64,000 bases of DNA, taken from assembly GCA_039916425.1 (NCBI GenBank), contig JBDSLK010000180.1, forward strand, positions 2,383 through 66,382, read 5' to 3'. Positions 1 through 64,000 of the stretch are shown in pieces. A program made the position numbers and the translations under genes. The notes under the pieces were generated by a model that was not told the DNA's origin, ran no database searches, and saw only the letters and a program-made list of their open reading frames with translations. Source of the DNA: Nocardioides sp. GTDB lineage: Bacteria > Actinomycetota > Actinomycetes > Propionibacteriales > Nocardioidaceae. The number at the start of each line of letters is the position of its first letter. Position 1 is the first letter of the stretch.

Positions 1-528
1 CTGGCATTCATCGACGGGATGCACCTGGCCGAGTACGCACTGCGAGACTTCATCAACACCGAACGCCACTGTCACCCCGCCAGCGTGATCGTCATCGACG
101 ACGTCTTGCCCCGCACTGTCGACGAAGGGGGCCGAGGACGAGTCGGCAGTGCCGTCAAGGGTGCCGCCTGGGCCGGCGACGTCTACAAGATCATCGACGT
201 GCTGCGTACACGCCGGCCGGATTTGGTGCTGCTCGAGATGGACACCAGTCCGACCGGCACGCTCGTCGTGCTTGTGCCGGACGCCGCGAACACCAGTCTC
301 GGGGAGGCGTACGACGACGTCGTGCCCGAGTTGGTCGTGCCCGATCCCCAGGCGGTGCCTGACTGGTCGCTCACGCGCAGCCGTGCTATCGATCCCAACG
401 CGCTCCTCGACGCAGCCATCTGGAAGGAGATCCGCGAGGCGCGGGAGCGAAGTTTCGAGGAGGCGAGGGGTGCGCTCAGTACTGCCTACGTCAAGGCCGG
501 GCTCTCCGCTGTTAGGGGGAACTGGTGA
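1..528 (+). CDS. Class I SAM-dependent methyltransferase (Methyltransf_24-like), 5'-truncated by the window edge
   Basis: Frame 1 reads LAFIDGMHLAEYALRDF...VIVIDDVLP...WAGDVYK, matching the typical FIDGxH...DF...vvvDD pattern. Stop at 526-528 overlaps the next GTG. Confidence 0.75.
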   Translation: MAFIDGMHLAEYALRDFINTERHCHPASVIVIDDVLPRTVDEGGRGRVGSAVKGAAWAGDVYKIIDVLRTRRPDLVLLEMDTSPTGTLVVLVPDAANTSLGEAYDDVVPELVVPDPQAVPDWSLTRSRAIDPNALLDAAIWKEIREARERSFEEARGALSTAYVKAGLSAVRGNW

Positions 529-1010
529 CCGCCGAATACTTGGAGGTCGACGAGCAGTTGAGCTGGGCCCGCCGAGTCAGGGGCGAGGTCAACGTCCAGC
601 TGAGGCTGCCCGGCGTGCGGCTCGAGCCCGGCGCAGCTCGCGTGAGGCTGGCAAACGCAGGTCATCAGCTCCGCCTGCCTGCTGTCGTGAAGGCAGCGGA
701 AGGTGCCACCGTGGTCGCCTTCAGCGCTCCGCAGTCTCAGCTTGGGCGCACCGCGTGGCGGCTCGCGATCCGGCCCTCCAACGGCGCTCAGTTCGTCCGT
801 ATGCGAGCGCGCCTGCTGGCATCGGCGACATCGCCCGTCGCGCTACTCACCGGCCCGGAACCAGCCAGCCCGATGCCCCCACCGACTCCGCGCATGCGGC
901 GAACGCCGGCTCGCCGGTTGGCCAGCGGCCTGCCCGCCCCGGTCCGACGCGTGCTGCTCCGCGCACGGGCCTTGGTACGACAAGGCGTCGGGGGGCATAC
1001 GAGCCGATGA
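525..1010 (+). CDS. Hypothetical protein, beta-rich N-terminus with basic C-terminal tail; in the glycan locus operon
   Basis: GTGA and ATGA 4-nt overlaps with both neighbours indicate translational coupling. Confidence 0.65.
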   Translation: MTAEYLEVDEQLSWARRVRGEVNVQLRLPGVRLEPGAARVRLANAGHQLRLPAVVKAAEGATVVAFSAPQSQLGRTAWRLAIRPSNGAQFVRMRARLLASATSPVALLTGPEPASPMPPPTPRMRRTPARRLASGLPAPVRRVLLRARALVRQGVGGHTSR

Positions 1011-2794
1011 CCGGCAGACGGGCACCGCGTCATCCCTGGGCCACGCTGCGTCGAATGGCGGTCCACCTCAAGGCGCCGTTCACTCGCACCGAGGAGAGCT
1101 CGAGATCCAAGGCCCCTCCCATCACCGGGGGCGACACATGGCGCGCAGCGGCAACGGAGAGGATGGGCGAGCCTGGTGATCGCGCGGTGGTGGTCCTGGC
1201 TGACTCGGTGTTCCCGGGCGACGTCCATGGCTGGCTCCGCGAGTTCTCCAGCGACGACGTCACCGTTCTCTCCGTCTACCCGGTGACCAACCTCGACGAC
1301 GTTGTGGCCCGCCTGTCCCGGCTCACTACCCAGGACGTCATCCTGGTCGTGCTCGGGCCCGCGGCGCTCGTCTCGTTGGCTCAGGACCACGGCACTCTGT
1401 TCGAGTCCTTGTTCCTGCACCTGCGGGCCGGCGGTGTCTACGTCGTGGACCGGACCGTCCAGCAGCGCGAGCCGGGTGACGCTCGGCCCTGCCGCACCGC
1501 AGAACACTTCCACCGGATGCTCGCGGCTGCTCAGGGCCGCGACGTCGGGCTCGGCCTCAGCCGGCGCGACATCGCGATCGCCCGCTATCTCAAAGCCGTT
1601 CTCGTGTCCGAGCAGCTCGTTGTCGTCACCAAGCGCGGGCGGCACGCCCTGAAGCTCCGCGAGCACCAGGTCCCCGAGCTCCTGACAGCACGGGAGCCCG
1701 GGATGGCCGTTTCTGTGCTGGAGGTTCGCCCCGCCGGCCAGCTGAACATCCAGATAGAGGAGTCGTCGTACGGTCCCGGCCGCGCAGATCCGTGGCCCAC
1801 GCAACTCGAGTTCCCGGAGATGACCCTCCGGCACTACGCGGGGACCATCGTCAGCGCAGGCGGGATGCGCCTTCACACTGGAAACACGATCCTGCCTGAC
1901 TCCTTCCGGTGGTCGCACGCGAAGATTCTTCGCAATCGGCGGTACCCGTCGGTCACGCCCTTGTTCTCGCGGCTCGACCAAGCTTTACCAACTCGGATTC
2001 TCGACGGGGACTACTACTTCCTCGACTGCATGTTCAGTGGCCACTTCGGGCACCTGACAAGCGAGGTGCTGTGCCGCCTGTGGGGCTGGGACCGCGCCAA
2101 GCGCGAGATGCCGGAACTCAAAGCGCTCTTCCACACCAACCCGGCTCGCCGCGCGGACGGATCCCTGGAGCGTCGACTCTTCACCGCCTACGGCATCGCG
2201 GAGTCGGACCTGGTCTGGTCGGACCAACCCGTGCAGCTGCGGAGCGTCGTGGGAGCCTCGCCAATGTGGCACAACAAGTCGCCCTACTACGCACACCCGG
2301 ACATCAGGGAGACTTGGGAGAGGTTGACCACTGGACTGCTCGCAGACACCCAGCCCGCCGAGCACGAGCGGATCTTTGTCTCCCGCGGTGCTTCCTTGAG
2401 CCGCCGACGAGAGTGTCGCAACCAGGCGGAAGTGGAGCACTTCTTCGCCGTCCGCGGGTACCACGTCTTCTACCCCGAGGAGCTTCCGCTCGTCGAGCAG
2501 GTCAGACTGTTCGCCGGCGCTCGGGTCGTGGCCGGGTTCGGCGGGTCAGCGATGTGCAATCTCATGCACGCCAAGCGACTCGAGGCCGTGGTCGTGATCA
2601 GCCACAATGCCTACACGGCCCGCAACGAGCACCTATTCACCTCGGTGCTCGGTGCCCACATGCACTACTTCTGGCAGTCGTCGGACGTCGAGCCGCCGGA
2701 GGTCGGGCGGAGCAAGGCCTCCGACCGGTCTTCCTTCTCGTTCGATTTCGCCACCCATGGTCATGACCTCGCGCGAGTGCTAAGCGGGCTCTGA
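1007..2794 (+). CDS. Glycosyltransferase family 61 (DUF563)-like protein with a methyltransferase-like N-terminal region
   Basis: ATG at 1007 overlaps the upstream stop. C-terminal motifs GHFGHLTSE, RIFVSRG..RRECRN, FYPEELPLVEQVRLFAGARVVAGFGGSAMCN. N-terminal LFLHLRAGGVYVVD resembles a class I MTase strand. Confidence 0.8.
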   Translation: MTGRRAPRHPWATLRRMAVHLKAPFTRTEESSRSKAPPITGGDTWRAAATERMGEPGDRAVVVLADSVFPGDVHGWLREFSSDDVTVLSVYPVTNLDDVVARLSRLTTQDVILVVLGPAALVSLAQDHGTLFESLFLHLRAGGVYVVDRTVQQREPGDARPCRTAEHFHRMLAAAQGRDVGLGLSRRDIAIARYLKAVLVSEQLVVVTKRGRHALKLREHQVPELLTAREPGMAVSVLEVRPAGQLNIQIEESSYGPGRADPWPTQLEFPEMTLRHYAGTIVSAGGMRLHTGNTILPDSFRWSHAKILRNRRYPSVTPLFSRLDQALPTRILDGDYYFLDCMFSGHFGHLTSEVLCRLWGWDRAKREMPELKALFHTNPARRADGSLERRLFTAYGIAESDLVWSDQPVQLRSVVGASPMWHNKSPYYAHPDIRETWERLTTGLLADTQPAEHERIFVSRGASLSRRRECRNQAEVEHFFAVRGYHVFYPEELPLVEQVRLFAGARVVAGFGGSAMCNLMHAKRLEAVVVISHNAYTARNEHLFTSVLGAHMHYFWQSSDVEPPEVGRSKASDRSSFSFDFATHGHDLARVLSGL

Positions 2795-2939
2795 CCACGC
2801 CAAGCCGGCCGCGCCGGCCTGGGCTCTAGGGTCTTCATCCGCTCGCACTGCCAGTCACCCACCAGCGCTTGCGATGAGAACACCACGTTGCGCTGCCGGG
2901 CGACCGCCTGAACCCGCACGCACTCGCACGAGCCAGCCG

Positions 2940-2983
2940 CTACGGATCAGAAGGTTTGGGGTTCGTATCCCTACCGACGCGCA
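2940..2983 (+). pseudogene. Degenerate 3' half of tRNA-Arg(ACG); probable att-site remnant
   Basis: CTACGGATCAGAAGGTTTGGGGTTCGTATCCCTACCGACGCGCA contains the anticodon loop CTACGGA, the variable region, a T-arm (GTTCGTAT vs canonical GTTCGAAT) and the acceptor 3' strand. No D-arm or 5' acceptor strand lies upstream. Confidence 0.8.
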
Positions 2984-3083
2984 AGAGTCGTCGCAGGTCA
3001 GCCCCGCTACGGGCCACGGGTGCAGAGCGGCCTTCCTACCTGTCCCAGGGTGTGTCCCATCCGCGAGGGCTACTCTGCGAAGA

Positions 3084-3404
3084 GTGTCGTCCCTCTGGTC
3101 AGAGAACTCGGTCCTCTCGATCTTCTCGCAGGACTCGACCCTCTCCATTGGCAGCGCTGTCTCCTTCGCGTCGTTCGCGAGCATCGGCTCGTTCGCCTCG
3201 GCCGGTTCGATCGGGTCGGCGATGTCGGCCGCCTCGCTGCTGTCGGACCAGAGCGCGGGCTCGGTCCTCAGCCACCAGAGCAACGGATCCGTCCTGTCCA
3301 GCCAGGCCAGCTGGGCGGTCCGCGGCCGCCAGACCCATGGTCGGATCCCGGCCCGGGTTCTCGCCCCAGCCCAGGATTGTCCGCGTACGCTGGCGCGGAG
3401 TTGA
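3084..3404 (+). CDS. Small Ser-periodic repeat protein (xSxxSxxSx 9-mers)
   Basis: GTG at 3084 in the 2874..3404 frame, followed by about 8 consecutive 9-residue repeats such as LSIGSAVSF, ASAGSIGSA, QSAGSVLSH. Confidence 0.6.
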   Translation: MSSLWSENSVLSIFSQDSTLSIGSAVSFASFASIGSFASAGSIGSAMSAASLLSDQSAGSVLSHQSNGSVLSSQASWAVRGRQTHGRIPARVLAPAQDCPRTLARS

Positions 3405-3630
3405 AGCACGAGGCGGGGGAGCTGGTCGTCCTCGCCGTTGGGCCCGAGCGGAGCAAACGCTGCCATCCGAGAGGCCCCTTCGAACATTCGCGTGACTTGG
3501 CGGGAGGCTCCCCATCACTCTCGCGCTCATCGGGTCTGTGCGGAACGCTCGGCCGCGCGGCACCGCTGCGGGCTGACCGCCGTCCGGTTCTGAGTCGGTT
3601 CACTTCGCATGCGCCGACGCCTGCCGTGCT

Positions 3631-4635
3631 TCAGGTGCCGAGCCGGTCGTCGAGAAGCCCCATGATCGGCCAGGCGCCTTCTGACCAGTTCGAGATGACT
3701 GAGTAGGTGATCGAGGACGAGGGCTGGTGCTTGCTGGAGAACGACACGCCCGCGTCGTACCCCTCCAGTTGGACTCCGTCGCCGGTGGCGTGCAGGTGGA
3801 ACCCGAGGCCGTAGCGCTTGGACTCCTCCGGCCAGTCACTGTGCGGTCGCACCATCTCGGCGACCCGCTGCGGCGAGACGATCCGTCCGGCGAAGAGTGA
3901 GTCCCAGAAGGCGTTGAGGTCGGCAGCCGTCGAGTAGATGCCGCCGTCGCCGTTGCCGAGCACGGGGAGATGGAAAACGTTCGTTCTCAAGCCGTCAACG
4001 AAGAGGTAGCCTCGCGCGGCGCGGCCCGGGAGCTCATCGGAGCGTAGGAACGCGGTGTCGAGCATGCCTGCAGGCTCGCAGACCAGCGTGCGAACCAGCT
4101 GCTCGAAGTCCATGCCGGTGGCCCGTTCGGCGAGCAGGGCGAGCACGACGTAGCCGCCGTTGTTGTACTGAAACCGCTCGCCAGCGGGGAACACCGTCTC
4201 GTACCCGCCCAGCACTGGCAGGAACTGTTCGGTGGTCGCGAGCTCGTGCACCGACACCGGCATCATCCAGTAACCTGCGTCGTCAACGGCGTCCTCATCG
4301 AGGTAGTCGCCGATCCCGGACCGGTGTGCAAGCAACTGTTCGATCGTCACGTCGTCGGAGATCAGGGGCAGGTCGTCCCCGAGCAGCGAACGCGCGCGAG
4401 TGGCAAGCTCAAACGTCCCACGCTCGACCAGGCCCATGACCGCCAGCGCCGTCAGGCCCTTCGTTCCGCTCGCGGTCGCGAACAGGGTCTCGACCGTGTT
4501 CAGGACCCCGTGGGCACGGTCGGCGAACCCATAGGCTGCGCAGAACTCGGTCTCGCCCGCTCGGTCGAGGCGGACCACGCCGGAGAATCCGGAGCGCTCG
4601 GCCGCTGCATCCACCTCGTCCTGGAGTGACTGCAT
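3631..4635 (-). CDS. Serine hydrolase, beta-lactamase class C / D-aminopeptidase-like family
   Basis: SxxK (FATASGTK), LLAHRSG, YxN (FQYNN), DGGIYSTAADL, YGLG. Confidence 0.9.
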   Translation of the reverse strand: MQSLQDEVDAAAERSGFSGVVRLDRAGETEFCAAYGFADRAHGVLNTVETLFATASGTKGLTALAVMGLVERGTFELATRARSLLGDDLPLISDDVTIEQLLAHRSGIGDYLDEDAVDDAGYWMMPVSVHELATTEQFLPVLGGYETVFPAGERFQYNNGGYVVLALLAERATGMDFEQLVRTLVCEPAGMLDTAFLRSDELPGRAARGYLFVDGLRTNVFHLPVLGNGDGGIYSTAADLNAFWDSLFAGRIVSPQRVAEMVRPHSDWPEESKRYGLGFHLHATGDGVQLEGYDAGVSFSSKHQPSSSITYSVISNWSEGAWPIMGLLDDRLGT

Positions 4636-5289
4636 CTGCTGAACCTACCAAGCAGTCTCTAGGGATATCAGCCCTCGTGGCATCCGCTCATCGGCTGGGA
4701 CCGAGGGGGACCGCGGCAATATTTGTGCGGGATCCCTGCTCGGGACTCGACTAGCCATTGGATGGTTTACGAGACACGCGTGGGCCAACCGATCAGGGAC
4801 GACGGCCCGATGACGCATGATGTCGAACGGGGCACGCCGACTGTGGGCGGGCTGGTGATCGTGTTCAGCGCCACCATTGCCTATCTGGTGGCCACGCTGC
4901 TGACCGGCGGGCGGCCCAGCACCGGTGCCAGGGGCTCACCAGCCGCGCCAAGATGGCCGGACATACGGTGGTCGCCCTTGGATTCGGACTTCTGGCGACG
5001 CAGTTCTGCGTTCGGTGTGGAGGCTTCAGGTGTCGAGCCTTGCCCAGACCGACTTCGCCAGCACAGCGTGACCTGGGCCGGTGCGTCTATCGACGATGAG
5101 ATCCTGGCGTTCGTCCATGTCGTTGGGACGGCAGCATTCACGGCTTCTTGCTCGACACGGGAGGCGGTGAGTTCGTGTCGATTGGCGTGCCGGCGTGCCT
5201 CGCCGATGAGTAGCGTCCTCACGGCGCGCCACCAGCACGAGACGATGCCGTCCCGGGTGCCGGTGCGCAGTTCCCCCTATGATGCGGGC

Positions 5290-6096
5290 GTGGGACTCGC
5301 CTCTGGGCTCAATGCTGTGGTCACCGGCCCGGCCGGCGCCCCGGTGTTGGTGTTTCTGCACGGGTTCCTGTGCGGGCAGGCCATGTGGCGTCACGTCGTC
5401 CCCGCCTTCGAGGGCGAGTACCAGGTCCTCCTGCTCGATCTGCCGTGTTCGGGCGACGCCGACCCGGTGACCTATGACGCCGAGCGCCACGCCTCGCTCC
5501 AGGGCTACGCCGACGACGTTCTTCGGGTCCTGGACGAGCTCGGCCTCGACGACGTCACGATCGTCGGCCACTCGGTCTCGTCCATGATCGCTGTCCTGGC
5601 GCACGTTGCCTCGCCGTCGACGGTGTCCCGCTTGGTGCTGGTGGCCCCGTCTGCCCGGTACGTCGATGAGGGTGACTACCGGGGTGGTTTCACCACGTCT
5701 GAGATCGAGGAGCTGCTCGGGGTGATGGAGCGCAACCACCTCGGCTGGCAGGGGCCGCTGTCCGGCCTGGTCGCCGGGGAGGGACACGACGCGTCGCGGG
5801 CGGAGCTGGAGGACAGCTTCTGTCGCGCGCGCCCGGAGATCGCGGCACAGTTCGCCGCGGTGACGTTCCGCGGGGACAACCGGTCCGACCTGCAACGGGT
5901 CACGGCGCCCACCCTGGTCCTCCAGGTCCGTGACGACGCGATCGCTCCGCTGACGGCTGGGCAGTTCGTCCACCAGCACATCACCGGTTCACAGCTGCAG
6001 GTGCTGGAGACCTTCGGCCACTCCCCCCACCTGTCCGACCCGGGCGACGTCGTCGCGGCTATCCGCGGATTCCTGAGTGTCCCAGTCCCGAGCTGA
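5290..6096 (+). CDS. rsbQ: RsbQ-like alpha/beta hydrolase (KAI2/D14-related family)
   Basis: HGFLCGQAMWR, GHSVS nucleophile elbow, APSARY..GDYRGGF, DDAIAP, GHSPHLS. Lies directly upstream of a PAS-PP2C gene. Start taken at GTG 5290. Confidence 0.85.
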   Translation: MGLASGLNAVVTGPAGAPVLVFLHGFLCGQAMWRHVVPAFEGEYQVLLLDLPCSGDADPVTYDAERHASLQGYADDVLRVLDELGLDDVTIVGHSVSSMIAVLAHVASPSTVSRLVLVAPSARYVDEGDYRGGFTTSEIEELLGVMERNHLGWQGPLSGLVAGEGHDASRAELEDSFCRARPEIAAQFAAVTFRGDNRSDLQRVTAPTLVLQVRDDAIAPLTAGQFVHQHITGSQLQVLETFGHSPHLSDPGDVVAAIRGFLSVPVPS

Positions 6097-7219
6097 CCCG
6101 CCGGTGGGAGAGGCTGACCTGTTCGACGCGGCCCCGTGCGGGTACGTCGTGCTGGGGCGCGGGGGCCTCATCGAGCGGGCGAACGCCGAGTTCTTGAGGC
6201 TGGTCGGCGCCGCTGGCGGTGACGTGGTGGGGGTGCGCACCTTGGGCAGTCTGCTGTCAGCCGGCGGGAGGATCCTGCTGGAGACGCACCTCCTGCCGAT
6301 GCTCGAGCGCGCAGGCGCCGTACGAGAGATCGCGCTGGAGCTGGTCCGACCGGACGGCCAGCGGGTGCCGGTGCTCCTGAACGCCTCCGTCCACGACCGC
6401 GCGACGCAGGCGCTTCTCGTAGTCGTGCTCGAGACGCGCGACCGGCACCGGTTCGAGGACGATCTCCTCGAGGCCAAGCGGTCCGCCGAGCAGGCTCGCG
6501 AGCACGCCGCCTCCCTCGCCGCTACGCTGCAGGAGACGCTGATCCCGCCCAACCCGCCGACGATCCCGCACCTGGACATCGCCGGCGTCTACCGGCCAGC
6601 CGGCAGTGGGCGCGAGGTGGGCGGCGACTTCTACGACGTGTTCCAGGTGGGCCCGAACGCATGGGTCGTCGCGCTCGGCGACGTCAGCGGCAAGGGGATC
6701 CCCGCGGCCGTGGTGACGTCGTTCGTCCGCTACCACGTCCGGGCGCTCGCGATGGTTCACCGGGACCCGGCCCGTCTACTGACCGCCTTGGACGCCGCGA
6801 TGCAGGCCAACGCGACCGAGCGCTTCTGCACCCTCGTCGTGGTCCGTCTGGAACGGCTCGACGGCCAGTGGGACCTCAGCCTCGCGCTGGCCGGTCATCC
6901 GCCGGGGCTGGTCCGGCGGGCCGACGGGAGCACCTACGAGCTGGGGGTGCCCGGAACGCCGGTCGGCCTGATTTCCGAGCCGGAGTTCCACACGGTGGGT
7001 CTCCCGCTCGGCGACGAGACGGTCGTCCTCTACACCGACGGCGTCACCGAGGCGCGCTCCCTCGAGGGCATGTACGGCGGGGACAGGCTGGCTGCCCTCG
7101 TCGCCAGCCTTCCCGCTGAGCCATCCCTCATCAGCGAGGCGATCGCGCGGGCGGCCCTCGCGTGGCAGTCCGAGATCGCGAGCGATGACATCGCCATCGT
7201 CACCTTCGCGGGGAGTTGA
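6077..7219 (+). CDS. RsbP-like PAS + PP2C (SpoIIE) Ser/Thr phosphatase
   Basis: N-terminal PAS (LFDAAPCGY...ANAEF...DGQRVPVLLN), a coiled coil, and intact PP2C motifs GGDFYD, GDVSGKG, YTDGVTE, DDIA. Confidence 0.9.
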   Translation: MSQSRADPPVGEADLFDAAPCGYVVLGRGGLIERANAEFLRLVGAAGGDVVGVRTLGSLLSAGGRILLETHLLPMLERAGAVREIALELVRPDGQRVPVLLNASVHDRATQALLVVVLETRDRHRFEDDLLEAKRSAEQAREHAASLAATLQETLIPPNPPTIPHLDIAGVYRPAGSGREVGGDFYDVFQVGPNAWVVALGDVSGKGIPAAVVTSFVRYHVRALAMVHRDPARLLTALDAAMQANATERFCTLVVVRLERLDGQWDLSLALAGHPPGLVRRADGSTYELGVPGTPVGLISEPEFHTVGLPLGDETVVLYTDGVTEARSLEGMYGGDRLAALVASLPAEPSLISEAIARAALAWQSEIASDDIAIVTFAGS

Positions 7220-7238
7220 TGGCCGGGGGCTCTGCCGG

Positions 7239-7886
7239 CTAGGTCCTTCGTTCCGCCTGGGGAGCGAGCCCGTGCTCGACGCCCCACAGCACTGCCTGGG
7301 TGCGGCGGGTCGCCCCGATCTTGCGGTAGGCCGTGCGGATGTAGGACTTCACGGAGTTGATGCTGAGGAACAGGCTCTTGGCGATGTCGTCGTTGCTGAG
7401 CCCCGCCGTGATCAGCTCGACGATCTGCATCTCGCGCTCTGTCAGCCCGAGCAGGCGGGCCGACGTGGACGACTCCGCTACCGGGGCGTAGGGCTGGACC
7501 AGGAAGCGGCCGTGATGACCGGCGCGCAGGGCCCGGATCGCGGTGACGACCTCGACGGCGCTGAGCTCCTTGGACAAGAAGGCGGCCGCACCGTCGCAGC
7601 GGGCCTCGCCCACGAGGTCGGGGCGGGTCGACCACGAGAACGCGATGACGAGGGCCTGCGGAGAGGTGCGGCTCAGCTGCTCGAGGGCGGCGAGCTGGTG
7701 GCGCTGCGGGTCGTAGACGATGACGTCGGCCCGCAGCGGGACGTCGGGGGTCCCCGAGAAGCAGATCACCTCGATCTCCGGTGCCACCTTCGACAACATC
7801 GCAACGGTCCCGGCCATGACGAGGGGCGCGTCCGCGACGAGGACGAGCCGGATCGTCGCCGCGCGCCCGACCTGGTCAAGCGACAT
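7239..7886 (-). CDS. NarL/LuxR-family response regulator with atypical receiver domain
   Basis: C-terminal LTEREMQIVELITAGLSNDDIAKSLFLSINSVKSYIRTAYRKIG HTH. The receiver has AD in place of DD. Confidence 0.85.
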   Translation of the reverse strand: MSLDQVGRAATIRLVLVADAPLVMAGTVAMLSKVAPEIEVICFSGTPDVPLRADVIVYDPQRHQLAALEQLSRTSPQALVIAFSWSTRPDLVGEARCDGAAAFLSKELSAVEVVTAIRALRAGHHGRFLVQPYAPVAESSTSARLLGLTEREMQIVELITAGLSNDDIAKSLFLSINSVKSYIRTAYRKIGATRRTQAVLWGVEHGLAPQAERRT

Positions 7887-9330
7887 GGTGGGGGACTCGA
7901 TTGATGTCCAGCGTCCGCTGGGTGGCCGAGTCCGCAGCCGAGGTGATCTCGATGTCGGCGGCGTACAGGCCGACGGCGTGGTTGACCGAGGTGAGGTCGG
8001 CCAGCAGGCGGACGGCGCTCGTGCTGAGGCTGGTCACCTCCGTGACGTCGAGGGACAGGCGGACAGTGCCTCCCCGGCTCGCGACCAAGATCTCGGCGGC
8101 GACGCGCTCGACGTCCTGGTGGGCGAAGGCGCCGCGTAGGGAGACCGCGTGCGGAGCGGTGTGCACCACCTCGACCCCTGCGTTCACGTGGGCGGTCCTC
8201 GGCGCCGGAGCGACGGTCTCGATCGGCACCGGGCGGGAGAGCCGGTGCTGGACGAAGGCCCTGGTCCCGCTCGGGCGGATGGCGACGCCCAGGTGGTCCA
8301 CCAGCCCAGCGGCCATCGCCAGGCCACGACCGCGCTCGCAGTCGTCGGAGGGTGCCTGCCACGTGCCGTGGTCGAGGACCTCGATCAGCACCACGCCGTT
8401 CGACTCCAGGTGCGCGCGCAGCTCGACCGCATGGTCGTCGCTGCCGGCGCCGTGCTGGATTGCGTTGGTGACCAGCTCGGACGCCGCGTGCGTGAGGCCC
8501 ATCTGGTCCATGGGCGAGGCGCGCAGCTCCGTCAGCCAGGTGCCCAGCTCCTCGCGGGCACAGCGGACGGGGTAGGTTTCACCCTCGAGGCGCACCACGA
8601 GAGCCCGGTGCGCCGGTGTCCGAAGACGCGCGCCGACGAGGCACAGCGCGTCGTCGGCGGCCAGGTGGCTCGCGATCGCCCCAGCGGTGCGATGCAGACC
8701 TGCGAACACCGGGTCAGCGCCGGCCCCGGCCGCGGCACCTGGGAACGGGACCGCCTCGGATCGATGCGCGGCGGCACTCGCGAGGAGGACCGCGTCGCCC
8801 TCGGCGAGGCTGCAGGTGGCGCGTGCGTAGCCCGTGCCGCCTCCGGTCCCGAGAGGGCCTCCGCCGGTGTCGCTGAGGAGCACGACTGGTCCGCCGGCCG
8901 GGAGCAGCCACGGTGGTGGGTGTCCGGCACTCGCATAGGTCGCGAGGCGGCGCACCGGGTCGAGCAGCACGATGGCCGCCGTGGTTCCCCGGGCATCGGC
9001 CACGTCCTCGGCGTGGAGGTCGGCGAGCTGCAGCGCGTCGACGGCGTCGCCGTCGCGGCGCAGGCCCGCTCGGATCACTCCCCGCATCTGTGCCGCAGCC
9101 ACCGCTGTGGCCATGCCGATCCCAGGCACTTCCCCCACGACCAGGGCCAGACGATCGTCGGGCAGCACGACGACGTCGAACCAGAGACCGCCGGGCTCGG
9201 TGGCGTCGTCCGGGAGGCAGAACCGTCCGTCGACGTCGAACATCGGCAGGACCGGCAGGCCGGTGGGTTGGATCACGTCGTACAGCGCCGTCACGAGCTC
9301 GAGGCCGTCGTGCTCCGGATCGTCGTCCAC
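7876..9330 (-). CDS. Fusion of degenerate SpoIIE/PP2C, HATPase_c (anti-sigma kinase-like) and STAS domains
   Basis: RBS GAGGAG before GTG 9330. PP2C-like GGLWFDV/VVGEVPG/ASAGHPPP, HATPase ASELVTNAIQHG...EVLDHG...RGRGL, C-terminal STAS LSLDVTEVTSLSTSAVRLL. Confidence 0.85.
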   Translation of the reverse strand: MDDDPEHDGLELVTALYDVIQPTGLPVLPMFDVDGRFCLPDDATEPGGLWFDVVVLPDDRLALVVGEVPGIGMATAVAAAQMRGVIRAGLRRDGDAVDALQLADLHAEDVADARGTTAAIVLLDPVRRLATYASAGHPPPWLLPAGGPVVLLSDTGGGPLGTGGGTGYARATCSLAEGDAVLLASAAAHRSEAVPFPGAAAGAGADPVFAGLHRTAGAIASHLAADDALCLVGARLRTPAHRALVVRLEGETYPVRCAREELGTWLTELRASPMDQMGLTHAASELVTNAIQHGAGSDDHAVELRAHLESNGVVLIEVLDHGTWQAPSDDCERGRGLAMAAGLVDHLGVAIRPSGTRAFVQHRLSRPVPIETVAPAPRTAHVNAGVEVVHTAPHAVSLRGAFAHQDVERVAAEILVASRGGTVRLSLDVTEVTSLSTSAVRLLADLTSVNHAVGLYAADIEITSAADSATQRTLDINRVPHHVA

Positions 9331-9387
9331 CTGACTCCTCAGCCTAGATTCGGGCGCGCGCCGCCGCCGCTCGGGTAGTGTCCCACC

Positions 9388-9696
9388 GTGTCCCTTGTCC
9401 CTCTCGGCCTCGACTTCGATGCCGCGTCCCGCGTCCTGGCGGTCACCGGCGACGTCGACGAGGCACAGGCGGCCGATCTTCGGGTCGCTATCGACGAGCA
9501 CAGCGGCGGCTGCACGACCGACCTGGTCGTCGACCTCAGTGCCGTGACGTACCTACCCAGCGCAGCGGTCGGCGTCCTTGCCCGCGCGAGCCAGAGGTTC
9601 GAGACGGTAGGCACCACCTTCGAGTTGGCAGTCGCCGCGGGGTCGGTGGCCCAAAGGGTCTTGCAGGTCTGCGCGATGCCGCACCGCTCGTACTGA
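9388..9696 (+). CDS. STAS-domain anti-sigma factor antagonist
   Basis: VTGDVD...LVVDLSAVTYLPSAAVGVL pattern with the phosphorylatable Ser; 102 aa. Confidence 0.88.
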   Translation: MSLVPLGLDFDAASRVLAVTGDVDEAQAADLRVAIDEHSGGCTTDLVVDLSAVTYLPSAAVGVLARASQRFETVGTTFELAVAAGSVAQRVLQVCAMPHRSY

Positions 9697-10058
9697 GCCG
9701 GGGGACTCATGGCCACGCTCCGACGAGCGGCGGCCAACTGAGGCTCCGGCGACGACACCAGGCACCAACCTCCGGACGACTCTAGGGCGAACGCGGGAAA
9801 TCGGAGCCCGCGAGTCCAGTGTGCGAGCGGCGAGGCTCTTGCGGGCCCACCCGTGGGGGTGGTTGTCGCACTTATGTCCGGCCGAGCCAGGCTTGTGGTG
9901 ACGTTCTGCTGCACCGCCTTGGGGACCTCCGAGATCGTTGACGAGAACCAGCTCTCGGCCTCGGAGGACAAGGCGCACCGACGTCGCCCGGACAGCGACG
10001 CCCCCGTATCAGCCAGGCGGGCTCGCTACCAGGGGGCGCTCGTACTAGTACCAATGTC

Positions 10059-10091
10059 CCAACATGAACTACTGGTGAACTGTTGGTAAAC
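10059..10091 (-). promoter_or_regulatory. Three in-phase 11-nt PHO-box-like direct repeats
   Basis: The minus strand reads GTTTACCAACA GTTCACCAGTA GTTCATGTTGG, matching the Streptomyces PhoP unit core GTTCA at 11-nt spacing. Confidence 0.6.
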
Positions 10092-10205
10092 CGTGCAGAG
10101 TGACCGAGGAACGGGAGCGCGGACGACAGGAAGGGGGTCGGCCACACACGGGTCATGCTGCGCCGTCGCGCCACTGATGTCTCCACCACAGCGAGGAAGC
10201 AACGG

Positions 10206-10958
10206 ATGCAGGCAATTATCCTGGCCGCGGGACAAGGTCGACGGCTACGTGACCCACGAGGTCGACCCAAGTGCCTGCGGGAGGTGGGCGGGCTCCCCCT
10301 GGTGCACCACCAGATTCGCGCGCTGAACGCGTTCGGTGTCGACGACGTGTCCATCGTGGTCGGCTACCAGCAGCAGCAGATCCGCTCCTGCGTGGGCTCC
10401 GCAGCGGGCTACGTGGTCAACCCGCGATACGCCGAGACCAACAGCATGTACTCCTTCCTGCTCGCCGGGAAGATCATCCATGACGACCTGATCGTGATGA
10501 ACTCAGACCTGTTCTTCCATCCGAGTCTCGTCCGGCGGCTCCTCGAACCCGGCGACGACGCCCTGCTCTACGACTCTGGTTCGGGGCAGGAGGCCGAGCA
10601 GATGAAGGTCCGCGTTGCCGGTGACCGCCTCGTGGAGATGTCCAAGGTGATGAGCAGCGACCGGGTCAGCGGCGAGAACGTCGGCATCTTGAGCCTGAGC
10701 CTGCCGACCGCCCAGCAGGCGATCAGGGCGGCATCCACCATCGCCGCGAGGGGCTTCGAACGTGCCTGGCTGGCCTCCGCGATCAACAAGATCGCCCCGG
10801 CCCACCCGATCCGCTGCCTGGACGTGGCAGGCGCACCGTGGGTCGAGATCGACTTCCCCGAGGATCTCGAACGTGCCCGGGTCGAGGTCCTTCCGGGCGT
10901 CGCCACCTTCGACGACGAGCTGGTCGGCAGCCAACGTGCCTCGGGGGGGTTCTCATGA
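10206..10958 (+). CDS. Phosphocholine/phosphonate cytidylyltransferase-like NTP transferase (LicC/PntC family)
   Basis: MQAIILAAGQGRRL..RPKCL, NPRYAETNSMYS, MNSD, GENVGI, WVEIDFPEDL. RBS GAGGA upstream of ATG 10206. Confidence 0.85.
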   Translation: MQAIILAAGQGRRLRDPRGRPKCLREVGGLPLVHHQIRALNAFGVDDVSIVVGYQQQQIRSCVGSAAGYVVNPRYAETNSMYSFLLAGKIIHDDLIVMNSDLFFHPSLVRRLLEPGDDALLYDSGSGQEAEQMKVRVAGDRLVEMSKVMSSDRVSGENVGILSLSLPTAQQAIRAASTIAARGFERAWLASAINKIAPAHPIRCLDVAGAPWVEIDFPEDLERARVEVLPGVATFDDELVGSQRASGGFS

Positions 10959-12025
10959 GGATCCTCTTCTCCGGCTACGCTCCCGTGCACTTCTTGTGCT
11001 TCAAGCCCTTGTACGACGAGCTGACGGCGACGCCCGGCGTGAAGGTGCATCTGTCCGGTGGGACGCGATCAAAGTCGCCGCACGCTCCGGGCGGATACCT
11101 CTTCGACCACGAGTCGATGTACCGGCACTTCGACCTGCCCGAGGACGCCGTGCGCTCGGTGGGCAGCCTCGCCAAGGCCGACTACGACGTGCTGTTCGCC
11201 GCGAACACCCGCCGGCTCGAGCCGCGCCGGGTGCAGTGGCGGGTGCAGATCTTCCACGGCATGTCCTTCCGCAACCGTGCGATCCGGCCCGAGACCGACG
11301 GGGCGGACCGCTACTTCCTGCTGGGGCCCTACATGAAGCGTGGCTTCGAGGCCGCCGGAATCATCTCCGCCGACGACCCCAGAGCCGTCGACATCGGCTT
11401 CCCCAAGACCGACCGCCTCCTCGACGGTTCCCTCGACCGCGCCCGGATGCTCGCCCTGCACGGGGTGAGCGGGCAACGCCCGATCGTGCTCTACGCGCCA
11501 ACCGGCGAGCGGCACAACTCGATGGAGACCATGGGCGAGGACCTGATCGCGAAGCTGGCCTCGGTCGACCGCTACGACATCCTGGTCAAGCCGCACGACC
11601 ACCCCCACACCACGGTCGACTGGTGGGAGCGGTTGGCACCCCTGGAGAGCGAGCACGTGCGGCTGGTCCGCGAGCCGGACGTGATCCACACCCTCTCGAT
11701 CGCGGACCTGCTGATCACCGACGCCTCGTCGGTAGCAAACGAGTACGCCCTGCTCGACCGGCCGATCGTGTTCATCGACGTACCCGAGCTGCTCGAGCTG
11801 ACCCTGAAGAAAGGCGCCCGCCTGGACCTGGAGACCTGGGGGCGCAAGGGTGGTCAGGTGGTGGCGGACATCCCCGAGGCGCTGGACGCCGTGGAGGCAG
11901 GGCTGGCCTACCCGCACGAACGCTCAGAGATCCGGCGCGCCCTCGTGAACGACCTGTTCTTCAACCCCGGGCGGGCAACGTCGGCGGCCCTGCGATGGAT
12001 GCGCGACGAGCTGGCCCTGGCGTGA
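10955..12025 (+). CDS. CDP-glycerol glycerophosphotransferase (TagB/TagF)-like protein
   Basis: QIFHG, IGFPKTD, VLYAPT, LVKPH, ADLLITDASSVANEYALLDRPIVF. ATGA overlap with the upstream gene. Confidence 0.85.
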   Translation: MRILFSGYAPVHFLCFKPLYDELTATPGVKVHLSGGTRSKSPHAPGGYLFDHESMYRHFDLPEDAVRSVGSLAKADYDVLFAANTRRLEPRRVQWRVQIFHGMSFRNRAIRPETDGADRYFLLGPYMKRGFEAAGIISADDPRAVDIGFPKTDRLLDGSLDRARMLALHGVSGQRPIVLYAPTGERHNSMETMGEDLIAKLASVDRYDILVKPHDHPHTTVDWWERLAPLESEHVRLVREPDVIHTLSIADLLITDASSVANEYALLDRPIVFIDVPELLELTLKKGARLDLETWGRKGGQVVADIPEALDAVEAGLAYPHERSEIRRALVNDLFFNPGRATSAALRWMRDELALA

Positions 12026-13044
12026 CGACGACGGCCGGGGCAGGTGAGCCGCGCCTTCGGACGCGTCGTGACAGGTTGGCCGTGATCGGTACCCGGCTCG
12101 GGCCTTTCGCCCGTCCGCACCGGCGCCGACTGGTTACGGCTCTGGCTGCCTCGGTTTTCGTGACCATGGCTCAGCTAGCCATGCCGTGGCCGCTGAGCTG
12201 GATCGTGGACCTGGCGTCCCCCGGTCGGGTCAGCCGCTCGGCACCACCCGCCTGGCTGCCGACCGGCGGCATCCCCGCCTGGTGGCCGACGTTGGCCCTC
12301 GTGCTGATCGGGGTGGTGCTCGGTGGGAGCGAGTTCCTGCAACGGGTGGCCGTGGCCAAGTACGTCGTCCGCAGCGTCAACGACGGACGCGTCGGCATCT
12401 TGACCAGCTCCTTGCGGACCGACTCGACCAAGCGCAAGCGAGACCCCGGTGATGTTGTCACCCGTGTGGTCGGCGACACGGCGCGGCTACGCGTCGGCAT
12501 GAAGGGCGCGCTCGTGCACATCCTCCAGCACGGGCTCTTCCTGGTCGGAGTCTCGGTCGTGCTGCTCGCGCTCGACGTCTGGCTGGGCCTTGCCTACCTC
12601 GCTGGTCTGACCGTAGCTCTGGGTCTGGCCGTGGTGGGCGCCGACCGGACCGCGACGCTGTCTCGCCGCCAGCGCGGTCGGGAGAGCCGGGTCGTCGATG
12701 TGGCGATGCGCGCCGCGACGGCGCCCGGGGAGGAGGTGGTCGCCAAACCTGTCGACCGCGAGCGCTCGGTTGCGATCATCAGCCAGGTCAAGGGACGCAC
12801 GGCCGTCGCGGTGCAAGGAGTCCTCGCCCTCACGGCATGCCTGGTGCTGACACTGGCCGTGCGCTTCGCCGGGGAGGGCCGGCTCGGCACCGGCGACGTC
12901 GCCCTGGTCTCGTCGTACCTGCTGATGCTGCACTACCCCATGATGCGCATGGGCCGCCAGATCACCCGGCTGGGACCCCAGCTCACCAGTGCCGAGCGCC
13001 TGGCCCGCCTGGCCCCGGCCCGCCCCCAGGGCGACGCACCGTGA
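12022..13044 (+). CDS. ABC exporter transmembrane domain only (no NBD)
   Basis: LAMPWPLSWIVD, GDVVTRVVGDTARL, six hydrophobic segments, ends TSAERL with no ATPase domain. GTGA overlap. Confidence 0.8.
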   Translation: MTTTAGAGEPRLRTRRDRLAVIGTRLGPFARPHRRRLVTALAASVFVTMAQLAMPWPLSWIVDLASPGRVSRSAPPAWLPTGGIPAWWPTLALVLIGVVLGGSEFLQRVAVAKYVVRSVNDGRVGILTSSLRTDSTKRKRDPGDVVTRVVGDTARLRVGMKGALVHILQHGLFLVGVSVVLLALDVWLGLAYLAGLTVALGLAVVGADRTATLSRRQRGRESRVVDVAMRAATAPGEEVVAKPVDRERSVAIISQVKGRTAVAVQGVLALTACLVLTLAVRFAGEGRLGTGDVALVSSYLLMLHYPMMRMGRQITRLGPQLTSAERLARLAPARPQGDAP

Positions 13045-14669
13045 GCCGCCAGGTCGCCACGCTGTCCTCGACAGCCACCCTGTGCGGGACCACGCCCGCC
13101 AGCATGATCGGCGGGAGCGACCAGCACGCGAGACTCGCCGCGGCCCGGGCCGCCGGCGCACACGCCTTCGTCGCTGAGCTTCCGGAGGGCTACCACACGC
13201 CGGTCGGACACGGTGGTGTGGTGCTCACGGCGTCGCAGCGGCTTCGGCTCGTCGTCGCAGGGATGATCGCGGCGGATCCGCCGGTCATCGTGGTCGATGA
13301 TCCCACCGCCGGGCTCGACCGTACCGGTGAGACGGCGGTCCTGCCCGGGCTGGAGTCCCTCCTCCGAGGCCGTGAGGTCCGGGTACTGCGAGCCTCCCCT
13401 GCGGTACGCGCCGCGATCACCCGCGCCAGGTCAGCCCCGCAGGGGACACCGCCACCTCCGCCCATCCTGGCGCGCCTTCCGGAGGACCCCGGTCTGCCCT
13501 CGCTGTCGCGTCTCCTCGACGCCTCCGAGATGGCACCGCTGCTCGGCGGACTCCTGGGGGGTCAGTGCGTCGACGTACGCGTGCACTCGACCCGGTACAA
13601 GCCCGGCGACAACATCGTGGTCGAGTACGGCGTTCTGACTCCTTCCGGCTGGTCGACGGCGGTCGCCTACGCACACGCCGGTTCCAAGCTCCCGCGGAAG
13701 CTGAAGAACCCGGGCCACCGCAAGCTGGCGCGACGCGTGGCCGACCGGGTCCCGGCGGCCAGGCCCTTCGTACTCCTGCCCGAGGTGTCGGCGCTGGTGC
13801 AGTGGATGCCGCTGGACGTGCGTCTGCCCGTGCTCGCCGACGATGCCCAACGGCTGACCGCTCGACTGGCCAAGAAGGGCATCCTGGTCTCCGCGGCCGA
13901 ACCGGAGCTCCTTCGCTACTGGCCGCGGCGGCGCGCCGTCCTCCGGTTCGGCCCCTACGTCCTCAAGCTCTACCGCGAACCCGGGGACTTCGACCAGGCA
14001 CATCGGAATCTTCGTGCCTCGGCGTCGCTGCAGCAGCTCCGGACCCCGGGCTACAAAGGCAAGCTGAAGGGCCGCCAGGTCACCGTGCAGGAGTGGATCC
14101 CCGGCGGCGCGCCGTCCTTGGCACCCGCTTCGTCGGATCCCGCCGGCGCGATCCTGGCCGACCTGCATGGCGCCACGTCGCCGGCGCTGCGCACGACGAC
14201 GCCGGAGGCGCTGCTCGCCAAGGCAGCATCGCGCGCAGACTTCGTCGTTCATCTGCTGCCGGTGCTGCGGCGCGAGGTCGCAGCGCTGCTTGACGACCTC
14301 GAGGCGAAGGCACCGCACGGGGGACCGCTGGTGACCAGCCACGGCAACTTCCACGCAGGCCAGCTGCTGGCGGACCCCGTGTTGGGGATGGCGATGATCG
14401 ACTTCGATCGGCTGTGTCTCGCCTCTCCTGCCTATGACGTCTCGTCGTTCGCCGCCCACGTGGCGTTCGGGCGGCCGGGCGACCGCGCCGTGGTGAGCGC
14501 GGCGATCGACAGCCTGGTTGCCGGATACGGAGCCCGCCCGGTCGATCTCGAGTGGTACCTCTCCATCGCCTTGCTGCGCCGCGCGGCCGTGCCCTTCCGC
14601 TTCCAGGACGAGCACTGGCCCGACGCCGTGGCCGAGCTCGTCGACCATGCTCGGGCGGTGCTGCCATGA
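13041..14669 (+). CDS. Fusion of a C-terminal half ABC NBD and an aminoglycoside/choline phosphotransferase-like domain
   Basis: AAGAHAFVAELPEGYHTPVG...LTASQRLRL...VIVVDDPTAGLD (NBD second half, no Walker A), then RYKPG, VLKLY, HGNFHAGQ, IDFD. Confidence 0.8.
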   Translation: MSRQVATLSSTATLCGTTPASMIGGSDQHARLAAARAAGAHAFVAELPEGYHTPVGHGGVVLTASQRLRLVVAGMIAADPPVIVVDDPTAGLDRTGETAVLPGLESLLRGREVRVLRASPAVRAAITRARSAPQGTPPPPPILARLPEDPGLPSLSRLLDASEMAPLLGGLLGGQCVDVRVHSTRYKPGDNIVVEYGVLTPSGWSTAVAYAHAGSKLPRKLKNPGHRKLARRVADRVPAARPFVLLPEVSALVQWMPLDVRLPVLADDAQRLTARLAKKGILVSAAEPELLRYWPRRRAVLRFGPYVLKLYREPGDFDQAHRNLRASASLQQLRTPGYKGKLKGRQVTVQEWIPGGAPSLAPASSDPAGAILADLHGATSPALRTTTPEALLAKAASRADFVVHLLPVLRREVAALLDDLEAKAPHGGPLVTSHGNFHAGQLLADPVLGMAMIDFDRLCLASPAYDVSSFAAHVAFGRPGDRAVVSAAIDSLVAGYGARPVDLEWYLSIALLRRAAVPFRFQDEHWPDAVAELVDHARAVLP

Positions 14670-15712
14670 GCCTGCTTCGCTCGACCACCGGTCAGTCACC
14701 CAGTGGCGGTGCACCGACCGAACCTCGGATCCGCCCGCTCCGTGACGGGCTGCTGCCGTACACGCGCCGGCACCGGGGGATGGTCCGTCGCGGACTGGCG
14801 TTCAGCTGTCTGCTGGTCGGCGCCAGGCTTGCCCTCCCACTTCCCCTGACCCAGGTCGTGGCCAGCTCCACGACGCCGGGCGCGGGACAGGGGTCCTCCG
14901 GTCCGATCGCCCTGCTGTCGGCCTCTTTCGTGGGACTCGCTCTCGTCGCCGGGATCGCCGAGCACTTCCAGCGCCTCGCGTTCGCCCACTTCGCCGGCCG
15001 CAGCATCGGCGATGCGCGTGCCGCCGCCCTGACTCGGGTGCAGGGCGACGGAGGTGAGGCGTCGGTGCACCTCACGGCGCAGGTGATCGGTGACTGCATG
15101 CGGGTCAAACAGGGACTCAAAGGGTTCCTCAACCACATCACCGTCAACGGGCTGCTGGTCGTCGGCATCTGCGTCGTGCTCGCCTTCACCGACCTGACCG
15201 TCGGCCTGGTGACGATCGCCGGGGCCGCCGTACTCGGCCTCGTCGCCCTGACGGGCGCGCGTTGGGTCGGTGTGGTGGCGGCCGAGCACCGGCAGGACGA
15301 GGTGGCACTCGCCGGATCGGTCCACGTCCTCGTCGCCGGAGCCCAGGCGGGCGACCAGAGCGAGGCACTGGCTGCGCTGCGCCAGATCGACTCGGAGAGC
15401 GGCGATGCCGACATCGCGATGACGAGGTGGGAGGGGTTGACCACCTGGGTCGGCCACATCGTCCTGGTCATCACAGCAGCAGCCGCTCTCCTCCTCGGTG
15501 TGCAATCGGTGGAGGCTCGAAGCATGAGCACCAGCACCCTGTTCGCAGTGATGGCCTATCTGCTGATGCTGCAGGGCCCCGCGATCCGGTGCGCGCGTCA
15601 GATCGCTCGCACGGCGCAGCTACTGGTTAGCGCCCGTGAGCTCGCCGCTGTGCTGCTTGCTCCCGTGGCACCCGGCGAGCCGACCGACCCAGGCACCTCC
15701 ATCGTGGACTGA
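14666..15712 (+). CDS. Second ABC exporter transmembrane domain only
   Basis: ARLALPLPL, LTAQVIGDCMRVKQGL, hydrophobic helices, ends VSARELAAVL. Paralogous to 12022..13044. ATGA overlap. Confidence 0.78.
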   Translation: MSLLRSTTGQSPSGGAPTEPRIRPLRDGLLPYTRRHRGMVRRGLAFSCLLVGARLALPLPLTQVVASSTTPGAGQGSSGPIALLSASFVGLALVAGIAEHFQRLAFAHFAGRSIGDARAAALTRVQGDGGEASVHLTAQVIGDCMRVKQGLKGFLNHITVNGLLVVGICVVLAFTDLTVGLVTIAGAAVLGLVALTGARWVGVVAAEHRQDEVALAGSVHVLVAGAQAGDQSEALAALRQIDSESGDADIAMTRWEGLTTWVGHIVLVITAAAALLLGVQSVEARSMSTSTLFAVMAYLLMLQGPAIRCARQIARTAQLLVSARELAAVLLAPVAPGEPTDPGTSIVD

Positions 15713-16122
15713 GCTGAGGACAGCGAGCGCTGGGCCGCCCGCACCTGACCCGGCCCAGACGCCTCGACGGCGTCTTGTGGATGCCGAGGTGCACCGAGTT
15801 CTTCCGCATGGCGGGGTGGCCAAGGACGCCAACCCGGCATCAGCCATCCAGCAGACCCGGGACCTGAGGGCTTGAGGCGCCTCGGCAAACGGGTTTCCAC
15901 AGAAGACCCATCACCGTCTGAGTGCTGTCGGACTGCCGGACATGGTTCCCGGCAACGCACCCTGACCCGAATGTGGAAGCTGTCAACCAGGTCCACGCCG
16001 TGAGGTCCTTCGTCTCCCCCGTGTGGAGCGGGCCACCTTGCTGTGCCTCGTTCCCGGATGTTCCCTGACACGCAGACGCACCAACGAGCACGGCTGCACG
16101 GAGCACCAGTCTTGTCTTCACC

Positions 16123-16148
16123 GGCTGGCTGGCTGGCTGGCTGGCTGG
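16123..16148. repeat. (GGCT)6 tetranucleotide simple repeat
   Basis: ggctggctggctggctggctggctgg read directly. Confidence 0.9.
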
Positions 16149-16184
16149 TCGGGCGTCGGTCGATGACGGACGGACGCGGTGGGC

Positions 16185-17027
16185 TCAGGTCAGCTCGACC
16201 AGGGCCGCGGAGCGCTCCCACAGGCCGTCGATGATCGACTGGTCATGGGCCTGCTTGTTCTCACGGCCGTGAGGGTGGAAGCGGCTGAAGTAGCACCCGT
16301 CGATCTCTGGGTCGGGGCCGCGCTCGGCGAGGGCGATCAGCGGTGCCGCTCCGTCAGCGACGCTGATCGTGGCCAGCCGCTTCAGTGGGGAGCGGTAGAG
16401 GAGGCCGACGAGCCACGAGTCGCGGCCGAACGAGCTGCCCACCGGGCCGGGGTGGACGGCCACCGCGACGACGCCGTCATCGGCCCAACGCTGGCTGATG
16501 CCGCGGGTGAAGACGATGTTCATCAGCTTGCCGGTCCCGTAGGCCGGGAACTCGATAGCCCGACGGCGGTCGTGGTCGAGGTCGTCGAGCACGATCCTGC
16601 CGATCAGGTTGCCGATGCTGGAGGTGTTGACGACCAGCGACGAGCCGGCGGCCGCGAGCTGGGGGCGGAGCAGGTTGGTGAGCAGGAACGGCGCCAGGTG
16701 GTTGACCTGGAAGTTGGGCTCGTGGCCGTCGTGGGTCCTCCTCGACGGAGCGAAGGTGCCGCCGGCGTTGTTCATCAGCACGTCGAGGGTCTCCGCGCGC
16801 TCGCCGACCCGGGCGGCCAGGCGGCGGACGTCGTCGAGCCGGGAGAAGTCGGCGACGAGCGGCTCGGTGCCGACTGCCTCGGCGACGGGCCGGAGCTTGT
16901 CGGCGGAGCGTCCGGTCACGTGGACGGTCGCCCCTTTGGCGGCCAGCTCGCGAGCGGTCGCGGCCCCGATCCCGTCGCTCGCCCCGGTCACCAGGACCGT
17001 GCGGCCCACCATCGTCTGCTCGCTCAT
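16185..17027 (-). CDS. SDR family NAD(P)-dependent oxidoreductase (retinol dehydrogenase-like)
   Basis: TGASDGIG, NNAG, VNHLAPFLLT, YGTGK (YxxxK), VHPG. Confidence 0.92.
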   Translation of the reverse strand: MSEQTMVGRTVLVTGASDGIGAATARELAAKGATVHVTGRSADKLRPVAEAVGTEPLVADFSRLDDVRRLAARVGERAETLDVLMNNAGGTFAPSRRTHDGHEPNFQVNHLAPFLLTNLLRPQLAAAGSSLVVNTSSIGNLIGRIVLDDLDHDRRRAIEFPAYGTGKLMNIVFTRGISQRWADDGVVAVAVHPGPVGSSFGRDSWLVGLLYRSPLKRLATISVADGAAPLIALAERGPDPEIDGCYFSRFHPHGRENKQAHDQSIIDGLWERSAALVELT

Positions 17028-17058
17028 GGCGCCAGCCTAGGGCGCGGCACCCGGGGGC

Positions 17059-17493
17059 CTAGCCCCAGCGGCCCGGGACGCGCAGGTCCGGGGGAGGGGG
17101 TGGGTCGTCGCGCCGGCGTCCGGTGTCTCCCTCATCGTCGACGGGGTGGGCGTCGAGGTCGAGTCGGCCCTCCTGCATCGCCTCGATGTCCTCGTCGGAG
17201 GTCTGCTCGACGCGGTCCTGGGACGTCACGGTCTCGCGCTCCTCGGGGCTGAGCCGCTCGAGGCCCTGCTCGAGGTTGTCGAGATTGGTCTGCGCCATCG
17301 ACCAGAAGGACGGATGTTCGAAGACCCGCCGCACGCTGGTCCGTCCGGCGAGCACGTCGACCACCAGCGCCCGCAGGTCCGGGTCGTCGGTGCGACGGGC
17401 GATCACCGCCATCGTGGCGCGCAGGTCGCGGGCCTGTCGGGCGTCCCCGCGCGTCATCTGGTCGATGCCGGAGAAGTCGTGCTGCTCGGTCAC
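17059..17493 (-). CDS. Small acidic helical hypothetical protein downstream of the WXG100-like gene
   Basis: Good codon bias; begins 10 bp after the WXG100-like stop; acidic Pro-rich C-terminus. Confidence 0.7.
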   Translation of the reverse strand: MTEQHDFSGIDQMTRGDARQARDLRATMAVIARRTDDPDLRALVVDVLAGRTSVRRVFEHPSFWSMAQTNLDNLEQGLERLSPEERETVTSQDRVEQTSDEDIEAMQEGRLDLDAHPVDDEGDTGRRRDDPPPPPDLRVPGRWG

Positions 17494-17502
17494 CGGGACA
17501 CC

Positions 17503-18600
17503 CTACGAGGTGGCGCCGTTGGCGTACGGCGCCGGCGGGAAGGCCGCCTCCAGGGAGCCGTCCTTGAACGCCGAGGCGATGTAGACCGTCAACCCGAGGA
17601 AGCTCTCGACGACGGTCGTCACGCGGCTGGTGTACTTGATGAACAGTGCGACCGCGTCCTTGGTGACCCACACCTGGTAGGCGCCGACGAGACCGGCGAT
17701 CACGTTGATGCCCGGGACGGTGGACAGGCAGCCCGCCGCCGCCAGCTTGGCCGCGCAGATGAGCAGCTGGTCGATGGCGTTGGCGAGCGCGCTGCCGAGC
17801 AGCTCGGCCACCTGGGTGCAGGCCTGCACCAGCAGGGCGTACTTCTCGCCGAGGGTGTCTAGCTCGCCGGCGTGGCCGTGCAGGGCGCCGGCGAACTCCT
17901 CGAAGTACGACGTAGCAGCGGTCGCGGCGTTGCCGGTCCACTCACCGCCCATGGTCGACAGCCCGGCGCTCATCGTGGACGCTGCCTGGCGCTCGAACGC
18001 GGCAAGCGCCTCGAGGGCGTGACCGGCCTGCGCGAGCTCGCTGTAGTCACCCAGGACCGCCTCGTTGAGCTCCTTGACCGGGTCGAGGCCGAAGAGTTGG
18101 GCGATCTTGAGCACCGTCCCGGCGATGGAGAGCCACCCCGCCTTGTCGATGACCCAGTGCACCATGTCAGGGATGGGGGCGTCCTTGGACGGGACGCCGT
18201 GCAATTGCGGGGTGGGGTCGACCAGCCCACTGGACCCTGACGGCACGTCGTGGAGCCCGCTGACCCCGGACCGCTGCCCGTACGCCGCGTCCGCGGCCCG
18301 CGCGGCCTCGGTGTCGGTGGTCCGGTAGGCCTGCGCCGCGCTCTCCAGGGCCGCTGCCGAGGCGGCGTACAGGGTGCCGATCCTGGGCAGCAGACCCTGC
18401 AGGTGGCTGACGACCTCGCGGTTGGCGACGTAGACCTCGTAGAAGAGGTCGCCGTCGTCGGCGGGAACCGGCACGTAGCTGTTGACGTAGCCCAGTGCCG
18501 TGCCGGAGAAGGCGCGCTCGAGGTTCACCGCGTGCCCGCCCACACCGAGCACCCCGGCGTAGGTGTCGAGGGCCGACGGTTTCACGGCGAAGTGGCTCAT
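17503..18600 (-). CDS. WXG100-like / type VII secretion substrate-like protein
   Basis: ATG 18600 with RBS GGAG. N-terminal FAVKPSALDTYA...AAQAYRTTD (YxxxD/E). Second helical domain with GGEWTGNAATAA (WxG). Confidence 0.75.
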   Translation of the reverse strand: MSHFAVKPSALDTYAGVLGVGGHAVNLERAFSGTALGYVNSYVPVPADDGDLFYEVYVANREVVSHLQGLLPRIGTLYAASAAALESAAQAYRTTDTEAARAADAAYGQRSGVSGLHDVPSGSSGLVDPTPQLHGVPSKDAPIPDMVHWVIDKAGWLSIAGTVLKIAQLFGLDPVKELNEAVLGDYSELAQAGHALEALAAFERQAASTMSAGLSTMGGEWTGNAATAATSYFEEFAGALHGHAGELDTLGEKYALLVQACTQVAELLGSALANAIDQLLICAAKLAAAGCLSTVPGINVIAGLVGAYQVWVTKDAVALFIKYTSRVTTVVESFLGLTVYIASAFKDGSLEAAFPPAPYANGATS

Positions 18601-18609
18601 CAGGGCTCC

Positions 18610-18642
18610 TGCTTCTCGGGTGCTTCTCGGGTGCTTCTCCGG
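18610..18642. repeat. 11-bp tandem direct repeat x3 in a divergent intergenic region
   Basis: TGCTTCTCGGG TGCTTCTCGGG TGCTTCTCCGG. Confidence 0.85.
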
Positions 18643-18688
18643 TCCCTGCGTTTGAACAATGACCGGGCGTTCCCGCACAGTTACCCGC

Positions 18689-19171
18689 ATGAGCGCCGGA
18701 GCAAACCCTCTCATCGGCCGACCGCACTGGACGCTGCGGGCGCGCAACGTCGCCATCGGCCTGCCCCTGCTGGCCATCGCAGTCGGCGTCCTGCTCAGGG
18801 GCAACCCGCTGGGCCTGCTGATCCTGCCGCTGAGCCTCTACACCCTCGCGGACCTGTGGCGGAAGGTGACCGTCACTGATGACCGGTTGGTGGCGCAGGG
18901 CCGGGTGGCCCGCCGGAGCGCCGAGCTCTCGCACCTCGTGGACGCCGGCGTCGGCCCGATGGCCCGAGCGTGGGTGGCGTGGCGTGACGACCGGGCGTTC
19001 TACCTGCCCATGCTCTCGGACATGAAGAACGAGCCCGGCAACCCGGACGCGTGGACGTTCGTCGACCTGCTCCGCGCCCGGGCCGAGGCCGCCGGCGCCA
19101 CAGTGGCGCCGCCCTCGCAGGAGGACACGAGTCCGGCGCCCCAGGACGCGGCGCCCTTCTTCGGCTCCTAG
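18689..19171 (+). CDS. Membrane protein with 2 TM helices and a possible bacterial PH-like domain
   Basis: Hydrophobic pair followed by KVTVTDDRLVAQG...RSAELSHLVDAGV. Confidence 0.65.
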   Translation: MSAGANPLIGRPHWTLRARNVAIGLPLLAIAVGVLLRGNPLGLLILPLSLYTLADLWRKVTVTDDRLVAQGRVARRSAELSHLVDAGVGPMARAWVAWRDDRAFYLPMLSDMKNEPGNPDAWTFVDLLRARAEAAGATVAPPSQEDTSPAPQDAAPFFGS

Positions 19172-19252
19172 CCCGGTGGCCGGCGACGCTGGTCGAGATC
19201 GTGCGACGACGCGATCGGTGGATCAAGACGGTGCAGACCGGCGCCGTGCTCG

Positions 19253-20149
19253 CTACGACCGGCCGGGTTCGGCGGTGTGGGTCGGGTCCGGCTGCGGTCG
19301 GGGTCGATGGAGCGCCGCGGCGGCCTCGTGAGCCGCGGCCTCCGCGCGACGAGCACTCGCCTCGGCCTCGGCCGCGACCCGGTGCGCCGTGGCGGCGCTG
19401 ACCTCGTCGAGGTCGCGAGCGGTCGTGGCGACCTCATTGCGCAACTCGACCTCCGCGTTCCGTGCGACCAACGCCACCTGCTCCGCGGCGGCGGTGACGT
19501 CCTGTGCCATCGTCGCCGCCGCCTCGACGGTGCCCTGTGACACGGCCTCGGCGGCCGCGCCAGCCACCGAGGCGACCTGCAGCGCCGCGAACGACGCCTC
19601 CGCTCCCTGACCAAGGGGAGAGGCGGCGACGATGAGGGCGGCCCGCTCCTCTGCCGCGGTCACCCGCGCGGCGGCAGCCTCGGCGCGTGCCCGGGCTGCG
19701 TCGGCTTGACGGGCCGAGTCGCCGGCGACCACCTGGGCCGCCCGCACCGTGGCCGCGGTCCGGGCGCTGCTGGCGCGTTCGGCCGTCTGCACCACCAGGG
19801 CCGCTGCCGCGGCCGCCGCGGTGGCGTTCACCAACACGGCGTCGGCGGCCGCCGACGCATCGATCCGAAGGGCGGTGGCGACCGCGTCAGTGACGACCGC
19901 AGTGGCTTCGGTCTCGACGTCCGGGTAGGGCCGGGAGTCGGTCGAGGCATCCGGAAGAACGACCTTCCCGTCGGACAGCAGGCACTCCACGTCGGACCTG
20001 AGGAACCGTCGGTGCCCGCCGGGAGTCCGGATCGAAGCGATCTTGCCGGCCCGTGCCCAACGGGTGACGGTCTTCGGGTCCACGTAGAGCAGGGCCGCGA
20101 CGGCGGCGGGCGTGAGGAACTCGTCTTCCGGTCCAGGCTGCCCGGGCAT
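19253..20149 (-). CDS. BldC-family (MerR-like wHTH) regulator fused to a long Ala-rich helical tail
   Basis: FLTPAAVAALLYVDPKTVTRWARAGKIASIRTPGGHRRFLRSDV is a close BldC signature. ATG at 20149. Confidence 0.85.
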   Translation of the reverse strand: MPGQPGPEDEFLTPAAVAALLYVDPKTVTRWARAGKIASIRTPGGHRRFLRSDVECLLSDGKVVLPDASTDSRPYPDVETEATAVVTDAVATALRIDASAAADAVLVNATAAAAAAALVVQTAERASSARTAATVRAAQVVAGDSARQADAARARAEAAAARVTAAEERAALIVAASPLGQGAEASFAALQVASVAGAAAEAVSQGTVEAAATMAQDVTAAAEQVALVARNAEVELRNEVATTARDLDEVSAATAHRVAAEAEASARRAEAAAHEAAAALHRPRPQPDPTHTAEPGRS

Positions 20150-20576
20150 TGGCAACCCCCCTCTGCAAGTCGGGGAGGAGCCCACAACCCGGGTCGTCGG
20201 CTCCCGAGTCTCCGAGCGCGAACTGGTCGCACCCTCCTCCAGGGTACGCCGAGTGGCGTCACGACGCAGGGTGAGAATCGTGGCCGCCGGGACGTGGTCC
20301 TTAGGAGGCCTGGTGTCGCGCGAATGCCCCGACTCCGTCCCCTTTCGTCCTCGGCAGTCCGATTTGGCCGTTCCCCCGCCAGCCACCCATCGGTAGCGTG
20401 CGAAGTGGAGATGTGGCCCGGGTCGGGGGGCCGGGCCGCGTCTCCGACGAAGAACCAGTTTGTCGGCCGCGAGCCCGGGCGCGCTGGTGCCCGAGCCCGT
20501 GGACTTCTCCTGGCTTCTCCACGAAACCTGGGCGGCCAGTGCGGGGTCGTTCATCTTCGTGTGCTCGACTTCCGTC

Positions 20577-20921
20577 GTGACGAGCAGCCGATTGACCGGG
20601 GTCGACGGGTCGGTCGAACTCACCCTCGAGGGACTGACCTTCTACCGCGCCAGCGCCCAGGCGGCCGATCGGGGGACCGGCCGGGTGCACCAGGTCGAGT
20701 GGTCGCGGATCGAGCAGGCCGAGCTCGCCGACTCCAGCAAGGGCAGACCCATGCTGAGGATCACGGTCGCGGACTCGGCCGCGCTGCGGGCCAAACGAGA
20801 CCCCCATGTCGTCCGGGTGAAGCGCAAGGCTCGCGAGGTGGCCCAGGAGTTCGCCGATCGCATCAACGATGAGGTCGGCGCCCGGCGCCGGTGGAAGAGC
20901 AGCCCCGGGTCATCGTTCTGA
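20577..20921 (+). CDS. Hypothetical PH-like (DUF4429-like) protein
   Basis: LTGVDGSVELT...VEWSRIEQAEL...MLRITV...DPHVVRV..FADRIN pattern. Start uncertain (20460 or 20577). Confidence 0.55.
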   Translation: MTSSRLTGVDGSVELTLEGLTFYRASAQAADRGTGRVHQVEWSRIEQAELADSSKGRPMLRITVADSAALRAKRDPHVVRVKRKAREVAQEFADRINDEVGARRRWKSSPGSSF

Positions 20922-20955
20922 CCCGGGACCGCACGTCACGACCGTCTCGGACCTG

Positions 20956-23184
20956 CTATCCGGTCACCCCGGAGCCGATCGCCGGGTTGTCGGTGAAGAA
21001 GCCGTCGATCCCCGCGCGCAGGAAGACCCGCAGCTCGCCCGCCAGGTCGCCGGGCGCGTTGGGGTCACTGCTGCTACGGAACTGCAGCGGAAGGAACTGG
21101 TTCTCGACGCGGAAGGTGTAGGGGTGGACGACCAACCCGGCACGATGGGCGTCGCCGATGACCTCCGTAGGCTGGAGCAAGCGCCCGTCCGTCGCGCGCG
21201 GGATCAGCTGGTCCTTGCAGGCGCCCAGGCCATCGGCGTACGTCGCCACCTCCTCGAGGCCCGCCCGCGTGACCAGGTCGGCGTACCGCCTCGGGTCGCC
21301 GGCGGCGACCAGGTCGTACGGCGCTCCGCTGCACCCGGTCAGCTGCACGAGCGGGAAGTCGGTGACCTCGTCGAGCTCGCGGAGGTTGCCGGTCTCGAAG
21401 CTCTGGAGGAAGACCGCGTCCTCATCGTCGTACCCGTTGGCCGCGAGCGTGGCCAACAGCGGCTCCTCGAGGGAGAGGCCCAGGCCGTCGAAGTACGTCG
21501 GGTGCTTGGTCTCGGGGTAGACCCCGACCGGGGCTCCGTCGCAGGTGTGGGAGTGCCGGGCGAGGTCGAGGACCTCGTCGAACGTCGGCACGGCGTAGAG
21601 TCCGTTGAACTGCGCGTTCTTGGGTCGGATGCCCGGGATCCGCTCGACCGCGCGGAGCGTCTTCAGCTCGGCGAGGGTGAAGTCCTCGGTGAACCAACCC
21701 GTGAGCGCGACGCCGTCGATGGTCTTGGTCGTCCGGCGGTCGGCGAACGCGGGTCGGCTGCCGACGTCGGTGGTGCCACCGATCTCGTTCTCGTGGCGGG
21801 CGACCAGCACGCCGTCCTTGGTGGAGACCAGGTCGGGCTCGATGTAGTCGGCACACGCCAGGATCGCCTGCTCGTAGGACGCCAGGGTGTGTTCGGGCCG
21901 GGTGCCGCTCGAGCCGCGGTGGCCGATGACCAGGGCGCCACCGGCGTCCGTAGCCGGGGCGCGAGGCAGGTCGAGCACGATCATCTCGGTGTCGTCCGGG
22001 GTGCCCGGCACCCGCGCGTCGTCGCCGGGGTAGTTGTTGTCGTTGGCGACCAGGATCCGACCGTCTCGCAGTCCGACCACCGTCTCGACCGAGACCATGG
22101 GGAACGAGAAGGGGTCGGCCACGCCGTAGGCGCCGGGTGACGTGGTGGTGCCGATGCCGGCGGGGTTGGCGATCCGGAGCAGGTCGACGACCAGGGTCTT
22201 CTCGACGAAGCCGTCGGCGTCGGCGTCGGCGAGGTCGATCTGGTAGAGGCGCTTGATGACGGCGGCCGGCCCGTCGAAGTTGTCGCGCTCGATGAGGATC
22301 AGCTTGTCGTGACGTACGGTGAACGCGTCACCGACGACGTTGGTGGCCTCGTCGACCTGGTACTGCCAGGTCCGCCCGGTGTAGGCGCGAGCACGGGTGT
22401 CGAACTCGTAGACGTAGCGACGCCGCCGGTCGGCATCGTCGAGGAAGGCGCCCTCCACGATCGGGTAGAGATAGCGCCGGTTGGGTGAGGCGGCCATCGC
22501 CTCGAACCCGCGGCTGGCGGGGACTCGCGGCTTCTCGGTGCCGAGGCCGGGGTTCTGCGGCGACTTGCCGCCGACGAACTCGATGGGAGCCTCGAGCACG
22601 CGGCCGTCGCTGCTCACGTGCACCAGGAAGGGCCCGAACTCCTCGCCGATCCAGAAGGTGCCGTCGCCGGCTCGCACCAGGGACTCGATGTCGAAGTCGG
22701 CGCCCGTGAGGAGCCGCTCGGGGGTCTGCTCGTTGACGAGCGGGAAGGGGACGCGGCGGTCGGGGTCGCGCAGCGAGATGAACCGCTCCACCTCGATGTC
22801 CCCGCTACCACCGTCGGCGGTCTCCCAGTCCGGCCGGACGAGGTAGAGCCTCAACAGGAAGTCGGCAGAGTTGCCCTTGGTGCCGAACCCGTTGTCGGGC
22901 TGGGCCCAGAACGTGCCGTCCTTGTTCTCCACCATGGCAGAGAAGCCCGGGACGACCTGGCCGGGAAACGGCCCGGTCCGGCCGTTGCCAGGTGAGGCCT
23001 GGGCGCCGGAGGGCGGTCCGGGGGCCAGGAAGTCCGCCGACAGCGAGGCGCGCGCGACGAGCGTGGGGGCGCTGGCGCGCCCGTGGTGGTCGGGCGGCGA
23101 GGCGGTCGCCGACGAGGGCACCGCGAGGGCGCCGCCGGCCAGTGCCAGGCCGAGCAGGGGGATGGTCCGATGAGGCGAGATCAT
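20956..23184 (-). CDS. Secreted fusion of an esterase-like phytase (beta-propeller) domain and a glycerophosphodiester phosphodiesterase
   Basis: Signal peptide. QPDNGFG, FDIESL, GEEFGP, SRGFEAM, LIERDN, NDNNYP (phytase-like). IGHRGSSG..PEHTL, YIEPD, VARHE, FFTD (GDPD). Confidence 0.9.
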   Translation of the reverse strand: MISPHRTIPLLGLALAGGALAVPSSATASPPDHHGRASAPTLVARASLSADFLAPGPPSGAQASPGNGRTGPFPGQVVPGFSAMVENKDGTFWAQPDNGFGTKGNSADFLLRLYLVRPDWETADGGSGDIEVERFISLRDPDRRVPFPLVNEQTPERLLTGADFDIESLVRAGDGTFWIGEEFGPFLVHVSSDGRVLEAPIEFVGGKSPQNPGLGTEKPRVPASRGFEAMAASPNRRYLYPIVEGAFLDDADRRRRYVYEFDTRARAYTGRTWQYQVDEATNVVGDAFTVRHDKLILIERDNFDGPAAVIKRLYQIDLADADADGFVEKTLVVDLLRIANPAGIGTTTSPGAYGVADPFSFPMVSVETVVGLRDGRILVANDNNYPGDDARVPGTPDDTEMIVLDLPRAPATDAGGALVIGHRGSSGTRPEHTLASYEQAILACADYIEPDLVSTKDGVLVARHENEIGGTTDVGSRPAFADRRTTKTIDGVALTGWFTEDFTLAELKTLRAVERIPGIRPKNAQFNGLYAVPTFDEVLDLARHSHTCDGAPVGVYPETKHPTYFDGLGLSLEEPLLATLAANGYDDEDAVFLQSFETGNLRELDEVTDFPLVQLTGCSGAPYDLVAAGDPRRYADLVTRAGLEEVATYADGLGACKDQLIPRATDGRLLQPTEVIGDAHRAGLVVHPYTFRVENQFLPLQFRSSSDPNAPGDLAGELRVFLRAGIDGFFTDNPAIGSGVTG

Positions 23185-23234
23185 GGCTCGACCTTGGCCA
23201 CCTCCGGCGACGCCTACCCGGCGCTTGTGCGACG

Positions 23235-23256
23235 CCCACGTGAGCGGTAGGCGAAC
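23235..23256 (-). promoter_or_regulatory. PHO-box-like pair upstream of the phytase-like/GDPD gene
   Basis: Minus strand GTTCGCCTACC GCTCACGTGGG, 11-nt spacing, about 50 bp upstream of the start. Confidence 0.5.
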
Positions 23257-23299
23257 GGACGTCGCTCAGCGCTGCCGCAGTGGCTCCATGCCGATCAGG

Positions 23300-24060
23300 G
23301 TGGTGCTCACCGCGAAGTTGCGGTTCCTGACGTAGGTGACGAACCGAGGTGAGGCCGGGTCGGTGACGTCGTACGCCGTCACGCCTCCCACGCGCCCGAC
23401 CGCGAGCGCACCTGGGCCCGGTGGAGGACGACGACTGCGACCGCATTGGCGCCTCCTGGATCGTCACGTAGGCCTTCTTGGAATGCTGGTCGACCGCGAG
23501 GTACTCGCAGGCTCGCGGCGACGGCGTCTGCCGACTCCACGACCGCGACGGATCCCGCGGGGGTGGACGGTGTAGTCCTCGGCCGGCTTGCCCGCGTCTG
23601 CCACCACGGCCCGGGTGCCGTCCGGGGTGATCGTCACCATGTCCGGCTGCGCGCCGACCCGGACCGCCCCGGAGGCGGACCCGTCTGCACCGGCGTCGAG
23701 GAAGACCAACCAGCCCTCGTCGGTCTTCGGGACCGACTCGACGCCCACGACACCAAGGCCGTCCTCCCGCACGGCGACCGAGTTGGCCACCGCCCCTACC
23801 GGGACCACGGAGCCGTCGGCCGACGACACCCCGACCGTCTGGAGGTCGAGGAGCTTCGTCGGGGCAGTCGCGTCCGCCACGTCGAGGACCACCAGGTGCT
23901 GGGCGTCGGCATAGTGCTCGACGACCTCCGCGCCGACGCGTCGAAGATGCCGGTCGAGCACATGGCCAGCGACAACAGGGCCGGCGGCAGCCAGCAAACC
24001 GCGGGTGGACAGTGGACGACCCGCCCGTGGCGGCGGCGCGGGTCCCGGTGGCAAGAGGGG
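23300..24060 (-). pseudogene. Fragmented choice-of-anchor I (alkaline-phosphatase-associated beta-propeller) gene
   Basis: Pieces in different frames: STGIFDAS/AEVVEHY; ANSVAVREDGLGVV...VRVGAQPDMVTITPDGTRAVVA; EP/EYLAVDQHSKKAYVTIQEA/NAVAVV; RVGGVTAYDVTDPASPRFVTYVRNRNF. Frameshifts and large internal deletions. Confidence 0.75.
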
Positions 24061-24117
24061 TACGTGGTGTGCCACGCAGGCACTGAGCCCGGATCGTTGG
24101 GCCAACCAGCGGTTTCT

Positions 24118-24161
24118 GTTCGCGTCCGGTTCACCCAGCCAGGCCTCCTCGTTCAGCGACG
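24118..24161 (+). promoter_or_regulatory. PHO box array upstream of pstC
   Basis: GTTCGCGTCCG GTTCACCCAGC (11-nt gap) GTTCAGCGACG. The second unit closely matches the Streptomyces GTTCAYYYRSG-type consensus. Confidence 0.75.
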
Positions 24162-24227
24162 ACCCCGAGTCTGAGCGCGTTCAACCGCCGATCTGCGTGC
24201 TCGGGACGCCCGCCAGGAAGCGACTCG

Positions 24228-25241
24228 TTGACCACTCTGCCCACCACCCCGCACGACGTCGGGGAGGCCGTTCCTCGCGCCGTCTCCCGCAAGGGGACCG
24301 GCGCCGATGCGGTGTTCGAGCACGGGGCCCGCGCCGTCGGTGCCTCGGTGCTCGTCATCACCGGCGGAGTGGGTCTGTTCCTCGCCTGGCAGGCCTACCC
24401 GACGCTGCAACGCTACGGCTGGAGCTTCTTCACCGAGTCGCAGTGGCAGCCCGACGAGGACGTCATCGGCATCGCTGCCGTGCTGACCGGCACCGTCTCG
24501 GTCGCGCTGGTTGCGATGGCTATCGCCTTCCCGCTGGCCCTCCTGACAGCCCTGTACATCAGCGAGTACGCACCGGCCCGTTCCAAGTCGACGCTGGTCT
24601 CCCTCGTGGACCTGATGGCCGCGATCCCCTCCATCGTCTACGGGCTCTGGGGCTTCTTCCTCGTGATGCCCTACGCGGCCGGCATGGCCCGCTGGCTCCA
24701 GCAGCACTTCGGCTGGATCCCGGTCTTCGCCGTCAACGACACCGACCCGAACGCTGCGGTGTGGGACACCAGTCGCTACGTCTCGAGCGCCTTCTGCGCC
24801 GGGATCGCGGTGGCGATGATGGTGATGCCGATGGCGTGCGCGGTCATGCGTCAGGTGTTCTCCCAGACCCCGGTCGGCGAGAAGGAGGCCGCGCTCGCAC
24901 TCGGGGCCACCCGCTGGGGCGTGGTGCGCTCGGTCGTGCTCCCGTTCGGGCGCGGCGGCATCATCGGCGGGACGATGCTCGGCCTGGGGCGGGCGCTGGG
25001 CGAGACGATCGCCGTGGTGCTCATCGTGTCGCCGGCCTTCGAGATCAAGCCGCGCATCCTGGAGATCGGGACGTCGACCGTGAGCTCGCTCATCGCCGGC
25101 CGCTTCGGCGAGGCGAGCGAGGCCCAGCTCTCGGCGCTGCTCGCGGCCGGCTTCGTGCTCTTCGTGATCACCCTCGCGGTCAACACCGTCGCCGCGGTCG
25201 TGGTCAACCGCAGCCGCTCCGGTGCCGGGACGGATGCCTGA
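24228..25241 (+). CDS. pstC: Phosphate ABC transporter permease PstC
   Basis: ALYISEYAP, DLMAAIPSIVYGLWG, EAALALGATRW, LGLGRALGETIAV. TTG start. Confidence 0.95.
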   Translation: MTTLPTTPHDVGEAVPRAVSRKGTGADAVFEHGARAVGASVLVITGGVGLFLAWQAYPTLQRYGWSFFTESQWQPDEDVIGIAAVLTGTVSVALVAMAIAFPLALLTALYISEYAPARSKSTLVSLVDLMAAIPSIVYGLWGFFLVMPYAAGMARWLQQHFGWIPVFAVNDTDPNAAVWDTSRYVSSAFCAGIAVAMMVMPMACAVMRQVFSQTPVGEKEAALALGATRWGVVRSVVLPFGRGGIIGGTMLGLGRALGETIAVVLIVSPAFEIKPRILEIGTSTVSSLIAGRFGEASEAQLSALLAAGFVLFVITLAVNTVAAVVVNRSRSGAGTDA

Positions 25242-26425
25242 TGACCACCACCGCAGAGACTGGGTCGGCTCGTCGGTCCGACGCACCCCTCGGCGGCACC
25301 TTCTTGCCGCAGTACGACGACGACGCACCCCCGGCGCTCCCGCGGGCGTCGCTGGGGCGGCCCAGCCCCGACGAGCGCTTCGCCCGGGTCGGGTCGTGGC
25401 TGGCCGCGTTCGCCCTCGCCTGGCTGGTGACCCAGCGGCTGCTGCCGCTCGCGGGCGTGCCGTGGTTGCTGGTGGCCTGGTTCGGCCTCGGCCTCGTGGT
25501 CACCGCCGTGACCGCCGGCATGACCGACGGGGTGACCGCGGTCAAGGATCGCGTGGCCGAGTCCTTGGTGACGGGGGCTGCCCTGCTGGTCGGCGCCGCC
25601 CTGGTGAGCACCCTGGTGTTCGTGGCGATCCGCGGCTGGCGGCCGCTGATGAACCTGAACTTCCTCACCGCCGACATGAGCGGGGTCGGGCCCAAGGACG
25701 GCTTCGTCACCGGCGGCATCCTGCACGCGATCACCGGTTCGCTCATCGAGCTCGGGATCGCCCTGGCCATCACCCTGCCGCTCGGCATCGGCACCGCGGT
25801 GTTCATGACCGAGGTCGGCGGGCGGTTCGCGCGGATCGTCCGCACCGTCGTCGAGGCAATGACCGCACTGCCCTCGATCGTGGCCGGACTCTTCATCTAC
25901 ACCGTGCTCATCGTCGCGCTGGGCTACCCGCGGTCGGGGTTGGCGGCGTCCCTGGCCATCGCGGTGATGATGCTGCCGATCATCGCCCGCGCCGCCGACG
26001 TCGTGCTCCGCGTCATCCCGAGCGGCCTTCGCGAGGCCAGCCTGGCCCTCGGCGCGAGTCGGTGGCGCACGGTGTGGCACGTCGTCCTGCCCACCGCGAG
26101 ACCCGGCCTCGCGACCGCGGTGATCCTCGGAGTGGCCCGGGGCGTCGGCGAGACCAGCCCCGTCCTGCTCACCAGTGGGGCTGCGGCCTTCCTGGTCACC
26201 GACCCGACCGACGGGGTGATGAACTCCCTGCCGCTGTTCATCTACTCCAACGTCCGCAGTGGCGAGCCCAACGCCATCGCCCGGGCCTTCGCGGCCGCAC
26301 TCGTGCTCGTCGCCCTCGTGCTCGCCCTCTTCGTCGCCGCCCGCCTGCTCGCGCGTCCGCGCAGCAACCGCCCGAGCCTGCACCACCGCCTACGCAGCGC
26401 CTACCCGTTCGGAGCCCACCGGTGA
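25241..26425 (+). CDS. pstA: Phosphate ABC transporter permease PstA with an extra N-terminal TM region
   Basis: GGILHAITGS, ALPSIVAGLF, REASLALGASRW, GVARGVGETSP. TGATG overlap with pstC. Confidence 0.95.
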   Translation: MTTTAETGSARRSDAPLGGTFLPQYDDDAPPALPRASLGRPSPDERFARVGSWLAAFALAWLVTQRLLPLAGVPWLLVAWFGLGLVVTAVTAGMTDGVTAVKDRVAESLVTGAALLVGAALVSTLVFVAIRGWRPLMNLNFLTADMSGVGPKDGFVTGGILHAITGSLIELGIALAITLPLGIGTAVFMTEVGGRFARIVRTVVEAMTALPSIVAGLFIYTVLIVALGYPRSGLAASLAIAVMMLPIIARAADVVLRVIPSGLREASLALGASRWRTVWHVVLPTARPGLATAVILGVARGVGETSPVLLTSGAAAFLVTDPTDGVMNSLPLFIYSNVRSGEPNAIARAFAAALVLVALVLALFVAARLLARPRSNRPSLHHRLRSAYPFGAHR

Positions 26426-28095
26426 ACCGCCCACTTCGTGCCCTCGTCGCGTTCCTGCTCTCCCTCAGCTGCGTGCTCGCGATGCCCGGGACGGCCTCCG
26501 CGACCGTCTACGCGCAGATCGAGGGCACCGGCTCGACCTGGTCGGAGCTGATCGTGCAGCAGTGGATCGCCGACGTCGACTCCAACGGCATGAAGGTCGT
26601 CTACACCGGTGGCGGCTCGTCGAAGGGCCGCAAGGACTTCTCCCAGGACAGCACCGACTTCGCCATCTCGGAGATCCCCTACCAGGGTGTCGATGAGCAG
26701 GGCAACACCGACACCAGCAACGGCCGGGACTTCGCCTACCTGCCCATCGTGGCGGGCGGCACCGCCTTCACCTACCAGCTCAAGATCGGCAACGAGCTGG
26801 TGCGCAACCTGCGTCTGTCCGGCGACACCATCTCGAAGATCTTCACGAACCAGATCACCAACTGGAACGACCCGGCGATCGCCGCCGACAACAACGGACG
26901 GTCCTTCCCGTCCCTGGCCATCACCCCGGTAGTGCGCTCGGACGGGTCGGGTACGACGGCCCAGTTCACCACCTGGATGGACCGGCAGTTCCCCGACATC
27001 TGGCGTCCCTTCTTCGGTCAGGCCGGGTTGACCTCCTACTACCCACGCGAGGGGCGAGCCATCGGTCAGGCCGGCTCGGACCAGGTGATGAACACCATCG
27101 CCGGGTTCGCCGGCAACGGCACGATCGGGTACGTCGAGTACTCCTACCCGGTCAACAAGGACTACCCGGTCGTCAAGGTGCTCAACCAGGCCGGCTACTA
27201 CGTCGAGCCGACGCAGTACAACGTGGCCGTCGCGCTGACCAAGGCACGCATCAACCAGGACAAGTCCTCTCCGCTCTACCTCACCCAGGAGCTGGACGGG
27301 GTCTACACCAACGCGGACCCGCGGGCCTACCCGATCTCGTCGTACTCCTACATGATCGTGCCGACCGGGGCCACGGACCCCCGGATGACGACCGCCAAGC
27401 GACAGACGCTCGCCGACTTCATGTACTACTCGCTGTGCGCCGGGCAGACCAAGGCAGGCCCCTACGGCTACTCGCCGCTGCCGCTCAACCTGGTGCGGGC
27501 CGGGTTCGAGCAGCTCGCCAAGCTCAAGGCCGCCGACCCGGCCGTCGACCTGACCGACCGCGAGGTCACCTCGTGCAACAACCCGACCTTCGTGGCCGGT
27601 GACCTGTCGAAGAACCACCTCGCCGAGATCGCTCCCCAGCCGGCCGTCTGCGACGAGCAGGGGGAGGGACCATGCGGCAGCGAGACCGGCGCCAACGACC
27701 CAGCGCCCGAGGGTGATCCCGCCGCGCCGGAGGAGCCCCAGCCCTCCGCGGGCGGCGGCTCCGGCGGCGGCTCGGTCGGCGGGGGCCAAGCCGGTGGCGT
27801 AGGTGGGAACGCCGCCGGTGCCAGTGGTCGGGGCAGCGACGGAGGCGCGACGCAGCCGACGGATCCAGGGCCATCGCCGTCGATCGACCCCGCGACCGGG
27901 GTGGAGCAGCCGGTCGCCGCGAGCGGGTCCTCCGACGTCGTGATCTACGCCAACCCCACCGAGCTCGCGGCGGAGCGCAGCGTCGACCGGAGGACCTTCG
28001 GGTGGCTCGCGGTGCTCGAGCTGCTCGCGCTCGTCCTCGTGCCCGGCCTCTATGTCGCGTCGCTGCGCCGCCGCCCCCGTGGCGGTGTCCGATGA
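26422..28095 (+). CDS. pstS: PstS phosphate-binding protein with SPI signal, Gly/Pro linker and C-terminal TM anchor
   Basis: GTGSTW, GGGSSKG, DFAISE, RSDGSGTT, IGYVEYSY, AYPISSYSY. No lipobox. C-terminal hydrophobic helix plus RRRPR. Confidence 0.9.
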   Translation: MNRPLRALVAFLLSLSCVLAMPGTASATVYAQIEGTGSTWSELIVQQWIADVDSNGMKVVYTGGGSSKGRKDFSQDSTDFAISEIPYQGVDEQGNTDTSNGRDFAYLPIVAGGTAFTYQLKIGNELVRNLRLSGDTISKIFTNQITNWNDPAIAADNNGRSFPSLAITPVVRSDGSGTTAQFTTWMDRQFPDIWRPFFGQAGLTSYYPREGRAIGQAGSDQVMNTIAGFAGNGTIGYVEYSYPVNKDYPVVKVLNQAGYYVEPTQYNVAVALTKARINQDKSSPLYLTQELDGVYTNADPRAYPISSYSYMIVPTGATDPRMTTAKRQTLADFMYYSLCAGQTKAGPYGYSPLPLNLVRAGFEQLAKLKAADPAVDLTDREVTSCNNPTFVAGDLSKNHLAEIAPQPAVCDEQGEGPCGSETGANDPAPEGDPAAPEEPQPSAGGGSGGGSVGGGQAGGVGGNAAGASGRGSDGGATQPTDPGPSPSIDPATGVEQPVAASGSSDVVIYANPTELAAERSVDRRTFGWLAVLELLALVLVPGLYVASLRRRPRGGVR

Positions 28096-30758
28096 CGCGG
28101 CGCACCGCCCGGGCGACAGCGGCCGCCCTGGTCGGCCTCCTCCTCGCGGTGTCGATGACCACCCTGGCCGGTGCCGCGCCCGCGGAGACGGGCAACGCGC
28201 CGGGTGGGGTCGACAAGGACGGCTACTCCGCTACGAGGGCACTGACCCGGGTCTTCACGAATCCGGACGGGTCGACGTATGAGTTCCCGCCCAACACGGT
28301 GACCGTCACCGCCGACCACACCCAGGACCTGCGCGGCCGCCAGCGGATCACGATCGGCTGGAGCGGAGCCCAGCCCAGCGCGGGCCGGGCGAGCAATCCC
28401 TACGGCGAGAACGGCCTGCAGCAGGAGTACCCCGTCGTCATCCTCCAGTGCCGCGGGACCGACGACCCGGCCCTGCCGGTCGCCGAGCAGCTGTCGCCGT
28501 CGACCTGCTGGACGGCGTCGGTGGCGCAGCGCTCGCAGATCGCCCGCGGCGACGCCGAGGCCGCGTGGGTGCACGACCTGGACGCGCCCGTCGAGGCGAA
28601 GGCGCGACTGTTCGGCGTCGCTCCGTTCCCCGGCGCCGACCTCTGCCCCGGGGCCGACGCGGACCCCTATTTCACGCACCTGACGCCGTACGCCGCCCAC
28701 AACGGCACGGTCTTCCCTGCGTGCAACGCCGTCCAGATGCCGCCGGAGGCCGCGGTCGGTGCCGCGTTCCCGCCCAACGAGGTGGCGGCGTTCACCGATC
28801 TCGACGGCACCGGTGCGGTCCAGTTCGAGATCCGCAGCGAGGTCGAGAACGAGTCGCTGGGTTGTAGCGATCAGGTGGCGTGCTCGATCGTGGTCGTGCC
28901 CATCAACGGCCTGAGCTGCGACCAGCCGGCCGAGCCGGCAACGATCGCTGACGAGGCGTGCCGGCGCGGAGGCCGCTTCGAACCGGGCTCCAGCAACTTC
29001 GCGAACCAGGGTGTCGACCAGGCCGTGTCACCGGTGCTGTGGTGGTCGGCCTCCAACTGGAAGAACCGCTTCTCGATCCCGATCACCATGGGCTTGCCGC
29101 CCGACACCTGCGACGTCCTCGATCCCCGGCCGCCTACCGGGTTCTACGGCTCCGAGCTGCTGGCCCAGGCGGCGTTGCAGTGGTCGCCGTCGTACTGCCT
29201 GGATAAGAAGCGCTTCAAGTTCCAGCTCAACCAGATGTCGGACGACGCGGGGTTCTCGCTCATGGAGTCCGGCGGGGGCCCGGCTGCCGTCGTGTCCTCC
29301 GAGCACAAGACCGAGGGCGCGGACCCGGTCGGCTATGCACCGACCGCCGTCACCGGCTTCGCGGTCGGCTACGTGATCGACCGTCCCGACAACGCCGGGG
29401 AGTACGGCCAGCTCCGGCTGAACGCGCGGTTGATCGCCAAGCTGCTTACCCAGTCCTACCTCGGCTCGGACCTCGGTCGTGGCCACCCGGGGATCGCCGG
29501 CAACCCGCTGGCGATCATGAACGACCCCGAGTTCATCGAGCTCAACCCGGGACTGAGCCTGATCACCCAGGAGGCCGGCGCGACGGTGCTGTCGCTGTCG
29601 AACTCCTCCGACGTGATGGACCAGCTCACCGACTACCTCGCCCACGACAAGACCGCGATGGAGTGGATCGACGGCAAGCCGGACCAGTGGGGCATGAAGG
29701 TCAACCCGGCGTACAAGAAGATCAAGCTGCCGCGCCCCGAGTGGCCCCTGCTCGACGAGTTCGTGCCGCAGACCGAGAACGTCTGCCGCCAGGAGAACCC
29801 GGCGGTCTACTTCACCCAGCTCGCGGCCCCGGTCACCACCATGCGCAAGATCGCCGAGGCGCTCCTCGACGCCTGGCCCAACGTGCAGACGCGCTGCGAG
29901 TTCGACCAGTCCACGCAGCTCTACAAGCTGGGACGGATCGACCGGCAGTCGTTCGGCGCCCGCTTCATGCTCGGTCTGATCAGTCTCGGGGACGCGCAGC
30001 GCTACGGCCTCCGCGCGGCGGCGCTCGAGACCGCGAAGGGCGAGTACGTCGCGCCCAGCGACGGTTCGCTGAAGGCCGCGGTCGCGCTCTCCGAGCAGAA
30101 GAAGGAGACCGGCCCCTTCGTGCTGGACCAGGCCACGGTCCGTAGGGAGGCGGGCGCCTACCCCGGCACGATGGTGGTCTACACCGCTGCCCTGCTGCGC
30201 AACCTCGCGCAGGAGGACGCGGACAAGATCGCCCAGTTCGTCGAGGTGTCCACCACCGAGGGGCAGGAGCAGGGCACGGGCAACGGTGAGCTCCCGGCCG
30301 GCTTCGTGCCCATCCTCGAGCAAGGCCCCACCAAGAAGCTCTACCAGGCGGCGCAGGACGTGGCGGCCGCCATCAAGGCACAGACCCCCGCGCCCTCGGA
30401 GGCGCCGAGCCCGGACGGGCCGGCAACTCCCACCCCCGTGATCCCCGACGTCGACCCTGACGACCTCGGCGGAGCAGGCACGCCCACTACGGACACCCCC
30501 GCCGCACCGACGCCGACGGACGAGCCCACGGCCAAGCCGACGGACAAGCAGACCGACAAGCAGCCGGACAAGAAGGCCGACAGGTCGACCGACGGGGCCA
30601 CGACCCCGGCTGTCGATGCCGCCCCGATGCCGCCCACGCAGGCGGTCAGCTCCGGCCTCGCGGGCGGGCTCCTCCCCGGCCTGCTGCTGCTGGGTCTGTT
30701 CGGGATGGCGATCGCCAGCGTGCTGCGCCTGCTGGCCCGCGGTGGAGGACGTCCGTGA
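28092..30758 (+). CDS. Large secreted membrane-anchored protein: neocarzinostatin/Ig-like N-domain, degenerate PstS-fold domain, Pro/Thr linker, TM
   Basis: TVTVTADHTQDLRGRQRITIGWSG...ILQC...TDLDGTGAVQF...GCSDQVACSIVV, then YGSEL, YAPTAVTG, LRLNARLIAKLL, NDPEFIELNP, YVAPS, AYPGTMVVY colinear with PstS. Confidence 0.8.
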   Translation: MTRRTARATAAALVGLLLAVSMTTLAGAAPAETGNAPGGVDKDGYSATRALTRVFTNPDGSTYEFPPNTVTVTADHTQDLRGRQRITIGWSGAQPSAGRASNPYGENGLQQEYPVVILQCRGTDDPALPVAEQLSPSTCWTASVAQRSQIARGDAEAAWVHDLDAPVEAKARLFGVAPFPGADLCPGADADPYFTHLTPYAAHNGTVFPACNAVQMPPEAAVGAAFPPNEVAAFTDLDGTGAVQFEIRSEVENESLGCSDQVACSIVVVPINGLSCDQPAEPATIADEACRRGGRFEPGSSNFANQGVDQAVSPVLWWSASNWKNRFSIPITMGLPPDTCDVLDPRPPTGFYGSELLAQAALQWSPSYCLDKKRFKFQLNQMSDDAGFSLMESGGGPAAVVSSEHKTEGADPVGYAPTAVTGFAVGYVIDRPDNAGEYGQLRLNARLIAKLLTQSYLGSDLGRGHPGIAGNPLAIMNDPEFIELNPGLSLITQEAGATVLSLSNSSDVMDQLTDYLAHDKTAMEWIDGKPDQWGMKVNPAYKKIKLPRPEWPLLDEFVPQTENVCRQENPAVYFTQLAAPVTTMRKIAEALLDAWPNVQTRCEFDQSTQLYKLGRIDRQSFGARFMLGLISLGDAQRYGLRAAALETAKGEYVAPSDGSLKAAVALSEQKKETGPFVLDQATVRREAGAYPGTMVVYTAALLRNLAQEDADKIAQFVEVSTTEGQEQGTGNGELPAGFVPILEQGPTKKLYQAAQDVAAAIKAQTPAPSEAPSPDGPATPTPVIPDVDPDDLGGAGTPTTDTPAAPTPTDEPTAKPTDKQTDKQPDKKADRSTDGATTPAVDAAPMPPTQAVSSGLAGGLLPGLLLLGLFGMAIASVLRLLARGGGRP

Positions 30759-31687
30759 CGGCCACCCTGCCTGAGGAGAAGCGTCGGCTGCTGCCCGCAC
30801 GGCTCTCGCGCCCGGCCCGGCCCGCCAGGACCGCCCGCGCGGCCCCGCCACCGGCACAGGGCGCGCCGGCGGTGCTCTCCACCTGCTTCGCGATGGTCGC
30901 TCTCATCTGCCTGTGGACGGCCGCGCAGCTGCTGGTGCTGGGTGGGCTCGCGCACGAGCGGACCCAGGACCTGCTCTACCGGGAGTTCCGCACCCAGCTG
31001 GCCGGCGCCACCGCCCCGATCGGCCCCGTCGTCCCCGTCGGCGACCCCGTCGCGGTGCTGACAGTGCCGAGGCTCGGGCTCCAGGAGGTCGTCGTCGAGG
31101 GCACCGCGTCCGGTGACACGCTCGCCGGGCCGGGACACCTGCGCAACACCGCGCTCCCCGGCCAGGAGGGCACGTCGGTGCTGATGGGCCGGGCCGCCAC
31201 CTACGGCGGACCCTTCGGAGACCTCGCCGCCCTCAGCCCCGGAGACCGGTTCACCGTCGTGGTGGCGCAGGGCACCGTGAGGTTCACGGTGATCGGCGTC
31301 CGGCACGCCGGAGACCCCCTGCCCGCGCCTCGCGAGCCGGGCCGGGCGCGCCTCACGCTGGTCACTGCCGAGGGTGCGGGCCGGTTGTCGGCGCTCACCC
31401 CCGACACGGCGCTCTTCGTCGACGCCGAGACCAAGAAGGCACTGGCGGCTCCCCCGGGACTGCCCGCGGTGGTGCCCGACTCGGAGCTGACGATGGCGAC
31501 GGACCCCGCCGCGATCCCGCTGCTCACCCTCTATCTCGCGCTGCTGCTGGCGCTGACCCTCGGCGTCGTGGCCGCCCGGCAGCGCTGGTCGGCAGCGCTG
31601 GTCTGGGTGGTGGCCGCTCCGGTGGCCCTGGCGCTGTCGTGGCAGACCACCGACGTGGTGATGCGGCTGCTGCCCAACCTGATCTGA
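30755..31687 (+). CDS. Sortase-fold membrane protein with catalytic residues substituted (pseudo-sortase)
   Basis: N-terminal TM; LTVPRLGL..VVVEGT...GPGH...LPGQEGTSVLMGRAATYGGPF..L..GD...RLTLVTA. Two additional C-terminal TM helices. Confidence 0.88.
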   Translation: MTATLPEEKRRLLPARLSRPARPARTARAAPPPAQGAPAVLSTCFAMVALICLWTAAQLLVLGGLAHERTQDLLYREFRTQLAGATAPIGPVVPVGDPVAVLTVPRLGLQEVVVEGTASGDTLAGPGHLRNTALPGQEGTSVLMGRAATYGGPFGDLAALSPGDRFTVVVAQGTVRFTVIGVRHAGDPLPAPREPGRARLTLVTAEGAGRLSALTPDTALFVDAETKKALAAPPGLPAVVPDSELTMATDPAAIPLLTLYLALLLALTLGVVAARQRWSAALVWVVAAPVALALSWQTTDVVMRLLPNLI

Positions 31688-31761
31688 CCGCCCGCACGAC
31701 CGCTCCACCGCTCCAACCAACGCTGGCCGACCGGCCACCATCCAGAGGAGAAGAAGGACAG

Positions 31762-33336
31762 ATGTTCTCAAAGAAGTTGACTTCCGTCATGGCGACGGGC
31801 GGCGTCGTCGCAGCGGCGCTCGCGCTCTCCGCCGCGCCGGCCTCTGCCGTCTACACAGCGGACCCCGATGACACCACCATCGTGACGACCTCGACCGACC
31901 TCTACGGAGTCGGCTCGGACACCAGTCAGAACGCGATCCTCCGCCTCGCCAACGGCTTCAACGCGACCTCGCCGCCGGCGAGAATCGCCACCTACGCCGC
32001 CACCGGTGGCGGCGACATCCCGTTGCCCGGCGGGGCGCTCATTCCTCGCCCGAACGGCTCCGGGGCCGGCAAGTCGAAGCTGTACGGCGCCGGTAACGTG
32101 CCCGAGATCGACTTCGCTCGTTCGTCCTCGGCTCAGAGCCCCGCGGAATCGTCGGCCGGGCTGCAGTCGTTCCCCTTCGCCCTCGACACCCTCGTGATGG
32201 CGGTTTCCAACTCTGCCCCGTCCAACGCGCCCGCCTCGCTCACCCCCGCCCAGATCGTGGGCATCTACAACGGCACCTTCACCAACTGGAGCCAGGTCGG
32301 CGGCAACGCGGGAGTCATCGCCCCGAAGATCCCGCAGGCCGGATCCGGCACCCGGAGCTTCTTCGTCGCTCAGCTCCAGGCCGCCAACGGCGGTGTCGCC
32401 GTCACGCTCGCCGGCTCCGTCACCGACGTGCAGGAACACGACGACACCACGATCAAGTCGGACCCGAACGCGGTCGCGCCCTTCTCGCAGGGACGCGCCG
32501 GACTGCTCGGATCGACCCTGCGCCTCGAGGGCGGGTTCAGCGCCAACCGGGCGCTCTACAACGTCGTTCGCGCCGGTGACGTCAGCACCCCGAACGTCCA
32601 GGCCGCCTTCGGCAGCACCGGCTTCGTCTGCTCGGCGACGGCCAAGCCCCTCATCGAGGCGGCCGGCTTCAAGCAGCTCTTCCCGCCGTCCAAGGGCGGC
32701 GTCTGCGGCCAGCCCACGCAGAGTGCGACGAGCAACTTCATCGTCGACTCGGTGTCGACCACGACGGCGGTCACCGCGTCTGTCGCCACCGCCACATCGG
32801 CCCGCATCGTGGCCAAGGTCGCTGGCTCTACCGCCCCGAGCGGAACCTACGCCTTCTACGAGGGCGCCACGCTGCTCCAGGCGGGTGTGCCGCTCGTCTC
32901 GGGGCAGGCCACGCGCATCCAGCCCGCCGCTCCGGGCACGCACACCTACCGTGCCGTCTTCACCCCCGCCGCCAACTCGCCGTTCACCGCCTCGGAGGGT
33001 TCGGGTGCTGTCACCATCGCCAGCACCGGGGGCACCCCGGCCGCCAAGGCGGCCTCGACGATCAAGGAGTCCTTCGCCAAGACCGTCAAGGCCGGCAAGC
33101 GGGCCAAGGGCACGGTCACAGTGACGCTCAAGGGGGTCGCCACCAAGGCGACCGGCAAGATCAAGATCAAGAAGGGGAGCAAGACCCTGGTCACCAAGTC
33201 GCTGTCCGGCGGCAAGGTCACCGTCAAGCTGCCCCGGCTGCAGAACGGCAAGAACAAGCTGAAGATCGTCTGGGGCGGTGACGCCGCCGGCCTGCCCGGC
33301 AAGCTGGCGTTCACCATCAAGCAGATCACCGGCTGA
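31762..33336 (+). CDS. PstS-like periplasmic-binding-fold protein with Ig-like domain and Lys-rich C-terminal beta domain
   Basis: Strong RBS (GAGGAG/AAGGA), SPI signal (ASA), [39 protein letters not shown]. Big_3-like STTTAVT...GTYAFYEG...GTHTYRAVF. Lys-rich tail. Confidence 0.85.
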
Positions 33337-33362
33337 CGCACCACCCGAGGCGGGTGGTGCGT
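33336..33362 (+). terminator. Intra-operon stem-loop between the third PstS-like gene and pstB
   Basis: ACGCACCACCCG-AGG-CGGGTGGTGCGT, a perfect 12-bp stem with no U-tract. Confidence 0.7.
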
Positions 33363-33433
33363 TCACCGGACGCACCACTCGCTCGCGCGCCGTACCCCCT
33401 CCTGCTGCACCGACGACCCACCCGGAGCCCGCC

Positions 33434-34264
33434 ATGACCACCGACACCACCCGGACCGACCGCGTGGCCCGCGAGGGTCCCGGCGACTCGCTGGCCACCA
33501 TCGAGGCCAGCGACATCACCGCGTGGTTCGGCTCGCACAAGGTCCTCGACCGGGTATCCCTGACCATGCGGGCCGGTGAGATCACCGCCCTGATCGGCCC
33601 GTCCGGCTGCGGCAAGTCGACGTTCCTGAGGATCCTCAACCGGATGCACGAGCTGGTGCCGTCAGCGCAGCTGGCCGGTGAGGTGCGCCTGGACGGCGCC
33701 GACATCTACGACCCCGCACGCCGGCTCATCGACGCCCGGCGCGCGATCGGCATGGTGTTCCAGAAGCCGAATCCGTTCCCCTCGATGTCGATCGAGGAGA
33801 ACGTGCTCGCCGGCCTCCGGCTGACGGGGACCAAGGTGGCGCGCTCCGGCAGAGCCGAGCTCGTCGAGTCGTGCCTGCGCAAGGGAGGACTCTGGAACGA
33901 GGTCAAGGACCGGCTGGACGCGCCTGGTGGCGGTCTCTCCGGTGGTCAGCAGCAACGCCTCTGCATTGCGCGTTCGCTGGCGGTGAAGCCGCGCGTGCTG
34001 CTGATGGACGAGCCCTGCTCGGCCCTCGATCCCACCTCGACCAGGGTCATCGAGGAGACCATGCACGACCTGGCGCGCGACGTGACGATCGTGATCGTGA
34101 CCCACAACATGCAGCAGGCCGCGCGGGTCTCGGACCGGTGTGCCTTCTTCCTGGCGGCGCAGGGGACCCCGGGCGTCATCGTGGAGCACGGGGAGACCAG
34201 TGCGATGTTCGGCAACCCCCAGGACCGGCGGACCGGTGACTACGTCAGCGGTCGCTTCGGCTGA
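33434..34264 (+). CDS. pstB: Phosphate ABC transporter ATP-binding protein PstB
   Basis: [65 protein letters not shown]. Confidence 0.96.
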
Positions 34265-34350
34265 GCCGTCCCACCAGTCCCCGTCCATTCCTCAGCGGCG
34301 CGGACCGGCACTCCCCGCCCCCAGCCACCCACCCCGGCCTGAGAGGGCGA

Positions 34351-34379
34351 ACCGCCCCCGGCCCTCGGTCGGGGGCGGT
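34351..34379 (+). terminator. GC-rich stem-loop downstream of pstB
   Basis: ACCGCCCCCG...CGGGGGCGGT inverted repeat. Confidence 0.55.
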
Positions 34380-34489
34380 GCCACGTCCGGTCGGTCCCAG
34401 CGGGCCCACCTCTGCCAGGGCCCGAGACGCCGGAAAACTTCTGTGTAACAACTTTCATTGCCCCCTAGACGTGACGGCCACCACACCCA

Positions 34490-34510
34490 TATGTTTTTGC
34501 GGACAACAAA
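34490..34510. promoter_or_regulatory. ROK-type operator candidate upstream of the sugar-binding protein gene
   Basis: TATGTT-TTTGCGGAC-AACAAA (TGTT-N9-AACA), an AT-rich island in GC-rich DNA. Confidence 0.6.
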
Positions 34511-34569
34511 AGCGGCTCCCCGACGGTCGGTGGACGACGCACCAGTTAGATCGCTAGGAGGCGGTTCGC

Positions 34570-35652
34570 GTGAAGCGAAAGCACAACTTGGTTCTCGTGG
34601 GCATGCTCGGGATGGCCATCACCCTCAGCGCATGTGGGGGGAGCGACTCAGGAGACACCGCCGGGGACTCCGGCAGCAGCGCCGGCAAGATCGGGGTGAT
34701 CCTGCCCGACACCAAGTCCTCGGTGCGGTGGGAGAGCGCCGACCGGCCGGCCCTCGAGGCGGCCTTCGAGGAGGCCGGCGTCGAGTACACGATCCAGAAC
34801 GCCGAGGGCGACGCGGACAAGATGACCACGATCGCGGACAGCATGATGACCGAGGGTGTCACGGTCCTTGCGATCGTCAACCTCGACTCGGAGTCCGGCG
34901 CGGCCATCCAGGAGAAGGCGGCCTCGCAGGGCATCAAGACCATCGACTACGACCGCCTCACCCTGGGCGGCACCGCCGAGGCCTACGTGTCCTATGACAA
35001 CAACAAGGTCGGTGCCCTGCAGGGCCAGGGCCTCGCTGACTGCCTGGGCGACAAGCCGGCCAACCTGGTCTACCTCAACGGCGCGCCGACCGACAACAAC
35101 GCCACTCTCTTCGCGGCAGGCGCGCACAGCGTCCTCGACGAGGTCAGCACCTACAAGCAGGTCGCCGAGCAGGCCGTGCCGGACTGGGACCCGGACCAGG
35201 CCGTGACGATCTTCGAGCAGCTCTACACCCAGGCCGGTGGCAAGGTCGACGGTGTCTACGCCGCCAACGACGGCCTCGCCGGCGCGACGATCTCCATCCT
35301 GCAGAAGAACGAGGTCAACGGCACCGTGCCCGTGACCGGTCAGGACGCCACGGTCGAGGGTCTGCAGAACGTGCTGTCGGGTGACCAGTGCATGACGATC
35401 TACAAGTCGGCCAAGGCGGAGGCCGGTGCGCTCGCCGACACCGCGATCGCGCTTGCCAAGGGCGACACCCCGGAGACCAACGGCACCACCACCGACGAGA
35501 CGGGCGGCCGCGACGTGCCGTCGGTCCTCCTCGACCCGGTCTCCATCACCAAGGAGAACGTCAGCGACGTCATCGACGACGGTGGCCAGAGTGCTGATGA
35601 CGTGTGCGCCGGAGACTTCGCCGCTGCGTGCGCCGATGCGGGCATCTCCTGA
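34570..35652 (+). CDS. xylF: Sugar (xylose-type) ABC transporter substrate-binding lipoprotein
   Basis: Lipobox LSAC, ILPDTKSSVRWE, IDYDRL, AANDGLA, VTGQDA. Adjacent to xylAB. Confidence 0.88.
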   Translation: MKRKHNLVLVGMLGMAITLSACGGSDSGDTAGDSGSSAGKIGVILPDTKSSVRWESADRPALEAAFEEAGVEYTIQNAEGDADKMTTIADSMMTEGVTVLAIVNLDSESGAAIQEKAASQGIKTIDYDRLTLGGTAEAYVSYDNNKVGALQGQGLADCLGDKPANLVYLNGAPTDNNATLFAAGAHSVLDEVSTYKQVAEQAVPDWDPDQAVTIFEQLYTQAGGKVDGVYAANDGLAGATISILQKNEVNGTVPVTGQDATVEGLQNVLSGDQCMTIYKSAKAEAGALADTAIALAKGDTPETNGTTTDETGGRDVPSVLLDPVSITKENVSDVIDDGGQSADDVCAGDFAAACADAGIS

Positions 35653-35706
35653 TCGACCCTGCCCGGTCCGCGGAAGCGCGAACCGGGCGAAGTAGCACCT
35701 CTCGGT

Positions 35707-35738
35707 GACGCCCGGGCTGGGACCCCGGCCCGGGCGTC
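35707..35738 (+). terminator. Stem-loop after the binding-protein gene, followed by a T-rich tract
   Basis: GACGCCCGGGC...GCCCGGGCGTC then CGCCGTTTTGTT. Confidence 0.65.
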
Positions 35739-35744
35739 CGCCGT

Positions 35745-35765
35745 TTTGTTCACCCGAACAACAAT
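35745..35765. promoter_or_regulatory. Second ROK-type operator candidate upstream of the ATPase gene
   Basis: TTTGTT-CACCCGAAC-AACAAT, same TGTT-N9-AACA geometry as 34490..34510. Confidence 0.6.
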
Positions 35766-35784
35766 TACGTAGGGAGTGCCCCCA

Positions 35785-36561
35785 ATGACCGAGCCCCTGC
35801 TCGCGCTGCGTGGAGTCAACAAGAGCTTCGGCGTCGTGCATGTCCTGCACGACGTGGACTTCGCCGTCTACCCCGGCCAGGTCACCGCCTTGGTCGGTGA
35901 CAACGGCGCCGGCAAGTCGACGCTGGTCAAGGTCGTCGCCGGCATCTACGGCCGCGACAGCGGCGACTACCTCTTCGAGGGCAACCCCGTCCACGCGAAC
36001 GGTCCCAAGGAGATCGCCGATCTCGGTGTCGAGGTGGTCTACCAGGACCTAGCGCTGTGCGACAACCTCGACATCGTCCAGAACATGTTCCTCGGTCGCG
36101 AGGAGAAGCGCGGGCTCGCCCTCGACGAAGCGACCATGGAGGCCCGCGCCCGCGACACCCTGGGCTCCCTCTCGGTGCGCACGGTGACCTCCGTGCGCCA
36201 GCACGTGGCCAGCCTGTCCGGTGGTCAGCGCCAGACCGTGGCGATCGCCAAGGCCGTCTTGTGGAACAGCAAGATCGTGCTGCTCGACGAGCCCACGGCG
36301 GCCCTCGGCGTGGCCCAGACCCGCCAGGTCCTCGACCTCGTGCGTCGCCTCGCCGACCGCGGCCTCGGCGTCGTGCTCATCTCTCACAACCTCGGCGACG
36401 TGTTCGAGGTCGCCGACCGGATCACCGTGCTCTATCTCGGCCGGGTGGCGGCTGACGTCGCCACGAAGGACGTCACCACCAACCAGGTCGTCGAGCTGAT
36501 CACTGCTGGACGCTCCGGGAGTCTCGGCATCGCCGAGGACCCCGCGACCGCGACCGTCTGA
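35785..36561 (+). CDS. xylG: Sugar ABC transporter ATP-binding protein (single NBD)
   Basis: GDNGAGKST, LSGGQRQ, LLDEPTAALG, ISHN. Confidence 0.9.
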   Translation: MTEPLLALRGVNKSFGVVHVLHDVDFAVYPGQVTALVGDNGAGKSTLVKVVAGIYGRDSGDYLFEGNPVHANGPKEIADLGVEVVYQDLALCDNLDIVQNMFLGREEKRGLALDEATMEARARDTLGSLSVRTVTSVRQHVASLSGGQRQTVAIAKAVLWNSKIVLLDEPTAALGVAQTRQVLDLVRRLADRGLGVVLISHNLGDVFEVADRITVLYLGRVAADVATKDVTTNQVVELITAGRSGSLGIAEDPATATV

Positions 36562-36572
36562 AGGGACACATC

Positions 36573-37844
36573 ATGACCGTCGAGATGGACAAGACTGCCG
36601 GATCCGGCAGCGGAGGCTTTGCGGCCGACGACCAGCGGACCAACACGATGGGCTCCGCGCTCACCGCCTACGTCAACCGCCTGCGTGGCGGTGACATGGG
36701 CTCGCTCCCGGCGATCCTTGGCCTGGTCATGCTCTACGTCGTGTTCGGCCTGGCCAGCGACAGCTTCCTCTCGTTGCTCAACCAGGCCAACCTCGTGACC
36801 CAGGCCGGCTCCATCTGCGTGCTGGCCATGGGCCTGGTCTTCGTGCTGCTCCTCGGCGAGATCGACCTGTCTGCAGGATTCACCGGTGGCGTCTCGGCTG
36901 CCTTCACGTCGCTGGCCATCGTCGACCACGGCCAGTCCTGGTGGGTGGCGGTCCTGGTCGGTATGGTCGTCGGCTGTGCGATCGGCTTCGTGATCGGCCT
37001 CCTCGTCGCTTATCTCGGCGTCCCGTCGTTCGTGGTCTCGCTGGCGTTCTTCCTGGCCCTGCAAGGCGTGAGCCTCAAGCTCATCGGCGCCGGCGGATCG
37101 GTGCCCGTCCGTGATGAGGTGATCCGCGGGCTCGCGATCAAGAACGTGCCTCCGGTCGCGGGCTGGATCGGCGCCGTCGTCGTCGTCGCGATCTTCGCCG
37201 GGCTCTCGCTGATGCGGCACCGCACCCAGACCGCCCAGGACCTGCAGCGCCCGCCGTTCAGCCTGGTGCTGGTGCGGATCGCCGCCTTCGCCGTGATCGC
37301 CCTCGGTCTGGTCGCGCTGCTGAACCGCAATCGCAGCCTCAACCCCAACTTCCCGATCCAGGGCATCCCGTGGGTCCTGCCCGTCGTGGTGGTGCTCCTC
37401 CTGCTCTGGACCTTCGTGCTGGGACGCACGGCCTACGGCCGCCACCTGTACGCCGTCGGCGGCAACGCCGAGGCCGCCCGTCGGGCCGGCGTCGACGTGC
37501 GTCGCATGAAGGTCTCCGCCTTCATGATCTGCTCGACGATGGCCGCGATCAGCGGCGTGCTCGCGGCGTCGTACAGCGGCAAGGTCTCGCCGTCGTCGGG
37601 CGGTGGCAACGTGCTGCTCTACGCCGTGGGGGCCGCGGTCATCGGCGGCACCAGCCTCTTCGGCGGCCGCGGCCGCGCGCTCGACGCCGTGATCGGCGGG
37701 GTCGTGATCGCGACCATCGCCAACGGTCTCGGACTCCTCAACCAGGCGAGCTACATCAACTACCTGGTCACCGGTGGGGTGCTCCTCCTCGCTGCGAGCG
37801 TCGACGCCATCTCGCGGCGTCGGCGGTCCGCTGCCGGCGTCTAG
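36573..37844 (+). CDS. xylH: Sugar ABC transporter permease
   Basis: GEIDLSAG, YAVGGNAEAARRAGV, AAVIGGTSLFGGRG. Confidence 0.9.
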   Translation: MTVEMDKTAGSGSGGFAADDQRTNTMGSALTAYVNRLRGGDMGSLPAILGLVMLYVVFGLASDSFLSLLNQANLVTQAGSICVLAMGLVFVLLLGEIDLSAGFTGGVSAAFTSLAIVDHGQSWWVAVLVGMVVGCAIGFVIGLLVAYLGVPSFVVSLAFFLALQGVSLKLIGAGGSVPVRDEVIRGLAIKNVPPVAGWIGAVVVVAIFAGLSLMRHRTQTAQDLQRPPFSLVLVRIAAFAVIALGLVALLNRNRSLNPNFPIQGIPWVLPVVVVLLLLWTFVLGRTAYGRHLYAVGGNAEAARRAGVDVRRMKVSAFMICSTMAAISGVLAASYSGKVSPSSGGGNVLLYAVGAAVIGGTSLFGGRGRALDAVIGGVVIATIANGLGLLNQASYINYLVTGGVLLLAASVDAISRRRRSAAGV

Positions 37845-37854
37845 TCATCTCGGG

Positions 37855-39081
37855 ATGAGTCAGCAGAGGACGGCCGGGCTCGGGACCAACCAGGAGGCCG
37901 TACGACGGCACAACCTCGGGACCCTGCTGCGCCACGTCCACGGCGCCGGCCAGCTCTCCCGCGCCGAGCTGACGACCGCGATGGGCCTGAACCGCAGCAC
38001 GATCGCCGGCCTGGTCGCCGAGCTCGGCGTCCTCGGGGTGACCCGGCGGGCCGTGCCTGCCAGTTCGCGCACGGGCGCGGGCCGGCCCTCGGCCGGGGTC
38101 AGCCTCGCGCACGACGGGCCCTACGTGATCGCCGTCGACCTCGGCGTCGACCGGGCCGTCGTGGCCGCAGTCGCCCTGGGCGGCGACGTCCTCCGACGGG
38201 CGCAGGCGCCGGTCGACGACGGCGGTGAGGCCTGGCAGGTGGGTGCTGCCGTGGCCGGGCTGATCCGTCAGGTCGTCACGGACGTGCCCGCCTCCTCGCC
38301 CCTGGTGGGCATCGGCATCAGCGTGCCCGGCCTGGTCCGGCGCGGCGACGGGCTGATCCGGATGGCCCCCAACCTGGAGTGGACCGACGTGTCGTTCGGG
38401 GGCATCGTGCTCGCGGCCCTCGGGTTGGACATCCCGGTCTCGTTGGCCAACGACGCCAACCTCGGTGCGCTGGCCGAGCACCGCCGGGGGGCGGGCGTCG
38501 GCATCGACGACCTCATCTACATCTCCGGCAACGTCGGCGTCGGTGCCGGCGTCATCGTGGGCGGCGTCCAGCTCGAGGGGGTGGGCGGCTACGCCGGCGA
38601 GATGGGGCACATCAGCTTCAACCCCAACGGACTGCCCTGCCACTGCGGCAACATCGGGTGCTGGGAGACCGAGGTGGGGGCGTACGCCATCGCCGACGCC
38701 ATCTCCTCACCCGAGTCCGGGGCCATCCAGCTGGGTGAGGTCCTCGAGGCCTTCGCCGAGGCGCCGGCGGCGCTACGTCCGGCGGGTACGGCGCTGGGTT
38801 ACGGCCTGGCCAACATCGTCAACGCGTTCAACCCGCAGATGGTGGTGCTCGGGGGGCACCTGGGCTCGCTGTACACCCTGGTGCGCGCCCAGGTCGACGC
38901 CGGCCTGGCCGCGCGCGCCCTGCCCGCTGCCCTGGAGTCCGTCACCGTCTGCCTGCCCGGCCTCGGTGCGGACTCGGTGCTCCTCGGGGCGGCCGAGATC
39001 GCCTTCGAGCCCCTCTTCGTCGACCCGGTCGCTGCCCTCAGCGGGGCGCTCGTCGACGTGGGCTCGCGCCTCGCCGGATGA
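37855..39081 (+). CDS. ROK family transcriptional regulator (Rok7B7-like context)
   Basis: N-terminal HTH (SRAELTTAMGLNRSTI), ANDANLGALAE, GYAGEMGH, CHCGNIGCWE. Confidence 0.92.
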   Translation: MSQQRTAGLGTNQEAVRRHNLGTLLRHVHGAGQLSRAELTTAMGLNRSTIAGLVAELGVLGVTRRAVPASSRTGAGRPSAGVSLAHDGPYVIAVDLGVDRAVVAAVALGGDVLRRAQAPVDDGGEAWQVGAAVAGLIRQVVTDVPASSPLVGIGISVPGLVRRGDGLIRMAPNLEWTDVSFGGIVLAALGLDIPVSLANDANLGALAEHRRGAGVGIDDLIYISGNVGVGAGVIVGGVQLEGVGGYAGEMGHISFNPNGLPCHCGNIGCWETEVGAYAIADAISSPESGAIQLGEVLEAFAEAPAALRPAGTALGYGLANIVNAFNPQMVVLGGHLGSLYTLVRAQVDAGLAARALPAALESVTVCLPGLGADSVLLGAAEIAFEPLFVDPVAALSGALVDVGSRLAG

Positions 39082-39085
39082 GAGC

Positions 39086-40501
39086 TCAGCTCGCCGGCAG
39101 CCGCTCGAGGTAGGCCGTGCGGGCCGCGGCGTAGCGCTCGCGGACGGCCGGCACCGGCTCGGCGGCGTACGCCGCGGTGCCCGGCGCCGGCCACGCCGGT
39201 GGGGTCTTGCCGCCGGTCAGCGCCCAGGCGGCCTGCCGGGCGGCGCCCAGCGCGACCGCCTCGACGGCCGGCGGCACCAGCACCTCGCAACCCAGGACCG
39301 ACGGCGCGATGACCCGCACGGCCTCCGACCGTGCACCGCCGCCGACCAGCAGGACCCGGCGGACCGGGACACCGAGGGCGCGCAGCGCGTCGAGGCCGTC
39401 GGCGAGTCCGCAGAGGACACCCTCGATGCCAGCGCGGGCGAGGTGGGCCGGGGTCGAGGTGCCCAGGGTGAGGCCGTGCACCGCCCCGGTGGCCAGGGGC
39501 AGGTCGGGGGTGCGCTCGCCCTCCAGGTAGGGCACCACCACCAGACCGCCGGCGCCCGGGGGCGCCTGGAGGGCGAGGTCGGAGAGCTCGGCATGGTCCA
39601 CCCCGAGCAGGCCGGCCACCGCGTCGAGGACGCGGGCCGCGTTGAGCGTGCAGACCAGCGGGAGGTAGCGCCCGGTGGCGTCGGCGAAACCGGCGACCGC
39701 CCCGGTGGGGTCGGCCGTGGGCCGGTCGGAGACCACGCTGGCGACGCCCGAGGTGCCGATGCTGAGGACGACGTCGCCTACCTCGGCGCCGAGTCCGAGG
39801 GCGGCCGCCATGTTGTCGCCGGTGCCGGCTCCCAGGAGGGCGCCGTCTGCCGGGCCGGTGGCGCGACCGGGGGAGCCGGCCGGGCCGAGGACGCGTGGCA
39901 GCACCGCATCGTGGCCGAGCGCGAGCGCGAGGAGGTCGCGGCGGTAGGTGTCGCTCGTGGGGTCGAACCAGCCCGTGCCGCTGGCGTCACCGCGGTCGGT
40001 GGTCAGGGCGTCGAGACCACGGGCACCGGCCAGGCGCCAGGTCAACCAGTCGTGGGGAAGACACACCGCGGCCGTGCGGGCCGCGGCGTCCGGCTCGTGG
40101 TCGGCCATCCACCGCGCTTTGGTCACGGTGAACGACGCCACGGGCACCACACCCGTCGCGTCCGCCCACGCCTGCGGACCGCCGAGCTCCGCGACCAGGT
40201 CGGTCGCCTGGGGAGCCGAGCGGGTGTCGTTCCACAGCAGCGCGGGCCGGACCACCTCGCCGCGCTCGTCGAGCGCGACGAACCCGTGCTGCTGGCCGCC
40301 GACCGCCAGGGCCGCGACGCCGTCGAGACCGCCGGCCTCCCGAGCGGCCACGTGCAGGGCGGACTCCCAGGCGTGCGGGTCCACCTCGGTCCCCTCCGGG
40401 TGCGGAGCCCGGCCGGTCCGGACGACCTCGCCGCTGTCGGCGTCCACCACCACGACCGTGCACGACTGGGTCGAGGAGTCGACCCCGGCCACCAGCGTCA
40501 T
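39086..40501 (-). CDS. xylB: Xylulokinase
   Basis: [53 protein letters not shown]. Confidence 0.95.
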
Positions 40502-40515
40502 CGTCGGGGCCGGGA

Positions 40516-41691
40516 TCAGCGCGCGCCGAGGAGGTGCTCCACGGCGAGCTGCTCGAGCCGCACCGCCCCCACCCCGCGGGCACCGGGAGCCACGACGTCG
40601 TACTCCTCGAACGCGGAGCGGTCGGCCAGCAGCTCGCGCCACGTCTCGCCGTCGCCGAGCGTGGGGGTCGACAGCGTCGCGACCTGCGCGGTCGCCAGTG
40701 CCTCGACCACGTCGGGGTCGGCCCGGAACGCTGCCGCGCGCTCCTTGAGCAGGAGGTAGGTGCGCATGTTGGCCGCGGCGCTGTCCCAGACTCCGTGGAT
40801 GTCCTCGGTGCGCAGGGGCTTGAAGTCGAAGTGGCGGGGGCCGTCGTAGCCGCCGTTCTCCAGCAGGTCGACGAGGAAGAACGCGTTGAGCACGTCGCCG
40901 TGGCCGAAGACCAGGTCCTGGTCGTACTTGATGCCCCGCTGCCCGTTGAGGTCGATATGGAAGAGCTTGCCGTGCCACAGGGCCTGGGCGACGCCGTGCA
41001 CGAAGTTGAGACCGGCCATCTGCTCGTGCCCGACCTCGGGGTTCACCCCGACGCGGTCGGCGTGCTCGAGGGAGGAGATGAAGGCCAGGGCATGGCCCAC
41101 GGTCGGCAGCAGGATGTCGCCGCGCGGCTCGTTGGGCTTGGGCTCGAGGGCGAAGCGGATGTCGTAGCCCTGGTCGATCGTGTACTGCGCGAGGGTGTCG
41201 AGGCCTTCGCGGAAGCGGTCCAGCGCGGCCCGCACGTCCTTCGTCGCCTCGGTCTCCGACCCCTCCCGTCCGCCCCAGAAGACGTAGGTCTGCGCGCCGA
41301 GCTCGGCGGCGAGGTCGATGTTGCGCATCACCTTGCGCATCGCATAGCGCCGCACGCCACGGTCGTTGGCGGTCAGGCCGCCCTCCTTGAAGACCGGCTG
41401 GCTGAAGAGATTGGTGGTGGCCATCGGCACGACCATGCCGGTCTCGTCGAGGGCCTTGCGGAAGGCGGTGATCCGGCGGTCACGCTCGGCGTCGTCGCTG
41501 CCGAACGGGATCAGGTCGTCGTCGTGGAACGTGACGCCCCAGGCGCCGAGCTCGGCCAGTCGGTGCACCGCCTCGACGGCGTCGAGGTCAGGGCGGGTCG
41601 GCTCGCCGAAGGGGTCGCGTGCGGTCCAGCCGACGGTCCAAAGGCCGAAGGTGAAGCGGTCGTCGCTCGTGGGGGTGAGGCTGTCAGTCAC
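40516..41691 (-). CDS. xylA: Xylose isomerase (Streptomyces/Actinoplanes type)
   Basis: [60 protein letters not shown]. Confidence 0.97.
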
Positions 41692-41715
41692 GGGGGTTCC
41701 TCCCGGTCGTTCTGG

Positions 41716-41744
41716 CGAATTAGTCCATGACATGGACTAATTCG
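41716..41744. promoter_or_regulatory. Perfect palindromic XylR operator between xylA and its divergent ROK regulator
   Basis: CGAATTAGTCCATG-A-CATGGACTAATTCG (14-bp arms). Confidence 0.85.
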
Positions 41745-41762
41745 TAACGTACGCTGCCGCTC

Positions 41763-42956
41763 GTGGGTGGTCAAGAGGCGAGCGCGCTCCGCCGGGCCAA
41801 CACCCGCGTCGTCGTGGAGCAGCTGCGGGAGGGGGGCGCGACCTCGCGCGCCGGCCTCGCCCGCGACACCGGGCTGGCCAAGCAGACCGTCTCCACGATC
41901 GTGGCGGCGCTGCTGACGGACGGCGTGGTCCGCGAGCTCGGGAGTGTCCGGGCGGAGTCGGGCGGAGGCCGGCCCGCCGTCCTCGTCGCGTACGCCGCGG
42001 ACCGGGCCTTCGTCGCCGCCCTCGAGCTCGGCGTCGGGCGCACCCGGCTGGTGATCGCGGACGCGCTCGGTGAGCCGGTGCAGACCCAGGAGGTGCCGCA
42101 CGAGCCCCATGCCGCTCGGCCCGCCGCCAAGGTCCTCGCCGACGTCGTCGCCCGTCTCGCGCAGGTGATGGAGGGGATCGGCGGGCTCGTGCTGCTGCGC
42201 GCCGTCGGCGTGAGCGTGACCGGACTGGTGCAGCCCACGAGCGGCAGGTGCGTGCTGGCGCCCAACCTCGGGTGGCGTGACGTCCCGGTCGCCGACCTGC
42301 TGCGCCGGGCGCTGGCCCGGCGGGGGTGCGACGTGCCCGTCGTGGTCCGGGGCGCTGCGCAGTCGTCCCTGATCGCCGAGCACCGCGAGGGCGCCGCGAC
42401 CGGGCAGCGGGACGTGGTCCTGCTGTTCGAGGACGAGGGCGTCGGGGCCGCGATCATCGAGGCCGGCCGGCTGCTCGACGGGGCCGACGGCACCGCCGGC
42501 GAGCTCGGCCACTGCGCCTGGCCAGGCGCCGACGCGCGTTGCGGCTGCGGTCGCCGGGGGTGCGTGGAGACGCTCGCCTCGGGGCCGGCAGTCCGGCGAG
42601 CCGTCGAGCGGGCCACCGGCCGGCGGGTCCGGCGTCGAGACGGGGAGCCGACGTACGCGGCGCTGGCCCGGCGGGACGACCCGGAGGTCGCGGAGGCTGC
42701 CGCAGAGGCGGGCCGGGTCCTCGGCACGGCCGCGTCCTGGCTCACCGCCGTGACGGCTCCCCGGATGGTCGTGCTGTCGGGCTCACTGGTGCTGGCGCCC
42801 GTCGCGCTGCGCACGGCGCTGGTCCAGGTGCTCTGCGACCGCTCCCTGGCCGATGCGCCCCCGTTGGTCGTGGCGGGCGTGCTCGGCGACGGGGCGGCGG
42901 TGCGAGGCGCGGTGCTCCTCGCCCTCGACGAGGCCCGACGGGTACGCCGGCTCTGA
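41763..42956 (+). CDS. xylR: ROK family xylose repressor XylR-like
   Basis: HTH (SRAGLARDTGLAKQTVS), GGRP, AGELGH, CGCGRRGCVET. Divergent from xylA. Confidence 0.85.
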   Translation: MGGQEASALRRANTRVVVEQLREGGATSRAGLARDTGLAKQTVSTIVAALLTDGVVRELGSVRAESGGGRPAVLVAYAADRAFVAALELGVGRTRLVIADALGEPVQTQEVPHEPHAARPAAKVLADVVARLAQVMEGIGGLVLLRAVGVSVTGLVQPTSGRCVLAPNLGWRDVPVADLLRRALARRGCDVPVVVRGAAQSSLIAEHREGAATGQRDVVLLFEDEGVGAAIIEAGRLLDGADGTAGELGHCAWPGADARCGCGRRGCVETLASGPAVRRAVERATGRRVRRRDGEPTYAALARRDDPEVAEAAAEAGRVLGTAASWLTAVTAPRMVVLSGSLVLAPVALRTALVQVLCDRSLADAPPLVVAGVLGDGAAVRGAVLLALDEARRVRRL

Positions 42957-42960
42957 CGCC

Positions 42961-43001
42961 CTCCGACCGCCGCTCCGACCGCCGCTCCGACCGCCGCTCC
43001 G
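42961..43001. repeat. 12-bp tandem repeat (CTCCGACCGCCG) x3.4
   Basis: Read directly between two convergent stops. Confidence 0.9.
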
Positions 43002-43026
43002 GCGCGGGGAGGGTGGGGAGGGGCGC

Positions 43027-44253
43027 TCAGGGCAGCAGCGTGGGCGTCCGGCGGAGCAGGAGCGCGAGCCCGAGCGTGACCGCGGTCAGCAGAGTGGTCA
43101 GCGTGACCACGCCCGGCCACCCGGCCAGGGTCCACGCCCGGCCGGCGACGCTGCCGAACACCGAGGAGCCGAGGTAGTAGGCGAACAGGTAGAGCGAGGC
43201 CGCCTGCCCGGTCGCCACGCCGCCGGCGTGCGCCCGGGCCGGGACCCAGCCGCTGGCGACCCCGTGGACGGCGAAGAACCCGATCGTCACCACGGCCAGC
43301 CCGAGCACCACGAGGAGCAGGGACGAGGGGAGCGTGAGCAGGAGGCCCAGCAGCACGATGAGGCAGCCGACCGGCAGGACCGTCCGTCGGCCGCGGGCGT
43401 CGGCCAGCCGTCCGAAGACCACGGAGCTGACGCTGCCGAGCGGGTAGACCAGGAAGACGAGACTGGCGGTACCCAAGCCCAGGTCGAACGGCGCGCCGGC
43501 GAGGCGGAAGCCAAGGGTGTTGAAGAGAGCGACGAGCACGCCGATCGAGCAGGCGCCGATGCCATAGAGAGCGAGCAGGGCCGGGTCCGACACGGCCCGC
43601 CGGCTCATCCGGGCCAGGGCGCGGAAGCCTGCCGGCGCCGGCACGAAGCGCCGGGAGGGCGGCAGCAGCAGACCGACGACGACGGTGCAGACCAGCCCGA
43701 CCACGGCGACCGACGCCAGCGCCCACCGCCAGCCGAACGGCTCCCCCACGGCGCCGGTCACCAGCCTCCCCGCCATGCCACCGAGCGCCGTGCCGCCGAC
43801 GTACAGGCCGACGGCACGGCTGTGCGTGCGCGGGTGCAGCTCCTCGCGGAGGTACGCCGTCGCCACGGCCGGCAGCCCGGCCAGGGTGACGCCCTCGAGC
43901 AACCGCAGGGCGAGGAACGTCGGCCAGGTCGGCGCCAGGGCACACGCGCCCGCGACGAGGACCGACGAGCTGAGCGAGAGGTGGATAAGCCACGTCCGGC
44001 CGACCACGTCGGAGAGAGGACCCGCCACCAGCAGGGCGACTCCGAGCCCGAGCGTGGTCAGGGAGAGGGACAGCGTGCTCGCGGCGGTGCTCACGCCGAA
44101 CTGGTCGGCGAGCTCGGGGAGGAGCGCCTGGGTGCTGTAGAGCAGGGCGAAGGTTGCCACCCCCGCCGCGAAGAGTGCGATCGAGATCCTCCGGTGCTCG
44201 CGGGAGCCGGGGCGGTGACCGGCCTCCGACCGGGTCCCGGCCGGGGCGCTCAC
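43027..44253 (-). CDS. MFS transporter (YnfM-like)
   Basis: FAAGVATFALLYSTQALLP, GPLSDVVGR, AYLREE, GLYVGG, ASLYLFAYYLGSS. Confidence 0.9.
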   Translation of the reverse strand: MSAPAGTRSEAGHRPGSREHRRISIALFAAGVATFALLYSTQALLPELADQFGVSTAASTLSLSLTTLGLGVALLVAGPLSDVVGRTWLIHLSLSSSVLVAGACALAPTWPTFLALRLLEGVTLAGLPAVATAYLREELHPRTHSRAVGLYVGGTALGGMAGRLVTGAVGEPFGWRWALASVAVVGLVCTVVVGLLLPPSRRFVPAPAGFRALARMSRRAVSDPALLALYGIGACSIGVLVALFNTLGFRLAGAPFDLGLGTASLVFLVYPLGSVSSVVFGRLADARGRRTVLPVGCLIVLLGLLLTLPSSLLLVVLGLAVVTIGFFAVHGVASGWVPARAHAGGVATGQAASLYLFAYYLGSSVFGSVAGRAWTLAGWPGVVTLTTLLTAVTLGLALLLRRTPTLLP

Positions 44254-44378
44254 CGGACCGTGGTGAGCGCAGGCAGCACCCGACGGGTCGCGGCGGCACC
44301 AGCGAGCACGGTCACGAGCACGGGGTCTCCTCGCAGGGTGGTGTCGGGCCAGGCCATTGTCGCGCCACACTGGTGGAC

Positions 44379-44690
44379 ATGCGCACTGGCCTCACCGTGA
44401 CCCGCAACGAGACTGACGACCGGTACGAGATCCACGAGGGCGACACACTGCTCGGCTTCGCGGCCTATCAGCTCACGCCGACCCTGGCCGTCCTCACCCA
44501 TACCGAGGTGTTCCCCGGTTCCGAGGGCAGGGGAGTCGGCAGCACCCTGGTCCGGGGAGCGCTCGACGACGTGCGCGAGCGCGGACTGTCGGTGCTGCCG
44601 ATCTGCTCGTTCGTGCAGGCATTCCTGGGGCGGCACCCCGACTACGCCGACCTGGACTACCGGGCGACGCAGTCCAGTGTGGAGGACTGA
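44379..44690 (+). CDS. GNAT family N-acetyltransferase (YjdJ-like)
   Basis: RYEI, THTEV, GRGVGSTLV, PICSFV. Confidence 0.88.
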   Translation: MRTGLTVTRNETDDRYEIHEGDTLLGFAAYQLTPTLAVLTHTEVFPGSEGRGVGSTLVRGALDDVRERGLSVLPICSFVQAFLGRHPDYADLDYRATQSSVED

Positions 44691-44736
44691 CACCTCCGCG
44701 CAGCTGGGGCACCTCGGGTGAGGGACTGCCTGGAGG

Positions 44737-45792
44737 TCAGTGCTTGATGACCACCTTCAGCGCCTTGGTCTCGGCGGCCCGGCCGAAGGTGTCGTAGGCG
44801 TCCAGCATCTCGTCGAAGGTGAACGCGTGGGTCGCGAAGTCCTCGGCCGCGAGCTTGTGCTGCGCCACCAGCGCCAGCAGCATCGGCGTCGTCGAGGTGC
44901 TGACCAGGCCCATCGTGATCGACAGGTCCTTGATCCAGAGGTCCTGGAGGGCGAGCTCGACAGGTGCGCCGTGCACGCCGACGTTGGCCACCGAGCCTCC
45001 GGGGCGCACGATCCGGGTGCAGGCGGTGAAGGTGTCGGGAACGCCGACGGCCTCGATCGCCACGTCCACCCCGAGCCCGTCGGTCAGCGCCAACACCTGC
45101 TCGACCCAGTCCGGGTCGCCGCTGTCGACGGTGTCGGTCGCGCCGAAGCGCCGCGCCTGCTCGAGGCGGCCTGCGTCGAGGTCCAGGGCGATGATGCGCG
45201 CGGCGCCGTACAGCCCGGCCGTCATCATCGCCGCGAGCCCGACGGGGCCGGAGCCGACCACGGCGACGACGTCGCCGGGCTTGACCCGCCCGTAGCGGAC
45301 GCCGATCTCGAAGCCGGTGGGCAGGATGTCGGACAACATCACGGCGGCCTCGTCGGTGACGTCGTCCGGCAGCTTGTAGACGGAGTTGTCGGCGAACGGG
45401 ACCCGGACCAGCTCGGCCTGCGTGCCGTCGATGAGGTGACCGAAGATCCAACCGATTCCGCTCGCACCCTCGTCGGCCAGGCAGTGGGCGTAGAGGCCCT
45501 GGTGGCAGTAGGAGCAGCTCCCGCAGGAGCTGATGCACGAGAGCAGCACCCGGTCGCCCACCTCGACGGTGGCGACGGCTGCCCCGATCTCGGTAACGAC
45601 GCCGACACCCTCGTGCCCGAGGATGCGTCCTTCCGTGACGGCGGGGACGTCCCCCTTGAGGATGTGGAGATCGGTGCCGCAGATCGTGGTGGTGCTGATC
45701 TTGACGATGATGTCGGTGGGCTTGAGGATGACAGGGTCCGGCACCTCCTCCCACGCCTTCTGGCCGGGTCCGTGATACACGAGTGCCAACAT
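44737..45792 (-). CDS. Zinc-dependent alcohol dehydrogenase family
   Basis: TICGTDLH, GHEG, CGSCSYC..C, SDILPTG, GSGPVG. Confidence 0.95.
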   Translation of the reverse strand: MLALVYHGPGQKAWEEVPDPVILKPTDIIVKISTTTICGTDLHILKGDVPAVTEGRILGHEGVGVVTEIGAAVATVEVGDRVLLSCISSCGSCSYCHQGLYAHCLADEGASGIGWIFGHLIDGTQAELVRVPFADNSVYKLPDDVTDEAAVMLSDILPTGFEIGVRYGRVKPGDVVAVVGSGPVGLAAMMTAGLYGAARIIALDLDAGRLEQARRFGATDTVDSGDPDWVEQVLALTDGLGVDVAIEAVGVPDTFTACTRIVRPGGSVANVGVHGAPVELALQDLWIKDLSITMGLVSTSTTPMLLALVAQHKLAAEDFATHAFTFDEMLDAYDTFGRAAETKALKVVIKH

Positions 45793-45883
45793 GTCGGTGC
45801 TCCTTCCGGGCGCCCTGGGACCAGGGTCGCCCTGTCGTTTTGCTCCTGCCATCGACCCTGCCCCGGCGGCGGCTCGGTGAGAA

Positions 45884-45897
45884 GTGCGAAAGGTCCC
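45884..45897. promoter_or_regulatory. DosR-box-like site upstream of adh (a second candidate lies at 45817-45830)
   Basis: Minus strand GGGACCTTTCGCAC; plus strand GGGACCAGGGTCGC at 45817. Confidence 0.5.
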
Positions 45898-45944
45898 GTG
45901 CCTCCGGGCAGCCCGTCCCGGGCCGGTGACGAGCGGGTGGCAGC

Positions 45945-47114
45945 ATGGCCGGCATGGATCTCGCCACAGTCAGGTCGTCCTTCCCGCCGCTCGAGCGCGG
46001 GCTCGCCCGCTTCGACGGCCCCGGCGGGTCGCTGGTGCCCCGCCAGGTGGCCCACGCGGTCGCCGAGGCGATGGCGTGGGGGATGTGCCAGCGCGGCGAG
46101 GTGAGCGAGCCCGACCGGTTGACCGAGGCGACCACCCTCGGGGCCCGGGCCGCCATGGGCCGCCTGCTCGGCGCGGACCCGCGCGGGATCGTCTTCGGCC
46201 GGTCGATGACCGCGCTTACCTTCGACCTGGCCCGCACCCTGGCGCAGGACTGGGGCCCTGGTGACGAGGTGGTCGTGACGCGGCTCGACCACGACGCCAA
46301 CATCAGGCCCTGGGTGATCGCGGCCGAGCGGGCCGGGGCCACGGTCCGGTGGCTGGGTTTCGACCCGGTGACGACCGAGCTCGACGACATGCGACCGCTG
46401 CTCACCGAGCGCACGCGCCTGGTGGCGGTCACGGCCGCGTCCAACCTGCTGGGCACCCGCCCGGACCTGGGCGCGATAGTGACGGCCGCCCACGCCGTGG
46501 GCGCGCTGGTGTACGTCGACGCGGTGCACCTGGTGCCGCACGCCCCGGTCGATCTCGGCGCGCTGGGCGCCGACTTCCTCGCCTGCTCGCCCTACAAGTT
46601 CTTCGGCCCCCACCTCGGCGTGCTGGCGGCCGCCCCGACGCTGCTGGAGTCGCTGCACCCCGACAAGCTGCTGCCCTCGACGCAGGCGGTGCCCGAGCGG
46701 TTCGAGCTCGGCACATTGCCCTACGAGCTGTTGGCGGGGGTGAGCGCGGCGGTGGAGTTCATCGAGTCCCTCGACGGGGGGATGTCGGCGGTGGAGGCCC
46801 ACGAGGCCGGGCTGCTGCGCCGGCTCCTCGCCGGGCTCGAGGAGCTCCCCGACGTCGTGGTGCACGGCTGCCCCGCGCGGCGTACGCCGACGCTGCTGCT
46901 GACCGTCGACGCGGTGGCGCCCCCCGACGTCCAGCGCCGGCTCGCGGCCGAGGGCGTCATCGCCCCCGCAGGCAGCTTCTACGCGATCGAGGCAAGCCGG
47001 CACTCCGGGCTCGGCGACGCCGGCGGGGTGCGCGTCGGGTTGTCGGCGTACACCTGCGAGGCCGATGTCGACCGGTTGCTCGCGGCGCTGGCCGCCGTCG
47101 TAGCGGAGCGCTGA
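45945..47114 (+). CDS. Cysteine desulfurase-like PLP protein (class V aminotransferase)
   Basis: [38 protein letters not shown]. Confidence 0.92.
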
Positions 47115-47136
47115 GGCCCTCCGCCAGACTGGACCC

Positions 47137-47928
47137 ATGACCTCGCCCCGACCGATCGAGACCTGGCTGACCGACATGGACGGCGTCCTGGTGCACGAGG
47201 AGACGCCGATCGCCGGGGCCACCGAGTTCATCGAGGCCCTCAGGTCGTCGGGCAAGTCCTTCCTGGTGCTGACCAACAACTCCATTTACACCCCGCGTGA
47301 TCTACGGGCCCGGCTCCTCGGCAGTGGCATCGACGTCCCCGAGCAGGCGATCTGGACCTCGGCCCTGGCCACGGCACAGTTCCTCGACGACCAGCGACCC
47401 GGCGGCACGGCGTACGTCGTGGGCGAGGCCGGGCTGACCACGGCGCTGCACGACATCGGCTACGTGATGAGCGACCGCAACCCCGACTACGTCGTCCTCG
47501 GCGAGACCCGGACCTATTCGTTCGAGGCGATCACGCGCGCGATCCGGCTCATCGACGCCGGCGCCCGGTTCATCGCCACGAACCCGGACGTGAGCGGTCC
47601 CAGCCACCAGGGGATGCTGCCCGCGACCGGCTCGGTGGCCGCCCTGATCAGCACGGCCACGGGCCGCCAGCCCTACTTCATCGGCAAGCCCAACCCGCTG
47701 ATGATGCGCAGCGCCCTCAACAAGCTCCAGGCGCACTCGGAGACCACGGTGATGGTCGGTGACCGGATGGACACCGACATCGTCAGTGGTCTCGAGGCGG
47801 GCCTGCGCACGGTCCTGGTCAGCACCGGCTCGACCCGGCCCGAGCAGGTCGGTCTGTTCCCCTACCGGCCTACTCGCATCGTCGACTCCATCGCCGACCT
47901 CGTCGACCTCGTCAGCGACTGGCAGTGA
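47137..47928 (+). CDS. HAD-IIA family hydrolase (NagD-like)
   Basis: [23 protein letters not shown]. Confidence 0.95.
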
Positions 47929-48059
47929 CACCCTAGGGCGCCGCACCTCGACCTCGAGGGGTTGTCGATCCGCCCCTCGCCAGCGCCCGGACCAGGGTCG
48001 GCGACCACCCGTCAGGCACCCTGGACGCTCCGTCCCCGACCCCGAGGAGAGCCGTCACC

Positions 48060-49442
48060 GTGAGAGCCGCCCACCCGCGACCCGTCACTGTCCCGCCCGC
48101 CGTCCCCCTGACCGGGGTCTGGAGGGTGCTGACGACGGGCCTGTTGACGGCGGTGGTGGCGGGGCTGCTGACCCTGGTCTCGACGGGGCTGGCCGCCCCA
48201 GCCTCGGCCGGTGACGGGCGTAGTGCTGAGGACTTCACCGGCTACGCCTTCGACACGCGCTGCGCGCCGACCCAGGAGCAGATGGACCTCTGGCGGACCA
48301 CCTCGCCGTTCTGGGGGGTGGGCGTCTACATCGGCGGCTCGATGGCCAGCTGCCAGCCGACCGATCAGCCGCATCTCGACGCTGCCTGGGTGACGCGGCA
48401 GACCCATCGGGGCTGGCGGGTGCTGCCGTTGTGGGTCGGCCCGCAGGCCTCGTGCTACGGCACCGGCCCGGGTCTCGACCTGGTCGACCCCACCCCGACC
48501 GACTCCTACGCGGCCGCGCGCGCCCAGGGTGCGGCCGAGGCGGTCGTCGCCGTACGCACGGCCAGGGGGCTCGGCATCGAGAAGCGGCGCACGCTCTGGT
48601 ATGACCTCGAGGGCTTCGACGTGGCCGACACCGACTGCCGCCGCTCGGCGCTGGCCTTCCTGTCCGGCTGGACCCGGGAGATCCGCCACCGGGGCTACGT
48701 CTCGGGGGTCTACTCCAGCGTCTCCGCCGGCATCCACGCCCTCGACAACGCCGACAGGCTCTCGCCGGGCTCCTACGAGATGCCCGACCGGATCTGGTAC
48801 GCCTGGGACAACGGGCGCGACGACACCGCCGTCAAGCAGCGGTGGGTCCGCAAGGAGAGCTGGGCCGACGGGGCCCGGATCCACCAGTACGCCCTCGACG
48901 TCACGGCGGCGTACGGCGGGCTGGCACTCACCATCGACCGCAACGTCCTCGACCTCGGCCGGGGCTCGGTCGCCCCGAGGGCCAGGCCCAGCTGCGGAGT
49001 GCGGGTCTCCTTCCCCGACTACCGCAACCTGCGGACCGGTGCCTCCGGCGCGCAGGTCGACTCGCTCCAGTGCCTGCTGCGACAGGCCGGCGACTACCCC
49101 GGCCCGCTCGACGGGCGCCTCGACCGCGATGTGCAGCGTGCGGTGCGTGCGTTCCAGCAGGGGTCCGCGGTGCGGCCCACTGGTCGCGTTGACGCGCGCA
49201 CCTGGACGTCGCTGCTCTCCCGGGGCACCACGCCGGTGCTCAAGCACGGCTCCGCCGAGGACGCCGTACGCCGGGTCCAGCGCGCGCTCAACGCCGCCAC
49301 GAGGGCGGACCTCGAGGTGGACGGCGTCGTCGACGACGCGACCACCCGGTGGGTCCGCGCCTACCAGCGGGCGGTCGGCCTGCCGGTCACCGGCGTCGTC
49401 GCCGACGACACCTGGGCGATGCTGCACTACGGCGCACGCTGA
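48060..49442 (+). CDS. DUF1906 (GH25-like) glycoside hydrolase with peptidoglycan-binding domains
   Basis: GYAFD..AP, GVYIGG, LPLWVGPQA, WYDLE, RIHQY, IDRN. Two PG_binding_1 repeats (LQCLL...DG..VRAFQ; VQRALN...VDG..VRAYQ...TG). Confidence 0.9.
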   Translation: MRAAHPRPVTVPPAVPLTGVWRVLTTGLLTAVVAGLLTLVSTGLAAPASAGDGRSAEDFTGYAFDTRCAPTQEQMDLWRTTSPFWGVGVYIGGSMASCQPTDQPHLDAAWVTRQTHRGWRVLPLWVGPQASCYGTGPGLDLVDPTPTDSYAAARAQGAAEAVVAVRTARGLGIEKRRTLWYDLEGFDVADTDCRRSALAFLSGWTREIRHRGYVSGVYSSVSAGIHALDNADRLSPGSYEMPDRIWYAWDNGRDDTAVKQRWVRKESWADGARIHQYALDVTAAYGGLALTIDRNVLDLGRGSVAPRARPSCGVRVSFPDYRNLRTGASGAQVDSLQCLLRQAGDYPGPLDGRLDRDVQRAVRAFQQGSAVRPTGRVDARTWTSLLSRGTTPVLKHGSAEDAVRRVQRALNAATRADLEVDGVVDDATTRWVRAYQRAVGLPVTGVVADDTWAMLHYGAR

Positions 49443-49490
49443 GACACGGCCCGCGAGCCCCGCGAGGCCAAGTGGGCCGACCGGCGGGCC

Positions 49491-50396
49491 TCAGGCGTAC
49501 GGCGACTGTCCGGGCGGCTCGGGGACGATCGCGACCGGGCTGTGGGCGTGCTCCAGCACGCTGTCGGACACCGAGCCGAGGAGCAGTCGCCACAGGGTGC
49601 CGCGCGGGTGACCGCCCACCACCACCAGGTCGTGGTGCTCGGCCTCCTCGCCCAAGGCGGTGTCGACCAGACCACGCCGCAGCTGCGTCGTGACGACCAC
49701 GTCGGGGTACTTCTCGGCCAGTCCGGCGACCGACTCGGCCACCAGCAGACGCAGGTCCTCGAAGCGCTGGTCGGTGGAGGCGACAGGGAGCCCGCCGACC
49801 TCCCAGAAGCAGTGCATGACGGTGAGCGGCAGACCGCGCTGCGAGGCGTGCCGGAACGCGAACTGCAGCACCGACCCGCTGTTCGGTGTGCCGTCGACCC
49901 CGACGAGGACGCCCGCGTGTCCGGTCGCGTGGTCGCCGGTCGGCCGGACCACCACCACCGGGCAGGCGGCGTGCCGGGTGACCGCGAGGCTCACCGAGCC
50001 GAGCAGCAGGCTGCCGAAGCCGCCGAGACCTCGTGAGCCCATGACCATCAGGTGCGCGGTCCGGCAGGCCTCGATCAACGCCGCGCGGGCGTCGCCGTGG
50101 GTCAGCACGGTGTGCACGCGGACACCCGCGTGGGTGGCGGCCACGTGGTCCACGACGCCGAGCAGACCACGGCGTGCGTCCGCCTCGATGTCCTCCTTCA
50201 GGGCGACCATGTCGACGCCGGCGCTGACCAGGTAGGCCGCCGCCATCGCCTCGGTGGGCGGCACGACGGTGACCACGGTGAGGGTCCGGCCCTCGGCCGC
50301 CGCCTGGTCGGCCGCCCAGTCGACGGCCCGACGACTGTCGTCTGAGCCGTCCACCGCGACGACGATGCTTCCTGGCACCACGCTGATCTCGTCCAC
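49491..50396 (-). CDS. Tandem universal stress protein
   Basis: IVVAVDGS, VMGSRGLGG..LLGSVS, VLVGVDG, LLGSVSDSVL. Confidence 0.93.
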   Translation of the reverse strand: MDEISVVPGSIVVAVDGSDDSRRAVDWAADQAAAEGRTLTVVTVVPPTEAMAAAYLVSAGVDMVALKEDIEADARRGLLGVVDHVAATHAGVRVHTVLTHGDARAALIEACRTAHLMVMGSRGLGGFGSLLLGSVSLAVTRHAACPVVVVRPTGDHATGHAGVLVGVDGTPNSGSVLQFAFRHASQRGLPLTVMHCFWEVGGLPVASTDQRFEDLRLLVAESVAGLAEKYPDVVVTTQLRRGLVDTALGEEAEHHDLVVVGGHPRGTLWRLLLGSVSDSVLEHAHSPVAIVPEPPGQSPYA

Positions 50397-50453
50397 GCAC
50401 CCAGTCTTCGGCGGGCGCCGGTCCCGGCCCACGGCCCACGGACCTGCGAACAT

Positions 50454-50467
50454 GTGACCTTCGACCC
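50454..50467. promoter_or_regulatory. DosR-box-like site between divergent USP and PNPOx-like genes
   Basis: GTGACCTTCGACCC. Confidence 0.6.
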
Positions 50468-50527
50468 TGACCCCGGCTCGCCGGGGGCGGGAACGTGGGA
50501 GCCTCCCTACCGAGCAGGAGGACCGAC

Positions 50528-50974
50528 GTGCTTGACCCGGTGTCCCTCAGCGAGAGCGAGTGCGAGCGGCTGCTGCGTGCCGATGTCGTCGGCCGCCTCG
50601 GGTTCTCGACCCCGGACGGCCCGCTGGTGCTGCCGCTCAACTACGCCGTGGTCCACAGCGCCGTGGTGGCGCTCGTCGAGCCCGGCGGGGCCGTCGCCAG
50701 GCACGCCGTGGGGGCCGACGTCGCCTTCGAGGTCGACCAGATCGACCACCAGCGGCAGCGCGGCTGGAGCGTGCTCGCGCACGGTCGGGCCGACCTGGTC
50801 ACCGATCCGGCCGACCTCGCCCTGATCGCGCGCACCTGGGCGCCACGCCCCTGGGCGGCCGGCGACCGCAGCCAGGTGGTCCGGATCCCCTGGCGCCTCC
50901 TCACCGGTCGTCGCCTCGGCCGGGGCTGGGACGCGGCCGACGACCTGCCCGTCAGTCAGGTGCTCAAGGCCTGA
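50528..50974 (+). CDS. Pyridoxamine 5'-phosphate oxidase-like (FMN split-barrel) protein
   Basis: LSESECERLL, VGRLGF, PLNY, VAFEVD, GWSVL..G, TGRR. RBS AGGAGG. Confidence 0.9.
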   Translation: MLDPVSLSESECERLLRADVVGRLGFSTPDGPLVLPLNYAVVHSAVVALVEPGGAVARHAVGADVAFEVDQIDHQRQRGWSVLAHGRADLVTDPADLALIARTWAPRPWAAGDRSQVVRIPWRLLTGRRLGRGWDAADDLPVSQVLKA

Positions 50975-50994
50975 GCGAGTCGCAGGCCCACCGG

Positions 50995-53900
50995 TCAGCC
51001 CCGGCGCAGCTCCCGGGTCGTCCGGTGCGAGAGCACGCCGGGCTCGCCGAGGACCACCACCTCGTCGACGAGATCCAGTCCCACGGGTGAGTGGGTGAGC
51101 CACACGACAGCGGTGGTGGTCGGTGCCTCGAGGACCTCGGTCGCGATAGCCACGGCGGTGGCGTGGTCGAGGTGTGCGGTCGGCTCGTCCAGCACGAGCA
51201 CCGGCTGCTCGGCGAGGAACGAGCGGGCCAGGGCCAGCCGAGCGCGCTCGCCACCGGACACCTCACCGAGCCACGTGTGCGGCCCGTCGGGCAGGGAGTC
51301 CACCCAGTCGCCGAGCCGTGCCTGGCGCAGGGCGCCCACGACGGCGTCGTCGTCGGCGTCGGGTCGGGCCAGGCGGACGTTCTCCAGCACGTTCGTCGCG
51401 AACACGTGCGGGTCGTCGTCGACGAGTCCGACGAGGCGGCGTACGTCGTCCAGGGCGAGGTCGCGCAGGTCCTGGCCGCCGAGCCGGACGGTGCCATGGC
51501 GCGGGTCCAGGAACCGGATCAGCAGGGCAGCCAGCGTGCTCTTGCCCGACCCGGAGGGTCCGACCACGGCGACCCGTGCGCCAGGCCCCAGCCGCATCGT
51601 GAGCCCGGAGAGTCCGGCGCCGGGTCCCCACCCGGCCTCGACCCCGTCGACCGCCATCTCGTGGCTGGCCGACACCGGCCGGCTGACCGTGTCCCGGACG
51701 GTCGGGGCGAGGTGCTCCAGGGCGGCCAGCCGGGAAAGGGCGGCCCGGGTACGCGCGGCGACGGCACCGGCGTCGGCCAGGGGCAGCGCCACGTCGGCGA
51801 GGGCGAGTGGCAGCAGCACCAGCAGCGCCGCCATCGGTGCGCTCACGTCGCCCCGCGCCACCGCCGGGCCTGCGAGCAGGGCCGTGACGCCCACCGCGGC
51901 ACCGGTGGCGACCAGCACCACCGCGCGCGACGCGGCCAGCCACCGGCCGGCGCGCCGCACGGAGCTGCCCCAGTCGTCGCTGACGCGGCCGACGGAGTGC
52001 ACCACCCCGTCCACGAGCTGCCAGAGCACCAGCTCGTCGCGGAGCTCGAGTGCCTCCACGACCCGGGTCGACAGCGCTGCCCGCCGGTCGACGGAGTCGC
52101 GCTCGGCGCGGGCGCTGCCGCGTCGAGCGACCACGTAGGCGAGGGCGGCTCCGCCCCCGGTCAGGACGCCCACCACGAGCCCGGCGAGGGGGAGCAGGGA
52201 GGTTGCCACCCCGGCGGCGAGCAGGCAGACGAGGGCGAAGGACCGGACGGGCATCCGCACCCGCAGCTCGCGGTCGACCACGCTGTCGACGTCGTCGACG
52301 ACCGAGGACAGCAGGTCGCCGCGCCGCCGGCCGAGCCGACCGGGCACCAGCGGCACCAGCGCGTCGTACACCTGCACCCGGCGGTCGGCGAGCAGCCGGA
52401 GGGCGGCGTCGTGGGAGTGCAGGCGCTCGACGTAGCGCAGCACCGGGCGGGCCAGGCCGAAGGCGCGGACGCCCACGATGGCGACTAGGAGGGTGAGTAC
52501 GGCGGGGCGCGACGAGGCCTGCACGATCAGCCAGCCAGCCGTCGCGGTCAGCGCCACCCCGGAGGCCGACGCCGCGGCAGCGACCAGCGTGGTGCGCCCG
52601 AATCGTGGTGGACGCCGGGGTCCGTCGGCGCTCGTCTCGGTGTCCCGGTCGAGGTCCGGGACGGGGTCCGGTGCGTCGGTCACCACGGGACCGGCCGGGA
52701 GCTCCGCGACGGCTGCGGGGGCCGGGACCGGAGGCAGACTCACGACGTGGTCGGCCACCAGCAGGACCGCCGGGTCGTGGGCGACGGTCACCACCGCCCG
52801 GTCACGGCCGAGGTCGGCGACGGTGTCCAGGACGATCTGCTGGGTCACCGGGTCGAGGTGGGCGGTCGGCTCGTCCAGCAGCACCCAGGGCCGGTCGGCC
52901 AGGACTACCCGGGCCAGCGCGAGGCGGGCACGCTCGCCCGCCGACAGGCTGACCCCGTCCTCGTCGAGGCCGGTGTCGAGCCCGTCGGGCAGCGCCCGCA
53001 CCCGCTCCTCGAGCGCCACCCGCCGCAGTACCGACCAGAGCGCCTCGTCGGGGGCCGCGGGCGCGGCGAGGCGCAGGTTGTCCGCGACCGTCCCGGCGAC
53101 GAAGTGCGGCCGCTGGGGGAGCCACGCGACGCCGGCCTGCCAGGCGGACGAGCCGACCGGTGTGCCACCGACGGTGACCAGGCCCTCGTCGGGATCGCGC
53201 AGGCCGGCCACCACGGCGAGCAGCGTCGACTTGCCGCAGCCCGACGGCCCGGTCAGCACGGTGACGCCGCGCGCCGGGATCCGGGCGTCCAGGTGGGAGA
53301 GGGCGGGGACGCCGCGACCGGGGTAGCGGAAGCTCACGTCGACGACCTCGAGGTCCCCGGGGCCGGGGACGTGGTCGGTCGTCGCGCCATCTGGGGTCTC
53401 CAGGGAGTCCGTCAGGGCACACACCTTCTCGAAGGTGGCCACCCCCTCCGCCGCGGCGTGGAACTCCGCACCCACCCGGCGCAGAGGCCAGTAGGCCTCG
53501 GGCGCGAGGAGGAGGACCACCAAGGCGGTCGGGAGCGACAGGTGGCCGTCGGCGAGCCGCACGCCCACCGTCACCGCCACCAGGGCGACCGACAAGGTCG
53601 CGACGAGCTCGAGCACCGCGGAAGACGCGAAGGCGAGGCGCAGGGTGTCCAGGCTGGTGCGGCGGTAGCGGTCGGTGACCCGGCCGATCACCGCCGACTG
53701 GGCGCGCGCCCGGCGGAAGGCGACGAGCGTCGGCAACCCGCGCACCACGTCGAGGAAATGTCCCGACAGGGACTCCATCGCCCGCCACTGCCGCTCGGCC
53801 CGGTCCCGCGTGGCCAGGCCGACCAGGACGCCGAAGACCGGCACCAGCGGCAGGGTGAGCAGCACGATCACCGCACTGAGCAGGTCCTGGCTGGCGATCG

Positions 53901-54336
53901 CGAGGACCGTGAGGGGCGGCAGTACGCAGGCCAGCACGAGCGCGGGCAGGTAGCGGGTGAGGTAGGGCTCGGCCGCCGTGACGCCCCGGGTGACCAGGGT
54001 CGCCGCCTCGCCGGTGCCGGGTCGGCCGCGCGGGTCGCTGCGCAGCACCGCCTCGGTGACCCGGCGGCGCAGGTGGCTGCCGACGGTGGCGGCTGCCCGG
54101 GTGGCGAGCACGTCACCCAGCCAGCCGACCGCCGCGCGGAGCGCGAGCAGGGCCGCCACGCCCACGGCCCACCCGGTCACGTCGCCGGAGCGGACCACCG
54201 CCACCACCAGACCGGTGACCGCCCAGGCCTGGGCGATCACCAGCACGCTGGCGACGACCCCCGTGGCGAGCACGCCGGCCAGGTCGGCCCGGGCGGGCGC
54301 CAGCTGCCGGCGCAGGCGCGGGTCCGACGGCCTCAC
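50995..54336 (-). CDS. cydDC: Fused CydD-CydC heme/thiol ABC exporter
   Basis: One ORF with TMD-NBD-TMD-NBD: [32 protein letters not shown]; TATAGWLI, RYVERL..HD, GPSGSGKST. Confidence 0.93.
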   Translation of the reverse strand: MRPSDPRLRRQLAPARADLAGVLATGVVASVLVIAQAWAVTGLVVAVVRSGDVTGWAVGVAALLALRAAVGWLGDVLATRAAATVGSHLRRRVTEAVLRSDPRGRPGTGEAATLVTRGVTAAEPYLTRYLPALVLACVLPPLTVLAIASQDLLSAVIVLLTLPLVPVFGVLVGLATRDRAERQWRAMESLSGHFLDVVRGLPTLVAFRRARAQSAVIGRVTDRYRRTSLDTLRLAFASSAVLELVATLSVALVAVTVGVRLADGHLSLPTALVVLLLAPEAYWPLRRVGAEFHAAAEGVATFEKVCALTDSLETPDGATTDHVPGPGDLEVVDVSFRYPGRGVPALSHLDARIPARGVTVLTGPSGCGKSTLLAVVAGLRDPDEGLVTVGGTPVGSSAWQAGVAWLPQRPHFVAGTVADNLRLAAPAAPDEALWSVLRRVALEERVRALPDGLDTGLDEDGVSLSAGERARLALARVVLADRPWVLLDEPTAHLDPVTQQIVLDTVADLGRDRAVVTVAHDPAVLLVADHVVSLPPVPAPAAVAELPAGPVVTDAPDPVPDLDRDTETSADGPRRPPRFGRTTLVAAAASASGVALTATAGWLIVQASSRPAVLTLLVAIVGVRAFGLARPVLRYVERLHSHDAALRLLADRRVQVYDALVPLVPGRLGRRRGDLLSSVVDDVDSVVDRELRVRMPVRSFALVCLLAAGVATSLLPLAGLVVGVLTGGGAALAYVVARRGSARAERDSVDRRAALSTRVVEALELRDELVLWQLVDGVVHSVGRVSDDWGSSVRRAGRWLAASRAVVLVATGAAVGVTALLAGPAVARGDVSAPMAALLVLLPLALADVALPLADAGAVAARTRAALSRLAALEHLAPTVRDTVSRPVSASHEMAVDGVEAGWGPGAGLSGLTMRLGPGARVAVVGPSGSGKSTLAALLIRFLDPRHGTVRLGGQDLRDLALDDVRRLVGLVDDDPHVFATNVLENVRLARPDADDDAVVGALRQARLGDWVDSLPDGPHTWLGEVSGGERARLALARSFLAEQPVLVLDEPTAHLDHATAVAIATEVLEAPTTTAVVWLTHSPVGLDLVDEVVVLGEPGVLSHRTTRELRRG

Positions 54337-55370
54337 CGCGCCGCTGTCGCTGCGGGCCCGGTGGGCCTGGTGGGCACGGTGGGGATGTGGTGGACGGAGA
54401 TCCGGCGCCGGAACACCCAGTAGGTCCAGCCCTGGTAGACCAGCACCACCGGCGTGAACACCACCGCGACCACCGTCATGATCTTCAACGTGTAGTCGGT
54501 CGCGGCCGCGTTGGTCGTGGTCAGCGACAGGCCGGTGGCCAGCGAGGTCGGCATCACGTCGGGGAAGAGGGCCAGGAAGAGGCCCCCGACCCCGAGGGCG
54601 ATCGCGACGAAGGTGCCGAGGAAGGCCCAGCCCTCCCTGCCCCGCGAGACGGCGAGCACGCCGCCGACCAGGGCGACCGCCGCGGCCAGGAAGGCGACCG
54701 CCGAGGCGACCGAGCCGGTGCTGAGCTGCGTCCACAGCAGGAACAGTGCGGTCACCACCGTCGCGCCCAGCCCCAGCCGGACAGCGAGGTCGCGGGCCGC
54801 GTGCCGGATCCGCCCGTCGGTCTTGAGCGAGATGAAGATGGCGCCGTGGGTCAGGAACAGCAGGAGCGTCGTCGCGCCCCCGAGCAGGGCGTAGGGCGTC
54901 AACAGGTTGAAGAACCCTCCGACGTACTCGCCCGACTCGTCGAGGGGGACTCCGCGCAGGATGTTGGCGAAGGCGACGCCCCACAGCAGGGCCGGCACGA
55001 AGGAGCCGATGATGATCGCCGCGTCCCAACGGGCCCGCCAGATCGCGTCGTCGCGCTTGGCGCGGTACTCGAACGCCAGGCCGCGCACGATCAGCGCCAC
55101 GAGGATCAGCAGCAGCGGCAGGTAGAAGCCGCTGAAGAGGGTCGCGTACCACTCCGGGAAGGCCGCGAAGGTCGCGCCGCCGGCGACGAGGACCCAGACC
55201 TCGTTGCCGTCCCAGACCGGGCCGATCGTGTTGATGAGGACCCGGCGCTCGGTGTCGTCCTTGGCGAGCACGGGCAGGAGCATCCCGACCCCGAAGTCGA
55301 AACCCTCGAGGGTGAAGTAGCCGATCCACAGCACGGCGATGAGGCCGAACCAGACGGTGGTGAGTTCCAT
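54333..55370 (-). CDS. cydB: Cytochrome bd ubiquinol oxidase subunit II
   Basis: LEGFDFGVG, IGPVWDGNEVW, FAAFPEWYA, YQGWTYWVFRRR. Confidence 0.97.
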   Translation of the reverse strand: MELTTVWFGLIAVLWIGYFTLEGFDFGVGMLLPVLAKDDTERRVLINTIGPVWDGNEVWVLVAGGATFAAFPEWYATLFSGFYLPLLLILVALIVRGLAFEYRAKRDDAIWRARWDAAIIIGSFVPALLWGVAFANILRGVPLDESGEYVGGFFNLLTPYALLGGATTLLLFLTHGAIFISLKTDGRIRHAARDLAVRLGLGATVVTALFLLWTQLSTGSVASAVAFLAAAVALVGGVLAVSRGREGWAFLGTFVAIALGVGGLFLALFPDVMPTSLATGLSLTTTNAAATDYTLKIMTVVAVVFTPVVLVYQGWTYWVFRRRISVHHIPTVPTRPTGPAATAAR

Positions 55371-55386
55371 GGTCTGCCGCTCTCGT

Positions 55387-56829
55387 CTAGTAGGCGAAGG
55401 CCAACGGGCGGTCGGCCTTGGCATCGGTGTCGTCGGTGTCGGAGGGGACGGGCAGCTGCTCGGCCCCCTTCTGCAGGTAGGTGAGCATCAGCCGCACCTC
55501 GATCACGGCGAGCGCCGCGTAGAGGAGCGTCAGCACGATCAGGGAGATCAGGGCCTCCGTGACGCTCACGGTCGGGGAGACCCCGTGCGCGGTCGTCATC
55601 AGGCCGAAGACGGCCCAGGGCTGGCGCCCCATCTCGGTGAAGATCCACCCGAAGGAGTTGGCCAGCAACGGCAGGAAGGGCAGCGAGATGCCGGCCAGCA
55701 GCAGGGGCCGGCCGGTGGGGGCACGGCCGCGCCGGGTCGCCCAGAGGATCCAGGCGGCGATGGCCGCGGCCGCCAGGCCGAGCCCGATCATCAACCGGAA
55801 GCTCCAGTAGGTCAGCGCGATGTTCGGGGTGTAGTCGCCGGGGGAGTAGTACGCCGCTCCCGGGTCGGCGCCGTAGGTCTGCTGGTACTCCGCCCGCAGG
55901 TCGTCGATGCCGGTGACCTGGCCGTTGAGCGTCCCGGTGGCCAGGAACGACAGCAGGTTGGGGATCCGGATCGAGAACTTCTCCTCCGACCCGTCCAACG
56001 AGCCGATCGTCAGCACCGAGAACGCCGCCGGCTCCTCGGTGGCGTAGAGCCCCTCGGCCGCCGCCATCTTCATCGGCTGGACGTCGGTCATGATCTTGCC
56101 CTGCACGTCGCCGGTGAGAGCCACGCCCAGCCCGGCGACCAGCACGACCGCGGCGCCGGTGCGCACCGCGGAGCGGTAGAGCGAGTGGTCCGCGCGCGAC
56201 TCGTCCCGGTAGAGGTGCCACAGCGCGATCCCAACCACGAACGCCGCACCGGTCAGGTAGGCCGACAGCACCACGTGGGGGAAGGTCACCAGCTGCACCT
56301 TGTTGAGCAGCACGGCCGCGAAGTCGTTGAGCTCGGCGCGGCCGGTGTCGGGGTTGTAGCGGTAGCCGACGGGGTTCTGCATCCACGAGTTCGCGGCCAG
56401 GATGAAGTACGCCGAGAACAGCGTGCCGAGATGCACGAGCCACATGCAGGCGGCGTGCAGCCGCGGTGAGAGCCGGTCCCAGCCGAAGATCCAGAGTCCG
56501 AGGAACGTCGACTCCAAGAAGAACGCCAGCAGACCCTCGATCGCGAGTGGCGCCCCGAAGATGTCGCCGACGAACCTGGAGTAGTCGCTCCAGTTCATGC
56601 CGAACTGGAACTCCTGCACGATGCCGGTGACGACACCGATGGCGAAGTTGATCAGGAAGAGCTTGCCGAAGAACTTGGTGAGCCGGAGCCACTGCTCGTG
56701 ACCGGTGCGCAGCCAGGCGACCTCGTAGCTCGCGATCATCGCCGACAGGCCGATCGTGATCGGGACGAACATGAAGTGGTAGACGGTGATGATGGCGAAC
56801 TGCCACCGTGCGATGTCCAGGGTGTCCAC
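55387..56829 (-). CDS. cydA: Cytochrome bd ubiquinol oxidase subunit I
   Basis: ARWQF...HFMFVP, QEFQFG, AFFLES, ANSWMQ, QPMKMAAAE, EMGRQPW. Confidence 0.97.
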   Translation of the reverse strand: MDTLDIARWQFAIITVYHFMFVPITIGLSAMIASYEVAWLRTGHEQWLRLTKFFGKLFLINFAIGVVTGIVQEFQFGMNWSDYSRFVGDIFGAPLAIEGLLAFFLESTFLGLWIFGWDRLSPRLHAACMWLVHLGTLFSAYFILAANSWMQNPVGYRYNPDTGRAELNDFAAVLLNKVQLVTFPHVVLSAYLTGAAFVVGIALWHLYRDESRADHSLYRSAVRTGAAVVLVAGLGVALTGDVQGKIMTDVQPMKMAAAEGLYATEEPAAFSVLTIGSLDGSEEKFSIRIPNLLSFLATGTLNGQVTGIDDLRAEYQQTYGADPGAAYYSPGDYTPNIALTYWSFRLMIGLGLAAAAIAAWILWATRRGRAPTGRPLLLAGISLPFLPLLANSFGWIFTEMGRQPWAVFGLMTTAHGVSPTVSVTEALISLIVLTLLYAALAVIEVRLMLTYLQKGAEQLPVPSDTDDTDAKADRPLAFAY

Positions 56830-56887
56830 GCGGAATCTCCTTGTGAGGCGGGTCGGGCGGGTCAGGCAGGTCGCGGCGAGCGGGCGG

Positions 56888-57862
56888 TCAGTGGACGAGC
56901 ACCTCGTCGACCGGACGGCGGGGGGTCCGGGGGAGGCTGGCGCGCGAGATCTCCTGCCAGCCGACGCGGACCAGGATCTGGGGCCGGGCCTGGTCGCCCA
57001 GCACGACGTGCCGGAGCCCCTCCCGCGTCTCCACGACCTCGATCACCTGGCTGAGCGGGACGATCGAGAGCCCGGCCTGGGTGGCGCGCAGCCAGAGTGC
57101 GCTCAACGCCATCCCGGCGCTCATCCAGTCCGCCACGCCGTCGCCCGGGGTGCACACGGCGAGCAGCCCGTCGGACCCCTCGATCAGGCTGCGAGGGTCG
57201 GCTGCGGCCACGTCGTCGACGTACCGGTTGGGCGGCTCGGGCCCGCGGGCCGAGGGGGGCGGGATCGCCGAGGTGGGCGGGATGCCGTCCAGCCGGCCGT
57301 CGGTGACCCACTGCCGCTGCTCGGCGAGCAGGGCCTCGTCGTGGCGCTGCGCCGACATGGCCCGGGAGACGAGCAGCTCGGTGCGAAAGCGCATCGCCAC
57401 GTCGGTCACGGGAACGACGTGGGCACCCCACCCCGACGCGGCGTCGGCGAGGTGGGTAAGCCGTTCGTCCGGCACCGGCCAGGCCGTGAAGCGCCGACGG
57501 TCGGTGCACCGGTGCTCGATGGCGTGGAGCAGGTCGGCGGAGTCGGCGGCCGGCACGCCGCCCGCGAGCGTTACCCGCGCCAGCAGGTCGGGTCGGCCGG
57601 CGTCGGGCGCGACCGTCGGGCCCGCCTCGACGCCGAGGGCCGCAGCGGCGACCAGCAGGTGGTGGAGGGCCGCGCCACAGCTGATCGTGAGGTTGCGGCC
57701 GTCCGGGTCGTTGACCGTCAGCTGCCGACCCCGGTCGGCGAGCAGCTCGAAGTGGCAGTCGTCCACGACGTGCCAGGTCCACGGCTGGGTGTTGTGGACG
57801 CTGGGCGCGCGGCTGGCGAGCGCGACCAGGCGACGGGCCACGGCCGGGTTCGGTGGGGTCAT
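56888..57862 (-). CDS. Acg family FMN-binding nitroreductase-like protein
   Basis: RAPSVHNTQPW, ISCGAALHH, RCTDRR, PQILVRVG, TPRRP. Confidence 0.92.
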   Translation of the reverse strand: MTPPNPAVARRLVALASRAPSVHNTQPWTWHVVDDCHFELLADRGRQLTVNDPDGRNLTISCGAALHHLLVAAAALGVEAGPTVAPDAGRPDLLARVTLAGGVPAADSADLLHAIEHRCTDRRRFTAWPVPDERLTHLADAASGWGAHVVPVTDVAMRFRTELLVSRAMSAQRHDEALLAEQRQWVTDGRLDGIPPTSAIPPPSARGPEPPNRYVDDVAAADPRSLIEGSDGLLAVCTPGDGVADWMSAGMALSALWLRATQAGLSIVPLSQVIEVVETREGLRHVVLGDQARPQILVRVGWQEISRASLPRTPRRPVDEVLVH

Positions 57863-57866
57863 CGGC

Positions 57867-58457
57867 TCAGCCGACCCTGACCTCAACGACACCGGGCACG
57901 GAGTGGGCGGCCGACCGGGCCAAGGAGACGTCCGCAGGGCTGCGGGGGCCGTCGATCGCGACGACGCCGTCGGCCGCCTCGACGTGCCAGTCGGCGTGGC
58001 CGAGCTCGCTCAGGGTGGTGCCCACCTCGCGCTGGAGGGCCTCGTCGGACCGCGCCAGGGCGCGGACGACGTCGCTGCGACTGACCATCCCCACCACGTG
58101 GTCGTCGGGGTCGACCACCGGCAGGCTCTTGAACCCGCGGGCCGTGATCAGCGCGACCACGTCGAGGAGGTCCGCGCTCTCCCGGGTGGTGACCGCGTCG
58201 CGGGTCATCACCTCGTCGACGGTCCTGGCCTGCGCGACACCGGCGTCCTCGCGTGGTGTCTCCTGGGCCCGGGGGTCGGCGACCAGGGCTCGCCGGATGA
58301 GGTCGGCCTCACTGACGACACCGATCAGGCGCTGCCGGGCGTCGACCACCGGAAGGGAGGTGACCCGGTGCTCGGCGAGGAGCCGGAGGGCCCCGGTCAC
58401 CGAGGTGCCGCTGCCCACGGTCCAGGGGCGTCGCGACATCACGTCTCGCACCAGCAT
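57867..58457 (-). CDS. CBS-pair plus BON domain protein
   Basis: VRDVMS, SLPVVD..LIGVVSEADL, VDEVMT, VSRSDVV, C-terminal DGVVAIDG...SVPGVVEV. Confidence 0.9.
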   Translation of the reverse strand: MLVRDVMSRRPWTVGSGTSVTGALRLLAEHRVTSLPVVDARQRLIGVVSEADLIRRALVADPRAQETPREDAGVAQARTVDEVMTRDAVTTRESADLLDVVALITARGFKSLPVVDPDDHVVGMVSRSDVVRALARSDEALQREVGTTLSELGHADWHVEAADGVVAIDGPRSPADVSLARSAAHSVPGVVEVRVG

Positions 58458-58520
58458 GGCGTCCTCCCGGTTGCTCGTCGTGGCTTACTCCTGAGCCTGA
58501 CGGCGCTCCCCGGACGCTGG

Positions 58521-58540
58521 GCAGGGACCAAAGTCCTCGG
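58521..58540. promoter_or_regulatory. DosR box between the divergent CBS-BON operon and dosR-like gene
   Basis: GCAGGGACCAAAGTCCTCGG, close to the mycobacterial GGGAC-N4-GTCCC palindrome. Confidence 0.75.
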
Positions 58541-58595
58541 CTCCCGGGCCTCCGAGCCTCACCCGCCCCCTGCCGGGACGCGCTACTTTCGACCC

Positions 58596-61477
<2,882 letters not shown>

Positions 61478-61643
61478 GGCCGCTGCCCCGTCCCGGTGGT
61501 GGTCGGGCCGGTGGTGGTGTCAGCCATGGGGCCGGTCGCGCGGCGTCGCGGCATCGTCATCGTCATCTCCCTGGGTCGCTCTGTGCGAACCAGCCTGCCG
61601 CGGGACCGCGCCCCCGGACATGAGGCCCGGGACACCTGGATGT

Positions 61644-61657
61644 GGGACCAAAGACCG
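61644..61657. promoter_or_regulatory. DosR-box-like site upstream of the flavodoxin gene
   Basis: GGGACCAAAGACCG. Confidence 0.55.
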
Positions 61658-61790
61658 TCACACGCGCGGTGCCATGGGCCGACCTCTGCGGCGGCGAGGA
61701 CGTTGAAAGACTCCCAGGCCCTCACTCCCAGGGGCCCTTCTCATCCCCGGCGCCGTCGGTGGTCAGCACTGAGCCCTCCGGGGCCGGCTC

Positions 61791-62159
61791 TCAGGGGGAG
61801 ATCAGGGCGGCGATCCTGGCCACCAGCTGCCGGGGGCTGAACGGCTTGACGAGGTAGTCGTTCGCACCGGCCGTCATCCCCGACAGTACGTCCGCCTCCT
61901 GGGCGCGGGCCGTCAGCAGGATCACCGGCACCTCCGCCGTCCTGGAGTCGGCACGCAGACTGCGGGTCACGTCCAGGCCGTCCAGCTGGCCGGGCATGCT
62001 GATGTCGAGGAGCACCAGGTCGGGTGCCTCCTCGAGGCAGTCCTGCAGCGCCTGGTCGCCCGTCGCGCAGGCCACGACGTCGTAGCTTTGTCGCTCGAGC
62101 GTCATCACGATGAGCTCACGGATGTCCTGGTTGTCCTCCGCGAGCACGATCCGTGTCAT
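61791..62159 (-). CDS. Single-domain response regulator (receiver only)
   Basis: LAEDN, LLDISMP, LLTA, YLVKPF; 122 aa. Confidence 0.92.
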   Translation of the reverse strand: MTRIVLAEDNQDIRELIVMTLERQSYDVVACATGDQALQDCLEEAPDLVLLDISMPGQLDGLDVTRSLRADSRTAEVPVILLTARAQEADVLSGMTAGANDYLVKPFSPRQLVARIAALISP

Positions 62160-62404
62160 ACGGGAGCTGCCACTCTCAGGGGGACGGGCAAGGACCTCAT
62201 GGCGTCAGCCTCACACGCGGCTGCTCCGCGAGGGTGGGGATTCACAAGTTCCTCACGCTCGTGGGTCCGAGTCAGCTCACCCCCGCCCGTCACGGTGCTT
62301 CGCCACCCTCTAGCGGGGCGTGGAGCGCACGAAGGCGCAGACGGTCAGACTGGGAGAACGGGTCTCACCCGCGGGTACCCGAGCCGTGCCCGTAGGCTCG
62401 CCCC

Positions 62405-63361
62405 ATGCCCCGGGTGCTCGTGGTCGACGACGAGGTGAACCTAGCTCGTGCGGTCAGGGACGTGCTGGAACGGCTGGGCCACGTGGTCGACGACGCGCAC
62501 GACGGGCTCGCCGCCCTCAGCGCCGCCGCGACCTTCGCCCCGGACCTGGTCATCTTGGACCTCGGCCTCCCGGACATGGACGGCATCGAGGTCACCACCC
62601 GCCTCCGGTCGTGGTACGCCGCGCCCATCTTGATCCTCTCCGGGATGGACCAGGAGGAGCGCAAGGTCGCGGCGTTGGAGGCCGGCGCCGACGACTACCT
62701 CGTCAAGCCGTTCGGCGTCCGCGAGCTCGTCGCCCGGGTCAACGCCCTGCTCCGTCGCCCGGGCGCGGAGCCGGCCGCGCAGCACCTCCGCTTCGGAGAC
62801 CTGGGCATCGACGTGGTGGAGCGTCGCGTGGAGGTGGCCGGCAAGGAGACTCGTCTGACGCCGACGGAGTGGCGGCTCCTCGAGGGTTTCGCCACCAACC
62901 CCGGCAAGCTGCTGACCCACCGGTGGTTGCTCGCCCACGCGTGGGACGACAGCTACGGCGGCGAGACGCGTCAGGCGCTGCGCGTCCACCTGCGCTCACT
63001 GCGCGCCAAGATCGACGACGACGCCTCCTCACCGCGCTACATCCGCACCGAGAGCGGGGCCGGCTACCGTTGGGTCGCGACCACCGAGGCCGCCCCCTCC
63101 GCTCCGGCGGCTGCTGCCACGGCGGGGTCCGTGGGTCGTGCGTCCGCACCGGTGCGCGCCGGCCGCGCCACCGAGATCAGCCACGACGTCAACAACGCCC
63201 TCGCCGCGATCCAGTTCAGCCTCCACCGGGTGGCCGACCTCGCCCCGGCCCTCGGGGTTGACGCCGAGACCGTGGGCCACGAGGTCCGGCGGGTCGACCG
63301 CCTGGTGCTCCAGGTGGGCGACCTGGTCAGCGAGCTGCGTGGGCTGACCGCTCCGGACTGA
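62405..63361 (+). CDS. KdpE/OmpR-type response regulator with an extra C-terminal HisKA-like (DHp) segment
   Basis: VVDDE, ILDLGLPD, YLVKPF, LTPTEWRLL, LRAKI, IRTESGAGYR, then an Ala linker and EISHDVNNALAAI. Confidence 0.88.
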   Translation: MPRVLVVDDEVNLARAVRDVLERLGHVVDDAHDGLAALSAAATFAPDLVILDLGLPDMDGIEVTTRLRSWYAAPILILSGMDQEERKVAALEAGADDYLVKPFGVRELVARVNALLRRPGAEPAAQHLRFGDLGIDVVERRVEVAGKETRLTPTEWRLLEGFATNPGKLLTHRWLLAHAWDDSYGGETRQALRVHLRSLRAKIDDDASSPRYIRTESGAGYRWVATTEAAPSAPAAAATAGSVGRASAPVRAGRATEISHDVNNALAAIQFSLHRVADLAPALGVDAETVGHEVRRVDRLVLQVGDLVSELRGLTAPD

Positions 63362-63468
63362 GGGCGGCATCGGGGCGGCGGCGTACTCACGACTCGGACC
63401 AGCGGGCTTCCGGGGCTGCGGGTCGCCCTAGGCTGGTGCCTCCTTTCCCGGCCCAGAGGAGCTGAGCG

Positions 63469-64000
63469 GTGTTCTCCAAGGTGCTCGTGGCCAACCGTGG
63501 CGAGATCGCGATCCGGGCCTTCCGGGCCGCCTTCGAGCTGGGCGCCCGGACCGTCGCGGTGTTCCCCTACGAGGACCGCTGGTCCGAGCACCGGCTCAAG
63601 GCCGACGAGGCCTATGAGATCGGCGAGCGCGGCCACCCGGTCCGGGCCTACCTCGACGCCGACGCGATCGTGGCCGTCGCGGTGCGCGCCGGTGCTGACG
63701 CGATCTACCCCGGCTACGGCTTCCTCAGTGAGAACCCCCGCCTCGCGGAGGCGTGCGCCAACGCCGGCATCACCTTCATCGGTCCGACCGCCGACGTGCT
63801 CACGCTGACCGGCAACAAGGCGCGGGCCATCGCCGCCGCCAAGGCCGCGGGCGTGCCGGTCCTGGCCGGCGTGCAGCCGTCCACGGACGTCGAGTCGCTC
63901 GTCGCGGCGAGCGCGTCGATGCCGTACCCGCTCTTCGTCAAGGCGGTCGCCGGCGGCGGCGGCCGCGGCATGCGCAAGGTCGACGAGGAGTCGGCGCTGC
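63469..64000 (+). CDS. pyc: Pyruvate carboxylase, 5' part (runs off the window)
   Basis: GTG 63469 with RBS GAGGAG. FSKVLVANRGEIAIRAFRAA..LG, HRLKADEAY, IYPGYGFLSEN, FVKAVAGGGGRGMR. Confidence 0.9.
   Translation, partial: MFSKVLVANRGEIAIRAFRAAFELGARTVAVFPYEDRWSEHRLKADEAYEIGERGHPVRAYLDADAIVAVAVRAGADAIYPGYGFLSENPRLAEACANAGITFIGPTADVLTLTGNKARAIAAAKAAGVPVLAGVQPSTDVESLVAASASMPYPLFVKAVAGGGGRGMRKVDEESAL

Follow-up and report, generated by a model that had tools for sequence, protein, structure and literature searches.

What does a protein with a sortase fold, and with none of the residues that sortases use for catalysis, do inside a probable phosphate-transport operon? The locus lies in a window (the whole stretch of DNA analysed) of 64,000 nt from Nocardioides sp. 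(GCA_039916425.1, contig JBDSLK010000180.1, positions 2,383-66,382, forward strand), and its features, numbered within the window, are as follows.

24118..24161, + strand: PHO-box-like 11-nt direct repeats, with units at 24118 and 24129 and a third in phase at 24151
24228..25241, + strand: pstC permease (TIGR02138, 256.9 bits; cut-off 196.45)
25241..26425, + strand: pstA permease with an extra N-terminal membrane hairpin (TIGR00974, 211.9 bits; cut-off 193.45)
26422..28095, + strand: PstS with a conserved phosphate site, a long linker and a C-terminal membrane anchor with a conserved tail motif
28089..30758, + strand: large tail-anchored protein, an N-terminal beta domain followed by a PstS fold
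30755..31687, + strand: pseudo-sortase, 310 aa without internal stop; N-terminal membrane helix (~40-65), sortase barrel (~96-228), linker and C-terminal membrane hairpin (~251-304)
31762..33336, + strand: secreted PstS-fold protein (GSDT type) with two Ig-like domains and without a membrane anchor
33434..34264, + strand: pstB ATPase (TIGR00972, 333.7 bits; cut-off 343.2), start codon estimated in a frame open from 33278

The sortase fold and intact frame proposed for 30755..31687 in the initial annotation both hold. The gene starts with a GTG that overlaps the stop of the preceding gene (30755-30758), its product ends in LLPNLI, and residues 102-204 match Pfam Sortase PF04203 with 49 bits (cut-off 26.6). 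The score against the class E sortase family NF033747 is 56.1 bits, below the cut-off of 160. An AlphaFold2 model from a 142-sequence alignment (pLDDT 96.4, pTM 0.91) consists of one N-terminal helix, a β-barrel and two C-terminal helices, and among the Foldseek and VIA matches listed the best were sortases throughout. The model aligned to 6IXZ over 157 residues (Z 18.2, rmsd 2.6) and, with VIA, to the class E sortase SrtE of S. avermitilis (5GO5) over 128 residues (Z 15.5, rmsd 2.4), and at the level of this model the eight-stranded β-barrel sortase fold is confirmed. In the hydropathy profile three stretches stand out as hydrophobic, the last of them marginally, and the profile agrees with the model on the N-terminal membrane anchor.

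To place the catalytic columns, the family profile was aligned to S. avermitilis SrtE (5GO5/5GO6). The catalytic G-H of SrtE corresponds to G-R146 of the pseudo-sortase, its LTLTTC to LTLVTA205 and the Arg in its HRLIVWA to A219, so that all three catalytic residues are replaced, as had been proposed. The only Cys residues in the whole protein, at positions 44 and 52, lie inside the N-terminal membrane helix. Intact sortases of the same genomes, 25 in number once five wrong-frame extractions were left out, had H in 25/25, C in 25/25 and R in 23/25 at these columns of a joint alignment. The Tyr of the SrtE GHY, which we take to be the conserved strand 3/4 loop Tyr of class E sortases, aligns with Leu129, and Arg stands there in 89/120 homologues. 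In the available part of PMC11231552, the His-Cys-Arg triad is described as required in all sortase classes and a Tyr in the strand 3/4 loop as conserved in class E. With His, Cys and Arg all absent, the pseudo-sortase is almost certainly no transpeptidase and, judged from its residues, in all probability catalytically dead.

The replacements extend well beyond this strain. At the His site, every one of 120 close homologues has Arg and every one of 150 distant ones has Arg or Lys; among the latter, Arg183 and Arg199 are likewise conserved, and Gly, Val and Thr also occur at the Cys site. Cys is missing from every close and distant homologue except one record (P0155), which has Cys and Arg beside an Arg at the His site; its unrelated N-terminus and ordinary sortase C-terminus mark it as a probable chimera. 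Among 99 family members from genomes, none has Cys at the catalytic column, 74 have Ala there, 94 carry Arg in place of His, and three, all basal, have the catalytic Arg. The alternative named in the initial annotation, strain-specific decay with His/Cys retained in close homologues, fails on these counts. Across the whole family only the loss of Cys is general: Ala is not universal in its place, and basal members retain His and/or Arg. No Arg at the His site was combined with Cys among 80 further basal matches, in which the residue series runs from His-Cys-Arg (13) through His-Ser/Gly-Arg (8, plus one gapped) and Arg-Ser-Arg (12) to Arg-Ser/Ala/Gly without Arg (44). The existence of intermediates that keep His and Arg indicates that Cys went first. 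Three Dactylosporangium members nested inside the clade have His back, with Cys still absent. The gene is under purifying selection, with dN/dS of 0.03-0.40 (median 0.26, well below 1) over 18 hand-picked close pairs, inside the range of the neighbouring genes (0.14-0.39). Triad loss across homologues together with purifying selection gives the earlier description, a conserved pseudo-enzyme, good support.

The C-terminal membrane hairpin claimed in the initial annotation is present in both model and hydropathy, but it is not peculiar to the dead form, as a homologous hairpin is carried by 11 sortases with His, Cys and Arg intact. These three-membrane-helix class E-like sortases come from 11 genomes of the sample (for example G077, G105 and G357), and two of the three tested passed the class E cut-off. 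A gain of the hairpin with the loss of activity is thereby ruled out, and the hairpin is probably older than the loss of the triad. Constraining pseudo-sortases and intact three-helix sortases to a single clade gave a p-AU of 0.153, by which the constraint is neither shown nor rejected.

The pseudo-sortase family sits in a second, specialised pst operon; an ordinary pst operon is also present in the same genome. Residue roles at the phosphate site of the first PstS are presumed to be those of E. coli PstS. This PstS scores 189.5 bits against an NCBIfam cut-off of 205, and as PstB also falls just below its cut-off, the cargo may not be plain phosphate. Acidic residues are conserved in the cleft of the large PstS-fold protein, where the phosphate-binding Arg is missing, and from its sequence this protein itself looks unable to bind phosphate. 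The PHO-box-like repeats, recognised by the consensus in the available part of PMC2275107, lie ~100 bp 5' of pstC. Such pairs precede pstC in 40/70 loci, compared with 25/1320 random windows (2%), and inner operon genes in 0-1 of 78-95; exact pairs also precede the ordinary pstS and a phoU-like gene of the same genome. The operon is probably induced by phosphate starvation, as far as these repeats can tell. A scan for a sigma-70 promoter, with a model uninformative for this organism, found none.

The pseudo-sortase has a fixed place in the operon. In 80 genome loci, many of them cut by contig ends, the large PstS-fold gene was found in 76, PstS in 71, pstA in 69, pstB in 67 and pstC in 63-65. 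In 62/98 loci the gene immediately upstream is that for the large PstS-fold protein, and the two genes remain neighbours in basal loci with an inverted or relocated pstCAB-pstS. Among 401 Actinomycetota genomes, a pseudo-sortase and a strong match to the PstA subfamily of this operon occur in exactly the same 18, and all 16 genomes that strongly match the large PstS fold fall within this set; related genomes are not independent in these counts, and the profiles were built from pseudo-sortase loci (including 7 of the 18 genomes for PstA and 12 of the 16 for the large PstS fold), so only absence from the other genomes is independent evidence. The PstA hairpin occurs, more weakly, in two loci without a pseudo-sortase within 20 kb (G062 and G186). 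No true fusions of the pseudo-sortase gene were found, four longer matches being read as frameshift artefacts, and a divergent phytase-like/GDPD gene, considered as a conserved neighbour, was present in only 1/80 loci. Inter-protein covariation over 74-86 paired loci showed nothing sensible for its PstC-PstA control and is uninformative. Cultured, harmless hosts of the family and operon include Nocardioides, Actinoplanes, Streptomyces and Cellulomonas.

We favour, with a probability of about 0.6, the reading that the pseudo-sortase serves, without being an enzyme, as a membrane subunit in a specialised uptake complex of the Pst type that is probably induced by phosphate starvation. That it works with products of its own operon is quite likely; the large PstS-fold protein is the likeliest candidate partner among them, although a direct contact with it can be proposed only tentatively. 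The ancestor would have been a three-membrane-helix class E-like sortase that lost Cys first and was then retained for its helix bundle and barrel surface. Bundle and barrel would hold the adjacent tail-anchored large PstS-fold protein at the membrane beside PstC/PstA, and the pseudo-sortase would organise the three binding-protein folds, which would trap phosphate across the wall and deliver it to the permease.

The barrel might instead serve as a non-cleaving receptor for sorting signals, binding an LPxT-like motif ahead of a membrane tail and either holding the base of an LPXTG protein or WxL-type pilus at the membrane or shielding it from active sortases. Several relatives speak for such a role: an LPXTG/LAXTG protein is present in 21/98 loci, in 14 of them directly upstream in place of the large PstS fold, and WxL-like (pilin-like) and DUF916-like (chaperone-like) genes occur in 26/98. 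Within 10 kb of the related loci, 15/25 candidates matched WxL (5 over the cut-off) and 21/26 matched DUF916 (12 over the cut-off), with both over the cut-off in three Actinoplanes loci (L085, L096 and L098). Atlas neighbours were WxL clusters at 0.95-0.96, with the family on 14-44% of members; for DUF3324, no match was listed at E 0.01 in the 26 chaperone candidates, which gave DUF7507 and Fn3-like hints instead. The tail pattern P[TVSFL][ETSDN][LVI] precedes the membrane helix of PstS in 49/84, with 2 expected from shuffles, for a pattern read off the same data as counted, and basal family members terminate in LPSTL or LPATL. The large PstS-fold protein carries [LMVIF]PxT in 19/84 (5.9 expected), but mostly in one clade, and with just 19/84 an LPxT before its tail is ruled out as a family-wide signal. 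Against a receptor, WxL, DUF916 and LPXTG genes are lacking from most Nocardioides loci and from the operon in this window, where the pseudo-sortase is nevertheless conserved; the seven operon proteins here gave no WxL or DUF916 match, and a search of this genome, which is 88% complete, gave no convincing protein with a sorting signal. The motif-binding loop of intact sortases is also shortened and altered in the derived pseudo-sortase clade, and we regard the receptor as unlikely.

A joint reading, which we think rather unlikely, would make the locus a PhoP-induced phosphate-harvesting surface apparatus of Actinomycetota. Phosphate-binding proteins would stand outside the wall, carried in many lineages by a donor-strand pilus of the WxL type, and would relay phosphate to a dedicated Pst permease, while a dead sortase and a dead, acidic-cleft PstS at the base would hold tails and sorting signals uncut.

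It is improbable that Arg146, His128 and Arg130 form an anion site for phosphate or a phosphoester (lipid or wall polymer), making the protein a sensor or carrier for the transporter. The constraint on the His site, the conserved Arg183 and Arg199 and the phosphate-related context would suit this, but His is tolerated at that site in basal members and in the three Dactylosporangium proteins, and His128 is an ordinary sortase motif residue. An enzyme with another nucleophile, such as the Ser found at the Cys site of basal members, some of which retain His and Arg, is very improbable given Ala here and in most of the family, the tolerance of Gly, Val and Thr, and a barrel without Cys. That an ordinary sortase gene has recently decayed in a single strain, as the database labels of relatives ('sortase' or 'class E sortase') might suggest, is refuted by the alignments, with the same replacements phylum-wide, intact frames and the low dN/dS.

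Those labels matter, as the family comprises 265 clusters at 50% identity (E up to 1e-30) and a 'sortase' label on a large dead family inflates sortase counts. The literature searched, with subscription papers outside its coverage, contains no description of this family or of any natural dead sortase family. In this family the order of decay can be read, starting from an intact relative with three helices, and its operon, a second pst operon with tail-anchored binding proteins in actinobacteria of soil and fresh water, is apparently unstudied.

Among known systems, the WxL/DUF916 chaperone-assembled pilus (Elr of Enterococcus faecalis) resembles relatives of the operon in their WxL-like, DUF916-like and LPXTG genes; it is absent from this window, and no DUF3324 match was seen among those listed for the relatives' candidates. 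That pilus has been reported only from Bacillota, where an active housekeeping sortase anchors it, in a study with no mention of phosphate or PstS in its main text (bioRxiv 10.64898/2026.10.17.759780); the WxL pilus-like genes in a quarter of our loci lie outside this range. Class E sortases (S. avermitilis SrtE 5GO5, S. coelicolor SrtE1 5CUW, T. fusca SrtE; NF033747) share with the pseudo-sortase the fold, the N-terminal membrane helix and the GPGH..T.LPGQ.G and YG.PF motifs, whereas the pseudo-sortase lacks His, Cys and Arg, has a C-terminal hairpin and keeps a fixed place in a pst operon. The intact three-helix class E-like sortases have the same architecture and a homologous hairpin ending in LLPxxY/L, but keep the triad and neighbour ccmA/ccmB-like genes rather than pst. 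PstSCAB under PhoP control shares pstC, pstA, a probable pstB, the PstS phosphate-site motifs and the PHO-box-like repeats with this operon, which differs in its three PstS folds (two of them with C-terminal anchor helices), the extra PstA hairpin, the added pseudo-sortase and its coexistence with an ordinary pst operon.

The intact open reading frame at window 30755-31687 (+) encodes a 310-residue protein, here called the pseudo-sortase. Its Pfam sortase domain scores over the cut-off, and among NCBIfam families it scores highest against class E sortase (56 bits vs. a cut-off of 160). An AlphaFold2 model from a 142-sequence alignment (pLDDT 96.4, pTM 0.91) shows a long N-terminal helix, a barrel and two C-terminal helices. 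Among the structural matches listed all were sortases, the best with a Z of 18.2 (rmsd 2.6, 157 residues); the match to SrtE had a Z of 15.5. The pseudo-sortase has its fold in common with the class E sortase SrtE and differs in the catalytic residues: in an alignment to the solved SrtE, the His, Cys and Arg columns hold Arg146, Ala205 and Ala219. The initial annotation, which described a sortase fold in an intact frame with all three catalytic residues replaced and two extra C-terminal helices, is borne out. Since all three catalytic tests, based on the His-Cys-Arg triad in the available part of PMC11231552, came out negative, the protein is, on sequence grounds, a sortase-fold member not to be filed as a sortase enzyme.

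The replacements extend across the family, in agreement with the earlier reading of a conserved pseudo-enzyme. In the best 120 of 974 matches, the His site is Arg in 120/120 and the Cys site Ala, Ser or Gly in 120/120, so that none of these close homologues keeps either catalytic residue, and their alignment has no Arg at the Arg site. In a more distant set (the best 150 of 265 representatives at 50% identity with E up to 1e-30), the His site is Arg in 141 and Lys in 9, and the one Cys lies in a chimeric-looking record. Among 99 genome-derived members (98 loci plus the window's own, five wrong-frame extractions left out), the His site is Arg in 94, Lys in 2 and His in 3, Cys occurs in 0/99 and the third-site Arg is kept in 3/99; the same columns in 25 intact sortases from these genomes hold His in 25, Cys in 25 and Arg in 23. 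The three members with His, from Dactylosporangium (loci L071, L076 and L081), lack Cys and nest within the Arg clade, and are probable reversions. The dN/dS of the gene was 0.03-0.40 with a median of 0.26 (Nei-Gojobori, 18 hand-picked close pairs), resembling that of neighbouring genes. By these sequence measures the gene is maintained, not decaying.

Where did the C-terminal hairpin come from? A profile search of 401 genomes found intact His/Cys/Arg sortases with the same hairpin, and 11 of these three-helix proteins, when aligned, kept the triad in 11/11. A hairpin-only profile scored at least 10 bits on 8/11 of them, vs. 0/160 other membrane tails and 0/220 shuffles. The same hairpin in triad-keeping sortases argues that it is probably older than the loss of catalysis. 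In a quick tree that included short sortases, a single branch set the dead proteins apart (SH-aLRT 99), and in a tree without outgroup they split from the intact three-helix group at 100/100; a joint clade of the two was neither rejected nor established (p-AU 0.153). We also read the three sites in 80 further matches of a profile of basal members: 13 had His-Cys-Arg, 8 His-Ser/Gly-Arg (plus one with a gap), 2 His-Ser, 12 Arg-Ser-Arg, 8 Arg-Ser and 36 Arg-Ala/Gly, and none of the 80 combined Arg at the His site with Cys. We infer as the simplest order that Cys was lost first, His second and Arg third. The intact three-helix sortases adjoin ccmA/ccmB-like heme-export genes in 7/7 loci inspected; of four neighbours compared with NCBIfam, ccmA was over the cut-off twice and ccmB-like below it twice.

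Intact three-helix sortase loci (genomes)
L121 (G077)
L134 (G199)
L228 (G105)
L229 (G357)
L230 (G186)
L231 (G346)
L237 (G313)

The gene order in the window is pstC, pstA, tail-anchored pstS, large PstS-fold gene, pseudo-sortase, PstS-Ig gene and pstB, with stops and starts overlapping or abutting across the first five. Elsewhere the genome also carries an ordinary pst operon, and it has one other sortase, which is intact. A species collection yielded 550 confirmed loci; in the best 80 of these, weighted to Nocardioides and with many contigs cut short, we counted the large PstS fold in 76/80, the soluble PstS fold in 68-73/80, PstS in 71/80, pstA in 69/80, pstB in 67/80 and pstC in 63-65/80. 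Of 401 evenly sampled Actinomycetota genomes (11 unpublished, in the denominator, with no positive claim resting on them), 18 contained the pseudo-sortase gene (E 1e-20). Strong matches to the operon's PstA subfamily (E up to 3e-35) fell in the identical 18/401, the next match being at 4e-18, and strong matches to the large protein (E up to 1e-16) in 16/401, all within the 18; 17 weaker matches to the latter profile were read as ordinary PstS. Because linked loci went into both profiles, it is the absence elsewhere that counts as independent evidence in this co-occurrence. The next-best PstA match, in genome G335 (L240:2024-14796), belongs to a highly diverged version of the entire operon, in which the pseudo-sortase reads His-Ser-Arg; for the PstA-subfamily matches in G062 and G186, no pseudo-sortase lay within the 20 kb read. 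Three secreted proteins of L240 end in a PE[SV]P motif, a membrane helix and a basic tail, resembling an exosortase-type sorting signal, with no NCBIfam match to one. A small gene without a Pfam match immediately precedes the operon in several lineages (L056:2402-2803, L065:652-1044 and roughly twelve more loci).

Upstream of the window's pstC lie the following features:

20956-23184, minus strand: phytase-like/GDPD fusion gene, divergent from the repeats
23464-24105, minus strand: choice-of-anchor I gene fragment, divergent from the repeats
24118-24161: PhoP-consensus-like tandem 11-nt repeats

Matched to the PhoP consensus in the available part of PMC2275107, repeat pairs occur upstream of pstC in 40/70 loci, upstream of the soluble PstS-fold gene in 11/85, before inner genes in 0-1 of 78-95 and in 25/1320 random windows. 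Of five exact pairs in the window's genome, two precede the pstS of the ordinary operon and a phoU-like gene (phoU by eye). The repeats upstream of pstC make induction of the operon by phosphate starvation likely. Further PHO-box-like matches, at window 3587-3603 (+) and 10064-10080 (-), have no evident phosphate gene linked. The phytase-like/GDPD gene suits phosphate scavenging and is not a conserved neighbour (1/80 loci). Downstream, window 34570-41733 carries ordinary genes named by eye (sugar ABC transporter, ROK regulators, xylulokinase-like and xylose-isomerase-like).

The first, tail-anchored PstS keeps the phosphate-site motifs. In its tail (window 27900-28095), the motifs DPxTG and P[TV]xL are conserved and a Pro at the membrane-helix end is invariant (84/84), which suggests a specific membrane partner. 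Because the tail has this motif and Pro of its own and travels with pstCAB, that partner may be the extra PstA hairpin rather than the pseudo-sortase. The large protein (window 28089-30758), modelled as a beta domain, a PstS fold, a disordered linker and one membrane helix, is a probable pseudo-PstS. Its N-terminal beta domain is rich in conserved cysteines. At positions equated by motif with the PstS phosphate site, with residue roles that we take to be those in PstS, it has Glu356 (81/86), Asp/Glu385 (85/86) and Asp508 (79/86), and no conserved Arg among the 86 sequences. With acidic residues and no conserved Arg there, the ligand is probably either a cation or the basic surface of a protein. 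The gene immediately before the pseudo-sortase encodes the large PstS fold in 62/98 loci and is an LPXTG/LAXTG gene in 14/98; the large PstS-fold gene is further off in 12/98 and none was called in 10/98. Where pstCAB and pstS are inverted or relocated in basal loci, the pseudo-sortase still has beside it a gene for a tail-anchored PstS fold or a similar one (by eye).

The observation is real: fold, triad loss, selection, operon and promoter motif are established for the pseudo-sortase. We favour, at a probability of roughly 0.6, a non-enzymatic membrane subunit. Its direct partner may, more tentatively, be the large tail-anchored PstS-fold protein, which the pseudo-sortase would hold at the permease, and through which it would keep the binding-protein set there; covariation analysis was uninformative on the partner. 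That it instead acts as a receptor which binds sorting signals without cutting them, or as the base of a pilus, seems unlikely. WxL-like and DUF916-like genes both occur in 26/98 loci, often accompanied by LPXTG/LAXTG genes; the window has neither a WxL-like nor a DUF916-like gene. Both Pfam cut-offs are exceeded in three loci, all from Actinoplanes:

L085:5668-8324, WxL-like/DUF916-like pair
L096:6726-8397, WxL-like/DUF916-like pair
L098:6544-9197, WxL-like/DUF916-like pair

An anion-binding site is more doubtful still, and new chemistry highly improbable. Decay of the gene is hardly credible against family-wide triad replacements and the low median dN/dS.

We found no description of the family in the freely accessible papers searched, nor in the available parts of PMC8615915 and PMC5817068. 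According to the available part of a preprint (bioRxiv 10.64898/2026.10.17.759780), WxL/DUF916 pairs build a donor-strand pilus, and their operons, with one genome per genus surveyed, were found in Bacillota only and in no Actinomycetota. Like gene pairs are present in the Actinomycetota relatives, and the window's soluble PstS fold carries, as a fusion, the Ig domains that are part of the WxL protein elsewhere.
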